The notes under the pieces were generated by a model. That model searched no databases and was not told the origin of the DNA. It saw nothing but the letters and a program-made list of their open reading frames with translations. A stretch of 64,000 nt of DNA from Oopsacas minuta (taxonomy: Eukaryota; Animalia; Porifera). The position numbers and the translations under genes are program-made. How positions within the stretch are numbered: the stretch's first letter is position 1; every line of letters starts with the position of its first letter. The stretch is taken from positions 1 through 64,000 of the forward strand of contig JAKMXF010000333.1 in NCBI GenBank assembly GCA_024704765.1. Direction: 5' to 3'. This document shows positions 1-64,000 of this stretch, in pieces.

Positions 1-771
1 AACTTCGACACGCTGTTAGCAATGTGCGATGTGATAGGTTCCTGTCGCTGGGAAGGTGGCAAATATAGGCAGAGAAAGTTAACATAATTCACTGCTGATG
101 CTTTCATAGTAACGACAAAGTTCAGCGTTGCAGCCGCCACGTATCTGTTAACTCATCACCAATTCGAATTTGTCCTTCCTGCTGTTTTTTTTTCTCAAGA
201 TCCTCTGGAAAAGTTTTCGGACAAGCCAGGCAACGACACGGTGGTAACTTCTACATTGATGTAGGAGATGTTATCTCTGCATGCAAGGCACAGCGATTGC
301 ATCAGATGCTGAAATTTTAATATCATTCCACAAGGTTGTCTGGAGTGGAAATGCTCATGTTGTACAGCACCTATCGTATTAGAAGATATAGATGTTATGC
401 TGGAGACAAGTACAGAAGACACGCAAGCACTCCTTGATTCCACTGACACTCTTAAACATAAAGTAGTCTTCATTGCAGGATTCTTAACATATAAACACCT
501 AGGGCCGGGAGAGGGGAATGAGGTATCAAGTGAATTCTTGCAAGAGCTTGACAGAGGAGGGTTGAGAGTGCCTACATTAGACACCACATGTTTTGTATCC
601 ATAGCCATCAATCTCCTCGGAAAACTTCCTGAATCAAAAAACAGATGTCGAGTGTACATAATGAAAATTCTTTCATATGTGGATAGTCCTCTTGCGGAAA
701 ACTGGGAGCTGAGTTGTACTCTTGTTAATACCCTACTAAAGAATTTCTCTAATTGTATGTATTATACTTAG
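1..771 (+). mobile_element. P-element/THAP9-type transposase, C-terminal relic (pseudogenised, runs off window start)
   Basis: Frame 1 reads ...KLT*FTADAFIVTTK...FVLPAVFFSQDPLEKF, then frameshifts into GQARQRHGGNFYID, matching the P-transposase SQDPLExFFGxxRQ motif. One stop and frameshifts are present. ORF 397-771 is the distal tail. Confidence 0.75.
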
Positions 772-992
772 TCTATATGTTTTAGTTTTTAGTAATTATA
801 GTTTTTAGCATTTTATCTGTACTTTCGTAACCTGTATATTGTTTCAATTATCTTTTCAGCATTTGATAACATAACTCAGCATGAGATAATCATTGAGGTT
901 ATAGGGTATATACAAGAGTTCGAGTAATAATTGAATATTATTTGTTGTGTTTCTTCACGGCTGGAGGAGTCATCAGTTAAGCTGCCATTCGC

Positions 993-1586
993 TTAAGACA
1001 CCACACAATTTTGATTGATTAAAAAATTATCAAACAAAGGTGTCCTTTTGGCATCCTTGTCTTTCTTTGATGCCTTCTTATCAGTTACCTTGTTGTTATG
1101 CTGTATTTGACGTACCAGTGTTGTGGAACACTCTATCCACATTGAAATGAAATTAAGGTGATGTTTCTATGTATTCTCCCCACAGCATGGAGGCGATTGT
1201 CTCTCCCTCCTTAGAGGAGATCCTCCTAGATTCGGACAGATTTATCTTGTTGCCTACAACCAAGAATGGGATGGATAGATTCACTTATCTCTTGATGTCT
1301 TTTTGTATTTCCTTGGTTTCCTGCAGACTGAATCTATCTATGACAGAGAACACCAACAGATAGCCGTCACATTGATGGTAGAACTCTTCCCGAATAATTC
1401 CACACTCATCAGTTCCTGCTGTATCCAGGATCTGTAAGATGTATAAACTGTCCTCCACTCTAGCCGGAGCCTCGTATACCTCCTCTATTGTAGGAGTATA
1501 TCCACACACGAATTCAGTAAAATGAGACATGTCTTACCAACAGCACCTACTCCTAACACGAGGATTTTAATATGTTCCCTCTTCAT
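993..1586 (-). pseudogene. Intronless Ras-family small GTPase pseudogene
   Basis: ATG at 1586; G1 GVGAVGKT, effector YTPTIEE, G3 DTAG, G4 GNKIN, G5 ETS; basic tail ending in CaaX CVVS* (stop 993-995). Two frameshifts and two in-frame stops. Confidence 0.85.
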
Positions 1587-1996
1587 TTTCATTCACTATT
1601 CTGTTGAATAATTATATTATTTAGCAACACTCATTTATAACTTTTCTAGGATTTAAACCATTACAAAAATGCTGCAGTCAATTAACTAGAAATTTCCTTT
1701 CGTTTTGATTAAACAATACAAATACTTTTTCAAGTCAATTGAAGGATAATATTCGTAGTATCAATCTAGATACAACATTCATTTATTTTAGCAAACCATA
1801 AAACATATCTTTGAAATTTTAAAAATGTTGTTATTTAGTAAACCATAACATTAAATTTCGAATTTTGTATAAGAATAACCTTACTCAGTTTAGCAGCGCC
1901 AAATACTCGATTTGGACAAAGAACCACAATAATACCTTTCCCAATAAGGATTAAGAATGAAAGATTTTGTATTCCTTGTGTCAGAGTTTTCATGAA

Positions 1997-2569
1997 GGGG
2001 GTCTGTTCAGGTGTGTCTATAGGCAAAATCGACCTTTGAGAGCGCTACTGGTGGAGGAGCATTTCCGAATTTCCTTGTGACTCCTAGTTATTGCTTGAGG
2101 AATGATATTAATAAAGAAAGTCTGAAGGAAGAGCGGATTATAAGGTGTAATGAAATCTTCCCGTTCGCTAATATGCGTTATTGAAGGGTCTATTGGAATG
2201 AAAGATGTTGTATAAGTTGGAAATAAGATAGAGCCTTGCATTGGCTGTTCTTCAGGGGTCTGTTCAGGTGTCTATAGGCAAAATTAGATAAATCGACCCT
2301 TGAGAGCGCTACTGGTGGATGAGCATTTCAGAATTCCCTTATGACTGCCAATTATTGCTTGAGGAATGATATTAATAAAGAAAGTCTGAAGGAAGAGCGG
2401 ATTATAAGGTGTAATGAAATCTTCCCGTTCGCTAATATGCGTTGTTGAAGGGTCTATTGGAATGAAAGAAGATATTGTATAAGTTGGAAATAAGATAGAG
2501 CCTTGCATTGGCTGTTCTTCAGGGGTCTGTTCAGGTGTCTATAGGCAAAATTAAATAAATCGACCCTTG
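1997..2569. repeat. Tandem repeat, about 2.1 copies of a 264/267-bp unit
   Basis: Anchor GACC(T/C)TTG recurs at 2031, 2295 and 2562, and the copies are nearly identical (see paired ORFs 2017-2241 and 2284-2508). Confidence 0.95.
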
Positions 2570-3257
2570 CTAGCGTAGCAACTAGATGTGACATAGGAAT
2601 TTGAAAATAGCTACATACGTAGTTAATACAACAATTAACTTGAGTGAATGACTTATTAATTAATCACACATTCAATGATTAGATACAGCAAGCCTTAAGA
2701 ATAATAATTCAATATTAATTAGTTACGAAGTAATTTCGGGTATTATGTAATGCGAGAAATATGGAAATTTAAAGAAAACAAAAATTACTACATAGTTATA
2801 ACGTCAATTTTAGGAATGTGTATTATCGGATACCGACAAAACGTCCCACGACATTTCGCTCCACTTTTGATTGGTCAATGTTTGTTAATAATTTAACAGG
2901 TTTTAAATGGTTAAATTATATTGCAAATATAATCAATTAATTTGGGATGAATGATTTCAGAAGAATCTAATGCTACAGTTTTGATATCGTAAACCTAAAC
3001 ATAGAAGTTCTGTGTTAGCAAAGTGAGGTAAGATGATTTATAGTAAAGGTAACGAATTTATATCAGGAATACATACGTAGTAATTAATTCTTTTGATGGA
3101 GAAGATGCGAAATTAATTGTATGTTTGCCAGTAAACCTGGAGTCACCTTTGTAGTTCTATTTAAATGTTGAAATTGTATTATTTTCAGCTTGCATTATCA
3201 GCTAAATATTATTTGCTACATTTTTATATTCTTTCAATTAACAACTTCATTTTATCA

Positions 3258-3600
3258 ATGGATCCTGATCAGCCCTCCTTCAGGCTGATCAGAACGAACA
3301 AGGGAGGACAAAAGATGTTAGAAGGAGGATACTTATATTTGATGCATAGGAGAGTTGGAGAAATGACACATTGGCAGTGTGAGCAGAGAGGAGAGTGTAA
3401 AGCAAGGGTTCATACGAAGGGAATGGAGATAATGAAGCGTACGAATGAGCATCTGCATGCACCTGATGTGCAGGCTACGGCCTGCTGTGAGATAAAGGCC
3501 GGCATCAAGAGGAAAGCACGAGACACACAGGATAGCTCACACCACATAACCGGTGAGAAGCTCAAGTCAATCACACAAGTGATCGGGAGCAACAGTATGG
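3258..3600 (+). mobile_element. FLYWCH zinc-finger fragment, probably from a Mutator/MULE transposase
   Basis: GGYLYLMHR...THWQCEQRGECKARVHT...TNEHLHAPD fits the FLYWCH pattern (Y, W-x-C, C-x-A-R, H-x-H). No DDE domain follows. Confidence 0.75.
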
Positions 3601-4257
3601 CTGTCTTCGACGGAAGGAGAAACTTCAATAGCTTATTTACAAATTTTGTCTTTATCATCCTTATATTTGAATTCCTATTTAGGTTCACACCTATTCTATG
3701 TTTAACTCTACCAATAAAAGTAGAGACTAAGATATTACTATATATGGAAAAAGTGTGAAAACCACAAAACTAAAACCAAGAGTATTTTTGATAGGTTGAC
3801 TAACTCAATTGACTCCTCATATGCGACTTACCATTCGATAATTATACATTTGTCATACCTAACTCGTACCAATTACGAAATATTCACGATTTTACCTTAT
3901 ATGGAGGTGTGAAACCGCATAACTCAAATTACACAAATATTTAAGGTAAGGAAATGTGACTAAATGACTCCTTACCCATGAATTCCCATTGTATAATAAC
4001 ACATTTATCATGTCTAACTCTAACTGGAAGCGATATTTTGACATTATTAACATAATAAGGCAACATGACCAATAGGCTCTAAAAGTATAACTTCCTATTC
4101 AACAATAACACATTTGGGGTAACTAACTCTAGCAGTTTACGAGATCTCGATAAGTACACCATGGACCCAAATTCCAAGACCCGAGCTGGCAGCCCACAGT
4201 CCTTTTTTAAAGTCTATGAGTAGATTAGTACATAAGCGTACGTAAAACAATTATATA

Positions 4258-5590
4258 CTAGGGCGTTCAATAAGTCTTGCGGGTGATATCATAGAATATG
4301 ATACAAATACTATACACACTAATTCACTATATTATTTATTCAAAGTAATCCCCTCCTGCAGATACACAAAGTTTTAACCTTTCCACCCACTTGTAAAACA
4401 CATTTCTGAACTCTTCTTCGGGGATGGATTTGAAGTACTGGTACAGGCCCGTTCCGAGTGCTTGTAGTGTGTTAAAATCTTTGCCTTGAAGGTAGATTTT
4501 AAGCTTGGGGAATAGCCAAAAATCACACGGAGCTAGGTTTGGTGAGTAGGGTGGATGGGGAAATAATTCTAACCCTTCTACATCCAAGAAATTTTTGGTA
4601 AGCTTAGCTGTATGGGAACTGGCGTTATCAATTAAAATCTTCATTCCTCGAGTTCCGGTTTTCGGGCGGTACTTTTCTATATTTTTATCAAATTTGGAAG
4701 CACTTGCTCTGTAAAGAAAGTAGCAGTAACAGCCTAGCCACTCTCACAAGGTAATTGCAAGACAATTCCATGACTACTGAAGAAGATGGTATACATAATC
4801 TTAGGTTTTGTGAAGTCGGGCCTAGGAATTTTCGCCGGTTGTTCGTCGCCCTCACCCATGATCGCTTCTTATACTTGCTATATGGTGTTGAATAGTACAC
4901 CCACGTCTCGTCACCAGTAATAATCTCTGTTAGGCGTCTAGAATCGCAGTTCTCATAAGTTTCCAAGAGTTTCTTGTCAATATTCAGTCGTGCCAACCTT
5001 TGATTCTCACTGAGCTTATGCGGGACCCATTTCCCACAAATCGATCGGTAGCCAAGCTCAGTCGTCAGAATTGTATGAATAGCTCCCGATGAAATCTCCA
5101 TACTTTGTTCTAACTGATTGACAGTAATGCACTTGTCTTCCATGACCATACTTTCAATGAGTGCGATATTCTCTGAAGTGGTGGCGGATACCGGTCTTCC
5201 AGATCGAGGCAAATCTGTGACATCAGCATCACCAGATCTCAAACGGGCAGCCCATCGCTCTACAGTAGATCAGGAAGGGCAATCCACGCACAATATCTCC
5301 TGTAACTCGCTGAAGATCTGTACGGGCTGGATCTTGAGTATTGTGCGAAACTCTATGTAAGCTCGCCATTTGAGGTTGAAATTATCCTCCTTTGAAGCCA
5401 TAAATTCAACAGTGGGTATAAATTGACTACACGTAACTATCTCAAAAATTCATAATTTATATTGAATAAGCTTGAAACTTTCAGTATATGGAGTTTAACT
5501 ATATGGGCTTATAATATATGAAAGTTAGATATATTACTTGACTAATTCCTAAGATATATCATGACCCGCAAGACTTATTGAACGCCCTGA
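4258..5590 (-). mobile_element. Mariner (DD34D) element, full length, defective
   Basis: TIR core AGGGCGTTCAATAAGTCTTGCGGGT at both ends; TA at 4256-57 and 5591-92. Transposase from ATG 5401 to 4336 has GDETW, DNASSH and HPPYSPNLAPCDFWLF, with an in-frame TGA and a frameshift. Confidence 0.95.
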
Positions 5591-5714
5591 TACAAGTATG
5601 AGAATCTAAATGTCACAATATGAAGTTAATCTATTATTGGGAACTATAAAAAGGTACTAAATGGGTGAATTACTACTAAATGAGAGTTTATTTACTGTAT
5701 CAATCCACTACTTT

Positions 5715-5945
5715 AGAAAATATCGATGCTGCCAGATATTATATTCTCCTCCTCATTCACTATCTTGAGTTGTTCAGTGTTATATCCGATTGCCCTCAAG
5801 TTGAATTTTAGAAACAGTAGCCTGCCAATATTTTCTGGGAGCAGTCTAACACGTTCATCGCTGCTGAGTTATATTTTAAATTTTGAATTCACGTTCACTG
5901 GCACATGATCCAATTGGTGCGGGTATGCATAAATACTTATAATCT
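5715..5945 (-). mobile_element. hAT transposase C-terminal dimerisation-domain relic
   Basis: KYLCIPAPIGSCASEREFK followed, after a frameshift, by SSDERVRLLPENIGRLLFLKFN, matching the hATC YLxIPAxSxxSERxFS...RxRLxPExxxxLxFL pattern. Confidence 0.7.
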
Positions 5946-6457
5946 AATTTGCCAGTTGTGGCCATTGTACAGACCTTCCCTTATTTGACATATGGACCGT
6001 ATTTCTCAGGCAAAGAGTTAGAAAGTACCTTATTAATCTAAATAACTACAATCAATTTTAGAAATCCAGGGAATCCGAGAAATGTATCCAAGGAAATAGT
6101 TTCAAAGGGTTGGTAAGTATGCATTTCATTATGCCAAAATTCCAACGGATTCTTTAGAGGGAAGAGAACACTGTTGTTAGGCTCCCCACCTTGAATTGCC
6201 AAATTATGCAGGTTCTATTCTTTCTGCGTTCGCCCCTTTTGCAATTTCTCTTTGAAATTTTTGTGTAGTTTCATTCAAAATTGCATCCAGCCCATCTCAA
6301 TCCTAACTTCTGAAAATTCCCCACTTTAGGAGATTCAGTGGCTATTTGTTCCAAACACTTCCATTTACCAACCCCACTTGCAAGGTTCCACTGTTTTCGA
6401 GTACTTATATACGTATATTCGGTAGACAACAATATCATTAGTAGCTAATAATCTCAG

Positions 6458-7720
6458 ATGGCTACTTCGATAACTACTACAGGATTAAACTATGAAGAGA
6501 AGCCTTTCCTATCACAATTGGCTGTTGCTAAATCCGAACTGAATGAGAAAATAATGGCAGCTGAGGAGTCTGTAGCTGAGAGATTAAGAGAGAGAGTACT
6601 ACAGCTACACTCTGAGTTTAAGAGGATAGAGGACGAATATAATTGTAAAGAAGTTACTGATGAGATAGCAAAATTAGAAGCTGAGAAAGGAGAAATTAGA
6701 TTCAAAGATCCTGAAGAAGGATTCATGAGAAGGGAATTAAAACGGATCGATCTCCGTATAAACGAGCTGGAAACAATGATGGAGAAATCCCAAGCAAAGT
6801 TTAGGAGAGTTGAGTTTGAGTGGGACGAACTTCCCCTTGAAAATATACATTGTAAAGTAGGATCAATTCGAGTCAGTGCTGTACCTAACTATAAGCAATT
6901 ATCTGATCCAGTGAAGTATGCTGGTACACACAGTTACAACTCTCCAGATTCTCAAGAATTCAGATGTCCTCGTTCCTTAGGTATTGACCCGGAAACGAAT
7001 AATATTTATATTTGTGACACTGGAAACAATCGAGTTCAAGTTTACAACGAATCTTTAAAGTTCATTCGTGATATCAGTGACAAGATGAAAGGCCCAGCTT
7101 ATATATGCATACAGCTTAACAAGGTATATGTTACACAGACAGATGTTAATAGCCTCAATGTATATCATACTGACGGTGCATTATCTCATACTGTCGGAAG
7201 TAAAGGAAAGAAAGAGCTAGAATTTGATGATCCTAGAGGAGTTGTTGTTTCAATTGAGAAAGATCTTATCTACATTTGTGACTGGTCCAACAATCGCATA
7301 CAATGTTTGAATCTACAGGACTATAGCTTCAAATCATTAATTAGTGATGTTTGTCACCCAAAGGAAATCAAACTAACTTCACAGGAAGTAGTAGTGTTAA
7401 TGGAGGGAGAGAAGTGTATCAGATTTTATAATTATTCTCATCAGCTGATTCGAGACATTATCACCTATGGAGAAGATAATCAAGTTGGACTTTCAAGTCA
7501 TTTCTGTATCGACTTAGATTCCAATATTTTGATAACAGACCATTCAGATTTTTGTCATTGTGTTCTGATATTTTCCAGCTCAGAAAAACTTATACACAAG
7601 ATTGGAGAATATGGAGAAGATCGCGGCCAATTTAAAGAACCAAAAGGTATTGCAATAGACAGAAACGGTAGAATAATTGTGGTATCTCATAACATGTATC
7701 AGTGTATTCAGATATTTTGA
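6458..7720 (+). CDS. Coiled-coil + NHL-repeat (beta-propeller) protein, TRIM-NHL-like but without RING/B-box
   Basis: Open 420-aa single-exon ORF. Charged coiled-coil N-terminus; NHL repeats FRCPRSLGID...IYICDTGNNRVQV, FDDPRGVVV...ICDWSNNRIQ and FKEPKGIAID. Confidence 0.9.
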   Translation: MATSITTTGLNYEEKPFLSQLAVAKSELNEKIMAAEESVAERLRERVLQLHSEFKRIEDEYNCKEVTDEIAKLEAEKGEIRFKDPEEGFMRRELKRIDLRINELETMMEKSQAKFRRVEFEWDELPLENIHCKVGSIRVSAVPNYKQLSDPVKYAGTHSYNSPDSQEFRCPRSLGIDPETNNIYICDTGNNRVQVYNESLKFIRDISDKMKGPAYICIQLNKVYVTQTDVNSLNVYHTDGALSHTVGSKGKKELEFDDPRGVVVSIEKDLIYICDWSNNRIQCLNLQDYSFKSLISDVCHPKEIKLTSQEVVVLMEGEKCIRFYNYSHQLIRDIITYGEDNQVGLSSHFCIDLDSNILITDHSDFCHCVLIFSSSEKLIHKIGEYGEDRGQFKEPKGIAIDRNGRIIVVSHNMYQCIQIF

Positions 7721-8307
7721 AACGAATATACTTGTCAGATTATTTTACCTTTCTTAGAGTATATATATATATATATTTTGTGGTGTGTATATATTTGATC
7801 GAGTTATTTATAAATTTGGTTCTAATAGAGCAGATTAACCTACGTAATTATATCACTTGTCTAGTTATATGTACGTAGTGAAGGTTTCGGTACGTGATTA
7901 TTCATGAAACATTGAACACTGCTAGAAGCGCAATCTGTAGCAAACATGGTTAGCTAAGCACGAGGAATCTATAGCGAAATCTTAAGACGTACACAATAGT
8001 GAAAAAAATTTGTCTGTACTATCTGAGTTACGTCATCCGAATAGGGATTGCATTGCAATAATTAATGGGAAGTAATACGTATTAACCGAGCGTACGTCTT
8101 ATCCAAGTTCTACTGTACTACCCTAATATACACGCTTGCATAACCATTCCAACTACTAGTGGGGAAAGTCTATTACTATTAATTTGTTTATTCCCAATTA
8201 ATCCTACGTGTATGTCATAATTCACTGACCTATGGCAGATACATTTTAGTCCTAGGTTATGGTGTACCAGCTGTACTCTGCTTTAAGTTAACACATATTA
8301 ATTAGAA

Positions 8308-9513
8308 ATGCTATTCTACTACATATTCTTTATTTTGTTCTTATCAACTTTATTTTTGGCTTATGCAATACATTTTGCGTTCAGGGTCAGAAAGAAAATC
8401 AGTCGATTCGCTTGCTCAATTGACGCGCACTCTTTCGCCGATAAATACTCAGTCACATTACAGATAAACACAACAGAAAAACGGTTAATATTTGGTCGAA
8501 AAAATGGTGAGAATCGTTGCAAAATATCTTTATTCTATAATGAACATAAAATGATATTTTACCCAGTTATACTGAACAGATTAACTGCTATTGATAGAAA
8601 TGAGTATAGAGACTATTTTTATGAATCTCTCGAGTTTATTACTGGCCGTAAGAAAGATGTCATCATCCGTGATGTCAAATGGTATTTCATATTGAATTTC
8701 TTCAGAATGTCTAGTTTCTATCAGATTTTGTTTAATATGCGACCTTTTAGACCAATTCTACCATTTGTTCAGCAGAATAATTTGGATGATCCTGATACGA
8801 TAATGCACTATGTTCCGAACCATTTGAAGATTGGAACAAAACTAACTTTAGTTGAAATAGATAGTTTTCCTAGATACTACATTGATTCACTGAACAAACA
8901 AACTTGTAATTCTTCAAAGAAAAGGATTGCCGCTCTCAGGAAATTGATAAAAACTGTCAAATATCGAAAACATTCTTGCAAAATCCCTCCAAAAGAAGCT
9001 ATGTTATTCGATGAAGATTTCTTAAATTCATTGCGTCAGTCTAGTCAGCCTGTTGACTACATAGAAGCTGAAATACAGAAAACTCGCGGTTTCTCACACA
9101 AATTAGGCTCAGATAAAATTGGCAAATGTAATCTTCATGCTTTAGACCACAAACTAAATCCACTATTCGCTGCTGACATAAACAAATTTTTAGCGAATTC
9201 TAACACTTTTACCTCTCGCAGTGATAGCCGTATTGTATTATACTACATACCTAATGGTGGATTACGTTACTATTCAGCTCTTTACCATCATCAATACAGC
9301 GTGTTAAATTTCTCGAGGAAGATTGATAATATTAGAGATGAAATGCTATTTCTTTGCTGTTTCAATAAAGCTAAATTTGAGCTGAGTGAACAGATGGATA
9401 AGATTGATGTATTGATTAGTTTATTACAAAATGAATGGAATATATTCTCTAAAGGCACACAGGTTTATCTTGTTGGGAATCAATCAGAAATGCATTTATT
9501 AATGAAAGAATAA
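8308..9513 (+). CDS. Orphan 401-aa protein with N-terminal hydrophobic anchor
   Basis: Uninterrupted 1.2-kb ORF in stop-rich AT-rich DNA. Residues 2-25 are hydrophobic and followed by RVRKK. No domain recognised. Confidence 0.65.
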   Translation: MLFYYIFFILFLSTLFLAYAIHFAFRVRKKISRFACSIDAHSFADKYSVTLQINTTEKRLIFGRKNGENRCKISLFYNEHKMIFYPVILNRLTAIDRNEYRDYFYESLEFITGRKKDVIIRDVKWYFILNFFRMSSFYQILFNMRPFRPILPFVQQNNLDDPDTIMHYVPNHLKIGTKLTLVEIDSFPRYYIDSLNKQTCNSSKKRIAALRKLIKTVKYRKHSCKIPPKEAMLFDEDFLNSLRQSSQPVDYIEAEIQKTRGFSHKLGSDKIGKCNLHALDHKLNPLFAADINKFLANSNTFTSRSDSRIVLYYIPNGGLRYYSALYHHQYSVLNFSRKIDNIRDEMLFLCCFNKAKFELSEQMDKIDVLISLLQNEWNIFSKGTQVYLVGNQSEMHLLMKE

Positions 9514-10351
9514 TAATAATTGAAATGTATCATTGGTTGTTTGGGTGGATTAAATGTCTACTCTACAAACTGGATGTCTCCAGTAAGGTGTAAGGTGCAT
9601 ACTTACCAACCCCTTGTAACTGTTTCTCTGGAAATTTTACTCTCAAAATTCCTGAATTTCGAATATTATATGCAAATTCAAATCCCTTGATAACCCAGGG
9701 TCCCTGGATGGTTTGGAAAATATGAAGGTGAATCAAACCGAAGCAAAATTTGTGGGTCAGCTCCTGTCTGGTAAACGAAATATAGACTATTTAAATATTT
9801 CTAGTACTAGCTGAGTCAATCTAGCGATCGATTATATATCTCAACGAATATTATCGTAGTTGTGACTTTTTATCCAACAGGCCAACTCACCCGATTCAAA
9901 TTTTTGGACCAGGGATAAGTCCCAAGTCCATTGAAATGATACAGGCATTTATTTTGTGATATTATTGAATTGGGCCCGACTAAGGCTTGAGAATAAAACA
10001 GTATATGACTACAAAGTATTTCCAGGCTGAAATAACTTATCTAATTTCTTACATAGCAAATATGTTAGAAAATTGCTAAAATTTTGAAATTCTATTAATT
10101 GTTCATAAATACATTTCGGGGTTAAGGAATTATTCCATGAGATCTAAGGATATCTCCACACAAATATCAAAGATTGTCCTAATAATTTCTGCACGTTCCA
10201 GAGACTTATAGTAGTGACCATGGATGACATTTATCACATTCGTTTGAAGCGTATAATGGTATTTTATGTCTTGTCATGATGGATATATTCACAAATCTAT
10301 GTGATCCAACCACTTATCTACATTCTTATCAATAGCATATAATTTATTATA

Positions 10352-12620
10352 ATGGCATCAGCAATTCATGTATCAGATCATATTCCATCTTCATTCCAGA
10401 ATTTGCAAAAGAGATTGGATCAATTCAGAGAAGCAGCTATGAATGATTTAGCTTTGAATATCTCTTATGTTAGTTTATTTTGGCCAATTAATGTCTTGGA
10501 AGATATTATTGACAATATGTGTATTTTTGAACAACAGAACAATTCTATTCAAAAGAACACTGAATTTCATTTGGAATTGAATAAATTTGCAGATAGTCTT
10601 GAAGATCCTTGGGGTATAGCGATCGACTCTGCTAATGATCTTGTTTATATTACTGAGAGATATTTTGATAAAGTTAGGATATTCTGTAGATGTTATGGAA
10701 CATGTATTGGCTGTATTGAAGGGGAAAAATTACAATTTCCAGAGAATATTATTCTAAAACACATTTCTGTAATTGTACAGTGCAGTAAATCAATTCATAA
10801 ATCGATTCATTAACTCTTAATACAGAATTAACCATACTTTCTGATTCATTATTGGCTGGTTTATGTACAGATGAGTTACACATGTATGTAGGAGATTACT
10901 ACAATGTGAGTCTAGTGGTACTGAGTATGAATTTAGAAGAAGAGAGGAGAATAACTCTCAAAGGTGAATACTGCAAAGCTAATGAAACTCTGATAAAGTC
11001 CATCTCATTGGTTCAAAATGAGTTTTAAATTTTGTTTGTAAATACAGATTACCCTCTACAAGCCTTTTCAATTGAGGGTATCCTCACAAGAACAGTTATA
11101 CCTTTACAATTATTGAAGTTTCCTCGCTGCTTCTCTCTCGATCAACAGTTAAACGTTATAATAGGAGGTGTAGATGACGTGAAGATATTCTCGAATGAAG
11201 GGAAATACAAAACTAAGTTTGGGAGGTTTTCTGATGCGAGGGGCACTCGAAAAGTTTTGCCGTTTGATATGAAACCATTAATCTGTCGGATATTTTTCCG
11301 CATCCATCTTTTCAGACATATTTTATTACTCTACTTTGAAACTTTCATTCATTTATCTCTTCTACTTTCATACATTAGATAATTTTAGTATACATGGCTT
11401 CTAAAATATCTCAATCTACATCAGATCTCACAAAACGTGATTTTCGAGGAACGATTTGATCTTATTCAAACTACAGAAGACAAGAGTAGAAATCTATGAA
11501 TCTTTACAGGAACATTTCCCGGATCTAGCTACAGTTGAACGATGGTACAGGGAATTTATTCACGGAAACTTTGTTCTTGTAGATGCTCCTCGTTCAGGAA
11601 GACCGAATATTTTACATAATGAAGAAAATGTTAACGAAATGCTAGATCTAATTACTAAAGATCCTCATACTACGTACGCTCAGTTGGAGTATGAAACCGA
11701 GTTATCATCGGGGACAATTAATATCATTTTGCACAAAGAGCTTTGTGTCAGGAAGTTGTGTGCCCGATGGATCGCCCATTCTTTGAACTTACAGCGAAAC
11801 ATATCCCGCATAGACTTTTGCAAAATTATGCTCAAAAGGTTTGCTAATGGAAGTTCAAGAGCTGTTTCTGAGATCCTTACAGGTGATGAGACATGGATAT
11901 ACCATTATGATCCAGAAACAAAGCGAATGTCAAAGGAGTGGGTTGAAGAAGATGCCCTACCTCCAACCAAAGTACGGAGGGCTAGATCTGTTGGGAACAA
12001 ATGTGGGCGATTTTTTTCAGATCTAGTGGGTTTGTCGAAGTTGTTGCTCTCGAGGATAGAAAGACTGTTACTGCCGACTGGTACACTACAGTGTGCCTAC
12101 CCAAAGTCATCACAGCAATTGAGTCACAGCGGGAGAAGACAGGCATTAGAGGAATTCTTCTTCATCATGATAATGCATCATCGCATACGGCAATCAGAAC
12201 TCGTGAGTTTTTGGAAAATTCTGGACTCAAAACATTACCTCACCCACCCTACAGTCCTGATTTAGCCCCTTGCGACTTCTGGTTGTTCCCTAGACTCAAA
12301 GATTAATTACGTGGGAGGAGATTTTCGACTAATGAGGAGTTGAGAGGGGCACTTTTCCAAGTGATCGGAGACATACCCAAAGAAGAGTGGAAAAAATGTT
12401 TTGATAATTGGTTTACCAGAATGAAAAAATGTATAGATTGTCAGAGAGAGTATTTTGAAAAAATGTAATAGTCAATTTTATTATTACTATCTGATATGTC
12501 GGTCAACGTCAAAACTTTTCGAGTGCCCTTCGTATATTTGGCTTAGCAGTAGATGAGTTAGGGTCTATTATTACTGTATAACGAAGATCCCCTGTGATAC
12601 AAGAATTTAAAATAGTTTAA
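10352..12620 (+). pseudogene. NHL-repeat pseudogene interrupted by a mariner insertion
   Basis: LEDPWGIAIDSANDLVYITE; FPRCFSLDQQLNVIIGG..VKIFSNEGKY before the mariner; IFGLAVDELGSIITV*RRSPVIQEF resumes after 12534. Stops and frameshifts are present. Confidence 0.75.
11237..12532 (+). mobile_element. Mariner (DD34D) element, defective
   Basis: TIRs CGA(G/A)GGGCACTCGAAAAGTTTTG; flanks TG (left) and TA (right). GDETW, HDNASSH and SPDLAPCDFW are split over ORFs 11456-12265 and 12001-12306, with a frameshift and a stop. Confidence 0.93.
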
Positions 12621-12785
12621 TTAATATTTCACTGACCTATATTTTCTATCTCGATTGCTGTCTGATGATTTGTTTATTTAGTCTGTTAGTGTTAGTGTTT
12701 GTTTGATTTTGAAAATTTACATTTTGTCGCTACTCAATTGTGAATCCATCTCTCATTTACCTGAGTATGTTTTCTATTAGTTGTG

Positions 12786-15700
12786 ATGTCATTCCCAGAA
12801 CTATTCGAGTTTGTAGAGTTGCTGGAGATAACTCGTCCACCAGACCCCCACTTTTTTCACTCACAGACAGAGACCGAGGAGACTCATGATGAAGAAGACA
12901 CTCCCCCCTCAGACCCCCCAGACAGCAGCAAGTCCCTATTAGAGGGGGTACGTCAGGACATAATGCGTGTCTGTTTGAAGGACTACGGAGAGATGAGTGT
13001 TCTGGTGTTATACTGCAGGAATGGACATCTATTCTACAGACTCAGTCACAGACAGAGACCTACCAAGTTTAGAATTGTAAGGTATTACAGTTAAATATTT
13101 AATTATACGTTACCTACTGTACTTTAATACTTAGTATTTGCTGTTGTTGGCTTTTGGATAATATCTATACTATTAAATCTCAATTTGTGTGTCTGTCTGT
13201 CACGCTCCCATATAGAAAACATATAGGTTCAGTTCATAAAGTCCAGAACCAAATATTACACAACATAACAACAACAAACAACATCATACTGAAGTAATTG
13301 AGTATGCTGGGTCCAAATATGATATTGTAAACAACATTTCATAAATATTTGTTCACTTTTAGGTACATAAAGTAGGCAGATTTAAAGCTAATGTCAGTAT
13401 CATGTTTGGAACTGTTAAGATTATGAGTTTAAGTACTCGAGGGCCGTAGGCCCGAGTGCGGACACTAAGTGTTCGCAATCGCGTAACGCGAGCAAGCGAA
13501 GCGCGCTAGTATTAGTTAAAATACATGGGTTATGTATATTACGACTATCCATGTCAGTAAACATGAGTACAATGTAATTTTGAATCATGGTATCATCGTA
13601 TAGTACAGGGTGTAACGAAAGTGTTGATACCCTAGATACCTCATTAAAACTTAGAATATATTTGAGTTATTCGAAATATTATCGGTTTATATATGAACCA
13701 TTTCGTTCTAATACAATTCTTATACGTTCCGGCATGCTAGCTACTAAATTCTCTAAAATGCTTGGGCTAATGTCTCTCCATGCTGATTTGACTGTTTCTA
13801 TTAGCTGTTCACACCTTGTGATTTGGCCCTCTTCATTAACCTTCTCTTTCACTATTCCCCAAAGGTTTTCAATAGGGTTTAAGTCAGGGGAGTTCCCAGG
13901 CCATTCAATCTTACGCCAGAAAGCATTTAAATGATCTTGACACCACTTCTGCGTTGCATTGGCCGTGTGTGCCGGTGCACCATCTTGCATGAAGATGAAT
14001 TCAGACATATTTTCCAACATTGGCCGCTCCAAAACCGATCCATTATTTCGACAACGGTGAACTGCCTCCATACAAGTCTTGGCCAAAATTTGATTAATGT
14101 AGTATGCACTATTTATTGATTGCCCTTGAGGGATTATATGCAGTTCTGAAAGTGCCTGATGTGACATCATGCCCCACACATGAATCTTTGCTGGAAACTT
14201 AACTGAAAATACCGAAGGAACATCTTGCTTATTCTTTGCCCAAACCCGATTATTTTGTTTGTTTGGCGTTGCAAAGAGCTGGAAGGGAGACTCATCTGAC
14301 CAGAGAACTTTTTTCCAGTCGTTAACTGTCCAATATTGATGCTTCCGAGCAAAATTCAGACGATCTTGGATGTTCTTTTGGGATAACCGAGGTATTTCTT
14401 GCCTTTTGAAAGACCTAACACCCACAGATTCGGTCAAATGACGATACACACACATATGAGATACAGGATTGCCTCTATTCTTCAATCTCTGTGCAAGTTT
14501 TCTTGTGGATTGCCTGCATTTACCGAGTGACTTGGAAATAACAATTTTATCCGCCCGTTTCAAAATAGGAGGCCTCCCTGAACGAGGTTTAGTCACTAAT
14601 GAACTACCTTTTTTATACAAACTAGACCATCGTTTCACCGAAGAGATTGAAACATTCAAGTCTTGGGCCACTTTCTTCTGTGTGAGCCCTGCATCTAGCA
14701 TGCACATAGCTCGAGAATGAAGCAAGATTCCATGATCACGGACATCCATTAATACGAAATAATGTAACGATGCTAAAATTGGAAAAAAATTCAAATATTT
14801 GAATAATATAAGTAATTAATGTAATCAGAAATAATCTAAAGTACTATAACTATATTTAAGAAAAGTATAGGAAACAAACTCTGTATGGTTCATTAATATT
14901 TAAGATTTTCATAGGAAAATAAAAGGTATCAACACTTTCGTTACACCCTGTATAAGTATAATGTCGTATATGCGTTTTAGATGGTTTCAGGGCTGTTGGA
15001 TATGTGACATGTGTCTTAGTCCTGACAGTCACTGGTTACTGGTGGCCTGTAGTCACGGCATGCTCAAGATACTCTCTGTACTTCCAATACTATTTGATAA
15101 CTATCTATCTGATGACGTGTTAGAGACACGAGACATTGACGTTATAATCAATCTCAGGTAATGCACTTTTTAATGGGAGATTATAATTTAGTTCATTCAT
15201 TTTGTCATATATTTCTCTTGTATTAGAAACTCAAATACACTGGAACTTTGTTTATACGAACACCAGCGGAAGGTCAAATATGTCTGCATTAACCTGAATT
15301 CGTATTAACCGGAGTAATACCAATTGAATAACCATTGTAGGGACCTGATTTAGTGTAAATATTTGTTCATCTTAGCCATATATGCATATTAACCGTGTTC
15401 ATATTAACGAAGTTTCGCTGTATATTATTTTTACTGTTATAGTTCGTTAAATAAGGAAAGTTCCTTATTATTTCAGAATTGGATTCAATACCGAGTGCCT
15501 TATGATATGATTTAATTGAAATTATGTTACATTCAGGTCTTACGGTTGTCCTACCTGTGTAGTCTGGTGGAGTGCTAGGAATGCAAGTAATTTCGGGATT
15601 ATCGGGTTTCAGAAAGGTACAATAGTAATCGTTGATATGAATAATAAAGAAATACAGAAGGTTATAGAACTGGGATCAGAATATACTCCAAGAGAATTCC

Positions 15701-18700
15701 AGTTAGAACGGAAGCACCACAACTCATCAACTAGTCTATTCATATTAACCACATGTAATATTCATTTCTGGTGTCTTCTAGAGACTGCTGAAGAGGAAGG
15801 ACTTATTGGTACACTCAACAACGGTAAGTACCAGGGATATAGTTAAAGTCCTGCTTATATAATTAGTTATATTGGCTAGTGTGTAGGAGCTAGCAGTAAG
15901 TCTCGTGAATGTAGCAGCGATGAACAAATTGATTATTTAAATAGACAAGAATCTATTTCTAATATTCTACAAAAGTCCAGCTCAGATACAGAATTCTCTC
16001 CTCAAAGAATTTTAATGCCTAAAGATTCTTATAAACTTTATCCTTACAGACTCAATCGTAAGTCTTATATTGCACTGCTGGATTCAAGCACCAACAAACT
16101 CTTACTCTGTCAAGACATAGACCTGCTCTCTCAGGTTAGATATTAACATATTACTAATTAGAGGGGTGTGGCTCATCCTACACCTATCACATGCCCTATT
16201 GTTGCTCTAGCTAAGCTGTTCCCAACCTGGGGTTTATGGACCCTTAGTGGTCTACGGACGACAATAGGGGACTAAGGGTCGACAGGATCTCAAATTTGTA
16301 TTGCAGTCTATAGGAGGTGGCCACAGAATGTGTTAAAATTAGTATAGGGGTCCTCGGGTGAAAACGTTTGGGAACTGCTGCCTTAGCTAAAGCCAATTAC
16401 AGGCAGTACAACTGATATACATATATCATTTAAGAATTCGCATTAAGTGCATTTCAAGTATGCACGCACACCTTATATATCATAGTAACATGGCTCGAGG
16501 CCTCTAGTCCTTCCAATCATAGAAATTCCTCTACAGTGGAATCGCCTAATAGCAAATCGCGTTTTGTAAGAATTTCGTTGCTAATACTTGACTTTGGCTA
16601 TTATGCGAACTACAGTAGAGCACGTACCCTGGATAAGACGTACTTCGGCTTAGTACGTACTAAATTTTATGAACCAAAATTCATTATTACATAGGATTCT
16701 ATGTAAATACAACTCGGTTAGTACGTACATTCGGATAGTATGTACATTTTAGACTTCCCGAGGGGGTACGTCTTATCCGAGTTCTACTGTATTTTCCATC
16801 AAAACAGCACTCTATGTCCATGAAAAAAGTAGGAGATTTAGCTAATTGCTAATACAAGTTTTCCATTTTATTCTACCCCTACCTTATCCTTGTCCCCTCT
16901 ACTATTGTAGTTAAAATATATATTCAGTTTAATATTTTAGAAAATCTCAGAACAGTACAAGTAAACTAAAAAATAGTACCAAATTTCTATTTCAGTATAA
17001 GACATTGTAAATCTCAAAATATGCTCGGTGCTTCAGTTCTCTCTTTATTTCGTTAATTATTCTGTTGGGATAGTAGCTTTATCTCATTAATTGCCTTCTC
17101 CAGGACAACTTCTGTTTTCTCTTCTTTTTTACAATCAAGTACTTTTCTTAGTTTATCCAATCCAGCTTGTTCAGCGTCATCCAAGTAATTATCCTCACTG
17201 TTTCCTTTTTGTCTATCCATTTTGTGATTAGAGTTGTTGCGTGTTGAGTTTTCTATGAATTGTTTCCAAAATACAATTCTTCGCGAATACTTATAGTTTT
17301 CATGATTATCCGCTTACACAGCTTAATGATTTGTATTTAATTGGTTATCTGCAGGTGTTTAAACCTGTTCCCTTTTTCTATATAATATTCGTATAATTTG
17401 TCATTTCTGATTGCAGGTGTTCCCACCTGTCTCTTTATTCAATTTATCATTTTAATGCAGGTGTTCAAACCTGAATTTTGATTTAAACATTCCAATTCAC
17501 ATGAATTTCCCGATAATTCCTGAAATATAACTATAACCATCTATTACTAGATTTATGTAATTGGAATTTAATGTTTCAAAACTACGTAAATTGTGTTATA
17601 ATTTATAAATTAAATTGAATTCAGAACTTTATGACAAAACATTATTGATATTATTATTCAGACCCTACGGGAGCAATTTTATTGATCAGGCCATGTATTT
17701 GAGTATTATGTGATGCTATCATGCTGCTGAACTAATTACAAATTTCTCCCGAACAATATTCACTTGGGAATTATTGTTGTCCCATATTCTCTTAACGCTT
17801 CCTACTAAACTGACTTGCTTTCGATACTTAAGGGAAAGAGAATATTCACGCTGTACTTTATAGTAACTTGAACGATCCTGGGGGCTCACATATTTATTTT
17901 ATATTAGCTCTATGGGACTATAACCAGACGAGGGGGCTCGAAGGCTCCCAGCCACCCCTTGGTTCTGCACCTATGCCTCCAACCCTTAATTATTTAGGAA
18001 TTTATCTCTTTACAAGAATTAATTAAATTTTGTTCATGCTTATTAAGGAAGTAATAATATTCCTAATCAACCAACCTATTATATTGTCTTTACCAAAGTA
18101 TTCTTTCTTTAGCCTCTACTAGAGTATGCTCTTCCTAAACGAACTTATGACTTCTTGCTGGCTAACAACATATTGTATACGCTATCATCAAGGGGGGATA
18201 ACATGTATCTCAGTGTACTAAGTGCTCACAAGTGTTCTCTCCTTGCCAGGAGGGAGCAACAAGACATTAGCTCAGCTCTCATCTATCAAATCATGCTTCC
18301 TTCTCACGAAAGAGTTAGGAAGATATTCCCTATCTTAGCCCAGCCTCTAATCGTTAATAAAGACTATGAAACTACTACATTTATTCAATGTCTTGTAGTT
18401 ACACGGTATGTTCCCAATTAATACATTCAATACTGATAATATAATTTAGTGATGTATATTTAGTTACAAAGTATACCAATGCAAACAGCTGCTAGCTCCT
18501 GAAACATTGTTCTTGCAGCTAGCATCACATGAGAACACTATACGCAAGGCAGACAAACTAGGTATTACTTTACAGCTGGATATCTGTGTTTTGTATGAGA
18601 GAAGTTCTGAATATCATCTTGAGCAGGGAAACTACTCACTAGCTTTAGACTTCTATAAACTCGCTAAGACTAGTCCCAACAAGATAGCTTCAAGTCTATC

Positions 18701-21700
18701 TAAATACAACCAGTTTGACCTGCTAATGAATTATCTACGACAAGAGTTATCTCTATCAGACTGTCTTGATGTAGAGATTAAGTCTAATATTCTGTTCAAA
18801 CTTCTTATAGGTTAGTTATTAGGCGTACACGTAATAATATGTATACAGTAGAGTCTGAGTTACCGTATTTCTCCGAATAAGCGCCGGGGGTTTCATATGA
18901 ACGAAAAAAAAAGCGCCGGTCTATTATAATTGCCCGTTTTAATAAACGCTAGGGATTGAAATTCATTGATCAGTAAAGGTATACGCATATGGTATATCAC
19001 AAGTTTGAATGAATGAATAATGTTTACATTATGATTCTATAGATTAAAAACTGAAAGTAGGCGTAATATCGTATTCCCCGAATAAGCGCCGGGGTTTCAT
19101 GTGCACGAAAAAAATAAGCGCCGGGGCGCTTATTCGGGGAAATACGGTCATACTTATAATGTAATCAATAAAAGTACATTCTAGAGATACAGTCTACCCG
19201 CTTAATTGGAACACTTCGGTTCCAGGCATTTTGTCCCGATTAAGCTGAGTTCCTAATTTGCCGGAGAATTTACTTAATGATAGTATAGCAGCATTTCTCT
19301 ATTATTCTGTCATAGACCACCTTAAGCAATTTAACCAATACTATCGCGCTTCGCTTGCTCGCGCTACGAAAAAATTTGCTCAGATCAAGAGGAATTTCAT
19401 CTTGATTGAGTTACTAATTTTTCGCTCAACCAGCGGGATTTGTATTCTTCTACGTACATAGTGTTGTTTGTTGAATAAGGGGACCTCGGCTACGTGAGGA
19501 CTAAGGAAGTAAGGCAACATCTGTATTAGTGACCCTATGATAATACTAATTACTATATTGAAACAATTATTGAAATATGGTTGACGCGCTTAAGGAACAA
19601 ATTCATTGTATTTCCTAGTAAACACAAATTAATTTTTGAAAGACTTCCTGTAAAGTGCCTGAGCCTTATAATTAATCTATCTTATGAATAACTAGGTAAG
19701 CTGCTGAGAGAGCCTCTCCCTGAATCTAAGATAATACTGGAGCTAGATGTACGTATCTTCCTTCATACAAATCAGCATTACGATGAAAGTCAGATACTCA
19801 AGATGTTGTTAGAGTCTAACTTAGAATCTCTAGCTATAGACATGACATTAGTTAACGGGATTGTACAGGAGTTCATTTGTCTGTGTGCTAAGAAGGGAAG
19901 ATTTATTCTGCATCCATCTACTGTCAACAAGATCCTATTAACTAGGTTCGTACACGTATTGTGTATAAGATTCTGTCTTATACTCTCGTAAACACGAATT
20001 ACCTGACAGGAATTCGTATTCACCGTATTAATTATCATTTGAAAGGCATTAACCGATTATGGTCGAATTTTTACGATCGTAATGAAAACTGAAAACTAAA
20101 TTTACTTCATTTTAACCAATTCCCGAAGCAAAAACGAGATTTTAGCACAATAAAATCACACATTTTCCCTGCCGTATTCGTTTAATAAAGAAAGCTGGTT
20201 TTCCAAAGAAATTTAAAAGAAATCGGGCCAAGGCCGATTTTCCCTATAAACCCGCTAATTGGGACTTTTTTTGGTTGATTTTGGCTGGAAATTTACCAAA
20301 ATTTTATTTTCATTGTGTTAGAATTTATTAGAAATTATTGTTGACATTTGTCACTGAAACTTTCCTAATTCATAGATTCAATTTTAAAAAACATGGAAAT
20401 ATACCGGCGTTTCGTTAGTATTCCGTTAGTACAGATTTTGACAAAAGAATACTGTCTGTATTTAATTTGAATTTAAATTATCAATTTTTGCACCTATGTA
20501 ACTAGGATTTTTCGTCAAAAATCAAAAATTGATATTAATTTTGTTCTAAATTGCAAAATGATTGAATTTCAATGACACCATATCGAAATTTTCGTTAACC
20601 AGGATTTTTTGAATACATTAGCTATAAGTTGTAGTTACTTTTAGTTTTCTTTTGGGAAGCTATTTCCATCAAACTGAGAGGGCGAAGCTCTCTCACTTTA
20701 AATAAGAGCCCGGTCCGGCATGGCCGGAACGGGCACTTCTCAATACCTTGGCAACGCCGCAAAAAGCGGCCTCCAACAATCAAAATGACTGTCCCATGAC
20801 ACAGCAATATCCCAAATTACTCCTTTATAACCGATTACGGTCTAAGTTTTAAGATCGCAATGAAAAGCAACACTAAAATTTTACCACTTCGTTTTAACCA
20901 ATTCCCGCACCAGAAACATAAATTCACACACTTTCTCAGCTGTATTTGGTTAAAGTTAGTGAAATCTGAATGTTTTCACTTACGAGTATTGCATTAGATA
21001 TTAACGTGGTCTATTGAAGGACTTTATTGGAATTTACAACATTTTTGATTATACGCAGATTCGATATATCTCTGTTAAAACCTTAAATTTCCCTATTTCT
21101 TGAAATAACAGTAATATTTCGTTATGCCAAATGGCCAATGATGACGTATGCGTATTACATAAAATATTTATGAATATATTCAGTTCACCGGATTCATTGG
21201 AACATACAAATCATTGGAGTTTTCAAATAATAATCTTTTCTTCTCTCTCATTTCTCTGTTTATCTTCTTTATAACTTCCTCTCCCATGATATCTCTGTTA
21301 TCATAGACAAGTTTCATTTCTGTGTAGTCTCCACTGGTATTCATAGACACGCCAGATTTCCTCCAATTCATAGACAAATTGTTTTGAGGATGATCCGTTT
21401 GGATTTGGTAATAACTCGCAACTGTTTGCAAAGATTCGTAGAAAGGTTCATGTGTTGATATGATTGCTAATCTGCTTCTTCTTTCTCTACCTTTCATTAC
21501 TAAGAACGGGACAAGTATAAAGAAATGACAGCAACATAGCACTAATATTATTACAGCTAGTAATGCCATCATGATCCAACCTGCTGTATACATATCAATA
21601 CCAGATATTATTAGTAAATTTATTCCCATACTTGGGGTAGTGTAGGGTGTATCTGTTGTATTATCTAGCTTGCTACTCCATGTTATACTTGTGTTAGTAG

Positions 21701-24700
21701 AACTAATTATTGATGGTATTGTTGTTGTCTTTTCTGTTGCTGTTGGTGTTATTGGTTCTGTTGAGTTTATTTGTGTATTATTTCGCGACTTTTCACAGAA
21801 TTCTCCACTATAACCGAATACACAACTACATGTACCATTTGATAGACAGGTACCGCTGTTCTGGCACTCATACAAACATTCCTTTGACTCACAATTCTCA
21901 CCATAGTAACCCTCCTCACATTCACTTCCATTCCTACATGAGTTGTAGCAATTCTCACACTGTAATCCTGTGAATCCTGTAACACACTGACATGCCCCCA
22001 ATCTACACACTCCACCATTTAGACATAATTCTGTACACTGACATTGTCCTGTTTCTGTTCTGCAGTATCCCGGAGACTCACAGTCTGTGTCCCTTTTACA
22101 TTCCTCACATTTTAACCCCCTCACATATATACATGACTGTACACTAACGTTAAAACTACACTCAACCAATCTGGTAGCATTCTGGTTGTAACAGTATATA
22201 TCAGTTATACTCTCTAGCTCAATTCCCTCATACCAATCCCTCATGTATATCTTGGTCACCCCTATATAGCCCAGCTGTTTACACGTTATTTTGGCTTCAG
22301 TCTCTCCCCAACCTGAATCACACACGTATCTCCATTCCATTTCACCAATTGAGTTGTTAGTGCATAACTGTAGATAATTTTCTTTATTTCTCCAACTCAC
22401 TGGACCTCTCCACCATCTGATGTCTCCTTCCCTCTCACAAGGATCTACCATTGCATTGCATACCATTATCAATGCAAGTATAAATATACAAAATATCTCC
22501 ATTAATCAATTCGAATATATTATTTTCCAATTACTAATACAACTATTTATGCTATACTTGTATAGAATAATTCTACAATCACGTATAGCACATACCACAT
22601 CTTGTTTATATCTTGTTGAGAGTACAATTATATCCTTGCATAAGTAATAATTCACAGAACTCTACCATTAATTAGAATACTTTTCCAATTTATAATTGAT
22701 TAATACTTGATTAATCATACATATTTTGGCCAGTTTATTATGTGTTTCTTATCAACACTAATTAATTACCACAGATTCTCTGAAAGTACAATTTTATTAC
22801 ATTACTAATGGATATGTCATATACGTAATATTTTATTAATATATTGTTCATAAAATCTCAATCACAGGCATATGTAAATATGTATAGGAAGTGGGAAGAT
22901 GTTACGATGGCCCCCAAACTAGAAAGTTCGAGGCCCTATCTGTCTGTGAACTCCTGGAGAGTGTCCCACGACTCTTTCTCTCTTAGGATCTGCCACACTT
23001 CACGTCTGTAAATATACATACATAGACCAAATATAATGACTCCAATATACATCGTTTGCTATGCTCTCAATTTAATTTAGATTTGCAGACTTGCTTGCTA
23101 CACTATGTCACGGAGCATTCCTACAACACATGCAGTTATTCTCTATATTCCATCTCATGCTCAAGTATTCTGAAACTTCCCATCTTATCCTATCTGCCAT
23201 CAGAGACAGAATGCATCTCTTCTCAGTCTCAGATCTTCTAATGTTATCTGTCATGTTTGATCCAAGTCAGGACTTCATTAAGCATTTAGTACAGCAGTCT
23301 CAAAGGTCGAGATTTGTACCAGGGAGAGGATTACAGCACTCTGCTTCTATGGACTCTCTCAACCAGTTAACATTGGGATGGAATGTATCTGTTTCTGATA
23401 GTACATACTCTCCTGTACGCACAAAATTAGGGATTGATCTAGCTGATGGAAGTGAATCTCAGAGAGAAGTTCGTCCTCAATCTTACTTTGAGATGTTTAT
23501 CGAATCACTCTTATGGCTCAACCAGAAGAGATTGCAGGTACTATTTAGAATTATAAGATAGATGTTATCCAATTGTATCCAATTTCCTTAATCTTCAATC
23601 TTGGTAGAAAATACTAATTTCGCATAAATTGTTAGAAAATATTTGTTTCAGAATGCAGTCCGACATTTTATTCCACGCATTCTTATTTCATGTATTCCAC
23701 TAGTCAATGGTAAATCCCGTCAACAATACAAGGAGTGGCACACTAATTATTTGTACGTCTAATTCAATAAGAATATTTCAAAATTTTGATTTCCAGTTAA
23801 CTTCCAAAAATGTATTCATTTAGGATAATACTTCATCATTTCTGCACAATGAACTCTTCATCCAGAATACAAGCAAGCTCTTATCTAATTTTCTAAAATT
23901 GAATGAAACTGAAACAAACTCCGGAATACAGGTATCTTGTGGAAGCAGTCATGCCGGTTACCTCCTACATAACCAAGTGTTCATGTGGACAACCTCTGTG
24001 GATCACGTACTCAGTCCTAGCTCTTTTATAGCAGAAGATATGCATCCCCTCACTGTACCCCTCTTGTCCTTCTTGCATATTAAAGTCCTGGAGATATCCT
24101 GTGGAATGGAGCACTCATTGGTACGTACATCTTACGGTGTGTACGCATGGGGAGACAATAGATGTGGTCAGCTGGGTGTGGGAGATAGGAACAAGAGACA
24201 GTTACCTACGGTTATAGATTCATTATCTAGTAAACAGATTATAGCTATTGCTTGTGGAGAAGCTCACTCACTGATGTTAGATAGCGTTAATAGGGTACAT
24301 GTATTTGGTGACAATAGATACGGTCAGCTAGGAATAGGTACTAAGGATCCTTATCAAACTATCCCCTTCATCCTCCCGTTACCTGTCTCTATTGTCCAGG
24401 CGTGTGGTGGTTCTATGCACTCAGTATTGCTTTCAGCTGATGGAGTCGTGTATGCTATGGGGAGCAATTATTACGGACAGCTGGGCGTGGAGGGACTGGA
24501 GGAGTCTAGCGAGCCTGTTAGAGTAGAGATATTAACAGAGTATAGAGTATTGGCTATAGCATCTGGTACACACACCTGTGTTGCTTGTGGACGAAATACA
24601 CAGCTGTGGTTATGGGGTAAAAACATTGGCAATCAGGAAATAGATTCAGAAGTAGAACAGATAGAACAGAGCAAGTCTGCTCTCATAACTCTTGATATAG

Positions 24701-26073
24701 ATTTGAAAGTTGGAGATCAGCTTAAAGAAGTAGCTGTTGGGATCAGTCACTGTCTGCTATTAACAAAGAACGGATTTATCCTGTCTTGGGGATCAAATGA
24801 ATACGGACAGTGCGGAGTAGGTACTTATTCTCATCAGCAGGAGCCTGAGATACTCCCTATCAATCTAACAGGTGTTAGGTTCATTTCTATAAGTGCTCAC
24901 ATGAATATCAGCGCTGCTATAGACTCTCAGAATAGATGCTTTGTATGGGGGAATATATTTCCTTACTCAGTAACTCCCAGTACTTCTCTAACATCCGAGG
25001 CTACACTGTGTGTATCTCCCTCTGTATGTTCTAACCTACCCTCCCTCATCCATCATATTCAGTCTGAGTGGGATATATCTATCCTATCAGAATCACATAA
25101 TGAAGTTGATGAGTTGAATGAACGCATTTCTGATTTCCCTGACTTCTCCTGTTTAGGCTCTATCTCTTACGGGAGTGAAGCTCTGGAATCTGCTCTGAAG
25201 GAGCTCTACGGCCTCTACTCATCATCTCGTATCAGCAGACTATGTCACTCTATGAACAACCTACAGGCTTCAGCTGTACTGATGGAGATGAGAGGAGACA
25301 TCCCACGAGCTCTTGAGTTCAAATTTAGACATCTTGTCCAGACGACTACTCAACAAGAGTTACTCCCTAGACTAACTGAACTATTGTATATTCATCTAGA
25401 TAGTCTACTCAGTCAGAACCAAGGAGCTCATACTATACGAGCTAGCTTCCTGAATCAAGGTATTCTCCTGATTAGATCTGCTCACAGTATATTCCTAGCA
25501 CACTCTCTCCCTCTTGAGAGTTTAGAAGAAGTGTTTGTATCTCGTATTGAAGGCTTAGCATATCCTCTTTACTTATTTATTAAGGATATAATAGAGAATG
25601 GAGATTCTCCTCCCTTCAGCTTATCATTATGTACACAGATTATTCTAATTACTGCACATAACATAGCGGAGGGACATCCTGACCCTCTGTTAGTACTCTC
25701 CTCTAACGAGCATACCTCTATAACCCGTCCTGTCAATGAGGGCACTATATGGGGACACATAATACACAATCTTACCAAGGATTTGGATAGCAGTGAATCT
25801 TTCCAGATAGATTATAACAGAGTAAAATCATTCTATACCTCAGCAACTGATCATGAGATGGTCCTGTTCTCGTGCGGACACTTCTATTCAGGTCACGAAT
25901 TCAACAAGACAGTACTGCCTAAATTTGAAAATCTCATAAGTCAGAATCTTCCTAGTTTTGGTAAGCAGACGACTCAACGTATTCTACAGCATTACTGGAA
26001 TGAAGATAAGTTTAATATTGGTTGTCCAGCTTGTGTGTTTATCAATTTGCAGCAAATAGCAACAAATAACTGA
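12786..26073 (+). CDS. 10-exon, about 1507-aa protein: WD-like N-terminus, helical middle, RCC1 repeats, C-terminal Cys/His motif (claret/GLO-4-like Rab-GEF candidate)
   Basis: Exons 12786-13081, 14981-15157, 15537-15586, 15668-15823, 15887-16134, 18113-18405, 18464-18810, 19696-19945, 23081-23537 and 23824-26073. All introns are GT-AG, phases match, and the total of 4524 nt is open. The last exon has RCC1 repeats (YAWGDNRCGQLG, VFGDNRYGQLG, SWGSNEYGQCG) and FSCGH...GCPAC. The family name is recall-based and less certain than the structure. Confidence 0.8.
13164..13509 (+). mobile_element. Non-autonomous Helitron-like element
   Basis: A|TCTATACTATTAAA 5' end; GC hairpins (GGGCC-GTA-GGCCC; TGCGGACAC-TAA-GTGTTCGCA) near a CTAG|T 3' end; no TSD. 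Confidence 0.65.
13606..14950 (-). mobile_element. Intact Tc1-like DD37E transposon
   Basis: Perfect 26-bp TIR CAGGGTGTAACGAAAGTGTTGATACC, TA on both sides, and an uninterrupted 356-aa transposase (ATG 14749 to 13679). Motifs WSDES, MQDGAPAH and SPDLNPIE, with 37 residues between the second D and the E. Confidence 0.95.
16613..16789. mobile_element. MITE with TA target site (CAGTAGA...TCTACTG)
   Basis: Inverted ends containing GGATAAGACGTAC and TA flanks; a related end lies at about 8080-8117. Confidence 0.7.
17053..17220 (-). CDS. Possible 55-aa helix-loop-helix miniprotein nested in intron 5
   Basis: MDRQKGNSEDNYLDDAEQAGLDKLRKVLDCKKEEKTEVVLEKAINEIKLLSQQNN*; below the 60-aa cutoff of the ORF track. 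Confidence 0.35.
   Translation of the reverse strand: MDRQKGNSEDNYLDDAEQAGLDKLRKVLDCKKEEKTEVVLEKAINEIKLLSQQNN
18863..19147. mobile_element. pogo/Tigger-like MITE
   Basis: Ends CCGTATTTCTCCGAATAAGCGCC and GGCGCTTATTCGGGGAAATACGG; TA on the left; internal partial repeat of the end at about 19068. Confidence 0.7.
20050..20950 (+). repeat. Diverged direct repeat of about 125 bp (20050-20180 and 20828-20950)
   Basis: Both copies read TAACCGATTA(T/C)GGTC...GATCG(T/C)AATGAAAA...TTTTAACCAATTCCCG... Confidence 0.6.
21180..22502 (-). CDS. Intronless type I membrane protein: signal peptide, SRCR, EGF repeats, S/T stalk, TM, Tyr-motif tail; nested in intron 8 of the RCC1 gene
   Basis: EGDIR...WRYVCDSGWGETEAKITCKQLGY (SRCR); CLNGGVC...CVTGFTGLQC and CQNSGTC...CVFGYSGEFC (EGF); hydrophobic TM; tail motifs YESL, YYQI, YTEM and YVPM. 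Confidence 0.9.
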   Translation of the reverse strand: MEIFCIFILALIMVCNAMVDPCEREGDIRWWRGPVSWRNKENYLQLCTNNSIGEMEWRYVCDSGWGETEAKITCKQLGYIGVTKIYMRDWYEGIELESITDIYCYNQNATRLVECSFNVSVQSCIYVRGLKCEECKRDTDCESPGYCRTETGQCQCTELCLNGGVCRLGACQCVTGFTGLQCENCYNSCRNGSECEEGYYGENCESKECLYECQNSGTCLSNGTCSCVFGYSGEFCEKSRNNTQINSTEPITPTATEKTTTIPSIISSTNTSITWSSKLDNTTDTPYTTPSMGINLLIISGIDMYTAGWIMMALLAVIILVLCCCHFFILVPFLVMKGRERRSRLAIISTHEPFYESLQTVASYYQIQTDHPQNNLSMNWRKSGVSMNTSGDYTEMKLVYDNRDIMGEEVIKKINREMREKKRLLFENSNDLYVPMNPVN

Positions 26074-27739
26074 TAGGTATACTTATTTTACGTGTTTGTA
26101 GATATTTGAGATTTTCTATTGCATTTGTGAAACATTATAATGTATGATGAATTATTTGTTAATAGTAATACCATATATACTTACATAAGTACGAGCTGTT
26201 TCCCTGGCTCACGCTGCGCGGCTTGCGAACACAATGTTCGCATGCAACTCGGCACGAATTTTTCATATGAACAACTATTATTTACACCTGAGCACCTTGA
26301 ATCAGAGCCTTAACAAGAAATTATTATTGAGATTACTCATATTTTATTCCTTTAGTCAATACAATCTGACACGTAATTATTTACAATTATTAAATTTAAA
26401 ATAATTTTAGTTTACTCAGAGTATTTTTCTAAGAAAGTGAAGTCTGCTATTTAGTAGATGTGACTCTATTGATGGACGAAGTATTTAATGAATATCTGTT
26501 CATCTCAGATGGTGACGTCATGACTACATAACCATTTTTCCCTAATTCTTCAACTCGACTATATATCTATACTATCCCCCAGGGCTGATTTTTGGCATAC
26601 AGGGGTATTTGGGCCTGGCTCGGACATTTCGAGTCTTGGACGATAATCCGCACATATGACGAAATTATTACGTCATCGTCAACTTTTTGAGTTTTCGAAA
26701 AATCACAATATTTACCACTGCTCAGCCAATATACATGATAGCAGTTTGAAATTACTCACAGGTACCCTTGTGTGTAGCGCCTGGGGGGGCCTGACCCCCC
26801 AAAATTCTCAGTAGACCCCTCCAAAAATTATTGAATAAATTGATTATTTATGCCAAGAGATAGTGGGAAACTGGATAGATTTTAGAGACTGTCCGCCGCT
26901 AAAATTCCACCAGGCCTCCTCAAAAATCCCGTTGCTGCTATGCCCATGCAAGTAAGCCTTAATGTGACAAATGTCCTGACCTCATGATTTTGACCCAAAG
27001 CTAACTCATCATGGGATTATTACCTCATCATGACTGTACCACAAAACTCAAAATTTTCCAACATTTAATTTCTTAATACCCAAGCGAAGCGCGCTAGCAT
27101 ATGTTAAGATATACAACTAATACCACGTGTCATACATGAAGATTATTGTACATCGAGTAACCTATGCTTCCTTATTTCTAAATAGATAATATAGAACTTA
27201 AGTTTGGTTAGTAAACAGACATTAGCAGATTATATTATGGAATATTACATTTCATTGCTACAGTATTTATCACTCTTTTATCCAAATCAGCAATTCAATC
27301 ATCCGATCATTTTATTGGTGGGAAACAAACCAGAGTGAATTTGGCTGTATGTTTATTATTAAAGAGGTAAAATAAGCTATATAATCCGACAATTTCTGAG
27401 TACGAAACAAATGTAGAATTATACAGGTCGAATTTACATAACTTGATTATCGTTAAATTGTCGGATTCCGGATTATTTAGGTTGTTTTCTATACAAAACG
27501 ATTCGTGAATAGAAATAATGTCGGTTCGGGGAATTCCGGATTACACAGGGGTCGGATTACGGAAGTTCCACTGATGAGAAACTTGAAAATGCAAAATCTG
27601 GTTCAGGGTACATCGTTACCCCATTGTAGTTGTTAAGAACACATGTCTCCACGTATAATTTGAGATTTCAACTATTTGTTTACTTTATATTCATAAAACA
27701 ACTATAAATTTACATATGATTAATTCAAATGGTGGAAAT

Positions 27740-27940
27740 TCAGCACATTCTATATAATTAGTCAAATTTTATTCAATTCTGTTTACTCTCTTGGTATACA
27801 CGATAAATACATAATTAGGCGACATCTCAGTATTGAGAAATTCGAATTCGATACAACTTTCCATAAATCCTTTCCTTGACAACGGACAACACACAAAAAA
27901 ACAAAATGGTCTCTTTGTTTGTTTTTGTCTGTCCATTGTG
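27740..27940 (-). repeat. Dispersed repeat copy (Helitron-like family, also at 42645-42860 and about 56730-56830)
   Basis: Shared core ATGTCGC(A/C)TAA(C/T)TATGTA...TTTATCGTG...AGAATT(C/G)AATAAAA...ACTAA(A/T)TATAT. Confidence 0.7.
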
Positions 27941-28049
27941 TTGGTCATATGCAGCTACGTTTTCGTCTCCTCCACACTTTTTAACCTCAGAAATTTTGGG
28001 GAATCGCAAATGCAATTCTTTTCCTAATTTACAACGGATTTCGAATTCT

Positions 28050-28560
28050 TACTGCTACAGGAAAAACAGCTGCTTTTTTAATCCTCCAATTCTTGGTGAA
28101 TATTAGATTTCATAGTTTCAACTAGTTATACATTTTCCTTTGCTTTCTCAAAGGTTTCTGTGGAACCATCAAGCAACACGCCTTCAGATACGTTAACTGG
28201 CTTCGTATCATGGTTGATATGGTCATTACATCCGCAGCATTCACAAAATGCAATGTCACATTTCGGACAATAAATGAATATTTCTGCGTTGTTATGTTTA
28301 TTGCAGAAAATTACAGGGTTGGGTGGTATTCGGTCTTTCAACCTACTGAAAGCCACTTCTTCCAAGGATTTACTTCGTGTGTAACACGGGACTTAATTTG
28401 GGCGTTCTTGTCGAGTTCACACATGAACTGTTGTCACTGTTCACAATATGCTACACCTTTTCAAACATTATCATCAATTTCCTTGTATGTGCAATTGTGG
28501 AATTGTCTCGTAAGCCCTAAGAGATATGGTTTGTTAATGTAGCATCGATTGTTTCATTCG
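28050..28560 (-). pseudogene. TRIM-like B-box1/B-box2 pseudogene fragment
   Basis: AYCEQ*QQFMCEL (B-box 1 with a stop) and FCNKHNNAEIFIYCPKCDIAFCECCGCNDHINH (B-box 2), with premature stops. Confidence 0.7.
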
Positions 28561-28779
28561 TATGGGTCATGAACCTCACCTCAATTTTTGCAAACTCTTG
28601 TATTGGCTTTGAATCTAACCTACTCTTCAAATATTCTTCAAAGGATACGTGTAGACAGCTTAGAGATTTTGTAGATTTATATGCTTTTTACTGTGCCGAT
28701 TATACTATGGTATAGAGCCCAGTATTGAAATGGTTGCCTATATTTTTGTTTTCTTTAACCGTAGACAATGCACCACCCA

Positions 28780-29125
28780 AACTATAATAGATTAAGGGCT
28801 GATACTTTCAGGATATATGGACAATTACTGTGCGGTGTGCATTGAGGGTCACAATTTTTGATCTGACACAATTTGCCACTTTTGTGCCAGTTAATAATTC
28901 TTCCCATAGGAATTGTATTAGATTTTTGGATACTATAGAATACTACGAACAAAATCCTAGTAGGAGGCTATACACAGCATAGGATGATATTAAATTGATT
29001 CAACTTAGTACACAAACGCTAGACTATGAAAAAATAATTATTGACACAATAGACACAAATTGCGTGCCGTCATAAACCAAGTAAAACTTGAACCGGAATA
29101 ACTCACCCACGATAACAGCTAAAGT
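28780..29125 (+). repeat. Dispersed repeat, related to 44080-44430 and 60880-61200
   Basis: Shared AAACTATAATAG(A/G)(T/A)TAAG(G/T)GCTGA...GACAATTAC...GACACAATAGAC...TAAAACTTGAA. Confidence 0.7.
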
Positions 29126-30644
29126 AATACTTCCAATAGGTGAAATGTAGTATAGATTAGGATAGACACCTTGGCCACTATAACTATGACGTCACCATAG
29201 TGGAGGTGGTGATGACAAAATTTTCAAAAATTGAGATTTCGAAATTCGACAAAACATGAGTCTTTGGACACATTCATAAAATCTTGTATATAAAATTACA
29301 AACTGTGTCGACAGCTTAACCTATCGATTAAATTTGTCTAAAGTGGCACTAGCAATTGGAGGCATTATACAATGAAATTTAACAAAATACACATAGTGGT
29401 TCCAGTTACTAGTGCCCACTCTAAAGAATTTAATCAATAGACAAAGCTGTCGGCACAGGCTGTTACATTATATTTGTTACGATTGAGACAAATATTTTTC
29501 AATTTTATCAGACATTGATTTACTACTTTACTCGTTAATTATGTTACCGCTTTATAGAATAAACCATTAATAAAGCAATTCCAAAACCATTATATTTTAA
29601 ATTAAAACTCGGCTATCTTCATTTCGCATTATGTCATATCTCGGAAATTGTCATAAAAATGTGGTCAGATTTTGGCTCTTTCCCAGATAATATCATAAAA
29701 TTAAGCGCGAATACCAGTTTATTTGATGGAAACACGGGAAAATATACAGTGCATTAGTGAACGGTGTGTACAAAGTCGTACTGAAAACTTAGCATGTACA
29801 AAGTTACTTTCTGTACGTAAATATCGAGATTGTACCAACATCCGACGGTTATTATCCTTGTACCATGAAGGTTTCAGTCCTAATCTATTAATGCTTTGGC
29901 TGTGCACGGGCTACGAAGGAAAATATAAATATAGGCCAGTTGTATAAAACGGGAGCCGCGGCACACTTGTGTAGACATGGGGAATTGTATTTATAAATGT
30001 AATTTCTGTAATTCATTAGTTTTCAAGTAATTGAAAAGTAATCGTAATTGGATGACATAAATGTAATTTCAAATTTGTAATTGTCCCTGAGATTGTAAAT
30101 AGCCGCTAATGTATTTGCACATTGAGGCCAATATTTATACATAAATGGCATATTTCTAGGAAATTTTGACACTGCAGTATTACTAAAGTCGAATTCAATA
30201 TTGACAGGTGTGCTTCATAATTATAGATGAAATGAGTGTGTCATAGATTGAAAACGGTTTAGACACATTGATATAGGCAGTGATATCAATACTGGCCCAT
30301 CTATCATTGTATAGTCAGCACAGAGAACACAAAAATTATGTGCTTCGGAAAGCGGAATGACGTATTGAATATATGTATTGCAATAAACAGTGTAGAGATC
30401 AATTAAGTGAAAACATACAGTCCTATCAAATTGTTCATCACAACAATTCGAGAATTCGATATGATTTTCTGGACAAATAGAGACGTGCCAGAAGACCCAA
30501 TGTAAAGGAATGAATGAAAATCAAGCAAAACAAATATATACGTGATAGGACTAGTTAATATCAATTCAAAACAAAGGATCAATACAAATAATCTAGCTAT
30601 ATCTACAAAGGTAGACTGGAATACAAAGTCCGTTAGAGAAGAAG

Positions 30645-32735
30645 TCATAAACTTTCAAAATCATGGAATTCTATCATTTCCCAATAATATTTATACACGA
30701 TTTGAAAGTTAGGTAATCCTGTTTTGAGAACATCTATAGACTTTGACATATTTTTATTAAAGATACCCAGATTGTTACACTTGAGAGAGTTTGCATACTC
30801 TGCTCCAGCTAAAAGAGTTGCATTTGGATTAGAATTATAGACAACTTTATTAATATATTTCATGTAATCTTTACTTTTGTTATAAGATTGTTTCAATTTA
30901 TGAATCAGATCATCTTTCAGGTTACCACCAATGAAATAGAGACAAAGATTAACATTAGTAAGTCCAGCAGTTTCAACGATTTGTTGTATCAATATGAACA
31001 CATGTTCTGTCTCTACACTCAACTCAAACTCTTTACAAGCAATAGAATTACAATTACTGACTAAAGATATCCAACCAGACTCATAACCGTAGTTAACAAC
31101 AATACCGTTAGCAGTTCCATTACCAACACATACAGCTACACTTTGTGGTGTACAACGGATACATGGGTGTTGATAAGTAAAATGCAATAAATTACTTATC
31201 TTCAATCCTACGGAAGCACAATATAGAGGGTTAACAAGACAAAGCACTGAGGTTGTGCGTGGATATATTTTACAGTCAATATATAATCCATATAATATTT
31301 CTGGCAACAGAGTGATGTCATCAATCGAACCACGTTTAACTACTTGTGTACATTGATTTCCATATCCAGCCAATGCATTTTCCCCACAAAACCAACGATC
31401 ATAATTACCCCTCCTCATGTGTATATCATAAATACCAGATACACGAGCTACTACAGAGCGCATTTCACTGGTGTGAACCACTCCACTCTTATTGAGGACA
31501 TTAGCACATCTAATGTTATAACCACCCATATCGATAACAGCACATCTATCAGCAGATCGCATTCTAATTCTAGCTTTGAAGTTTCCATACCAATCAATTA
31601 CGAGTGGATTAATCGGAGTTTCGCTAAGATAGATATCCACCTTATGACCATGTGACCATCTTCTCTTATACAATTCAAACCACAACCCTCCATCCATCGC
31701 AAGATCATACCAAACCTTACAAACTTCCATACAAATTACAACATCCTTAGCACTCAAGTAGCTGAATATTTTGATATACAATTCGTATGGGAGTGTTAAT
31801 CTTTTCAATTCTCCGTAGTATTCATCACTAACACTACGTTGTGCTGCCATCTGCAAGCTAATAGCTCGTAAATATGTGTCTGTGAATCCTTCCTGATCAC
31901 CAACCTTCTCCAACAGGTTAGACTTACGATACAGAGTCAGGGCTGTGTTATAGGACTCAGATTGTGAGTACTTTAACGGATTGGGTATCATTTGTGTATC
32001 CATTCGACGAAACATCATTTCAGTTCTTAGAAGATACTTGACACCTTTCAATACAGGTGTACCCTCATGGAATGTATCATGATTGAATATCAGACCCATA
32101 CCAACAGATGGTTTAACCTTGTGATAGACATGCTTCCTATCCTTCTCATCTATAAATTTGGTTTCCCCACCTGTGTAATCAGTATTCAGGTATATCAGTA
32201 CTGTGTATACTGATGATTCATCCTCACGAGGTACCCAGGGTCCATCAAAATGAGGTGTGAAGTGTCCTCCACTTGTATATTTCATTATTTTAATACACTC
32301 ATTCAATCTTATTGGTCTCCAAGTACCCTCGTTACCAAATCCGATTGGTCTGATACGGATTACATCGTGACGTGTCAAGAGAGGTTGGATTCTAGCGAAA
32401 ATAGCATCTGCCATCTGATGTGATAGAGTCAGGATTCTGTCATTAACTCTATAATAGGTTGGGAATTTGTTTGATAAATTACCAAAACCAACCTTTTCAC
32501 ATTCTCGGATGAAAAACTTACATTCTTTCGGAGTTAGCAAATGTTTCAGAATGAAGCTATGACAGTTTGGAATGTCTGACAATTCTTTCCTATTGATATT
32601 TGAATGTGTGGCTTTGAGTGACTCACAGAAAGGTAGCGGGATAAAATTCTCCTTCGCTGTCTCCAGCATTGGCTTTGTGGTTATTTCCTTTTCATATTGA
32701 CATTCTTGAAAATTATTAATTAAGGCTGTAGCCAT
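30645..32735 (-). CDS. Intronless 696-aa fusion: prolyl-4-hydroxylase-like 2OG-Fe(II) oxygenase + F-box + truncated actin-like fold
   Basis: PHFDG (HxD), VLIYLNTDYTGGETKF, FHEG (distal His) and GVKYLLR; F-box LPYELYIKIFSYLSAKDVVICMEVCKVW; actin-like AVIDMGG, VVKRGSIDD, GIVVNYG, YFIGG and LLAGA. First ATG at 32735. Confidence 0.85.
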   Translation of the reverse strand: MATALINNFQECQYEKEITTKPMLETAKENFIPLPFCESLKATHSNINRKELSDIPNCHSFILKHLLTPKECKFFIRECEKVGFGNLSNKFPTYYRVNDRILTLSHQMADAIFARIQPLLTRHDVIRIRPIGFGNEGTWRPIRLNECIKIMKYTSGGHFTPHFDGPWVPREDESSVYTVLIYLNTDYTGGETKFIDEKDRKHVYHKVKPSVGMGLIFNHDTFHEGTPVLKGVKYLLRTEMMFRRMDTQMIPNPLKYSQSESYNTALTLYRKSNLLEKVGDQEGFTDTYLRAISLQMAAQRSVSDEYYGELKRLTLPYELYIKIFSYLSAKDVVICMEVCKVWYDLAMDGGLWFELYKRRWSHGHKVDIYLSETPINPLVIDWYGNFKARIRMRSADRCAVIDMGGYNIRCANVLNKSGVVHTSEMRSVVARVSGIYDIHMRRGNYDRWFCGENALAGYGNQCTQVVKRGSIDDITLLPEILYGLYIDCKIYPRTTSVLCLVNPLYCASVGLKISNLLHFTYQHPCIRCTPQSVAVCVGNGTANGIVVNYGYESGWISLVSNCNSIACKEFELSVETEHVFILIQQIVETAGLTNVNLCLYFIGGNLKDDLIHKLKQSYNKSKDYMKYINKVVYNSNPNATLLAGAEYANSLKCNNLGIFNKNMSKSIDVLKTGLPNFQIVYKYYWEMIEFHDFESL

Positions 32736-34368
32736 TTCTAATTGTATTAACAATTCATAAATAATCTATTTAGCTTAATCGGTATACCGGTTAAAATTTG
32801 ACACAACTAGAAAGAATTTTCCTTAGCTAAGCAGGATTTGTTAAAATTGGAGGCCAAAAAATTCTGCTTAATTGAGCCAATTTTGACAATTTTTCTAATT
32901 TATTCATATTAGTGATCATTGCCAACATGATTTCACGGAAGGCACCAATCTATCTTCAAATTCTATATTTTGGGTGGGTATGTCTACACCATACAGTGAT
33001 TATAATCTTTTAGGGGTCTGCGACTGATTAAATTGAGAAACGCTGCTATATCAAGTCGTTAATAGAAATTCCCCGGTTAATTCGAGACAATATGCCTGGA
33101 ACCGATGTGTCCAAATAATGGACTTTACTGTACGAAACAACTGTCTAATATCACTAGTGAATATTTCAGGGATTGTAATTTGGCGAGAGCACCTATAATA
33201 ATATTCATGTATGTATATATATGGTTGTGGGATATTTGATAATTGAGAACTACAATTTTATTTAATTTGGGAAATTAGATACTATACATTTATAACGAGC
33301 TTTTGGCTCTTCGTATTGCGCCTCGAAGTATCCATTATTCTCCAAATTGACGGCCCCTTTGAGAATTATAATATAGATATATTTAGAACTATGTAATTCC
33401 AAAATATACTTATATGGCATATTTATAATTGAATTATTTTGTAAGATCAACCCCCTTTGTAGCGATTGAGCGCAAGTATTTACGTAAATTTTGAGATTTT
33501 GCTAATTTATTTACTTTTATTCATAAAAACAACAATAAATGGTACAATTGCAAAATCTTACACCACCCAACTTTTTTCATGAGGTCAACATCCGTATATG
33601 TACCATTTAAGAACTCGTTGAGAGAAGTTGATAGAGCTAAAGAACTCGAAAATCGGATGAAAATTGACAAAGTTATGAAAATTTACTTCCTAAGCCAAAT
33701 CCTATGGGGAAAATTGTATTACTCACTATAGTCAAATTCTATTGATTATACATTACAACCACTATACAAGAATACGCATACTGTTGACACTGAGGTCATG
33801 CACCCTTGAAACTCTACTCTTTCATGCTCATTCGTTGCTATTCAGTGTATTTCACTGCTGGTAACTCTTGTTACAATTATGCGAACGCCAACGGATGATC
33901 AAGATGTGTTCGTATTAACTGGAATAATATCAATTGAATAAGCTTCAGTGAATCAGTTTTGGAAATTTATTCTATTCAAGGTAAGAACTTCAGATGTACC
34001 GTCTCCAACAGTATACTCATCTCAGTTGGAAGACTTGGACCATATTTCTTACCTTACTGAAGTTCGTAGCTCTTAACAGTTCCTCAATTCAAACCATTGT
34101 GTATACTTAGCAAGGCAGTAGCAAGCAGATTTCAATTGGTTAGACCGTAAGCTGACCATATACGAAATTTATGGAATTTGTGCGTTTGAAACCTGACCAA
34201 CGGGATCGTCTCCTACGGTCTTGTTGTGAATGATAAAATATTATTGCTTTTCTGCAAAGAGTAACATTAACGTAGCTATGCTAGATATCACATTACCATC
34301 TGTAGGCAACACAAGTGTACTGGAGTAGTATAACTAAAATATTAGCGAACTGAATTTCTATCTACTAA

Positions 34369-35665
34369 ATGACATCTAAGCTAGTTCCACTACCTGACAA
34401 CTGAGAAGACCTACTCTATGTTAAGAAAGGTAAATCTATCCATTGTGGGTATAAGAGGGACTATTTAGCTAGGAACCTGACTGGGATGGAGGAAGGATTT
34501 GTTGTTTGTCAGATTTGCTCTGGAATAATGCGGGAAGCTTCTGTGTGGGAAGGCGAGATAACTTGTTTAGTTTGTAGCGAATCTCAAGACTTAAACCCTG
34601 TTAGAATAGTACATAATGCTGTCAATCAATTGGAAGTTAAATGTCCTATCCTCAGAGATTGTACTTGGAATGGGAAATTATCAGAAGCTGAAAACCATTT
34701 AGATAATTGCAATAGCTTTAAATTACAATGTGTAGATTGTGAAGTAACAATTATTAGAGGTGAATATGATAACCATAAAGTGAATACGTGTATTTTACGT
34801 GAAATAAAATGTGAATACTGTTTTAAACAAGGAAAGGCTAAATATCAGGAAATACATAATGAAGTGTGCAATGAGTATCCTATTTCTTGTCCTAATAATT
34901 GTGGAGAAAAGTTTCCAAGAAGTAAATTATCTCAACACAAATCTAAATGTAAATATGAAAAGATTAGCTGTCCCTACACACAGTATGGATGTGAAGCAAA
35001 GTCTATGTTAAGAAGAGATCTCCTAGCTCACAAGAAGGAGTTCTATATAGAACATACAGACATGAGTCTAACTAGAATCAAAATACTAGAGGGTGAGAAT
35101 TCGCACTTGAAGAAGGAACTAAGTGAAATGGCAATGGAGGGAAAGATAATGAAACAACTTGATGGAGTTGAGTGGGAAATAAAGTATGTTTATAAACTAC
35201 CTAATAATGACAAGCTAGTAGGACCGATAGTCTATATTAACAACTACAAACTGGATAGTCTATATTAACAACTACAAACTGAGAATATTTCTCATCAAGG
35301 ACTCAATATTTTATAGAAATAAACTCCAATTCTGTCTAGAAAGGTTGCCTGGAGATTTTGACAGATATTTAGGGAGAGCCTACATAACTCAATACAGAGT
35401 TATTATTATCAATAAACAAGATATAACTAAATCATATTTAGATAATGAAATAATGGATTATGAGCTTTGTATCGGGAAATACAGTGAAAAGTTCGACTTA
35501 TCTCATTACCTTTATGAAGATTGTATTACTGCAGATAATTCCTTGTTTCTGAGATTCTACTTTGAAGTCAATTCTGAAAAGACTATGAAAGAATTGATGT
35601 CCTGTAACCAAGATATAAATAGACCCATCTATCTAAGTCTAAGACGATCTGATCCTTTTTATTAG
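34369..35665 (+). pseudogene. TRAF-like gene (degenerate RING, TRAF zinc fingers, coiled coil, MATH-like), disrupted
   Basis: CQICSGIMRE, CPILRDCTWNGKLSEAENHLDNC, CEYC, CPNNCGE and CPYTQYGC. In-frame TGA at codon 12 from ATG 34369; a 28-bp tandem duplication at 35226-35281 frameshifts the MATH region. Confidence 0.85.
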
Positions 35666-36095
35666 GCCACATTTGGAAAACATATTCCCTTTGGTTAACG
35701 TATTCCCAAACTAATAACAAAACATCATAAGCTTCAATAACATACCTTGAATAGTTCTATTAATGTATCTTGTCTATTCTAGTTAGCTTAATACATCTTT
35801 GGTTTTATTCGCATGTTATCTATAATATTTAATAATTCTTGTTGATCTGTCAATTCATTATCTGAGTAGATAATTTCCGTGTACGTAATACTTTTGATAA
35901 TGTAAAGTTCTGAGGGTTGATACAAGAGTGAGTGACTTGTTACTTTATTAGAGAAGATGCTTTCTCAGACTACAACTAATGAGTAAGAGTAGAGTTATAC
36001 TTCTATCAAATGATTCAACATTCCTACAGAACTATAAGTAACACACAATATTGTAGTATTAGGAATATCTAAATGAATTTGTATGTGATTATTGA

Positions 36096-36432
36096 TGACA
36101 TCAAAACTGACACCATTTACAATCTCAAGTGACCTACTCTATGTGAAGAGAGTTAAGAATGGTGAAACAATCCACTGCGGTATAAGAGGGACTATTTAAC
36201 TAGGAACCTGACTGAGATAGAGAAAGGGCTTGTCGTTTGTAAAGTGTGTTCTGGAATAATGCAGGAAGCTTCTCTTTGGAAAGGGCAGACAACTTGTTTG
36301 GTTTGTAGTGAATCTCCATCAGGGTTAACCTCGGTTCAAATGGTAGATGATGCAGTCAATCAACTGGAAATCCAATGTCCTGATCTCTGCGGTTGCAACT
36401 TGAAAGGAACATTTTCAGAAGTGGAATAACAT
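36096..36432 (+). pseudogene. Truncated tandem paralog of the TRAF-like gene 5' end
   Basis: GACCTACTCTATG...TATAAGAGGGACTATTTA(A/G)CTAGGAACCTGACTG and CSGIMQEAS...CLVCSE match 34400-34700; ends in a stop at 36427-36429. Confidence 0.85.
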
Positions 36433-37201
36433 TTCGAATTTTTTCGAGCTTCTATCATTACTGTAGTAGTAGAGTACCACCTGAAGTGTTGGATTTTCAT
36501 TTTTCAATTTACTACTTTAAAGGAAAACTGGTTTAGAAGATAATTCTGTCTGCGACACTAAATATACAATGCAACATTGCATTGAATATTTGCTTGTAAC
36601 CAGATTGCATCCTGTATATGAAGTCGTTCAAACGTTACCATACTTTCCAACTCTTCCGTTGGTTGGCGGGACATCCAGATTTCTCGGCCCGGATATGTGT
36701 TGACTGTCAATGAGGCTAATGTTCATCCCAAACTTGCCAAACCCTTAATTGTTCCTCTATTTTGTAGTCCAGTCTAATACAAATATGATACGTCCGACTA
36801 TGTCCCGCTCAATAAGTCCCTTCTGTCCTGCTTTTTTCTTCACTCAGGTTAGAAAGTATGCGTTTCTTAACGCAAAATTCCCTAAATTTTGATTCACTCC
36901 TCCCTGTGTTACGCATTTTCACCGTTTTCAAAATGAATGAGACTGTCACACATCAAAAACCACCCCACTCGCCTTGTAACGTGAGTTATGTTTTGAACGG
37001 CCCTTATGTATACAGTTGCACCTCGTTAATTCAAACCCAGTTAATAGAATTCCCGTGTAAGGCGCACATATATTCGCATATATTCTGTTACCTACAATTG
37101 TTGTTCAATTTGTATTACTCTGACTAAGGCGAAGCAATTTTGACCGTTCGTTTGTGTTCGTATCAACGAAGTTAGGTTGTATGTTAGAAACAATTCATGT
37201 A

Positions 37202-37302
37202 CAGTGGAACCCCGAAATACGGTCACCCTCGGGACCGAGAAAAATGGCCGGTATATCGGAGTGGCCGCTATTTTGGGGTGACCGTTAAACGGGGTTCCAC
37301 TG
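37202..37302. mobile_element. 101-bp hairpin MITE with TA TSD
   Basis: TA|CAGTGGAACCCCG..ACGGTCACCC...GGGTGACCGT..CGGGGTTCCACTG|TA. Confidence 0.8.
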
Positions 37303-37650
37303 TACTATTTAATCGCATAGTTATTGATCCAGCTTCTCCCAAGGTGCGTTAGTAATGTTGGTACAAAGTTTTCATGGATTTCTAATTATTATGGGGGACA
37401 GAATATTATATATATGATACCCCCATTCCTGAATATAATCAGAGTATTAAGCGCTCCTCATTTTTTGGACCGCGTCTTGCTCCGTCTCTATTTTTAGATA
37501 GTACTTCTTCCTCAACACTATATAACTGGAGTAATACCAATTGAATAACCATTGTAGAGGCCTGATTTCTGTTGTTCGCCTTATGCAGAAATTCTTATTC
37601 AATTAATAGTGTTAGTATTAACTACGTTCCCCTATATTGCTTTTGAACAA

Positions 37651-37811
37651 CAGTGAAACCTCCACATATGGGCCTGTGGAAACGGAGTGAAAATAAAGCA
37701 TATTCCTAGTCTCATGCAAATGAACTTCCACAAACATGGGATTTGGCAGAAACGGGAAAATGAGGTAGCAATATTCGGCTTTCTGGCACTCCGTTTGTGG
37801 AGGTTACACTG
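37651..37811. mobile_element. MITE (CAGTGAAACCTCCAC...GTGGAGGTTACACTG)
   Basis: Imperfect TIRs; TA on the right. Confidence 0.65.
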
Positions 37812-38765
37812 TATTCATATTTATATGTAACTACTGAATTTGGAGATTTTATAAAAATCCACTTTCACAGTATACCCGCTATATAGTGATTTTTTACTTC
37901 TCATTTATTTTACGCGTCTAAACCATGCATTTAGTTTCACGAATGGGTGTATTGGTAGGGATTGCTGTTATTCTTTCTCTAGTTACGTGAAAATGACATG
38001 ATTTATTTGAAATACCTTACTTGACCTTATCTATCGTAGATAAGACCTGGCCAAGCCTGTACAGATTATACGGGATCAATTGACAGCCCTGTAATTATAT
38101 TGCAAGTGCTAAAATATGGCTCAGCCTTCGAATAACGGACAGCTGCTCTGATTCCCAAAATATCCATTTTGCAGATGCTCTACTGTATATGATTATATGA
38201 ATAAGAGTATACTTTGATAATCAAAACGAAACAACGATGCAGTTTAATTAACTCATTACAAATCTCAAATTCCATTATAATCCATTAAATGCGTAGCATC
38301 AGTTTGTTAGTCACATGACTGAACAGCAAATCAAACATAGCACTGGCGATAATACCTGTTAGATTGGTCGCTTCCCTACCAGATGTGGCAATAATTTAAA
38401 TTTTTAATACTTTTACAAGAAAATGAGAGCAATAATAATCATATGTTCATCATGTTATGATATTTATGGGAGCCCAAATTCGAAACCAACCTATTATCCC
38501 CCGCGATCGCGGCCCAGGTATGCTCGTTGTAAACCTAATTCTACAAAGTTTTGAATTTGTTTACTTTTTATTTGTAAATGAAACAAATTCACCACATCCT
38601 GTTGACAATCATATTCTGAATCCGTTAAATATATACCACCACATGCATACATAGTTTGGTTAGTAATTATGTCAGTCTTTAATATTTTTGTGATTAACTC
38701 CATGCCATAATTGTCAAGCACCTCAACTTATACACTTACTAAAAGCCCGTTTAGCAGACGAACCA

Positions 38766-39467
38766 ATGACTACTCCAGCGCCAGGTTCTCCTTGTGTGAT
38801 TTGTCTAGAACCAGATGTACAAGTTAGAGGCAGACTTAGCACGTGCAAACATATATTCTGTTTCTTCTGCATTTCCCAATGGGCCTTGGCTTCAAATACT
38901 TGTCCACTATGTAAATCTAAGTTTAGATGTATTTCCGAGTTGGTAGTTAGCACTGGAATTGTTCTGTCGAAGAAAAGAGTTGGCGAGAAATCTCAAGAAA
39001 TAGAGTCTGAATTTGATGAGTTAGATTTGAGTATTGATGACGTATCTGAGTTGAGGAATTCAATACGGAGTAAATACATGCGAGAGATTAACTCAATTGT
39101 ATATCAATCTGATTCTTCTGACGAAGACTTCAGCGAGTTTATTGTACCCGATCACTTTGATTCTGATAGCGAGAATTTTACCCCTCAGCTAGACTCGAAT
39201 ATTTTGGATGAAATTGAAGTGATTAGTGATTCATTTGATATGCAGGATTCATCTATTCCACAGGTGTTAACAAGTGTACAGTTAGAAGATAATCGAATTG
39301 TTTCAGAATATTTTCTACCAAATTCACGAAATGTAAACTCAAAGGCGGCTAAAGATCAGCCTAGAAACCATTTGAAGATTGGAAAGAAGGCGAAATGCCA
39401 TAAAATGGAAGAAGAAATTCTGGAGAATATTAGAAAATTTGGGAACACTGGCTGGATTTCGAAGTAA
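38766..39467 (+). CDS. C3HC4 RING-finger protein (PHRF1/SCAF11-type RING) with acidic disordered region
   Basis: CVIC...CKHIFCFFCISQWALASNTCPLCK followed by an acidic low-complexity tail; 233-aa single ORF. Confidence 0.8.
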   Translation: MTTPAPGSPCVICLEPDVQVRGRLSTCKHIFCFFCISQWALASNTCPLCKSKFRCISELVVSTGIVLSKKRVGEKSQEIESEFDELDLSIDDVSELRNSIRSKYMREINSIVYQSDSSDEDFSEFIVPDHFDSDSENFTPQLDSNILDEIEVISDSFDMQDSSIPQVLTSVQLEDNRIVSEYFLPNSRNVNSKAAKDQPRNHLKIGKKAKCHKMEEEILENIRKFGNTGWISK

Positions 39468-40113
39468 TTCTTCTTATTACTTTATTTGGCAATTGCTTTA
39501 GTACAGCTTAAACTACAATAATTATTTGTATTGAACTGCTTCATTATTATTAAACAGTATCTAAATTCATCTGAACTATTTTCTGTTTATTTTAGAGATT
39601 ACAATTGTAATGAATGTGTGTTTTGTTTGGCAACTACTTGATCACATCAAATAGACATGCAGTAGAATATTGCTTCTATTGTTAGATAACTTAGTAACTG
39701 TGTAGGACCCAGCCTCGGGTCCAGAAGGGAACTCTCCTTAACATTAGCCCCAATTTCCCTGGGAAGGTACAAGTGATTGGGAGGGGCTTGATGAAACTGT
39801 GCTCAATTTTTTGTACCTGAATTAGATAAATATATTCAAAATTGAGCTCATCCTATAGGGAGATGCCCATTGTCATGAAGATATGCTACATACTTAAGTT
39901 GGTACGTCACTCTGGTAAATTAATTATCTTACTGTATGTAATCAGTTTTTAGCTGATTGGTATTTTCTCTCATTATTAGTACAGCGGCAATAGGAATACA
40001 GTAGTAAAATGGGAGATTTGCATCATTTTGCTGGTTATTACAGATTCAAACTTTCTGTATAGTCGTGGTAAATGTGTCTAGAATTTTATATATATTTTCT
40101 AATACCCTCCATT

Positions 40114-40257
40114 CAGGGGTTTATACAAGAATTACTGGGTCAGCACTTTTTAGGACGGTAACATATTGATCCTGTACAAAAGATTCAGTACTTTGTGGCC
40201 TACATAGTGCTGAACTGGCACTTTTAGGCCCCCGCCAAGCACCTAAATAAACCCCTG
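40114..40257. mobile_element. hAT-like MITE
   Basis: TIR CAGGGGTTTAT/ATAAACCCCTG; flanks CCTCCATT and CTTCCATT (7/8 match, 8-bp TSD). Confidence 0.65.
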
Positions 40258-41748
40258 CTTCCATTTCATCTATTAAGTTAATTTTATTCAGTAGTCTTTA
40301 CTTCCAAACGTTCGTCCACAATTAATGGTAGTGGGGGCGCTCCATTCCTGGCCATTTCAAATGTACTTTTCGGTTAGTTTAGATTTTTGTTAATAGAAAT
40401 CTGGTAGCAGTTCTTTTTATTGAAATATCTTTTTGTTATAGTTTGTGTAATAATTTTGATTTACTTTCTGTGTAAAGATAACTTGCTATGTGAAGTAATG
40501 TGTTCCAGAATATGGCTTATTCGACACAATTAGGGACTATATTACATAATTGTTTTATTATAAAACTGAAAATCATCTTCTATGTAAGTGAAATTTTGGA
40601 ATTATATTGTTGTTTACTATTTAAGTTATATCAGTTCTGCGAGAGTATAACATAAATGCTGGCAAAAATGGTTATCCATATTTTCACGCCTTTGGGCTAA
40701 TATTTTAGATGATATTAATTATTTATAGCTGACGATTAATTATTGTTCATTTGGTAGAGCCAAGAGCGAGGTTTGAGTTGCACTCCCAGTCTGTCAGCTG
40801 GACATTTTTTGTAATTTCTTAAGGGGTAACCTTCTTTCTCAATATTCTAAGAATATTCTTTTACCGAATTTTCGGTGCCCTGTTCTTCATAACTATCCCC
40901 AGTGGCGTGCCATGAAGAAGCGCACCAGTTGAATGGGTTGACAACGTAAATCGAGCCTGGAGGTATGAAAAGTAGGTACATTATCTGTTCCAAGAATTGG
41001 GAATCACCTAGGGAATGATGTAACAATGTATTTCCTTCTGTCGTAGTGCATCAAATTGTAATGTGTTTAAACTCATTATTTCGAGTTTAACTCTTGATTT
41101 AAAAAACGAATTGTAACATCAACTCATCACTTGAATGAATTGAATGAGTTGATACACAAAACATGAGTATTTTTGTCAACTGAAAATGTGTTAATACAGC
41201 ACTGAATTTTAATTAATATATTATTTACAGATCTTAAATTTTATTAAAATTAGTATCTGGTTATGAATATCTAAGATTTATCACTTTTATGATTCTAAGG
41301 AAGTCTATTTGTAATTATATTTAACATTTCCCATTTGTAATTATAAACTAAATCCAGTAAATGAAAATCAAACAGATTCAGGTGTTTCGTCTGGATAGAC
41401 GAGATTTTTGCTACATTTGAGATCCTAAAAATACCAATTTACACTTTCAATGATCTTAAATGTATATTGACTTATCAGTTGTCATAAGCCAAAAAATGCT
41501 GATTCGGAATTTGCTTCGACATCTATCTTGCTGTTGCCTATAATGTTCATTATGATGTTCTTTTAGCTTTGACTAAATTTCATTCTGAAGATTTAATGTA
41601 GTTTTATATCTTTTCTTGAAGTGTGTTTCAATAAAAAAAGAAATCTTAATAAATGCATATACAAGCGTGAGAGCGTGAGAGTTTACAACCCTGGTGCCAA
41701 GGGATTTAGGTAACTTTCAGGGGAAGATTGGACCCTGATATAGACATA

Positions 41749-41923
41749 CAGTGGAACCTGCATAAACTGACACCAGTATAATCTGGCAGACCTGTATAAT
41801 CCGACTGTGTTTCTGATCTGAAATAGCTTCTGACAATACAAATACCTCTGCATAATCTGACAATTTGCAACCCCGACAATATTTTCATATCCGAACGAGT
41901 GTTGGATTATGCAGGTTCCATTG
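41749..41923. mobile_element. MITE with TA TSD (CAGTGGAACCTGCATAA...TTATGCAGGTTCCATTG)
   Basis: Near-perfect TIRs flanked by TA; accounts for the short spurious ORFs at 41683-42167. Confidence 0.75.
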
Positions 41924-42644
41924 TAACACTGTAACACTGGTTGGCAAGTATGCTAATAAATTGACATTTTTGGTCCTGGGGTGTTCTAGATCCGCAATGA
42001 GTTCGTTTCAACAGCTTCTCAGTTGTGAGGGAACATGGTTGAGATATTACCACGAGCTGTACTCCCAGTGTATAGGCTGGACATTTCAGATCTTAGGTGG
42101 ACAAGTATATGGGTACATGTATATACCTGCAACTATGAAAGGTATTGATAATTTTATATACACATAATTCCGTGTGGAATTTGTGGAATTTGAGTTATTT
42201 ATATCATTTACCTTCTAGGTTTATATTACATACATTCTTACGTTTGATATTGTAACTAGTGGCGTCAGAGCAGGGAACTGGGGGGCTCTAGTCCCTCCAC
42301 TTTTTTTTTTTCACTTTTTGGGACTATCAAAATAGCGTATCAATTTAAGTCACAGCTATGTCGAAATGTTTTCGGACTGAGACTGTTGTGTGTAGACCCA
42401 CCTCCAGCCTTTCAATTATTAGATTAGTTTCAAATTTGTTCTGGCCAGTGTTGATTGAAGTGGAAATTTGTTGGAGGCTCAGATTATCGTCAATCTCTAA
42501 TTGGAAAAATTGTAATGAATTATCTTAATTTACACTTTATTCAATTATGTATTATCGTAAGAACATTTCATTTTCTATTATAACTTACGTAAATTTATAA
42601 ATAGGTCCCGTCACTTTAAATTTGCTTTCAACGCACCTGAGTGT

Positions 42645-42860
42645 AATCTATATTATTAAATCTCAATTGTTGTCTGTGTTTCTGTTTGTTTCTTTGTCCG
42701 TTGTTAAGGATAGGATTTACGGTAAGCAATTTTGAAATTGTCGCATAACTATGTATTTATCGTGTTTTTCAAGGAAGTAAATAGAATTCAATAAAATTTA
42801 ACTAAATATATCGAACATGCTGAATTCACTGCGAAGTGACTAGCCAAAGGCTCGTGTATA
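42645..42860 (+). mobile_element. Non-autonomous Helitron-like element
   Basis: A|TCTATATTATTAAATCTCAATT 5' end like that at 13164; ends ...GTATAG|T; internal core shared with 27740-27940 and about 56730-56830. Confidence 0.5.
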
Positions 42861-42921
42861 GTAAATCCTTCAGTATGTACATAAAGCGTATAAGTTACCT
42901 GAGAATATATTACTTTTTATA

Positions 42922-43572
42922 ATGGAATTTCCAGTTATATTATCCACAAATCTCCCACAAGATGTATGTGGGATTGATGAGAGGGTGAGGGTGGATCCCA
43001 TGACATCTCCTCCATATAACTGGATATGTTTCTTGTCGATAGAGTCACATGACGGACGGAAGTAGATTGCTAGCGGTTTCAAGATAAACTTACCAGAAAT
43101 CAACTGCATGTCAGTTGTTATCAGCGGGCATTGTACCTACGTAATAACAATTATGCTAAGAAGATTTTGGTTACTTTTCCTAATCAAGGAACTGTTACTG
43201 CCTTCGCGAAAGTTCTCTTGCACCACCTTCTGAATTTCCAGTACATATCCTAAGTGCTGAATGGGATAATGTGTACATTAGGATGGATGGATCTGGTATG
43301 AACAAGCCAAATGCCTCAAGTGGTGATTGTGTTAATTGTCAATATGGTGCTAGAAGCTACGAGCAATTTTTTTACCGCTCTGAGGGGAATGGAGGATTAG
43401 ATGGCAAATTCTCCTTTCGAAGCATTTATTTTCCGCACTGCTACCTTCGTCTTGACGGAACTAACGTTGTCGCACACACTGGTCCTGGTGGTGGTACAGT
43501 AAATTGCCAGTATTATGACAATCCTAGTAGCGCTTTGCCAATGGTGTGATGGAAACCTTTTACATTTCATAG
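42922..43572 (+). pseudogene. Internally deleted copy of the V8-like protease/beta-trefoil gene
   Basis: Near-identical to 59411-59702 joined to 60261-60620; about 558 bp missing; same TAG at codon 48 (43063); extra 1-bp deletions. Confidence 0.9.
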
Positions 43573-44724
43573 TTGGTTATTTTAGTAGATTCGTTTCCTC
43601 TAACTTGAGTTAGCTATAGATTCTAGAGCATTCTACTTATAGTTATCTTTACGTATCTAGCTTGTGTTTAGTTACTGGTTTGTATATATACTCTAATTCA
43701 ATATTATAATAGGTATTGTTGTTCTCAAATTATCCCTTAAAACTTCGTTCACTCTCTCAACACACAGTGTAATAACTAACAAGTAAGTTGAATCCTAACT
43801 TCGTTTTTACTTTGCCGACTATACTATAGTGGGCCAGTACTGAAATGTTTATTATATTTCTCTGTTTGTTATACATAAACCCCGACCTATTACTCTCATG
43901 TACTGGTCATATAGACAAGTAATGATAATATTTTCTATGAACAATATGGCCCTAACATAACATTGAGTGGATAATTCGCATAATTTACAAGAATATTTTG
44001 AATTTATAAACTTAGTAATACAAGAAATTGCTACAAATGCTGGGCCACCATTTGGTGGGTCACTTTGAGCGTATGCTGTTATGTTAGCCAAACTATAATA
44101 GATTAAGTGCTGAAACTTTCAATATAAAAGACAATTACCGTTGTGTGTGCATAAAAAGCTTTTGTTCTGCCACTTTTGTGTCACTTTTACACTTTCCAAA
44201 CATAGAGATTGTAGTAGTATTATTTTTACTATTGGCTACTAGGAGCAAAATTGTAATGTAGAGGTTATATTCAGTAATTAATAATAATACTACCATCGTA
44301 TATTAATATTATTAATTAAGCTTAGTGTACATTGGTTAGAGTCTTTAGACAATATGGAAAAATAAATATCGACACAATAGACTCAATTCCTCTGACGTCA
44401 TTAACTACATAAAACTTGAAACGGGAATGACTCAATAACGATAGCAGCTAGTGTAATGTACTCGAACCTCTCTTATCAGGACCTCCGAGATACGGGCAGC
44501 TCTTTCAACCAGGTACCATTTTTCCAGAAGGATTGAAATTACTGACCATTTTATAATAGAGCTGTCTTACTTGTACTTCATATCAACACGTTTCTGTACA
44601 TGCAATAGCCTGTGGGCTATAGTACGTAATATTGCAGCCTTAATTTCAAGGGACAGCTCAAACTTTTCGTAACAATATGGAAAGGCGAGGGAAGTGTATG
44701 CAAAGTATGAGCCCCATTCCTTTT

Positions 44725-46048
44725 GGGTCTAGCACATTTGCGTACATCACACTTGCGTACAGTATGTTATTATTTGTTGAATTCAAACAAATTCATATAT
44801 ATATTTAATGATTAGGCCATGTAAAATAAAGTACTTGTTTCTCATCCACTTTTTTCTGCGAAATAGGGGCGGAAGGCGGCATTTTATTTTTATTTTTTTT
44901 TGCATAGCGTAATTTTACTAATTTATTTAAACTATCTCGTTAATACGAATTTCTGATAAGACGAACAATATTCGTACATAATCAGGTCCCTACAACCATA
45001 CTTCAATGGATATTACTCCGGTTTATGAGCTCCAGAAAGGTGAATAAATTTTAACCGTACGGTCCATTGGTGTTCGTATTAAGCTTACACTGTATATGGG
45101 AAAACGCGATTAATCTATAATTGTATATAATAATAATGATAAAAATAATAATAATAAAAATTTAGTGCACACCCCAGGGCTGATTTTTGCCATGCAGGGA
45201 GGGGTATTTAGGCCTGACTCGGACAGGTCTGAGTCTTGGACGAAAATTCACACCTGACGAAATTATGATGCCATTGCCACCTTTTTGTGCCATCGGCTAG
45301 CCAGATCTTTGACATGGTCAAAAATTCTATGTTCTCTTTATTTGCAAATATCACTATCCTATCGGGGCCAATGCCAGAGTCGTAGAATAGAAAATTCCTG
45401 TTAGAAAATGTCTTGATGTTTTCAGCGTCTAACTGAAGTTCTTCAAGAGATACTGGATTAGGTGGAGCAACACGTTGCCTTTTATACATCATTTTCAGGG
45501 CGTGTTGATTTGGAAGCAGAGACTTCGCAGATTCAGACAATAAACTGGTCATCTCTCCTATCGCAACGTGTGGATTGTCATTAGTTTCTCTCCCTCGCTT
45601 CCTCAATAAATCTTTCATGACTGTTACCTCATCTTTACCGTATTCCTGTGGGTGAGAATGTTTCCCAGACTTTTTGATGATTGTCTCATCAACGGAGTGT
45701 ATTCTAGCTTTACATCCTCGCACGTCACACCGCCACTCCTTTTTGATAGCTCCCCGATGGAAAATATACAAATATCCGTCGTAGGATAATTTGTTAGTCC
45801 CCTTTGAAGATTTGACTATTTGGAATGAAGTATCGCTATTGGCAGACATTAGATACTTGGTGATAAAATATCCAGCTCATCCAATGCATTTTATAGATCT
45901 CGAAATAATTTTGTAATTAGAGTTTATTTATCTGTGAAACCTTTAATTAACTTGTCAAATATACATTACATTGTACACAACTGTGATGTACGCAACTGTG
46001 AACATAAACATTGTACGCAAGTGTGATGTACGCAAATGTGCGGCTCCC
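44725..46048 (-). mobile_element. Mutator/MULE element with truncated FLYWCH-transposase
   Basis: TIRs GGG....GCACATTTGCGTACATCACACTTGCGTACA; 9-bp TSD ATTCCTTTT at 44716-24 and 46049-57. ORF 45208-45849 has YDGYLY..W.CDVRGCKAR...HSH and WLADGT (first catalytic D), then is cut by another repeat (also seen at about 26580). Confidence 0.9.
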
Positions 46049-46511
46049 ATTCCTTTTGTATTACAAAAGAGTCAAAATACCTAACATAGGGAGGGATTTT
46101 GCGTTACGTTGATATATGAAATGATAAAGAATATGGGCGGGCATGCCCACCCATATTTTGAACATAGCCTTACATCATCCTAAATTAAATCCTGCATTGG
46201 TCCGGCTCTATTATTAGCTGTTCTCAGGATTAATTAAGTCATCTGATTGTCTGATAAATAATTCATAAATTTTCAATCTCCTCTCTATTTTATTCACTCT
46301 TCTTTCTGATATTACAATATAGAATTTAGTGTACAGTAAACATTGGATTTAACGACAAATTTTTCTTGCCCAGTAATACCCAGCAGTATATGAAACTACA
46401 TCGGATTAGCAATCAATCGGATAATTCTACCTTTTTAGTCTACCAAAATGAGTGTCGCTAAATCCAATCTTTTCTATATTTTCATCTTTTAATCTACTCT
46501 AGGAAATTTCT

Positions 46512-49500
46512 ATGAAGTTGACGATACTTCTCGCTTACTACCTTATTTTGCCGGTCATTTACCTTGTAAGTTAGACTGTTAGATTATACTATGTGTACCG
46601 TATTCCTCTGAATAGTAGCCTCCTGAGCTGAGGGGTCCTAAAATCTAGAACTGCCGGTTGCTATATTGAATGATTACTGCCCGTATATTTACTTATATGC
46701 TGTTGCTCAGAATAAATTCATGGTAATAACAATGGGTATGATTATATAGAGATTTACGTGTTAATAATCGCCCCAGCTATTATTCAAGAAAATACTGTTT
46801 ATGCAATTCAGAGTAGTTATGAGCCTTGAACTGTCTGACGGATTAATCGTAGGTCCGTGGAAGCATAACCTATGACACAATGAATTATTGAGAAGTTAAC
46901 TGATTAACCCATCGTGTACGTCTAATCGGGTAATTGAGACTATATTTATTCATAGTAGAGACTCCAAAGTACTTACAAAAGTGCCTGAAGCAATTCGATC
47001 TCAGTTAGTTACTATGTCAAATATGCACTTGTAGCAGTTAGATGTGTATTGTAACTGGATCTTAGATCTATATTCCAAATGGGTCACGGAACCGTTACCC
47101 CCTGAGTCGGACCCTGCCCCATCTGACCCAACAGCTCATTGGCTCATGCATACTTACATTGCCTCCCGGGATTATTCCTACATTTGACAAAATCCTGCGG
47201 AGAATTTGAGAATCCAGGTTTAGTAACTTTGTCCTTTCCCCAAATAATAGCCTGAAATTGCTATGATTTATAAAATCCAGAGAATCTTTCGAAAATTCAG
47301 TGAAATTATTGTAAGGGGTTATTAAGTATACCACTCATGGCATACAATATACAAGGTTGGACAAAATATCAAAAATATCGGAAAATAATTTTCAATATTG
47401 ATTTCCGATATTTATCGAATCGGGGAATTTTCTGATCGTATCGTATCTGAGATTTTTAACCGCTGTCGATATTTGCCAAGCCTTGTAATAAATATTACAT
47501 AAGCATATGCTTCATCGTACTACCGCCCCTACCTCCTAGAGACGGCCCTGTCCATAATTAAGATTCGTTATTTATTTACTGTACTCTCACAGAAAGGAAC
47601 AAGTGGGACTGGAAAACTCACTATCAATTACATAGACTTCGATACAAAGGGAAGAGATATTGATGGTGCATATTGCGACCTCGGTTTATTTTATTACAAC
47701 GCATGTGGTCCACTTTTCAAAATTTGTCTAAGATATGGACACAGCACTTCTACATTTGATTGTAACTCAGGGTCATCAACCTTCTCCGAGATCATCACAG
47801 ATTATTATACAGACACAGATTTTGTGACATTTGGTACATCTCTCGGTGAAGTAACTAACCCTGTCGAGTATTCAACAGAAAACTCATTCGATGTAAGTTG
47901 AATGAAATTCAATAAACTGACATTATTTAGTTATGTTCTATATCTGATTAACAGGACTGTCAGCTACATATAGTATGTCACACAGACACAGGTATGCTTG
48001 CCAGCTGTCTCGCATAGAGCTAGAAGTCCAGCTCTTTCGGGCATTTGTTGAGTGATAATTAAATCGGAATAGTCCAGTTATGGTAGCCAGACATACTATT
48101 ATACAATTATTTTAAAATCTAGCAGCCCGATTAACATGAAAATTGGTATACATATACATTTTGGGTTGGACATTTGCACCTCGGGTATAAATTTTTCTAA
48201 AGTGAAATTTTAGTCGATTAATCATATTTTCACACCTTTTGCATATATTCGAAATGATGCTTCAGATTACGTTTCAAAAGTTAGACAAGGGGTAATTGCA
48301 GGATAATTATTCGGAATCTTAACCATAGGATTTGAGGATAAAACATGAAGTACAGTAGAGGATTATTACTATTGAGTATCATGATAGTAAACACAGCTTG
48401 GTATTGTATTTAACCCAGTGTTGCAGCGGTCCGTGAATTTCATGGACGGTGGACCGGTCCAGACCGATAGCATAAACCTAGTCAATTCATGTTCAGCCAC
48501 CCTAAAGCTACCCCAGTATTTGGTTGAAAGGAAATTTTTGGATTATTTAGAAAATAGTACACAGCAACAAATATTCACATTACATAGTTGAAATATCTTA
48601 TTCGAATTCAGCATACTCGATTACCCAACGTAATGGTTTACTTTTCCTATATCGTCACCAGAAGGATATGTTATTTCCTATATTTAATAAATATACACAG
48701 ATCGTCTTCCCCTATTATTATAATTCAAAGTACGTAGACAAACAAACAAACAAAAAGCAAATACACTCTCAGAATAATTGAGTTTTGATACTTAGTGATT
48801 ATTTTCTATTTAGGGAAATTTTGAAATTTCAATTGTTGCAATTGATACAGATGGATTCTGGAATGGAGGAGATGACGACATAGATCACATAATTATTAGA
48901 ATTTCAGCTATAAAGCAAGCAAATTTCGGTTCTACTTTAACCTACGAAGGATTACGTCAATCATTCAAGACTACAGCTAGTCTTCAGTACAAGTTTACAT
49001 GTGATGATAACTACTATTCTACTTTTTGTACAGTGTATTGTATAGCTGAAGATAGTACAAGTGGTCACTACACTTGTAACTCTGTAACAGGTGGAAAAAT
49101 TTGTAATACAGGCTATAGCGGAACAAATTGTGATGTCGGTGAGATTTTACGTTTTCCTATACTTATTTCGTGTTTCATTACTGTCTACTCCCGTCATATT
49201 GAACACATATATCCAAATATACTCCCTTAAATCGATTTCTGAAATTATACAAATATGGTCCCAAACTGTAAAAAGTAACATAAATTTCTCTCGTTATATA
49301 CAACTCCGCTATATCGTAGAAATTATCGCATTCCCTTGAACTTCTATATAACGTCACCTGAATGTAGTACTGCTATTGTTTGGCGTACAATATCCGATTG
49401 TTTTTCTTCTGAATACCATCCTTATCGATGTATAAATGTAAAATGCAAAGTTCTCAGAGCGAGAAGGCAAACCCACATCAGCTGCCATAAGATTGAATTT

Positions 49501-52500
49501 GATAACTTCTAGCAATTGTACAATGACATGGTCAGAGGTATGGATAGTATAAATTCAGAATTATAATAATTATATTCTTCAGGATCATGTTCCGAGGGAT
49601 TTGAATGGAACAAAGCTAATCACAGTTGTATAGACGTTAATGAGTGTACTCAATACAAAGATCAATGTACCCAGATCTGCAAAAATACTGTTGGAAGCTA
49701 CGAGTGTTCTTGCATGACTAATTACTACTTAGCTACATATACCGCTTGCAGCATTATAACGTTTGACACATTAATAGCAGTTTATGGACTGACTAGCAGA
49801 TCTATACATATCAATTGGCAAACGACTTTCACTCCAATCACACACTCTTTCTCTCTCTATTATGTGGTGTATTATCGTGACATTACATCCTTTGCATCCT
49901 CGTATATATATTACGAAAATACAACTGCTCTACAATATACTATCACCAATCTACTACCTTACAGAAACTATCAGCTGTATGTCAGTTCTATAGGAAGTCT
50001 ATCTAGTGGAAAATCCAATACTGTTATAGTGAGAACAAATCAAGACATACCGAGTCAGTCTCCAACTAGTGTCACAATCTTAACAGTCAGTGATACAGAG
50101 ATCAGTTTCTCGTGGTTCGCTCCTAGCAGGGAATCTCAAAATGGTATTATAATTGATTACGTCATTGTAATCAACAATACAGAACACACTGTGAGCGGTT
50201 CTTCTACTTTCTACAAAATTACAAATTTGAAACCACACAAAGTGTACACACTCAGTGTAGCAGCTGCTACCTCTGTTGGGATAGGACCTTACAGTTCTTT
50301 CATCACTATCACCACCCATGAGAGCTTTCCCACATCTACTCCTCTCCTCTCTGTCACTACCATCACTCACACTACAATGACACTCACACTATTCCCTCCT
50401 ACTGATATAGATACTCTCAATGGTGTCATCATCTACTATACTGTCACATACACAGGTATCAGTGTAGACACGTCTACACTGACTGTCAGGGTTACTCCAT
50501 CCACTACAGACTATTTGTCACCTGTTGATGAGACACTGGTTGGATTGCAAGAAGGTGTCTCCTACAACATTCAAGCAGCTGTGAGTACGAGTGTTGGAAG
50601 TGGTCCTTACACTGATGTCATCACTCAGATGACACACGAGATAGCTCCTACTGACACACCTCAGAATATCCAATTTACTACCATCCTAACTACCAGTCTG
50701 TCTCTCAGCTGGGACTCTCCTCCTCTGAGTGAGCAGAACGGAATTATAACAGGTTATCGGTTAGCAAATAGGGGAGTTAGTATTGATACTGAATGGAGAA
50801 ATACAACTCTGGCAACAAATAGTGCTACTTTAGAGAATCTGAGTGAAGGTAGCAAGTATATTATCTACATCTGTGCAGCGAATAGTATGGGAGAGGGTCC
50901 TTGTATTTCCGTCACTGAGACTACTTTAGAAATTCTACCTGATGGCGCTCCAACAATGTTTGTGGTTGAAAACCGAGCTTCTAATTCTCTTTCATTTTCA
51001 TGGACACTCCCTCTTATCGTAGAACGAAACGGAGTAATAATAGCGTTCCACTTGGTAGCAACTGATCTTCAAACTAACATAGAAATCTCTCAAGCTGAGG
51101 TCAGTGGAACAACATTTTTCTATCAGTTCACAGATTTGGAAGAACATCATGAATATTCTATCAAAATTCAAGCAAGAAATTCAATTGGGTACGGACCAGA
51201 TGCTGAGTTAATTGTGTCAACTTCTGAATCATCTCCTGGAGAAGCTCCAGCCAATTTTACCGGTATTCCCACAACTGTTAGTATTACACTATCATGGGAA
51301 GCTATATCCGTTGATCAACAGAATGGAGAGTTGACTTTCTACGAAATTACGTATTTTAACGCAGCAACATTCCTACTACACACTCACGTTGGTACGAACA
51401 TATCCTCATCAGAACTAGAGTATACTATTTATGGCCTGGAAGAAGATGTAGTCTACCATTTCAGAATTAGAGTATATACTTCTGTGGGAGCAGGTCCCTA
51501 CTCCAACGAAATTAGTGTCAGAACTCAAGAAGCTCTACCCTCTAGTCCACCCACAGAGTTCAAGGCGTTTGTGTTGTCAACTACAGAAATACAAGTAGAA
51601 TATGATTATCCTCTCGTTATTAATCAGAATGGAGCAATAACAGGATTTGATATTAGTGTAACTTCTTCAACAGAATCTATTGAGCAGATAATATCGACAT
51701 ATCTGACAAGTTACACTATACACTCTCTCCATCCTTACAGTAGTTATTCCATCCAGGTCAGAGCTATCAATTCTATTGGACATAGTCCTTATACTCCAGT
51801 TATCATAATTACAACCAACCAAGCACTACCAGCCGAAGCACCTACACATCTTACTCTCTTACTGATCACACCTAATTCTGTCAACCTCTCTTGGGATCAG
51901 ATCCCTCCCTCTTCCCTGAATGGAGAGTTTGTAAGCTACAGTGTTCTCGTAACTGCTACTCAAACAACAATTTCCTTCTTATACGCCTCCATCTCACCTC
52001 AGGCTATTATCGCTAGCCTCACCCCCTACACAGAGTACTCACTAGCAGTAGCAGTTGTTAATACTCATGGAACAGGTCCCTACTCATCCTCTGATGTCAC
52101 TTTCACTACTCTTCAGTCACCTCCCTCACAAGGACCTGAACTACTTCCCATTCAAAACATAACTAACACTAGCGCCCTTGTACAGTTTAATTCTCTTCCT
52201 ATACACCTCCAAAATGGACCTATTATCTCCTACACACTCTCTCTCTATGCCAGTGCAGACAATCTCCTTGTTACTTCAATCACCCTCTCCTCTCTCTCAC
52301 ACAACTTATCGACTCTACTTCCATACAGAGAGTACACCGTACAGTTAACAGCTAGCAACTTAGCTGGTACCAGTTCTCCTACTTCTACGAGCTTTATGAC
52401 AGCAGAATATGTACCCACTGGTCCCCCCACCTCTATCTCTGCCACTCCTTACTCCACTTATGTCACTCTGCTATACCAGCCTCCTGAAGCTTCTGAACAA

Positions 52501-55386
52501 AACGGGATCATAATTTATTACTCAATTAAATTTGGTACTTCTATCAGCACAACTATCTACACTACACACATGACAGAATATTCAGTCTATGATCTAGAGG
52601 AATTCACTCAGTATCAATTTAGTATTACTGCCTGGACCAGTATCGGTATAGGACCCTACAGTTCAGAACTCTATGTATCAACTCTTCCATTCCCTCCGTC
52701 TGCAGCGCCACAGAATGTGACGGGTACACCTCAATCTTATCATTCTATATTTGTTAGTTGGTATCATATTCCTGCTATCCATCAGAATAGCCTTATAATC
52801 AGTTACATTGTCTACTATCAAGAACAAGAACATGACACTAGTGAGGGAAAGCGAACAGTTGATGCTTTCAAAACTGATACCATAATCACACCCCTGAAGC
52901 CTGATGAGGTGTACTCTATCATTGTAGCAGCTGTTAATTCTGGAGGTATTGGTCCTCTATCTGTTCCAATTTATGTCAGAACACTACAAGGATTGCCAAC
53001 TGCTGCTCCTACTCAGGTAATAGTTGTATCTACGTCATCATCTTCATACATAGTCAGCTGGATTGGAATTCTTGCACAGCATCACAATGGATTGCTATTA
53101 TCTTATGAAATTGTGTCTCAAGGTGCAAACTATGACATGTCTCCATTGAGAATAAAAACTGGTTTGAATACGACATCATTAGTAGTGACTGGTTTGCATC
53201 CAGCAGTAGAATACACTGTGTATGTGTTTGCATCGAATGCAATTGGAAACGGTCCTGCTTCTGATTCAGCCTCTCTCTTGTTGCCAGAATCAACTCCTAA
53301 TGTAGCTCCTTCAATTATAGATTCTTCTTCAGGGAAAAATTGGATATTCGTGGTTTGGGAAGAAATTGACGGAATAGATCGTAATGGACTTATTCTACTA
53401 TATGAACTTAGATTCACGCCATCATCAGATACCCAATTCGTATTCATTAATATCAGTGCACCTACTATTAACTCAAATCTAACAGGTTTAAACATTGATA
53501 CGTATTATGCAATAGAAATACGAGCTTATACCAGTGCAGGTCCTGGACCATTCTCTTCAGAACAATTCTTATCAACAGATAATCATGTCTGTATAGTGTG
53601 TGTGAATGGTGAGTGTTCTCAAGATTATGCTGAGAGCATCTGTCAGTGCAATCCAGGTTTCACAGGTCAAACTTGTGATATCAACATTGATGACTGTCTT
53701 GATGTTAACTGTGATCATGGTAGTTGTACAGATGGAGTTAATAAATATATTTGTGAATGTGATGACGGGTATCAAGGACAGCTGTGTGACATAACAACTG
53801 GTACACCTGTCTGTGGAGAAGTGCTTTATCTCAACTTCCTATGGCTTGATACAGCTTATAGTGATACAGTTGTTCTTCCTTGTTCTGATTCTGACTCTCT
53901 ACTATTCGGTGATGCCAGTCGTTCCTGCTCAGCTGATGGCTCATGGTTGCCACCTAATGTGAATAATTGTATGAAGAAAGTTTATAATGATCTGGATATA
54001 GAAGGTGATTTAATACTCTCTCCTGAAGATGTTATTGATAGCGTTGCTAATCTGCAGAATATTTTCTGTGTAGTTGATTCGGGGTCTGGCCCCACTTTCT
54101 TCCCAAGTGAGATCGAGATATTGATTGAAGTTATAGTGAATGTTCTGGATTCAGTAGACAGTCAGAATGAATCTACTCGAGTAGACCTTCTTCCTCAGAT
54201 GATGCCTGGGGTTCTGTGCATGTTTTCTGGCATACTCGACTCGAGGAATCTTGAGTTGTTTCATCTCTCTACTGACTCTGTACTAGCTATTGAAATATAC
54301 GAGCTGATAGAGAGAATTGCTAAGTTAAATGCAGAGAATTACGACACCACTAATTCTGACTTCACACTCTTCTCAAAAGAAAATATTCATATGTACATTA
54401 CTCCTCTGACTGATGGACAATCCGTCACACTACCAGATTACGATCTGTCAGCTGTCAAAGATACAGGTCTCTATCCAAGCAGTATATCAATCCCTGGGAG
54501 TGAGGTATCGAATCTATTCTCCAAATCCAATGGAGTAGTGCCTGTAATTGCTGTTGTGTTTAGTCGCTATTTGGGTCAAGCAATCGGCACTTCTTCTTTA
54601 AACACTGATCTAGATACTACTACCATCAGCACAGGTGTAATTTCTGTACAGAATAGCCTGGGAGAACCTCTCACATTCTCTTCTCCCATTACTCTAACTC
54701 TAAAACTACTCAATTCTGCAGAATCTAAACTAAAATATACTTGTGTGTATTGGGATAATACTACACAGGCTTGGACTTCCTCTGGACTAAGCTATGCTGG
54801 AGAAAGTTCAGAATATTTCAGCTGTTTCAGCACACATGCTACTAGCTTTTCTGTACTTTCATTCAAATATGAGGGTCCCAATGATCAAATTATCATTACA
54901 GGTTCTATTAGTGCAATTTTATGCCTTCTGGTTGTATTCGTCTCTTGCTCTATATGGTTCCTTTACAATTATTTCAAGAGGAAAGATTTTAAGTTTATTG
55001 ATTTGCAAAGACAGTCAGAAACAGTGGGCCATCCGCTACAGTCAGATGATGCTTCCTTTAATCCATTATATGATCACAATAAAGACAAATTGGACATGAT
55101 ATATCAAACAGAACAAGAAAAATCTAAGAATTATTCAATTATTGATATCGAACATCACGAAGATAGACAAAATGCAGAAATAAAATCCAAACCCTCTACG
55201 GAGCCATTCGCTGAAGATATTGAGATTGACAACAAGGAGGTAGATGACCCTTCAATGTCTGAATCGAATGCATTTAAAACAGATTCTGACAACCTAACTG
55301 AAAATTTCTATGATTGCATAGCTTCTGAGGATGTACAGCCTGGTTCTTCAGTTCATTCTGAAGATGAACACAGTGATGATATATAA
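46512..55386 (+). CDS. 4-exon, about 2160-aa single-pass receptor: SP-MNNL(C2)-DSL-cbEGF-13xFN3-2xEGF-HRM-GAIN/GPS-TM-NPxY tail
   Basis: Exons 46512-46565, 47593-47892, 48814-49138 and 49583-55386; GT-AG introns, phases 0/0/1, 6483 nt open. DSL CDDNYYSTFCTVYCIAEDSTSGHYTCNSVTGGKICNTGYSGTNC; cbEGF DVNEC; HRM C..W..T....VLPC...RSC..DGSW....NC; GPS CVYWD...W...G...CFSTHATSFSVL; one TM; FNPLY. Confidence 0.88.
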
Positions 55387-56191
55387 TTAGCCAATATTCC
55401 AATATTCTAAAATATTTGATAATATGAATTATTTATTTACATTCTTTAGTTTTATATCATAATTTTTAAATTTTAATTTTTGTAGAATTTTTAGTTTTAG
55501 TTACTATTCATTTGTATCTAATTTTATGTTAATTAACATGAATTTAAGAAACGTCCATTTACAAATCGAAATACACTCTATCACTCTATCTCGATTATTC
55601 GAATTCGTTGGGCCTGTCAAGAACGTTCTGATAATCGAGGTTGCACTGTAGTTATACTGTAACATCAAACAGTTTTAGCACTGTTACTGTTCTCTTCGGA
55701 TAACCCTGCTATCGTATACCCCATTGTTGGATGCCATGCGACCTTCGTCAGCTAATTTTTCCTAAGTATAAAACAGAAACTGTGCAACCTTTAGGTTGCT
55801 CTTAAGTATATCAGAAATTTTTAGTACAGCAGCTATAGGGAGATGCCCCTAATGGCATGGACAATGTGCGACGTCCATACAGATGTCCGTCCGTTAGCGG
55901 TCGTGCGAAATCTAGGTACACATACATTTTGGGGCCGGAGATTTGCAACTCGGGGATGAATAGTTCTAAAGTGAATATTTCACACTCTCTATGTAAAATA
56001 CAAAATCAAGCTAGAGATTAGGTTTCAACATGTTGTCAGGGGTAATTGGGTGCGTAGAGTCCGTATTTGAGATTTTCAGAGTTTTAAAGTTACAAATTCA
56101 CAGATTTATCATATGTTTCACACCTTTTTGCATATTTTTCAAAATCATGCTAGAGATTTCTTTTAAAAGCTATTCAGGGGCAGTCCAGTAT

Positions 56192-56631
56192 GTGGATTTC
56201 AAATTTCATTCCTTCAAATCTATTTCTAAATTAGACATAGATTGAAAGAATGAAATTTGAAATCTACATAATCATATGATAAATCATTTAGATAATCTAC
56301 ATCACTTATCATATGATTATGTGTAGATTTCAAATTTCTCTAATCGCCAATAATATGAAATTGGTAGATTTCACCCGAATAAATTATTAATATGTAAGAA
56401 TTCATAAAAGTCACATAGAAAATTTCAGAGCGAAATGACATCTTAGCGTAATTGGCAAGTATGTATTAACATTCTACATGGACATTTTTGATACATATTT
56501 GCCAATTACGCTAGTAGATGACGTCACTTCGAGCTGTAAATCTTCACAAATGTGACTTTTGTGAATTCTTGCATATCAAATAATACATTTATTCGGTAGA
56601 AATTGTACCAGTTTCATATTATCGACGATTA
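56192..56631. repeat. Cluster of overlapping/adjacent palindromes (foldback-like)
   Basis: Arms 56192-56222/56238-56267 and 56252-56282/56306-56338, plus a long imperfect hairpin at 56341-56631. Confidence 0.8.
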
Positions 56632-57775
56632 TAGAATTTCATATCAAAATATATCCACTTCCTTCTATCCCTGGTCCATGAAAATTGACTCAGTGGTCAG
56701 GCCTTCTCTTTAGTAAGCTGGGGAATTTCTCAAATCTGAGATGTCGCATAACTATGTACTTATGATTTATCGTGTTCGCAAGAAAGTAATTAGAATTCAA
56801 TAAAACTTAACTAAATATATCGAATGTGCAGAATACGATTTTTCGAAATTCGTTCAAACGATGAAAAGGCTGCCCAACATGTGTAATATAGTAATACATA
56901 TTTGTCATAATATAATTTGATTCAATTAATTATTTAGTTTTGAACATTTTAGATTTTCCAAAAGTTGTATAACATTTCGGAGCTGTTCGGGTAAGCGAGG
57001 GTCTACTTTATTTACAACATGATGTTCACAGCTCAGTATTATTACCATCACTTCCTCTCTTCTAATAACTAAACAAAATGATAGTCTTTAGAGTGGTAAG
57101 TAAATTATTTCATTTTTCGAGATTGATGCATGAACACTGTAATGTTTCAAGTCTGAAAGTCAATTATAGAGTTTCATTTCACTTTATGAAGGGGTCCAAT
57201 TGGAAGAGGTAGGAAGGTGACCAGCATTCGGTTCTCTTAGGTTGGGGTCTATGCATCTATTTTGCTAATGCCAATAATGTTCATTATGATATTGTACTTG
57301 CCATGACCAAATTTAATTCTAAAGAATATACTTTTCGATCTTAAAATATAATCTTTAGAATTAATTTTGAGTGTTTCGATCAAAAATATCTTAAACAAAG
57401 CGTAACCTGAGTTTCACGCTTAAAGCGTTAGACTTGGCAACTTACAGGGGAAAATTGAACCCCAATATAGAGGTAATACTGAAATATACTTTTATCTACA
57501 GCTCTAGAATCTAGAGTATACAAGGTATATCTATACACGTAATTCCGTGTGATTGAGTGAGTAATTACTAATATGATACAAAGGTGGTGGCGCCACGGAG
57601 GCTACAACCCCTCTGAAGATATTTTGGTGGGGACTTAGCCCTCCTAAAGTTCAAACCTGTTTAGGAATCAATGTAAGTCGAGTGCTGTGATATACTCGTA
57701 CTACTTTTATATATTTCTCTCCCTAAAAGTCAATTTGTATGTTACACCCTAAATCCAGAAAAGTTGAAATTACTA

Positions 57776-59105
57776 CGGGCGTTCAATAAGTAGTCGTTAT
57801 TCCAAATTTTGTAAGTCGGAATATTTCGACCTAGATCAAACTGAATTTTCTAATAACAATCCATCCATTGTGAATTCAATAATGCAGAGCTTTTTTGATT
57901 CTGATGTCTCGTTGAAATATTGTACCTATTTACATTTTGACAGTTTATTATAGTAACATTTTTAATGGCTTCAAAAAGTACAGATTTCAAAATTGAGCAG
58001 AGAGCATATGTGAAGATCAGAACACTGCTCAAGGTTTCACCAACAGATGTCCACAAAGATTTAGAGGAAGTTTATAAGGATACAGCACTTCCATATTCCA
58101 CTGTTGTTGATTGGGCTAGACGCTTTCGTGAAGGTAGTGTCCATTGAAGATGGGGCAAGAATAGGGAGACCAGTTTCCAGCACCAATGACAAAAATATCC
58201 TTGAGGTATCCGCGTTACTTGAAGAAGACCCTCATATCACGCTTGTGGAGATAGCTGATGCGGTTGGTATCTCAACGGGAACTGCTCAAGCTATTGTACA
58301 TGATAATATGAAATTCCGAAAGATATGTGCTCGATGGGTGCCGCATTTACTAACTCAGGCCCAGAAAGCAAAGAGGGTCCAATGCGCTACTAAATTGCTC
58401 TCTGAGTTTGATCGAACTGACTCCAGAAGGTTATTTGAGATAGTAACAGGTGACGAAACTTGGGTACGTTATTCTGAGCCTTTATCAAAAGAAGCAAACA
58501 AAGTATGGGTGGCAAAAGGACAGGACCCACCAATGATCCCTCGACATGACTTTCGGGATCCGAAGGTTATGTACTGTATATTTTTTGATTCTAATGGTCC
58601 AGTGTGCCAGATTTGTGTCCCCAAATACCAAACAATAACAGGCTCCTTCTACACCAATGAGTGTCTAACAGAGGTTGAAAAATTCTACCAAAATCGACGG
58701 CCAAGGACTGGAACTCGTGGATTGCGAATATTGCATGATAACGCCCGACCGCACAAGACAAAGCTGGTTAGAGAAAAGTTAGAAGCTATGAAATTTGTGG
58801 AGCTAGATCACCCTCCCTACTCGCCAGATCTAGCTCCCTGTGACTTTTGGTTGTTTCCAAAGCTAAAGAAACATCTATCAGGCAGGAAATTCGAGAGTCG
58901 AGCTCAGATAGGATCGGCGATTTTCCAGTATATGAAAGGTGTACCAACCGAAGACTACAAAAAGTATTTTTCGATTGGATAAAAAGGCTGAAATTGGTTT
59001 TACAGCACGAAGGGGAATACTTTGAGAAACTCCATCACTGATTACACAATTGTGCTAGAAAAATTTAGAATTACAATGTGATAACGACTACTTATTGAAC
59101 GCCCG
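57776..59105 (+). mobile_element. Mariner (DD34D) element, young but frameshifted
   Basis: Perfect 25-bp TIR CGGGCGTTCAATAAGTAGTCGTTAT with TA flanks; GDETW, HDNARPH and SPDLAPCD (34-residue spacing); frameshifts near 58135 and 58970. Confidence 0.95.
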
Positions 59106-59410
59106 TAGTAAGTATTAGTACATTTCCACCTTATATCATAAATGTAGTTATTGTAATGGGCGGCACTGTTAAGTCAAATTAAAGTTCAACTATTCTGCAG
59201 AAACTTTTGAACCATTTTCTCCTACTCCATATTCATTGTGTTATGAACTTCCATATTAGGCATTTTTAGTTTCATCCCAGCGCCACTGATATGATACACT
59301 TGCAAGAATTATGTTACATACATTCTTACGTATGATATTGTAATGTATAGTAAATCCTTCAGTATATATATAAAGCGTATAAGTTACCTGAGAATATATT
59401 AATTTTTATA

Positions 59411-60620
59411 ATGGAATTTCCAGTTATATTATCCACAAATCTCCCACAAGATGTATGTGGGATTGATGAGAGGGTGAGGGTGGATCCCATGACATCTCCT
59501 CCATATAACTGGATATGTTTCTTGTCGATAGAGTCACATGACGGACAGAAGTAGATTGCTAGCGGTTTCAAGATAAACTTACCAGAAATCAACTGCATGT
59601 TAGTTGTTACCAGCGGGCATTGTACCTACGTTAATAACAATTATGCTAAGAAGATTTTGGTTACTTTTCCTAATCAAGGAACTGTGACTGCCTTCGCGAA
59701 AGATTTGTACGCTTCTCCTGAATATATCGCTACTGGGAATCCAGATTTTGATTACGGCTTGATCTTACTAGCTGGGAATAGTGACGATGGTTTTGGTTGG
59801 ACATCTATCATCCAAGACAGTGAACTCGATGCTCGTTTAGTCACTAATTGTGGTTATCCAGGTGATAAGCCGCGTGCAATTCTGTGGATCACAGGCGGTC
59901 CAATACATAGTTTTACGCCGAAAAGAATTTATTATATGAACGACACAGCCGGAGGTCAGAGCGGTAGTCCAGTTTACACATGGTGCGGGGGGTATTGGAC
60001 CGTTCTAGGGGTTCATAGTTACTGGTTGTCCCAACTCAGCGGTTAGATTCACTCCTGAAATGATTAGACGTTTCTACAAACGTGCAAATGCCCTCAACTC
60101 AGTAACTATAAGATCTGCCAAATTCCCTGATGTATATCTACGTTGTGATGGTAGTAAAGTGGACAAGTTTACTGGTCCTGGTAGTGGTGTTGTGAATTGT
60201 CAATACAAACCAGATGAGGAGTGGGAGCTCTTTCATATATACCCAATTGCGATGAAACCCTCTCTTGCACCACCTTCTGAATTTCCAGTACATATCCTAA
60301 GTGCTGAATGGGATAATGTGTACATTAGGATGGATGGATCGGGTATGGACAAGCCAAATGCCTCAGGTGGTGGTTGTGTTAATTGTCAATATGGTGCTAG
60401 AAGCTACGAGCAATTTTATTACCGCTCTGAGGGGAATGGAGGATTAGATGGCAAATTCTCCTTTCGAAGCATTTATTTTCCGCACTGCTACCTTCGTCTT
60501 GACGGAACTAACGTTGTCGCACACACTGGTCCTGGTGGTGGTACAGTAAATTGCCAGTATTATGACAATCCTAGTAGCGCTTTGCCAAATGGTGTAATGG
60601 AAACCTTTTACATTTCATAG
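59411..60620 (+). pseudogene. Bacterial-type glutamyl-endopeptidase (V8/trypsin fold) fused to a three-repeat beta-trefoil-like domain; disabled
   Basis: VCGIDERVRV...PYNWIC, TSGHC (His), DFDYGLI (Asp), GGQSGSPV (Ser); TAG at codon 48 (59552); frameshift at about 60021 (restored GVHSY-GCPNSAVRF); three S..FP.VYLR.DG....GGG.VNCQY repeats. Confidence 0.85.
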
Positions 60621-61540
60621 TTGGCTATTTTTAGTAGATTCGTTTCCTCTAACTTGAATAAGCTATAGATTCTAGAACATTCTATGTATAGTTATCATTA
60701 CGTATCTAGCTTGTGCTTAGTTACTGGTATGTATATATACTCTAATTCAATATTATAATAGGTATTGTTGTTCTCAAATTATCCCTTAAAACTTCGCTCG
60801 CTTCTACACAAAGTGTAATAACTAACAAGTAGGTTGAATCCTAACTCACTTGGGGTGTATGCTGTTATGTCAGCTAAAACTATAATAGGATAAGTGCTGA
60901 AACTTCAGGATACAAAGACAATTACCGTTGGTTGTGCATAAAAGCTTTTCAAGTTAGTCTGCCAATTTTGTGTCACTTTACATTTTCCAGATTGTACTAG
61001 TATTTTTGACTATTGTCTACTTATAACAATTGTAGTGTAAGAGGTTATATTCCGTATACGATGGTGTTAATATTATTAATTAAGCTTAGTACACATTGGC
61101 TAGAGACTTTAGAGACTATGAAAATATCGACACAATAGACTCAATTCCTCTGAAGTCATAAACTACATAAAACTTGAAACGGGAATGACTCAATAACGAT
61201 AGCATCTATTTGGGAAATTTTCCCTAGCAACGTAGGAATGTGGCAACATTCCATTCTCTAATTTTGTCCTAACCCTATCGTATGAGCCGTTGTTCGACGC
61301 CGCTAAGCGAGCTGAGTCTAGTTTTACACATATCGAAAAGTTTAATGATCTTTATACACGATTTTACGCGATCGAACCCTGCTGCCTAATATTTTTCATA
61401 TATTTCTTACAGATAAATAATGTCATAGTCTGTGCTCTAAATATAGATAGAGAATTGCTCACAGCTGACATATAGGGGCAATCAAGTACACTTAATCCGA
61501 ATATCGCGTTTCAATATTCTTAATTCTAATATCTAAATTT

Positions 61541-62122
61541 CTAAACAAATAATTGAATCTCTAAAGCACCAGCTGCACAAGAAAGTATACCCGACATTTT
61601 CCCATCTATCATACTACAAGATACCTTCACTGTTACATCCCCTTGAGGAGGAGAAATACCTTCTTGTTCAATTGTAGTTGTTTCTGGATTGATGTAAGTA
61701 TCCATTAGAAACCACCGGACGTTGTATTCGCTTTCTTTCATGGCTATTAAATAAACTGGTCGAACCTGAAAGTGTGAATTTGGAATTGTATTTACCCATA
61801 TTTCTGTGCCAGTAGAATCCTTTACTGAAAGTAGTTTAAAGGAAAATAATACGAAATTTTTTGAGTTGAATTCTACGCTCTCCTGTAGTTCTGATCAATC
61901 AAGGCCATCGGATATTCTTAAAACCAAAGGATATTGACAATCATTTAACTGGTGAAAAGTGTTGAAAGTAATCGAAAAACTGTCTGTTTTTACAACCATT
62001 GGATATGATATACAAATTCCTACATTAAGCTGATTAGAGTTGTGCACACATATTGGAGGTCTTTTGCAAACGTAATGTTAGCACGTTGTGAAGTTACTAG
62101 TTTGCATGCCTGGAGCAAGCAA
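61541..62122 (-). mobile_element. Transib/RAG1-like transposase relic
   Basis: One frame with two stops: ...RISDGLD*S...IWVNTIPNSHFQVRPVYLIAMKES...VSCSMIDGKMSGILS. This parallels Transib DG...W.N..PSS...CRP....KET...M.DGK. Confidence 0.6.
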
Positions 62123-62269
62123 TTCTCAGTCTTCAATAACCGTTTTAAATGAGAGTACTTCTGTTTACCAATTTCAAGCTGGTAAAGAAGGAAGGTTGCC
62201 TTATTCTGGTAAAGCTAATAAAGAATTATATGAACTTAATGGTCTAGCTATATATTGAACTTAATGAGC

Positions 62270-62900
62270 TGATATACCTAGCTGATTGGGGTAACTGTCG
62301 TATGCAAGTTGTTACTTTTGAAGGAAACTGCGTCACTTATTTTGGAGAAGACATATTTAGAATCCATTTGGCGGAGCATAGTAGTAACATAAGATCACGT
62401 CTTAGTTACGGACTAAAGGTAGCGAGTACTGATACCAGAGGATCAGGAGAGGAGGAGCTAGATTAATCTACAGGACTCTGTACAGACTATAACGGAGATC
62501 TGTATATAGCTGATAGTAGCAATCACCGAGTTTGTATTTATTCAAATGAACTTAAATTCCTAAATTATTTGGGTACTCAACAGCTGATTACCCCTATAGA
62601 TGTTAAAGTAACTCCAAACAGCATTTTAGTGTTAGACAGGAGTCCAAATTGTGTCCACTTCTTCTCTAGAAGTGGACACACCTAATAACTCGTGTGCTAC
62701 TCAAGGGTGGTCGGATATGGTTTATAACCCATTCTTCTTCTGTTTGGACCCATCAGTGAATATTCTCATTACCGATTATTCCTGTGACGAAATCAAGATA
62801 CTCTCTCCTTCAGAGGGACTACTAAATGATATAGCGGAGAGAGGGTGTGTAAGATGGGAACTTAATCCTCCACCTGGTATTTTTCTCTCAATTTGGAATT
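62270..62900 (+). pseudogene. NHL-repeat pseudogene fragment
   Basis: GSGEEELD*STGLCTDYNGDLYIADSSNHRVCIYS...PIDVKV; PFFFCLDPSVNILITD; frameshifts and stops. Confidence 0.75.
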
Positions 62901-64000
62901 ATATTTATTTCATCAAGTGATATGATTATTATTAATAATATTTAGTTATTTGTGTTATCATCAACAAATATTTAGATAAAATGACATAAATCCACATTCC
63001 AAATTTCTGTTTAGTTGCCAGGTTTATATTCATATATTAGTTTTTCACACCGTGGGCAATAATGTCTGACACTAATTTTCCTGTTTCGACAATGACACCA
63101 GAAAATGCAAGGTAAACAAATCCAAATACCAAGTAAACAAAATAATCAACAAACACAAATAAACACTATACTGGACATCACACAGCCTCTTCTATAATTT
63201 ATAAATGTGAAAACGTGTTTGCCACAAATTGGACACAAAACGAATTGGCTTTTATCCTCCAGTTCTGTCAAATCTTTTGGCAGGGGTCCAATAATTTGGG
63301 CGGGAGGGGTGTAGTACTATTCCTGTGGTTCAATATGAATTCTTTTAAATTCGTGTCGCCATGATGGTGACACACCTCGAACTACTTTTTATTTCGAGCT
63401 CACTCTGTGGTAACTTAACTTCCTTATAAGGAAATTTCCTTGATAATAGCTATGACACAATGTGGCAAAGAGTGGCTGTTCAAATGATGAACACGTTACA
63501 AAGGTGAAATATGAAAACCGCTTTATGGTGGTGAATAACACCATGAGTCAAGAGCATAGTCCAATAAATAACAATTGATAATATGGATCTAAACAGCTGA
63601 TAAATTTCAACATCCAATCTCACATATATTTATTGTATAGATATGTTTTCCTATTTTTTATTTGTTTGTTTGTTTGTTTCCTGTAAATTATATTAAATAA
63701 GATTTACTTTCCTTCAAAATAGTATAATTTGTTTTGTTGTTTGTTTTCGATTGTTTGTTTGTTTGTTGTATATCTATCAATATAATTTATCTAGGACAAT
63801 TTGTTATTGTCTTAGCCCTCTGTCATTATGTAACTGGGACTATAAACAGTAGACTCCGCTTAATAGTACCACCGGTTAATCGGTCCAAATGCCTCTGGTA
63901 CCGATGTGGCCCTATAAAGCGGAGTATACTAGGTTGTCCAAAAAGTTCGCGGAATTTTATCCCTAGTTTGTGTTATATACACTCTATCAATTAGCCTATT

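Follow-up and report, generated by a model that had tools for sequence, protein, structure and literature searches.

The locus examined here raises the question of what a single protein would do with a dioxygenase, an F-box and an actin fold in one chain, and whether such a combination is peculiar to one sponge or belongs to a larger family. It lies in contig JAKMXF010000333.1 of Oopsacas minuta (assembly GCA_024704765.1), of which positions 1 to 64,000 form the window to which all coordinates refer. The coding sequence occupies 30645..32735 on the minus strand and comprises 696 codons and a stop in a single ORF, giving a protein of 696 aa from the first ATG or 702 aa from an upstream TTG. A first-pass annotation, made from the DNA letters, had described this ORF as an intronless fusion of three domains. 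The fusion is borne out by Pfam, family profiles and AF2 models, and the intronless reading by LOD99_8647, a paralogue from O. minuta with 96% identity, which is annotated as one exon of 2088 nt and thereby supports a single ORF. It is almost certain that the gene is real, carries all three domains and belongs to a widespread family. An Rfam search of positions 29000-36000 returned zero matches, and a hyper-abundant element without a family name is present at about 33286-33867.

The first part of the protein is a P4H-type 2OG/Fe(II) dioxygenase domain (residues 20-305; 31821..32678, minus strand), recognized by Pfam, AF2 and Foldseek. It is built from a double-stranded beta-helix core at about residues 43-248 and, C-terminal to this, a conserved helical hairpin at residues 255-298, and Pfam 2OG-FeII_Oxy_3 (PF13640) matches residues 149-235 with an E-value of 1.1e-11 and 46 bits, against a gathering score of 27. 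The catalytic stretch (32037..32252, minus strand) contains the iron triad H162-x-D164 ... H223 and the 2OG-binding lysine K233. This lysine stands at position +10 from the distal histidine, H223, and is aligned with the lysine of the BaP4H motif TKGEKW when the family profile is compared with PDB sequences. The motif earlier written as HFD...H corresponds to H162-F163-D164 ... H223, and the accompanying claim of intact iron ligands and an intact 2OG-binding residue proved correct: all four residues are kept in 47 of 47 full-length relatives, and H162, D164 and H223 are invariant across 116 of 116 N-terminal domains.

In structural comparison this domain comes nearest to hydroxylases that act on peptides. 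The AF2 model built on 116 sequences reaches a pLDDT of 92.3 and is closest in fold to peptide-substrate P4Hs, the best Foldseek match being Chlamydomonas P4H 3gze (E 2.5e-10), followed by 6tp5, 5c5t and 3itq. The family profile likewise matches Bacillus anthracis P4H (E 1.4e-15) among PDB sequences. Collagen-type, algal, bacterial and viral P4Hs, P4H-TM and PKHD-type hydroxylases are the nearest solved relatives. Within this group, Cr-P4H-1, BaP4H, PBCV-1 vCPH and human P4H-TM provide the best sequence-profile and structure matches, and they have in common with the sponge domain both the fold and the HxD...H...K(+10) site. The sponge domain nevertheless differs from P4Hs in several respects. 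Its identity to collagen-type, algal and bacterial enzymes is merely 16-19%, it possesses conserved segments of its own, such as the GFGNEGTW loop at about residues 132-139, and its C-terminal helical hairpin resembles PKHD-type hydroxylases, unlike P4Hs. In addition, the protein has neither a signal peptide nor an ER context, and it is fused to an F-box. The residue that it would hydroxylate is most likely proline, and could also be lysine, aspartate or another residue.

The dioxygenase is followed by an F-box and a conserved linker (31560..31820, minus strand), delimited by Pfam, PDB sequence matches and conservation, with the F-box itself at residues 314-357 (31665-31796, minus strand). The clear F-box reported by the first-pass annotation is upheld by two Pfam models that both exceed their gathering scores: F-box-like (PF12937; E 1.2e-13, 51.1 bits against 24.3) and F-box (PF00646; E 2.8e-8, 33.8 bits against 20.5). 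Pfam also matched an F-box in all ten close relatives analyzed. The corresponding PDB sequence matches are the F-boxes of FBXW8, FBXL5, KDM2A/B and SKP2, and within the F-box and linker, W352 and W382 (the latter in a DWY motif) are kept in 47 of 47 relatives. The full-length AF2 model was built on 10 sequences and is poor for the N-terminal domain and the linkers (pTM 0.39). Because its pLDDT falls below 50 at residues 279-325 and 344-363, in the F-box and linkers, it is uninformative on how the domains are arranged relative to one another.

The C-terminal part is a reduced actin fold (residues 393-667; 30735..31559, minus strand), identified by fold and profile matches and, for its missing portion, by motif spacing. 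On the sponge protein alone the Pfam Actin model gives a weak match at residues 399-577 (E 1.3e-3; 17.9 bits, below the gathering score of 27), whereas all ten close relatives are matched at E<0.01 and wider relatives down to 9e-36. A profile of the family's C-terminal domains matches actins at E 1.5e-44 over actin residues 6-357. The predicted structure agrees, as the AF2 model aligns with actin by VIA-align at Z 19.3 (247 residues at 3.4 A, actin 5-364) and by Foldseek at E 1e-11, so that the actin-like fold proposed from the letters is recovered in the model. Confidence lies at a pLDDT of about 70-80 over residues 397-650 and drops below 50 from residue 653, and a poorly conserved tail of low model confidence (residues 668-696; 30648..30734, minus strand) closes the protein.

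The nucleotide-binding motifs of this domain are only partly preserved. The phosphate-1 loop DMGGYNIR (31509..31532, minus strand; D402, G404, R409) is near the actin pattern, and the GG adenosine-loop motif, G603-G604 (30924..30929, minus strand), is kept. By contrast, the phosphate-2 loop VVNYGYESG (31074..31100, minus strand) is degenerate: its aspartate is lost, with N548 at the position of actin Asp154, and its second glycine is replaced by E552. Among 47 relatives, the column of N548 holds S, D, W and N at similar counts. The GG motif follows the phosphate-2 glycine (G550) by 53 residues, compared with 126-141 in many protist relatives and about 145 in actin (G156 to G301), and this short spacing indicates that subdomain 4 is missing, together with its nucleotide contacts. 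The annotation had anticipated this loss, giving the gap as about 45 aa; the gap is real and subdomain 4 absent, with 53 residues counted from G550 to G603. The domain thus lacks the four-subdomain organization of actin, and the model displays just a beta-beta-beta-alpha-beta-alpha-beta-alpha core. Both losses, of subdomain 4 and of the phosphate-2 aspartate, characterize the sponge form of the fold. In common with actin and nuclear ARPs such as Arp4, it retains subdomains 1, 3 and part of 2, the phosphate-1 D-x-G, the GG loop and an equivalent of the C-terminal WIGGSILASL, while about 115 actin residues have no counterpart. In actin, subdomain 4 contributes longitudinal filament contacts. Across the family, the phosphate-2 to GG spacing descends from about 140 to 84 and then 53 residues, and this stepwise loss of subdomain 4 supplies a graded set of natural forms in which the use of a minimal actin fold can be studied.

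The first-pass annotation had treated the triple combination as a rarity, unfamiliar from animals, and had named an architecture both widespread and already characterized as the finding that would count against its reading. Widespread the architecture has turned out to be, and no characterization of it was found in the literature. At E<=1e-30 the family profile matches 606 cluster representatives, some of them through the oxygenase domain alone, and about 50 retrieved proteins contain all three parts even when sponge-derived HMMs are used. The three-part architecture is also found in demosponges, choanoflagellates, many Amoebozoa including Dictyostelium, a chytrid fungus and Naegleria. Named members are all either 'hypothetical' or called after one domain. 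A literature search for a hydroxylase, F-box and actin architecture found no published description, and in the Dictyostelium Skp1-interactome paper and one supplement no F-box protein with an actin or P4H part is mentioned. Dictyostelium discoideum carries two orthologues in tandem, which opens hypotheses about the family to genetics.

The pairing of an F-box with a dioxygenase and that of an F-box with an actin fold both have known counterparts; no paper was found on the triple with a P4H-type enzyme. One such example is Arabidopsis SUSA2/ARP8, the plant F-box and actin protein to which the annotation had pointed, and as a parallel in architecture the comparison is sound. In both proteins a divergent actin fold comes immediately after the F-box; the dioxygenase at the N-terminus is absent from ARP8, whose actin domain is, judged by size, of full size. 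SUSA2 interacts with ASK1, a homologue of Skp1, and mutating the residues predicted to bind nucleotide did not abolish its function, for which reason its actin fold was read by the authors as substrate-binding (PMC7562919). The same study calls the F-box and actin combination plant-only, against which the breadth of the present family argues, since the pair also occurs in sponges, choanoflagellates, Amoebozoa, a chytrid and Naegleria. The nearest Atlas clusters by language-model features are plant F-box and Actin proteins, at a score of 0.66-0.67 that serves as a lead only. ARP8 was absent from the best 30 Swiss-Prot fold matches, which held generic actins and Arp2 instead, and a profile of the F-box and actin parts returned just two of the family's own members and no ARP8.

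The other pairing, a non-haem Fe/2OG dioxygenase with an F-box in one chain, is found in mammalian KDM2A/KDM2B (FBXL11/10), which supply some of the best PDB sequence matches to the sponge F-box, and in Dictyostelium JcdI/Fbxo13, an F-box protein with an O2-limited dioxygenase that is bound to Skp1 (PMC9485057). These proteins have JmjC domains and LRR or other C-terminal parts, whereas in the sponge protein the enzyme is a P4H-type domain that precedes the F-box, and an actin fold forms the third part.

The reading we prefer, with confidence somewhat short of even, is that of a Skp1-docked, O2- and 2OG-dependent hydroxylase in which the actin fold acts as a protein-binding module and oxygen or metabolism is coupled to ubiquitination; SUSA2/ARP8 and JcdI are its precedents, and the annotation's oxygen-dependent SCF adaptor with a binding module of actin fold is plausible in the same sense. 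In such a mechanism, the F-box would dock the protein on Skp1, in an SCF or a Skp1-only complex, and the stripped-down actin fold would serve as a protein-binding scaffold, neither ATPase nor filament former. The dioxygenase would then hydroxylate, in dependence on O2 and 2OG, a residue, with proline the likeliest choice, of a protein bound to the scaffold or located elsewhere in the complex. The oxygen or metabolic state might thereby be coupled to the ubiquitination of a partner or of the enzyme itself. That the role of the third domain is tied to the F-box is suggested by the order F-box then actin, which is kept across several major eukaryotic groups.

This conserved order, and the fact that the F-box and actin pair of plant SUSA2 works with SCF components, also speak against the nearest alternative, which is possible and rather unlikely: a Skp1-tethered hydroxylase, and no substrate receptor, whose targets are unrelated to SCF and whose F-box would serve only to keep the enzyme on Skp1 or to control its turnover, in the way suggested for JcdI. 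In favor of such an enzyme is the uneven conservation of the family, in which the catalytic site is the most conserved part and the actin domain is highly variable, with insertions (FYVE) and losses of motifs.

The docked hydroxylase might also be placed in a wider history. Sponges are reported to be without key parts of the HIF pathway, including EGL9/PHD orthologues (PMC5800844), and together with the conservation of a presumably SCF-wired, O2- and 2OG-dependent enzyme this makes the family a concrete candidate, open to testing, for a means of sensing oxygen or metabolites independently of HIF at the base of animals. A bolder form, which we regard as improbable, would make the protein an oxygen switch in a single chain, older than HIF and independent of it, combining hydroxylase and E3 receptor for a hydroxylated or unhydroxylated client; it would have been kept in sponges and choanoflagellates lacking PHD-HIF-VHL, and its F-box and actin half would be ancestral to ARP8/SUSA2.

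The missing PHD orthologues could likewise be taken to favor an enzyme like PhyA acting in cis, with the F-box docking on Skp1 and the dioxygenase hydroxylating Skp1 itself, and the presence of a P4H-type active site and a Skp1-docking motif in one chain points the same way. PhyA and PHD/EGLN do tie 2OG/Fe(II) prolyl-hydroxylase chemistry to a cullin-RING ligase, through SCF in the case of PhyA and Skp1 and through VHL in that of PHD and HIF. However, PhyA and PHD stand alone and carry no F-box, and neither by sequence nor by fold are they the nearest subfamily of the sponge domain: no PHD/EGLN or PhyA chain is named among its PDB profile matches at E<=1 or in its best 50 fold matches. Dictyostelids, moreover, carry this family alongside PhyA, which implies that the two do not simply replace each other. 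A further point against it concerns the proline of Skp1 that PhyA targets, which sits at the F-box-binding face and is not known to be conserved in animals. On the sequence and fold neighbors of the N-terminal domain, orthology to PhyA was rejected, and the PhyA-like Skp1 hydroxylase that the annotation had suggested now appears a poor prospect.

A different kind of alternative concerns the gene copy and not the mechanism, namely that it is a recent duplicate drifting toward a pseudogene within a multi-copy family. Compared with LOD99_8647, the gene has a pN/pS of 0.84, indistinguishable from neutral (Fisher p 0.57), and its tail is very divergent, with 23 non-synonymous differences in the 36 codons of residues 661-696. 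The ratio is nevertheless uninformative, as it rests on just 77 differences, and more distant copies would be saturated. All 696 codons are open, and the motifs of the catalytic site, the F-box and the actin core are complete and do not differ from those in paralogues of just 64-67% identity, so that we give decay little credence. The F-box and linker (261 nt) are the sole segment with zero nucleotide differences from the 96%-identical paralogue, which under the gene's average rate has a chance of about 2e-5; this counts in favor of the docked hydroxylase and could equally reflect gene conversion.

Transcription of this copy is suggested at most by read depth in five sequencing runs that contain the stretch; their type was guessed, and none is listed with 'RNA' in its library description. 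Depth is 150-1500x over the ORF, and the flanking DNA stands at 50-70x. The rise occupies positions 30578-32802, the segment shared at 96% with the paralogue, and look-alike depths are summed, so it may instead represent summed paralogue DNA.

Finally, acquisition of the gene from a protist, which the annotation had considered possible and for which the single exon and the predominance of protists among its relatives might be cited, is exceedingly improbable given its occurrence in both Hexactinellida and Demospongiae and its position in the trees, on which transfer was rejected. In a careful tree, the sponge proteins group in a single clade (100/97) whose sister is the choanoflagellates (92/60), and a quick tree of 116 N-terminal domains groups the two as well. 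A single sponge clade beside choanoflagellates is what vertical descent predicts, and the tree fits such descent combined with loss in other animals. The sponge gene is an inherited copy, one among those of a eukaryotic family that is old and widespread, and its GC content, in disagreement with a transfer, equals that of its flanks.

The window gene, at 30645-32735 on the minus strand, is a single open reading frame; counted from its first ATG, it has 696 codons. The fusion of an oxygenase, an F-box and an actin-like domain in one frame, proposed in the first-pass annotation, was borne out by Pfam domains, an actin-fold model and profile matches. The gene was also thought to be intronless, and its O. 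minuta relative LOD99_8647, on contig JAKMXF010000339.1, is likewise a single exon of 2088 nt.

The oxygenase part contains the Pfam domain 2OG-FeII_Oxy_3 (residues 149-235, minus strand, E 1.1e-11). Across 116 aligned N-domains (residues 20-305), R96, P130, H162, D164, L183, G212 and H223 are invariant, and K233 is kept in >90%. The iron ligands and the 2OG-binding basic residue are intact, as initially read: H162, D164, H223 and K233 each occur in 47/47 full-length relatives, and profile alignment to solved P4Hs pairs K233 with the Lys of the P4H 'GxKW/Y' strand. The N-domain profile matches P4Hs from Bacillus anthracis (1.4e-15), Chlamydomonas (P4H-1, 1e-11), human (P4H-TM, 5e-9) and a chlorella virus (collagen P4H, 1.5e-8). 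An AlphaFold2 model built from the 116-sequence alignment reached pLDDT 92.3 and pTM 0.89. Its best Foldseek matches among solved structures are the same P4Hs, followed by PKHD-type hydroxylases (PiuC) and lysyl hydroxylases; in Swiss-Prot they are Arabidopsis P4Hs and PKHD-type hydroxylases. The conserved helical hairpin that follows the barrel in PKHD-type enzymes is also present (255-298). By its site and predicted fold, the N-domain is a complete P4H-type enzyme. No PHD/EGLN or PhyA chain was named among the profile matches at E<=1 or the best 50 fold matches; since the nearest sequence and fold relatives are other P4Hs, PKHD-type and lysyl hydroxylases, the domain is read as something other than a PhyA or PHD orthologue, and the earlier suggestion of a PhyA-like enzyme is not supported.

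The F-box is as clear as it first appeared (Pfam F-box-like, residues 314-357, minus strand, E 1.2e-13), and a PDB sequence search with the window protein alone matched the F-boxes of FBXW8, FBXL5, KDM2A/B and SKP2. Across the F-box and its linker (31560-31820, 261 nt), the window gene and the 96%-identical paralogue agree at every nucleotide; elsewhere in the gene, they differ at 4.2% of sites. The chance of this under the gene's mean rate is ~2e-5, which points to strong constraint or gene conversion.

In the window protein alone, the Pfam Actin match is weak (residues 399-577, minus strand): its E is 1.3e-3, and its 17.9 bits fall short of the gathering score of 27. Ten of 10 close relatives match, however (best 1.4e-8), wider relatives reach 9e-36, and a profile from 62 C-terminal domains matches actins at 1.5e-44, covering their residues 6-357. 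Taken as a whole, the full-length AlphaFold2 model is of middling quality (pLDDT 59.5); across 397-650 it reaches ~70-80. This region models as an actin fold, as had been anticipated: it matches actins with a Foldseek E of 1e-11, and VIA-align gives Z 19.3, superposing 247 residues at 3.4 A on actin 5-364. Actin, Arp4 and MreB are likewise matched by the ESM Atlas model of this protein. The phosphate-1 loop (DMGGYNIR) is near the actin pattern, the GG loop (603-604) and the C-terminal 'GA..ANSL' strand-helix are kept, and the phosphate-2 loop (VVNYGYESG) carries N548 at the position of actin Asp154.

Actin has ~145 residues between the phosphate-2 Gly and GG. Counted in the same way in family members, this interval is 126-141 residues in many amoebozoan and Naegleria members, 84 in two choanoflagellates, 56-60 in demosponges and 53 in glass sponges. 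The shortened interval, attributed at first reading to a missing subdomain 4, is thus confirmed, and its progressive shrinkage indicates that subdomain 4 was lost stepwise along the branch to sponges. In the family protein P0011 (811 aa, from a Logan contig) and in two members of the A3 set, a FYVE zinc finger lies between the phosphate-2 loop and GG, at the place of subdomain 4 in actin.

Three features are directly supported: the P4H-type site is complete, the F-box is canonical, and the actin fold lacks subdomain 4 and the phosphate-2 Asp. The mechanism proposed beyond these domains draws on two precedents. Arabidopsis SUSA2/ARP8, an F-box and actin protein, binds ASK1/Skp1 and functions despite mutated predicted nucleotide-binding residues, and its authors view the actin fold as the substrate-binding part (PMC7562919). 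Dictyostelium JcdI/Fbxo13, an F-box protein with an O2-limited dioxygenase, forms a stable Skp1 complex (PMC9485057). By analogy, the sponge protein would dock on Skp1, its actin fold may serve as a protein-binding scaffold, and a client or complex subunit would be hydroxylated in an O2/2OG-dependent manner, so that the client, or the sponge protein itself, would be ubiquitinated. Taken as a whole, this chain is the most likely reading, although held tentatively and at slightly less than even chance. JcdI/Fbxo13 is also less abundant when a larger share is Skp1-bound (PMC9485057); a Skp1-parked enzyme, whose F-box mainly controls the enzyme's own level, is a less probable account at about one chance in four. 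Hydroxylation of Skp1 in cis, which recalls the initial idea of PhyA-like Skp1 modification, is improbable. Sponges reportedly lack EGL9/PHD orthologues, with VHL in only few demosponges (PMC5800844), and for this reason an SCF-linked P4H may be a sensible candidate for another O2 or 2OG sensing route in these animals.

From its sequence, the window gene is read as a recent paralogue in a small glass-sponge gene family. The window gene's closest database relative is LOD99_8647, with 92% of amino acids identical. Copies at 64-67% identity come next and group with Oopsacas in both trees, while relatives from Halichondria panicea and Ephydatia muelleri share 41-45%. The segment 30578-32802 matches the paralogue's locus at 96%, and neighbouring pieces match at 96-98% with different spacing. 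In all, five blocks at 96-98% are shared (window 9106-16015 and 30578-32802; paralogue locus 2257-10155), the F-box gene lying ~1.2 kb from the others there and ~15 kb away in the window. The arrangement suggests recent segmental duplication and rearrangement, or an assembly difference. Between the two copies, 18.5 synonymous and 58.5 non-synonymous differences give a pN/pS of 0.84, not distinguishable from 1, and the C-terminal tail is very divergent; the oxygenase (0.59) and actin core (0.65) have lower values, and even copies only 41-67% identical retain the reading frame and every key motif. A decaying duplicate is given about one chance in ten. Read depth over the ORF is 3-20x that of the flanks in public runs, the kind of which was guessed; none listed as holding the stretch is labelled RNA. 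The raised stretch, however, coincides with the paralogue-shared segment, and the depths of look-alike copies are summed; transcription of the window copy is suggested as likely. Choanoflagellate, Physarum, Arcella and Pellita relatives come from transcriptome assemblies, and the family is therefore expressed elsewhere.

A HMMER search of 1.84 billion cluster representatives with the family profile returned 606 proteins at E<=1e-30, some of them through the oxygenase domain alone. With HMMs from sponge sequences alone, all three parts were found in 51/163 proteins examined (~40 outside the sponge group) and oxygenase plus F-box in a further 58; Pfam Actin was detected in 14 of 61 proteins in which at least one of the sponge-HMM parts was missing. 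The architecture search suggested at first reading revealed a widespread combination, for which no description was found in the literature searched. Members occur in choanoflagellates (Choanoeca flexa, Salpingoeca infusionum), Amoebozoa (Pellita, Physarum, Arcella, Pyxidicula and all dictyostelids sampled), a chytrid fungus (Rhizophlyctis rosea) and Heterolobosea (Naegleria lovaniensis). All named members are labelled 'hypothetical', 'Fe2OG dioxygenase domain-containing' or 'F-box domain-containing'. The genetically tractable Dictyostelium cf. discoideum has two adjacent "hypothetical" paralogues on one contig, ACTFIZ_002477 and ACTFIZ_002478 (P0167, P0097), and other relatives carry additional WW, WWE, ankyrin, Macro, NADAR or rhodanese domains. 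No cnidarian, ctenophore or bilaterian was named among family-profile matches, and sponges were the only named source in a word-indexed search of NCBI-containing data; that no member was found in other animals is not proof of absence.

Two-part combinations are already known: KDM2A/B and JcdI pair a dioxygenase with an F-box, and ARP8 pairs an F-box with actin. The individual parts are of known kinds; in the literature searched, no paper described all three together with an oxygenase of the P4H type. F-box plus actin, said to occur solely in plants (PMC7562919), is present in five or more other major lineages, contrary to that statement.

A careful maximum-likelihood tree, built from 47 full-length members, unites the sponges in one clade (100/97), divided into demosponge and glass-sponge halves and sister to two choanoflagellates (92/60). 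A quick tree of 116 N-domains likewise places sponges (88) with choanoflagellates and the family protein P0014 (91). Because the gene trees mirror the species tree, they speak for vertical descent and for loss in other animals. The GC content of the gene equals that of its surroundings. Both trees argue against acquisition from a protist, raised as a possibility at first reading, and horizontal transfer is very improbable.

The ORFs around the window gene are ordinary eukaryotic genes. Long single ORFs encode an NHL-repeat protein (6458-7720, plus), an RCC1-like repeat protein (23899-26073, plus), a TRAF-type zinc finger (34486-35268, plus), a RING finger (38766-39467, plus) and a FLYWCH zinc finger (45208-45849, minus), and an intact-looking Tc1/mariner-type transposase ORF (DDE_3 and HTH_Tnp_Tc3_2) lies at 13679-14794 (minus). 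Ubiquitin- and signalling-type genes surround the gene, and NHL-repeat genes flank the paralogue too. Between the window gene and the TRAF-like ORF, a short element at 33286-33867 reaches an enormous summed depth in every run, up to ~157,000 compared with 50-70 in the flanks, and breaks at 33315 and 33540 interrupt many contigs. No Rfam match was found for this element; it is probably a repeat present in very many copies, or else a small RNA or SINE expressed at a high level. The paralogue's locus also contains a 228-nt piece of it (33307-33532), with 87% identity.

What the first reader, a model, noticed from the sequence alone, without database searches (positions are those of the whole stretch)
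46512..55386. Delta/DSL Notch-ligand head fused to an adhesion-GPCR GAIN stalk with only one TM helix
Seen: four phase-consistent exons give one ORF running from a signal peptide (MKLTILLAYYLILPVIYL, an 18-codon exon with a GTAAGT donor) through a Delta-type MNNL/C2 domain, a DSL domain with the full cysteine pattern, cbEGF, 13 FN3, 2 EGF, HRM and GAIN/GPS to a single TM and an acidic tail. The ORF track shows only the last exon, so the DSL part is hidden. Known: DSL + MNNL binds Notch, and Notch activation needs pulling force from ligand endocytosis; GAIN domains self-cleave and come apart under force in adhesion GPCRs and polycystin-1. I know of no described protein combining them. Inference: a very long Notch ligand with a built-in force-release or shedding module, so the ligand could set a tension threshold, detach as a soluble Delta, or signal back into its own cell.
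Basis: partly seen in the sequence, partly recalled or inferred. Interest (0 to 1): 0.93.

Follow-up and report, generated by a model that had tools for sequence, protein, structure and literature searches.

The report
Delta-headed, GAIN-stalked single-pass sponge protein
A transcribed glass-sponge gene joins the Notch-binding head of Delta to the long stalk and GAIN domain of an adhesion GPCR, held in the membrane by one helix; relatives in other assemblies keep all seven helices, so this is an undescribed natural link between two force-sensitive signalling systems.

Summary
The window is from Oopsacas minuta, a hexactinellid sponge. All three splice joints appear in RNA-like contigs, and the transcript ends just after the stop.

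The head is a true C2/MNNL-DSL module. It matches DLL1 at E 1.6e-17, and the best 24 fold matches are all Notch ligands. The stalk is cbEGF, 13 FN3, 2 EGF, HormR and GAIN/GPS; the best fold matches are BAI3, latrophilin and CELSR1. There is one TM helix and no 7tm_2 sequence in the window.

New here: it belongs to a family. Oopsacas has two more paralogs, and three other assemblies have the same exon structure. Three loci in a fourth assembly place the same signal-peptide, C2 and DSL exons in front of genuine 7TM adhesion GPCRs. The single-TM form therefore looks like a 7TM-less derivative that kept TM1 and the receptor's NPxY/NPF tail.

Notch binding and GPS cleavage (the site is H-A|T, with one disulfide lost) are untested. 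No paper describing the combination was found. The scan noted the same architecture on another piece of this genome (s1-266701).

The parts
43718..43782 (+). Non-coding 5' exon (true start not determined), donor gtaagt after 43782, spliced to 46503
   Evidence: A loose end of 65 letters in an X4 contig lies before 46503. There is an exact match at 43753-43782, and a gtaagt donor follows.
46503..46565 (+). Exon with the start codon (46512). It encodes an 18-codon signal peptide and has a GTAAGT donor.
   Evidence: There is an in-frame TAA in the upstream exon. The same exon structure is seen in P0002, P0003 and L006.
47593..47892 (+). Exon encoding the first 100 residues of the C2/MNNL domain (aa 19-118)
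   Evidence: phmmer against fly Delta and DLL1; AF2 plus Foldseek; joints in X4 contigs.
48814..49138 (+). Exon encoding the end of the C2 domain plus the DSL domain (six Cys, aa 181-224, nt 49000-49131). It ends in phase 1 at C-D-V-G|gt.
   Evidence: Pfam DSL E 3e-11 and 43.7 bits against a cut-off of 24.2; coordinates.
49583..49752 (+). Partial EGF-like module plus one calcium-binding EGF (aa 227-283)
   Evidence: Pfam EGF_CA 1e-8; cEGF is weak.
49753..53583 (+). Thirteen fibronectin type III domains (aa 284-1560)
   Evidence: Pfam fn3 E 7e-128 with 13 stretches.
53584..53799 (+). Two EGF domains (aa 1561-1632)
   Evidence: Pfam hEGF, EGF and EGF_Teneurin.
53800..54003 (+). HormR (HRM) domain (aa about 1633-1700)
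   Evidence: Pfam HRM 2.8e-4, below cut-off. Foldseek matches BAI3 and latrophilin HormR-GAIN. The family profile matches ADGRL3 from HormR onward.
54004..54867 (+). GAIN domain, subdomains A and B, with the GPS motif. The site H-A|T is at nt 54835-54843. A Stachel-like T-S-F-S-V-L follows. Only two of the four canonical GPS cysteines are present.
   Evidence: Pfam GPS 4e-8 and GAIN 1e-4. AF2 pLDDT 79; Foldseek 4dlo E 2.4e-18. Alignment A1; coordinates.
54889..54975 (+). The single transmembrane helix (aa 1996-2024). It aligns with TM1 of the 7TM relatives.
   Evidence: Hydropathy scan; alignment A1; helix in the model.
54976..55386 (+). Cytoplasmic tail of about 136 aa plus the stop codon. 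NPLY lies at 55060-55071. Two degenerate NPF sites (EPF at 55201, NAF at 55267) and an acidic C-terminus ...SDDI follow.
   Evidence: The tail motif is shared with 7TM paralogs. The transcript ends near 55415.

Best explanation
This is a real, expressed gene of the glass sponge Oopsacas minuta. It encodes a type I membrane protein. A Delta/Jagged-type C2-DSL head sits on a very long stalk (cbEGF, 13 FN3, 2 EGF), followed by a HormR-GAIN module, one TM helix and an NPxY-bearing tail.

Shown: it is one of three Oopsacas paralogs. It belongs to a family whose other members in related assemblies carry the same signal-peptide, C2 and DSL exons in front of full 7TM adhesion GPCRs. Its TM helix aligns with their TM1, and its tail shares motifs with their C-terminal tails.

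Inferred: it arose from a Delta-headed adhesion GPCR by loss of TM2-7. It therefore works without G proteins, through its ectodomain, as a non-canonical DSL ligand or adhesion molecule. It would hold a Notch-binding-type head roughly 60 nm from the membrane (my estimate from standard domain sizes) towards Notch or another EGF-repeat partner on an apposed surface. The GAIN domain would be a joint that either self-cleaves and can part under load, releasing the head-plus-stalk fragment, or stays intact as a rigid base. The NPxY tail would couple the protein to endocytic adaptors, which is the usual source of pulling force for DSL ligands.
For: The gene model equals public protein P0001. All splice joints are seen in RNA-like contigs and the transcript ends after the stop.

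Head: DLL1 E 1.6e-17 and fly Delta 1.9e-16 across C2+DSL. The AF2 model has pLDDT 90, and its first 24 PDB matches are all Notch-ligand C2-DSL.

Stalk base: the fold matches BAI3, BAI2, latrophilin and CELSR1 HormR-GAIN at E 1e-17 to 1e-18. The family profile hits ADGRL3 from HormR into TM1 at 5e-19.

One TM only, and no 7tm_2-like sequence in the window.

Conservation: paralogs P0002 and P0003 have identical exon borders. C2 and DSL exons lie directly upstream of the big exon in L001, L002 and L003.

7TM relatives with the same head exons: L006 and two loci in L010. The head HMM gives E 1e-7 to 4e-7 for the C2 exons and 5e-24 to 7e-24 for the DSL exons.

The tree places the single-TM proteins inside 7TM clades. 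The tail block DNPYxEI..ANPFTE is shared by a single-TM and a 7TM member; NPLY and NPF motifs are also present in the Oopsacas 7TM paralog P0301.

Purifying selection on the head (dN/dS 0.36) is like that on the rest of the ectodomain (0.34).

Oopsacas has Notch and its processing machinery (PMC5684314). [quoted passage not shown]
Against: No binding or cleavage data exist.

The Phe before G-H in the DSL domain is present in the vertebrate and fly ligands aligned here and, from my memory of the published mutagenesis (not checked here), is needed for Notch binding. It is Ser in this protein and in P0002, and Ser or Thr in the L001-L003 copies. Only P0003 keeps it. That position is also variable in many invertebrate Delta-like heads, so the test is inconclusive.

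Canonical ligands follow the DSL with a run of EGF repeats. Here there is one cbEGF and then FN3.

The GPS has Ala at P-1 where the consensus is Leu/Ile (PMC13197933), and the second GPS disulfide is lost across the whole family, so self-cleavage is uncertain.

Ectodomain dN/dS of about 0.35 is only moderate constraint. In this copy the tail evolves at dN/dS about 1.3 and both NPF motifs are degenerate.

Head-to-7TM linkage in L006 and L010 rests on exon order, phase and conservation, not on RNA. The species behind the ENA assemblies are not named by the tools.
Confidence: 0.55

Rival explanations
1. It is an adhesion or matrix-contact protein whose head does not engage Notch. The C2-DSL module would be a tip that binds lipid or some other partner. 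The FN3 stalk and GAIN would serve mechanical attachment, much as in other FN3-rich surface proteins.
For: The DSL face departs from the vertebrate and fly ligands. There is no EGF run after the DSL. Many animals have non-canonical multi-DSL proteins without the Delta layout. The published canonical Delta already accounts for a Notch ligand in glass sponges (PMC5684314). The nearest full-length sequence relatives outside the family are FN3 adhesion proteins such as sidekick, PTPRQ and usherin.
Against: The whole C2-DSL unit, not just a cysteine pattern, is kept with the Notch-ligand fold. It is conserved across the family under purifying selection. The only proteins found with this two-domain unit are Delta/Jagged-type proteins.
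Confidence: 0.28
2. It is a cis-acting modulator or decoy of Notch signalling. Head and GAIN would associate within one chain or on one membrane, as LAT-1 and LAG-2 do. The protein would then tune the availability of Notch or of the canonical Delta rather than send a signal itself.
For: LAT-1 GAIN and RBL bind the DSL ligand in cis and act without the 7TM domain (PMC12255766). A fusion of partners that interact elsewhere is a classic Rosetta-stone pattern. The tail of this copy is under relaxed constraint.
Against: Thirteen FN3 domains separate the head from the GAIN, which argues for reach rather than folding back. No RBL domain is present. There is no direct evidence.
Confidence: 0.1
3. It is a decaying duplicate. 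The window copy would be a recent paralog losing function, and only P0003 or the 7TM members would be the working genes.
For: Tail and TM dN/dS are 1.1-1.3 against P0002. Both NPF motifs are lost here but kept in P0002. The DSL Phe is kept only in P0003.
Against: The 6.5-kb ORF is intact. It is spliced and transcribed at depths like the rest of the gene. Ectodomain dN/dS is 0.34-0.36, well below 1.
Confidence: 0.05
4. It is a gene-model artefact: a small Delta-like gene and a separate FN3-GAIN gene wrongly joined.
For: The head exons are separated from the big exon by introns of 0.4-1 kb. ORF-only gene calls in other assemblies list them as separate products.
Against: Contigs in X4 join exon 3 to exon 4 at 49138/49583. 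The phase-1 border C-x-[VI]-G|gt is conserved in all paralogs and in the other assemblies. The DSL exon has no stop or TM of its own, and the big exon has no signal peptide.
Confidence: 0.02

Closest known systems
DSL Notch ligands (Delta, DLL1/DLL4, Jagged/Serrate), including the canonical glass-sponge Delta (OmDelta)
   Same: N-terminal signal peptide, C2/MNNL domain and six-cysteine DSL domain with the same fold. Type I single-pass topology.
   Different: The run of 6-16 EGF repeats is replaced by one cbEGF, 13 FN3, 2 EGF, HormR and GAIN. The tail is of adhesion-GPCR origin. The Phe before G-H is Ser. The protein is about three times longer.
Adhesion GPCRs with a HormR-GAIN module (latrophilins ADGRL, BAI/ADGRB, CELSR/ADGRC)
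   Same: HormR-GAIN fold, GPS motif with His at P-2 and Thr at P+1, and a Stachel-like T-x-F-x-V-L. A long adhesive N-terminus with EGF_CA and FN3. TM1 and the tail are homologous to those of 7TM family members.
   Different: No TM2-7, so it cannot be a GPCR. P-1 is Ala, and one GPS disulfide is missing. A DSL head is not among the N-terminal domains listed for sponge adhesion GPCRs (PMC4302439), and DSL, MNNL and Notch are not mentioned in the holozoan survey (PMC12716839).
LAT-1 (latrophilin) / LAG-2 (DSL ligand) partnership in C. elegans
   Same: It links an adhesion-GPCR GAIN-containing ectodomain with a DSL ligand on one cell, acting independently of the 7TM domain and G proteins (PMC12255766).
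   Different: In the worm these are two proteins that bind non-covalently, and an RBL domain is involved. Here they form one polypeptide with no RBL domain.
GAIN-domain proteins that are not GPCRs (polycystin-1 / PKD1-like, sea-urchin REJ proteins)
   Same: A GAIN/GPS module next to the membrane on a protein without a 7TM receptor core (PMC13197933).
   Different: Those proteins carry REJ and PLAT modules and mostly 11 TM helices. None of these is present here, and the sequence affinity is to adhesion GPCRs.
PTPRQ (the name NCBI gives the protein)
   Same: A long FN3 array and a single TM; 24-28% identity over the FN3 region.
   Different: No tyrosine-phosphatase domain (PF00102 is absent). 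PTPRQ has no DSL or GAIN. The name reflects FN3 similarity only.

Membership tests
DSL Notch ligands | N-terminal C2/MNNL domain | tested here: met
   The Pfam MNNL model gives no hit. phmmer aligns residues 5-228 of the head with fly Delta C2-DSL at 1.9e-16 and with DLL1 at 1.6e-17. The AF2 model (pLDDT 90) matches DLL4, Jagged and Delta C2-DSL first.
DSL Notch ligands | DSL domain with six conserved cysteines | tested here: met
   Pfam PF01414 scores 43.7 bits against a cut-off of 24.2. All six Cys align.
DSL Notch ligands | Tandem EGF repeats directly after the DSL domain | tested here: not met
   Only a partial EGF-like module and one cbEGF are present, followed by 13 FN3.
DSL Notch ligands | Conserved Notch-contact face of the DSL (Phe before G-H, flanking Arg/Asp, as in DLL1, DLL4 and fly Delta) | tested here: inconclusive
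   C-I-A-E-D-S-T-S-G-H here against C-R-P-R-D-D-x-F-G-H in DLL1 and fly Delta. P0003 keeps D-D-T-F-G-H. The position is variable in many invertebrate Delta-like heads.
DSL Notch ligands | Binds and trans-activates Notch | not testable with these tools
   Needs binding and reporter assays. Notch is reported in Oopsacas (PMC5684314).
Adhesion GPCRs | GAIN domain with GPS motif next to the membrane | tested here: met
   Pfam GPS 4e-8. Foldseek 4dlo, 8oek and 4dlq at E 1e-17 to 1e-18. The family profile hits CELSR1 and ADGRL3.
Adhesion GPCRs | Seven-transmembrane domain (7tm_2) | tested here: not met
   One TM helix only. There is no 7tm_2-like sequence in 64 kb. The transcript ends near 55415 without further joints. 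Relatives P0010, P0012-14 and P0301 do have 7tm_2.
Adhesion GPCRs | [quoted passage not shown] | tested here: inconclusive
   The site is H-A-T: His and Thr are present, but P-1 is Ala. Only two of the four Cys remain, and this holds across the whole family. Consensus taken from PMC13197933. Whether it cleaves needs experiment.
Polycystin-1 / REJ GAIN proteins | REJ and PLAT modules, with a polycystin-type multi-TM region | tested here: not met
   None appears in the Pfam scans.
PTPRQ-type receptor phosphatases | Cytoplasmic protein-tyrosine-phosphatase domain | tested here: not met
   The tail is about 136 aa with no PF00102.

The most novel reading that the evidence does not exclude
Glass sponges have a family of Delta-headed GAIN proteins in which a Notch-ligand head is physically coupled to the mechanosensitive GAIN joint of adhesion GPCRs. 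The 7TM members would read engagement of Notch (or a Notch-like partner) as a G-protein signal in the ligand-bearing cell. The single-TM members, such as this gene, would be tension-gated or shed ligands. This would be a natural Rosetta-stone fusion showing that the Notch-ligand and adhesion-GPCR systems were functionally linked early in animal evolution, as the worm LAT-1/LAG-2 interaction hints.
Probability: 0.25. Interest if true: 0.9.

Novelty: new variant of a known kind. Interest (0 to 1): 0.75.

Why it matters
Notch activation needs mechanical pull from the ligand cell, and adhesion GPCRs are activated when force acts on the GAIN domain. A natural protein that puts a Delta head on a GAIN stalk joins the two mechanisms in one chain, with and without the 7TM signalling core. 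That gives a directly testable model for force thresholds, ligand shedding and reverse signalling.

It revises the published view that glass sponges have a single Delta (PMC5684314, PMC10970066). It adds a DSL head to the known N-terminal repertoire of adhesion GPCRs. It also offers independent evolutionary support for the recently found latrophilin-DSL ligand interaction (PMC12255766).

The setting is a largely syncytial animal that lacks Wnt ligands, so unusual juxtacrine signalling devices are of special interest there.

Tried and rejected
- The Pfam MNNL model gave no hit on exon 2 alone or on residues 1-300. I settled the C2 question with phmmer against PDB and with structure prediction.
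- I looked for hidden 7TM exons by tblastn with three 7TM regions against the window. All hits had E > 0.09. There are no splice joints after exon 4. Rejected.
- I looked for the same architecture elsewhere. A word-based search over long proteins found only the three Oopsacas proteins with DSL+GPS. The ten long proteins I scanned from the 150 best head matches out of 1.84 billion representatives have DSL+EGF only. The ESM Atlas gave nothing above 0.68.
- I tested whether the 7TM subgroup P0010/P0301 has a head. tblastn, a cysteine-pattern scan and the head HMM were all negative. There is only a signal-peptide exon and an EGF-like exon ending C-N-T-G|gt.
- I tested whether the one-exon head ORF P0142 in L004 splices to the neighbouring HormR-GAIN-7TM gene. 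The phases do not fit directly (donor phase 1, nearest acceptor phase 0), so this is unresolved.
- I used the DSL Phe as a test of Notch binding and rejected it as decisive, because the position varies among invertebrate Delta-like heads.
- The species of the ENA assemblies could not be named. I only showed microsynteny with Oopsacas and 87-90% identity of a neighbouring DM10 protein.

Full report
**What is there.** They give one 2160-codon ORF. That protein is identical, residue for residue, to a public protein of the glass sponge Oopsacas minuta (P0001). NCBI calls it 'PTPRQ-like isoform X2' and UniRef calls it 'Delta-like protein'.

**Transcript evidence.** Four public runs from one sample hold the region. 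Three are flat across introns and look like DNA. The fourth (X4) has exon depth of 170-600 against intron depth of about 5-7. Its contigs join 46565/47593, 47892/48814 and 49138/49583 exactly. An X4 contig also carries 65 letters before 46503. These match 43753-43782 in the window and are followed by a gtaagt donor. So there is a non-coding first exon, and its in-frame TAA fixes the ATG at 46512 as the start. Coverage runs through the 5.8-kb exon and stops near 55415. There are no joints in or after that exon.

**The head.** Pfam finds the DSL domain above its curated cut-off, but its MNNL model finds nothing. phmmer against all PDB chains aligns the region from residue 5 to 228 of the mature head with the fly Delta C2-DSL-EGF1 structure (1.9e-16). 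It also matches DLL1 (1.6e-17), DLL4, Serrate and Jagged. An AlphaFold2 model built on 100 aligned heads has pLDDT 90. Its first 24 Foldseek matches in the PDB are all C2-DSL parts of Notch ligands, and generic C2 domains come after them. The head is therefore a genuine Delta/Jagged-type C2-DSL unit.

Outside the family its closest relatives are Delta-like proteins of cnidarians, molluscs, a nemertean, a crinoid and the sponge Oscarella, at about 30-38% identity.

The Phe before G-H is present in the vertebrate and fly ligands aligned here. From my memory of the published mutagenesis, which I did not check here, it is needed for Notch binding. It is Ser in this protein. Paralog P0003 keeps it. 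The position is variable in many invertebrate Delta-like heads, so it does not decide the question.

**The stalk and anchor.** After the DSL come a partial EGF-like module and one cbEGF, 13 FN3 domains and two EGFs. Next is a region that Pfam scores below threshold for HRM and GAIN but above threshold for GPS. An AlphaFold2 model of residues 1630-2030 (pLDDT 79) shows a HormR domain, a helical GAIN subdomain A, a beta-sandwich subdomain B and one long helix. It matches the HormR-GAIN crystal structures of BAI3, BAI2, latrophilin-1, CELSR1 and ADGRL3 at E 1e-15 to 1e-18. A profile of the family's HormR-GAIN-TM region hits CELSR1 (7e-20). It also hits ADGRL3 (5e-19) continuously from HormR into TM1.

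The GPS reads C...W...W...C-x-S-x-H-A|T-S-F-S-V-L. His at P-2, Thr at P+1 and a Stachel-like strand are kept. P-1 is Ala where the consensus is Leu/Ile (PMC13197933). The second disulfide pair is missing in every family member. Whether it cleaves cannot be told from sequence.

A hydropathy scan finds only the signal peptide and one TM helix (aa 1996-2024). Relatives with a Pfam 7tm_2 domain show the expected multiple TM segments. No 7tm_2-like sequence exists anywhere in the 64 kb.

**It is a family, and some members are real GPCRs.** Oopsacas has two more proteins with the same architecture and identical exon borders: P0002 (87% identity) and P0003 (63%). In three other assemblies the homologous big exon is preceded, on the same strand and within about 1.3 kb, by a C2 exon and a DSL exon with the same borders (L001, L002, L003). 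L002 and L005 share microsynteny with Oopsacas, and their neighbouring DM10 protein is 87-90% identical.

More distant relatives (P0010, P0012-14 and Oopsacas P0301) have the same cbEGF/FN3/EGF/HormR/GAIN layout but carry a Pfam 7tm_2 domain. For the P0012-14 group, three loci in one assembly show the full head in front of the 7TM gene:
- At L006, an 17-codon signal-peptide exon with a GTAAGT donor.
- A C2 exon (head-HMM E 1e-7 to 4e-7).
- A DSL exon (E 5e-24 to 7e-24). At L006 it ends in phase 1 at C-N-V-G|gt, which would splice to give D-L-N-E-C at the start of the big exon.

No RNA was available for these loci, so this linkage is inferred. The P0010/P0301 subgroup has no detectable head, only a signal-peptide exon and an EGF-like exon.

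A maximum-likelihood tree of the HormR-GAIN region was rooted with unrelated sponge HormR-GAIN-7TM genes. It puts the headed 7TM group outside a clade that holds both the P0010/P0301 7TM pair and the single-TM proteins. The single TM aligns with TM1 of the 7TM members. The cytoplasmic tails share NPxY, NPF and acidic-end motifs, including a block D-N-P-Y-x-E-I...A-N-P-F-T-E (pairwise E 2e-5). The simplest history is a Delta-headed FN3-rich adhesion GPCR that lost TM2-7 in one lineage and lost the head in another.

**Selection.** Between the window gene and P0002, dN/dS is 0.36 for the head and 0.34 for the rest of the ectodomain. It is 1.1 for the TM and 1.3 for the tail. In this copy both NPF motifs have decayed (to EPF and NAF), while NPLY remains. 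So the ectodomain, head included, is under moderate purifying selection, and the tail of this copy is relaxed.

**How it most likely works.** The shown facts are a secreted-pathway type I protein, a Notch-ligand-type tip, a stalk of 13 FN3 and three and a half EGF-type modules, a GAIN base, one TM and an NPxY tail. I infer that it acts through its ectodomain, since there is no G-protein-coupling core. It would present the C2-DSL head far from the membrane, roughly 60 nm if extended (my estimate from usual FN3 and EGF sizes), to Notch or another EGF-repeat partner. Oopsacas has Notch and its proteases (PMC5684314). If the GAIN cleaves, it is a non-covalent joint that could part under the pull that ligand endocytosis exerts, which would cap the force or release the head fragment. 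If it does not cleave, it is a rigid membrane-proximal base. The NPxY tail offers the link to endocytic adaptors.

The worm finding lends plausibility to a functional coupling of the two modules. There, latrophilin's GAIN and RBL domains bind the DSL ligand LAG-2 in cis and boost Notch signalling without the 7TM domain (PMC12255766).

My confidence that the architecture and its derivation are right is about 0.9. My confidence that the head engages Notch is about 0.4. My confidence that the GAIN cleaves is about 0.5.

**Comparison with what is known.** It is not a canonical DSL ligand, because it has no EGF run and its tail is foreign to that family. It is not an adhesion GPCR, because it has no 7TM domain. 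It is not a polycystin/REJ protein and not PTPRQ.

Published work reports a single Delta in glass sponges (PMC5684314, PMC10970066). It lists EGF, FN3, Ig, SRCR and HRM, but no DSL, among sponge adhesion-GPCR N-terminal domains (PMC4302439). A 2025 survey that included the Oopsacas proteome does not mention DSL, MNNL or Notch (PMC12716839). The Oopsacas genome paper does not discuss the protein. No paper in the searchable library holds both 'DSL domain' and 'GAIN domain'.

The sequence is public, so the gene itself is not new. The architecture, its family and its 7TM relatives appear to be undescribed. Other first-stage notes of this scan flagged the same architecture on another piece of this genome (s1-266701), and Notch-ligand heads on adhesion GPCRs in Oopsacas (s1-266700, s1-235691). 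I could not inspect those pieces.

**Verdict.** This is a new variant that combines two known kinds. Interest is high because it is directly testable by heterologous expression.

Noticed in passing
window 45211-45849 (- strand): A 213-aa ORF with a FLYWCH zinc-finger domain (Pfam 1.2e-9) lies on the opposite strand inside intron 1 of the gene. It could be a nested gene or a transposon-derived piece.
   Followed up: partly
window 48008-48680 and 49214-49347: Stretches of introns 2 and 3 have 10-50 times the read depth of their surroundings in the DNA-like runs, with many loose ends. These are dispersed repeats inside the introns.
   Followed up: no
L007 3001-3255 (Oopsacas paralog P0002): The annotated P0002 has an 85-88-aa N-terminal extension from an exon 3.3 kb upstream. 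It joins at the acceptor that serves the 5'UTR exon in the window gene. By eye it looks like an integrase fragment, but it has no Pfam hit. The real start is probably the Met of M-K-L-T-I-L, so this looks like an annotation error.
   Followed up: partly
window gene against L007 (P0002), EGF-HormR-GAIN-A region (window about 53584-54350): Synonymous divergence between the two paralogs drops to 0.04-0.09 here, against about 0.2 in the head and FN3 region. This suggests gene conversion between the copies.
   Followed up: partly
L004 10001-10726: In another assembly a single exon encodes signal peptide, C2 and DSL (P0142, 51% identical to this head). Near-identical copies occur on four contigs. 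In L004 it sits between two tandem HormR-GAIN-7tm_2 genes. What it splices to is unresolved, because its donor is phase 1 and the nearest acceptor is phase 0.
   Followed up: partly
L009 4457-5593 and 8001-19077 (Oopsacas P0301): The annotated 3595-aa 7TM paralog starts without a signal peptide. A separate 182-aa 'gene' upstream has a signal peptide and an EGF-like exon ending C-N-T-G|gt. It is probably the true 5' end of P0301, which would place the DM10 gene (6064-7698, opposite strand) inside an intron.
   Followed up: partly
L008/L009, L002, L005: There is conserved microsynteny around family members across assemblies: DEAD_2 helicase, single-TM gene, tubulin-binding protein, 7TM paralog, DM10, Rad51, prenylcysteine lyase. 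In Oopsacas the single-TM P0003 and the 7TM P0301 lie tail to tail, with only the tubulin-binding gene between them.
   Followed up: partly
proteins P0155, P0144, P0174, P0180, P0198 (one search hits): Other animals have large non-canonical DSL proteins. One has 13 tandem DSL domains. Biomphalaria has proteins of 2.1-2.9 kaa with four DSL domains, a few EGFs and a long unannotated remainder. So the DSL module is used outside the classic Delta/Jagged layout.
   Followed up: no
C-termini of family members (P0001 ...SDDI, P0003 ...EDDV, P0301 ...NSDV, P0013 ...SSNV): Most family tails end in an acidic or Ser-containing tripeptide with a final Val or Ile. This resembles PDZ-binding motifs, which occur at the C-termini of both adhesion GPCRs and DSL ligands.
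   Followed up: no
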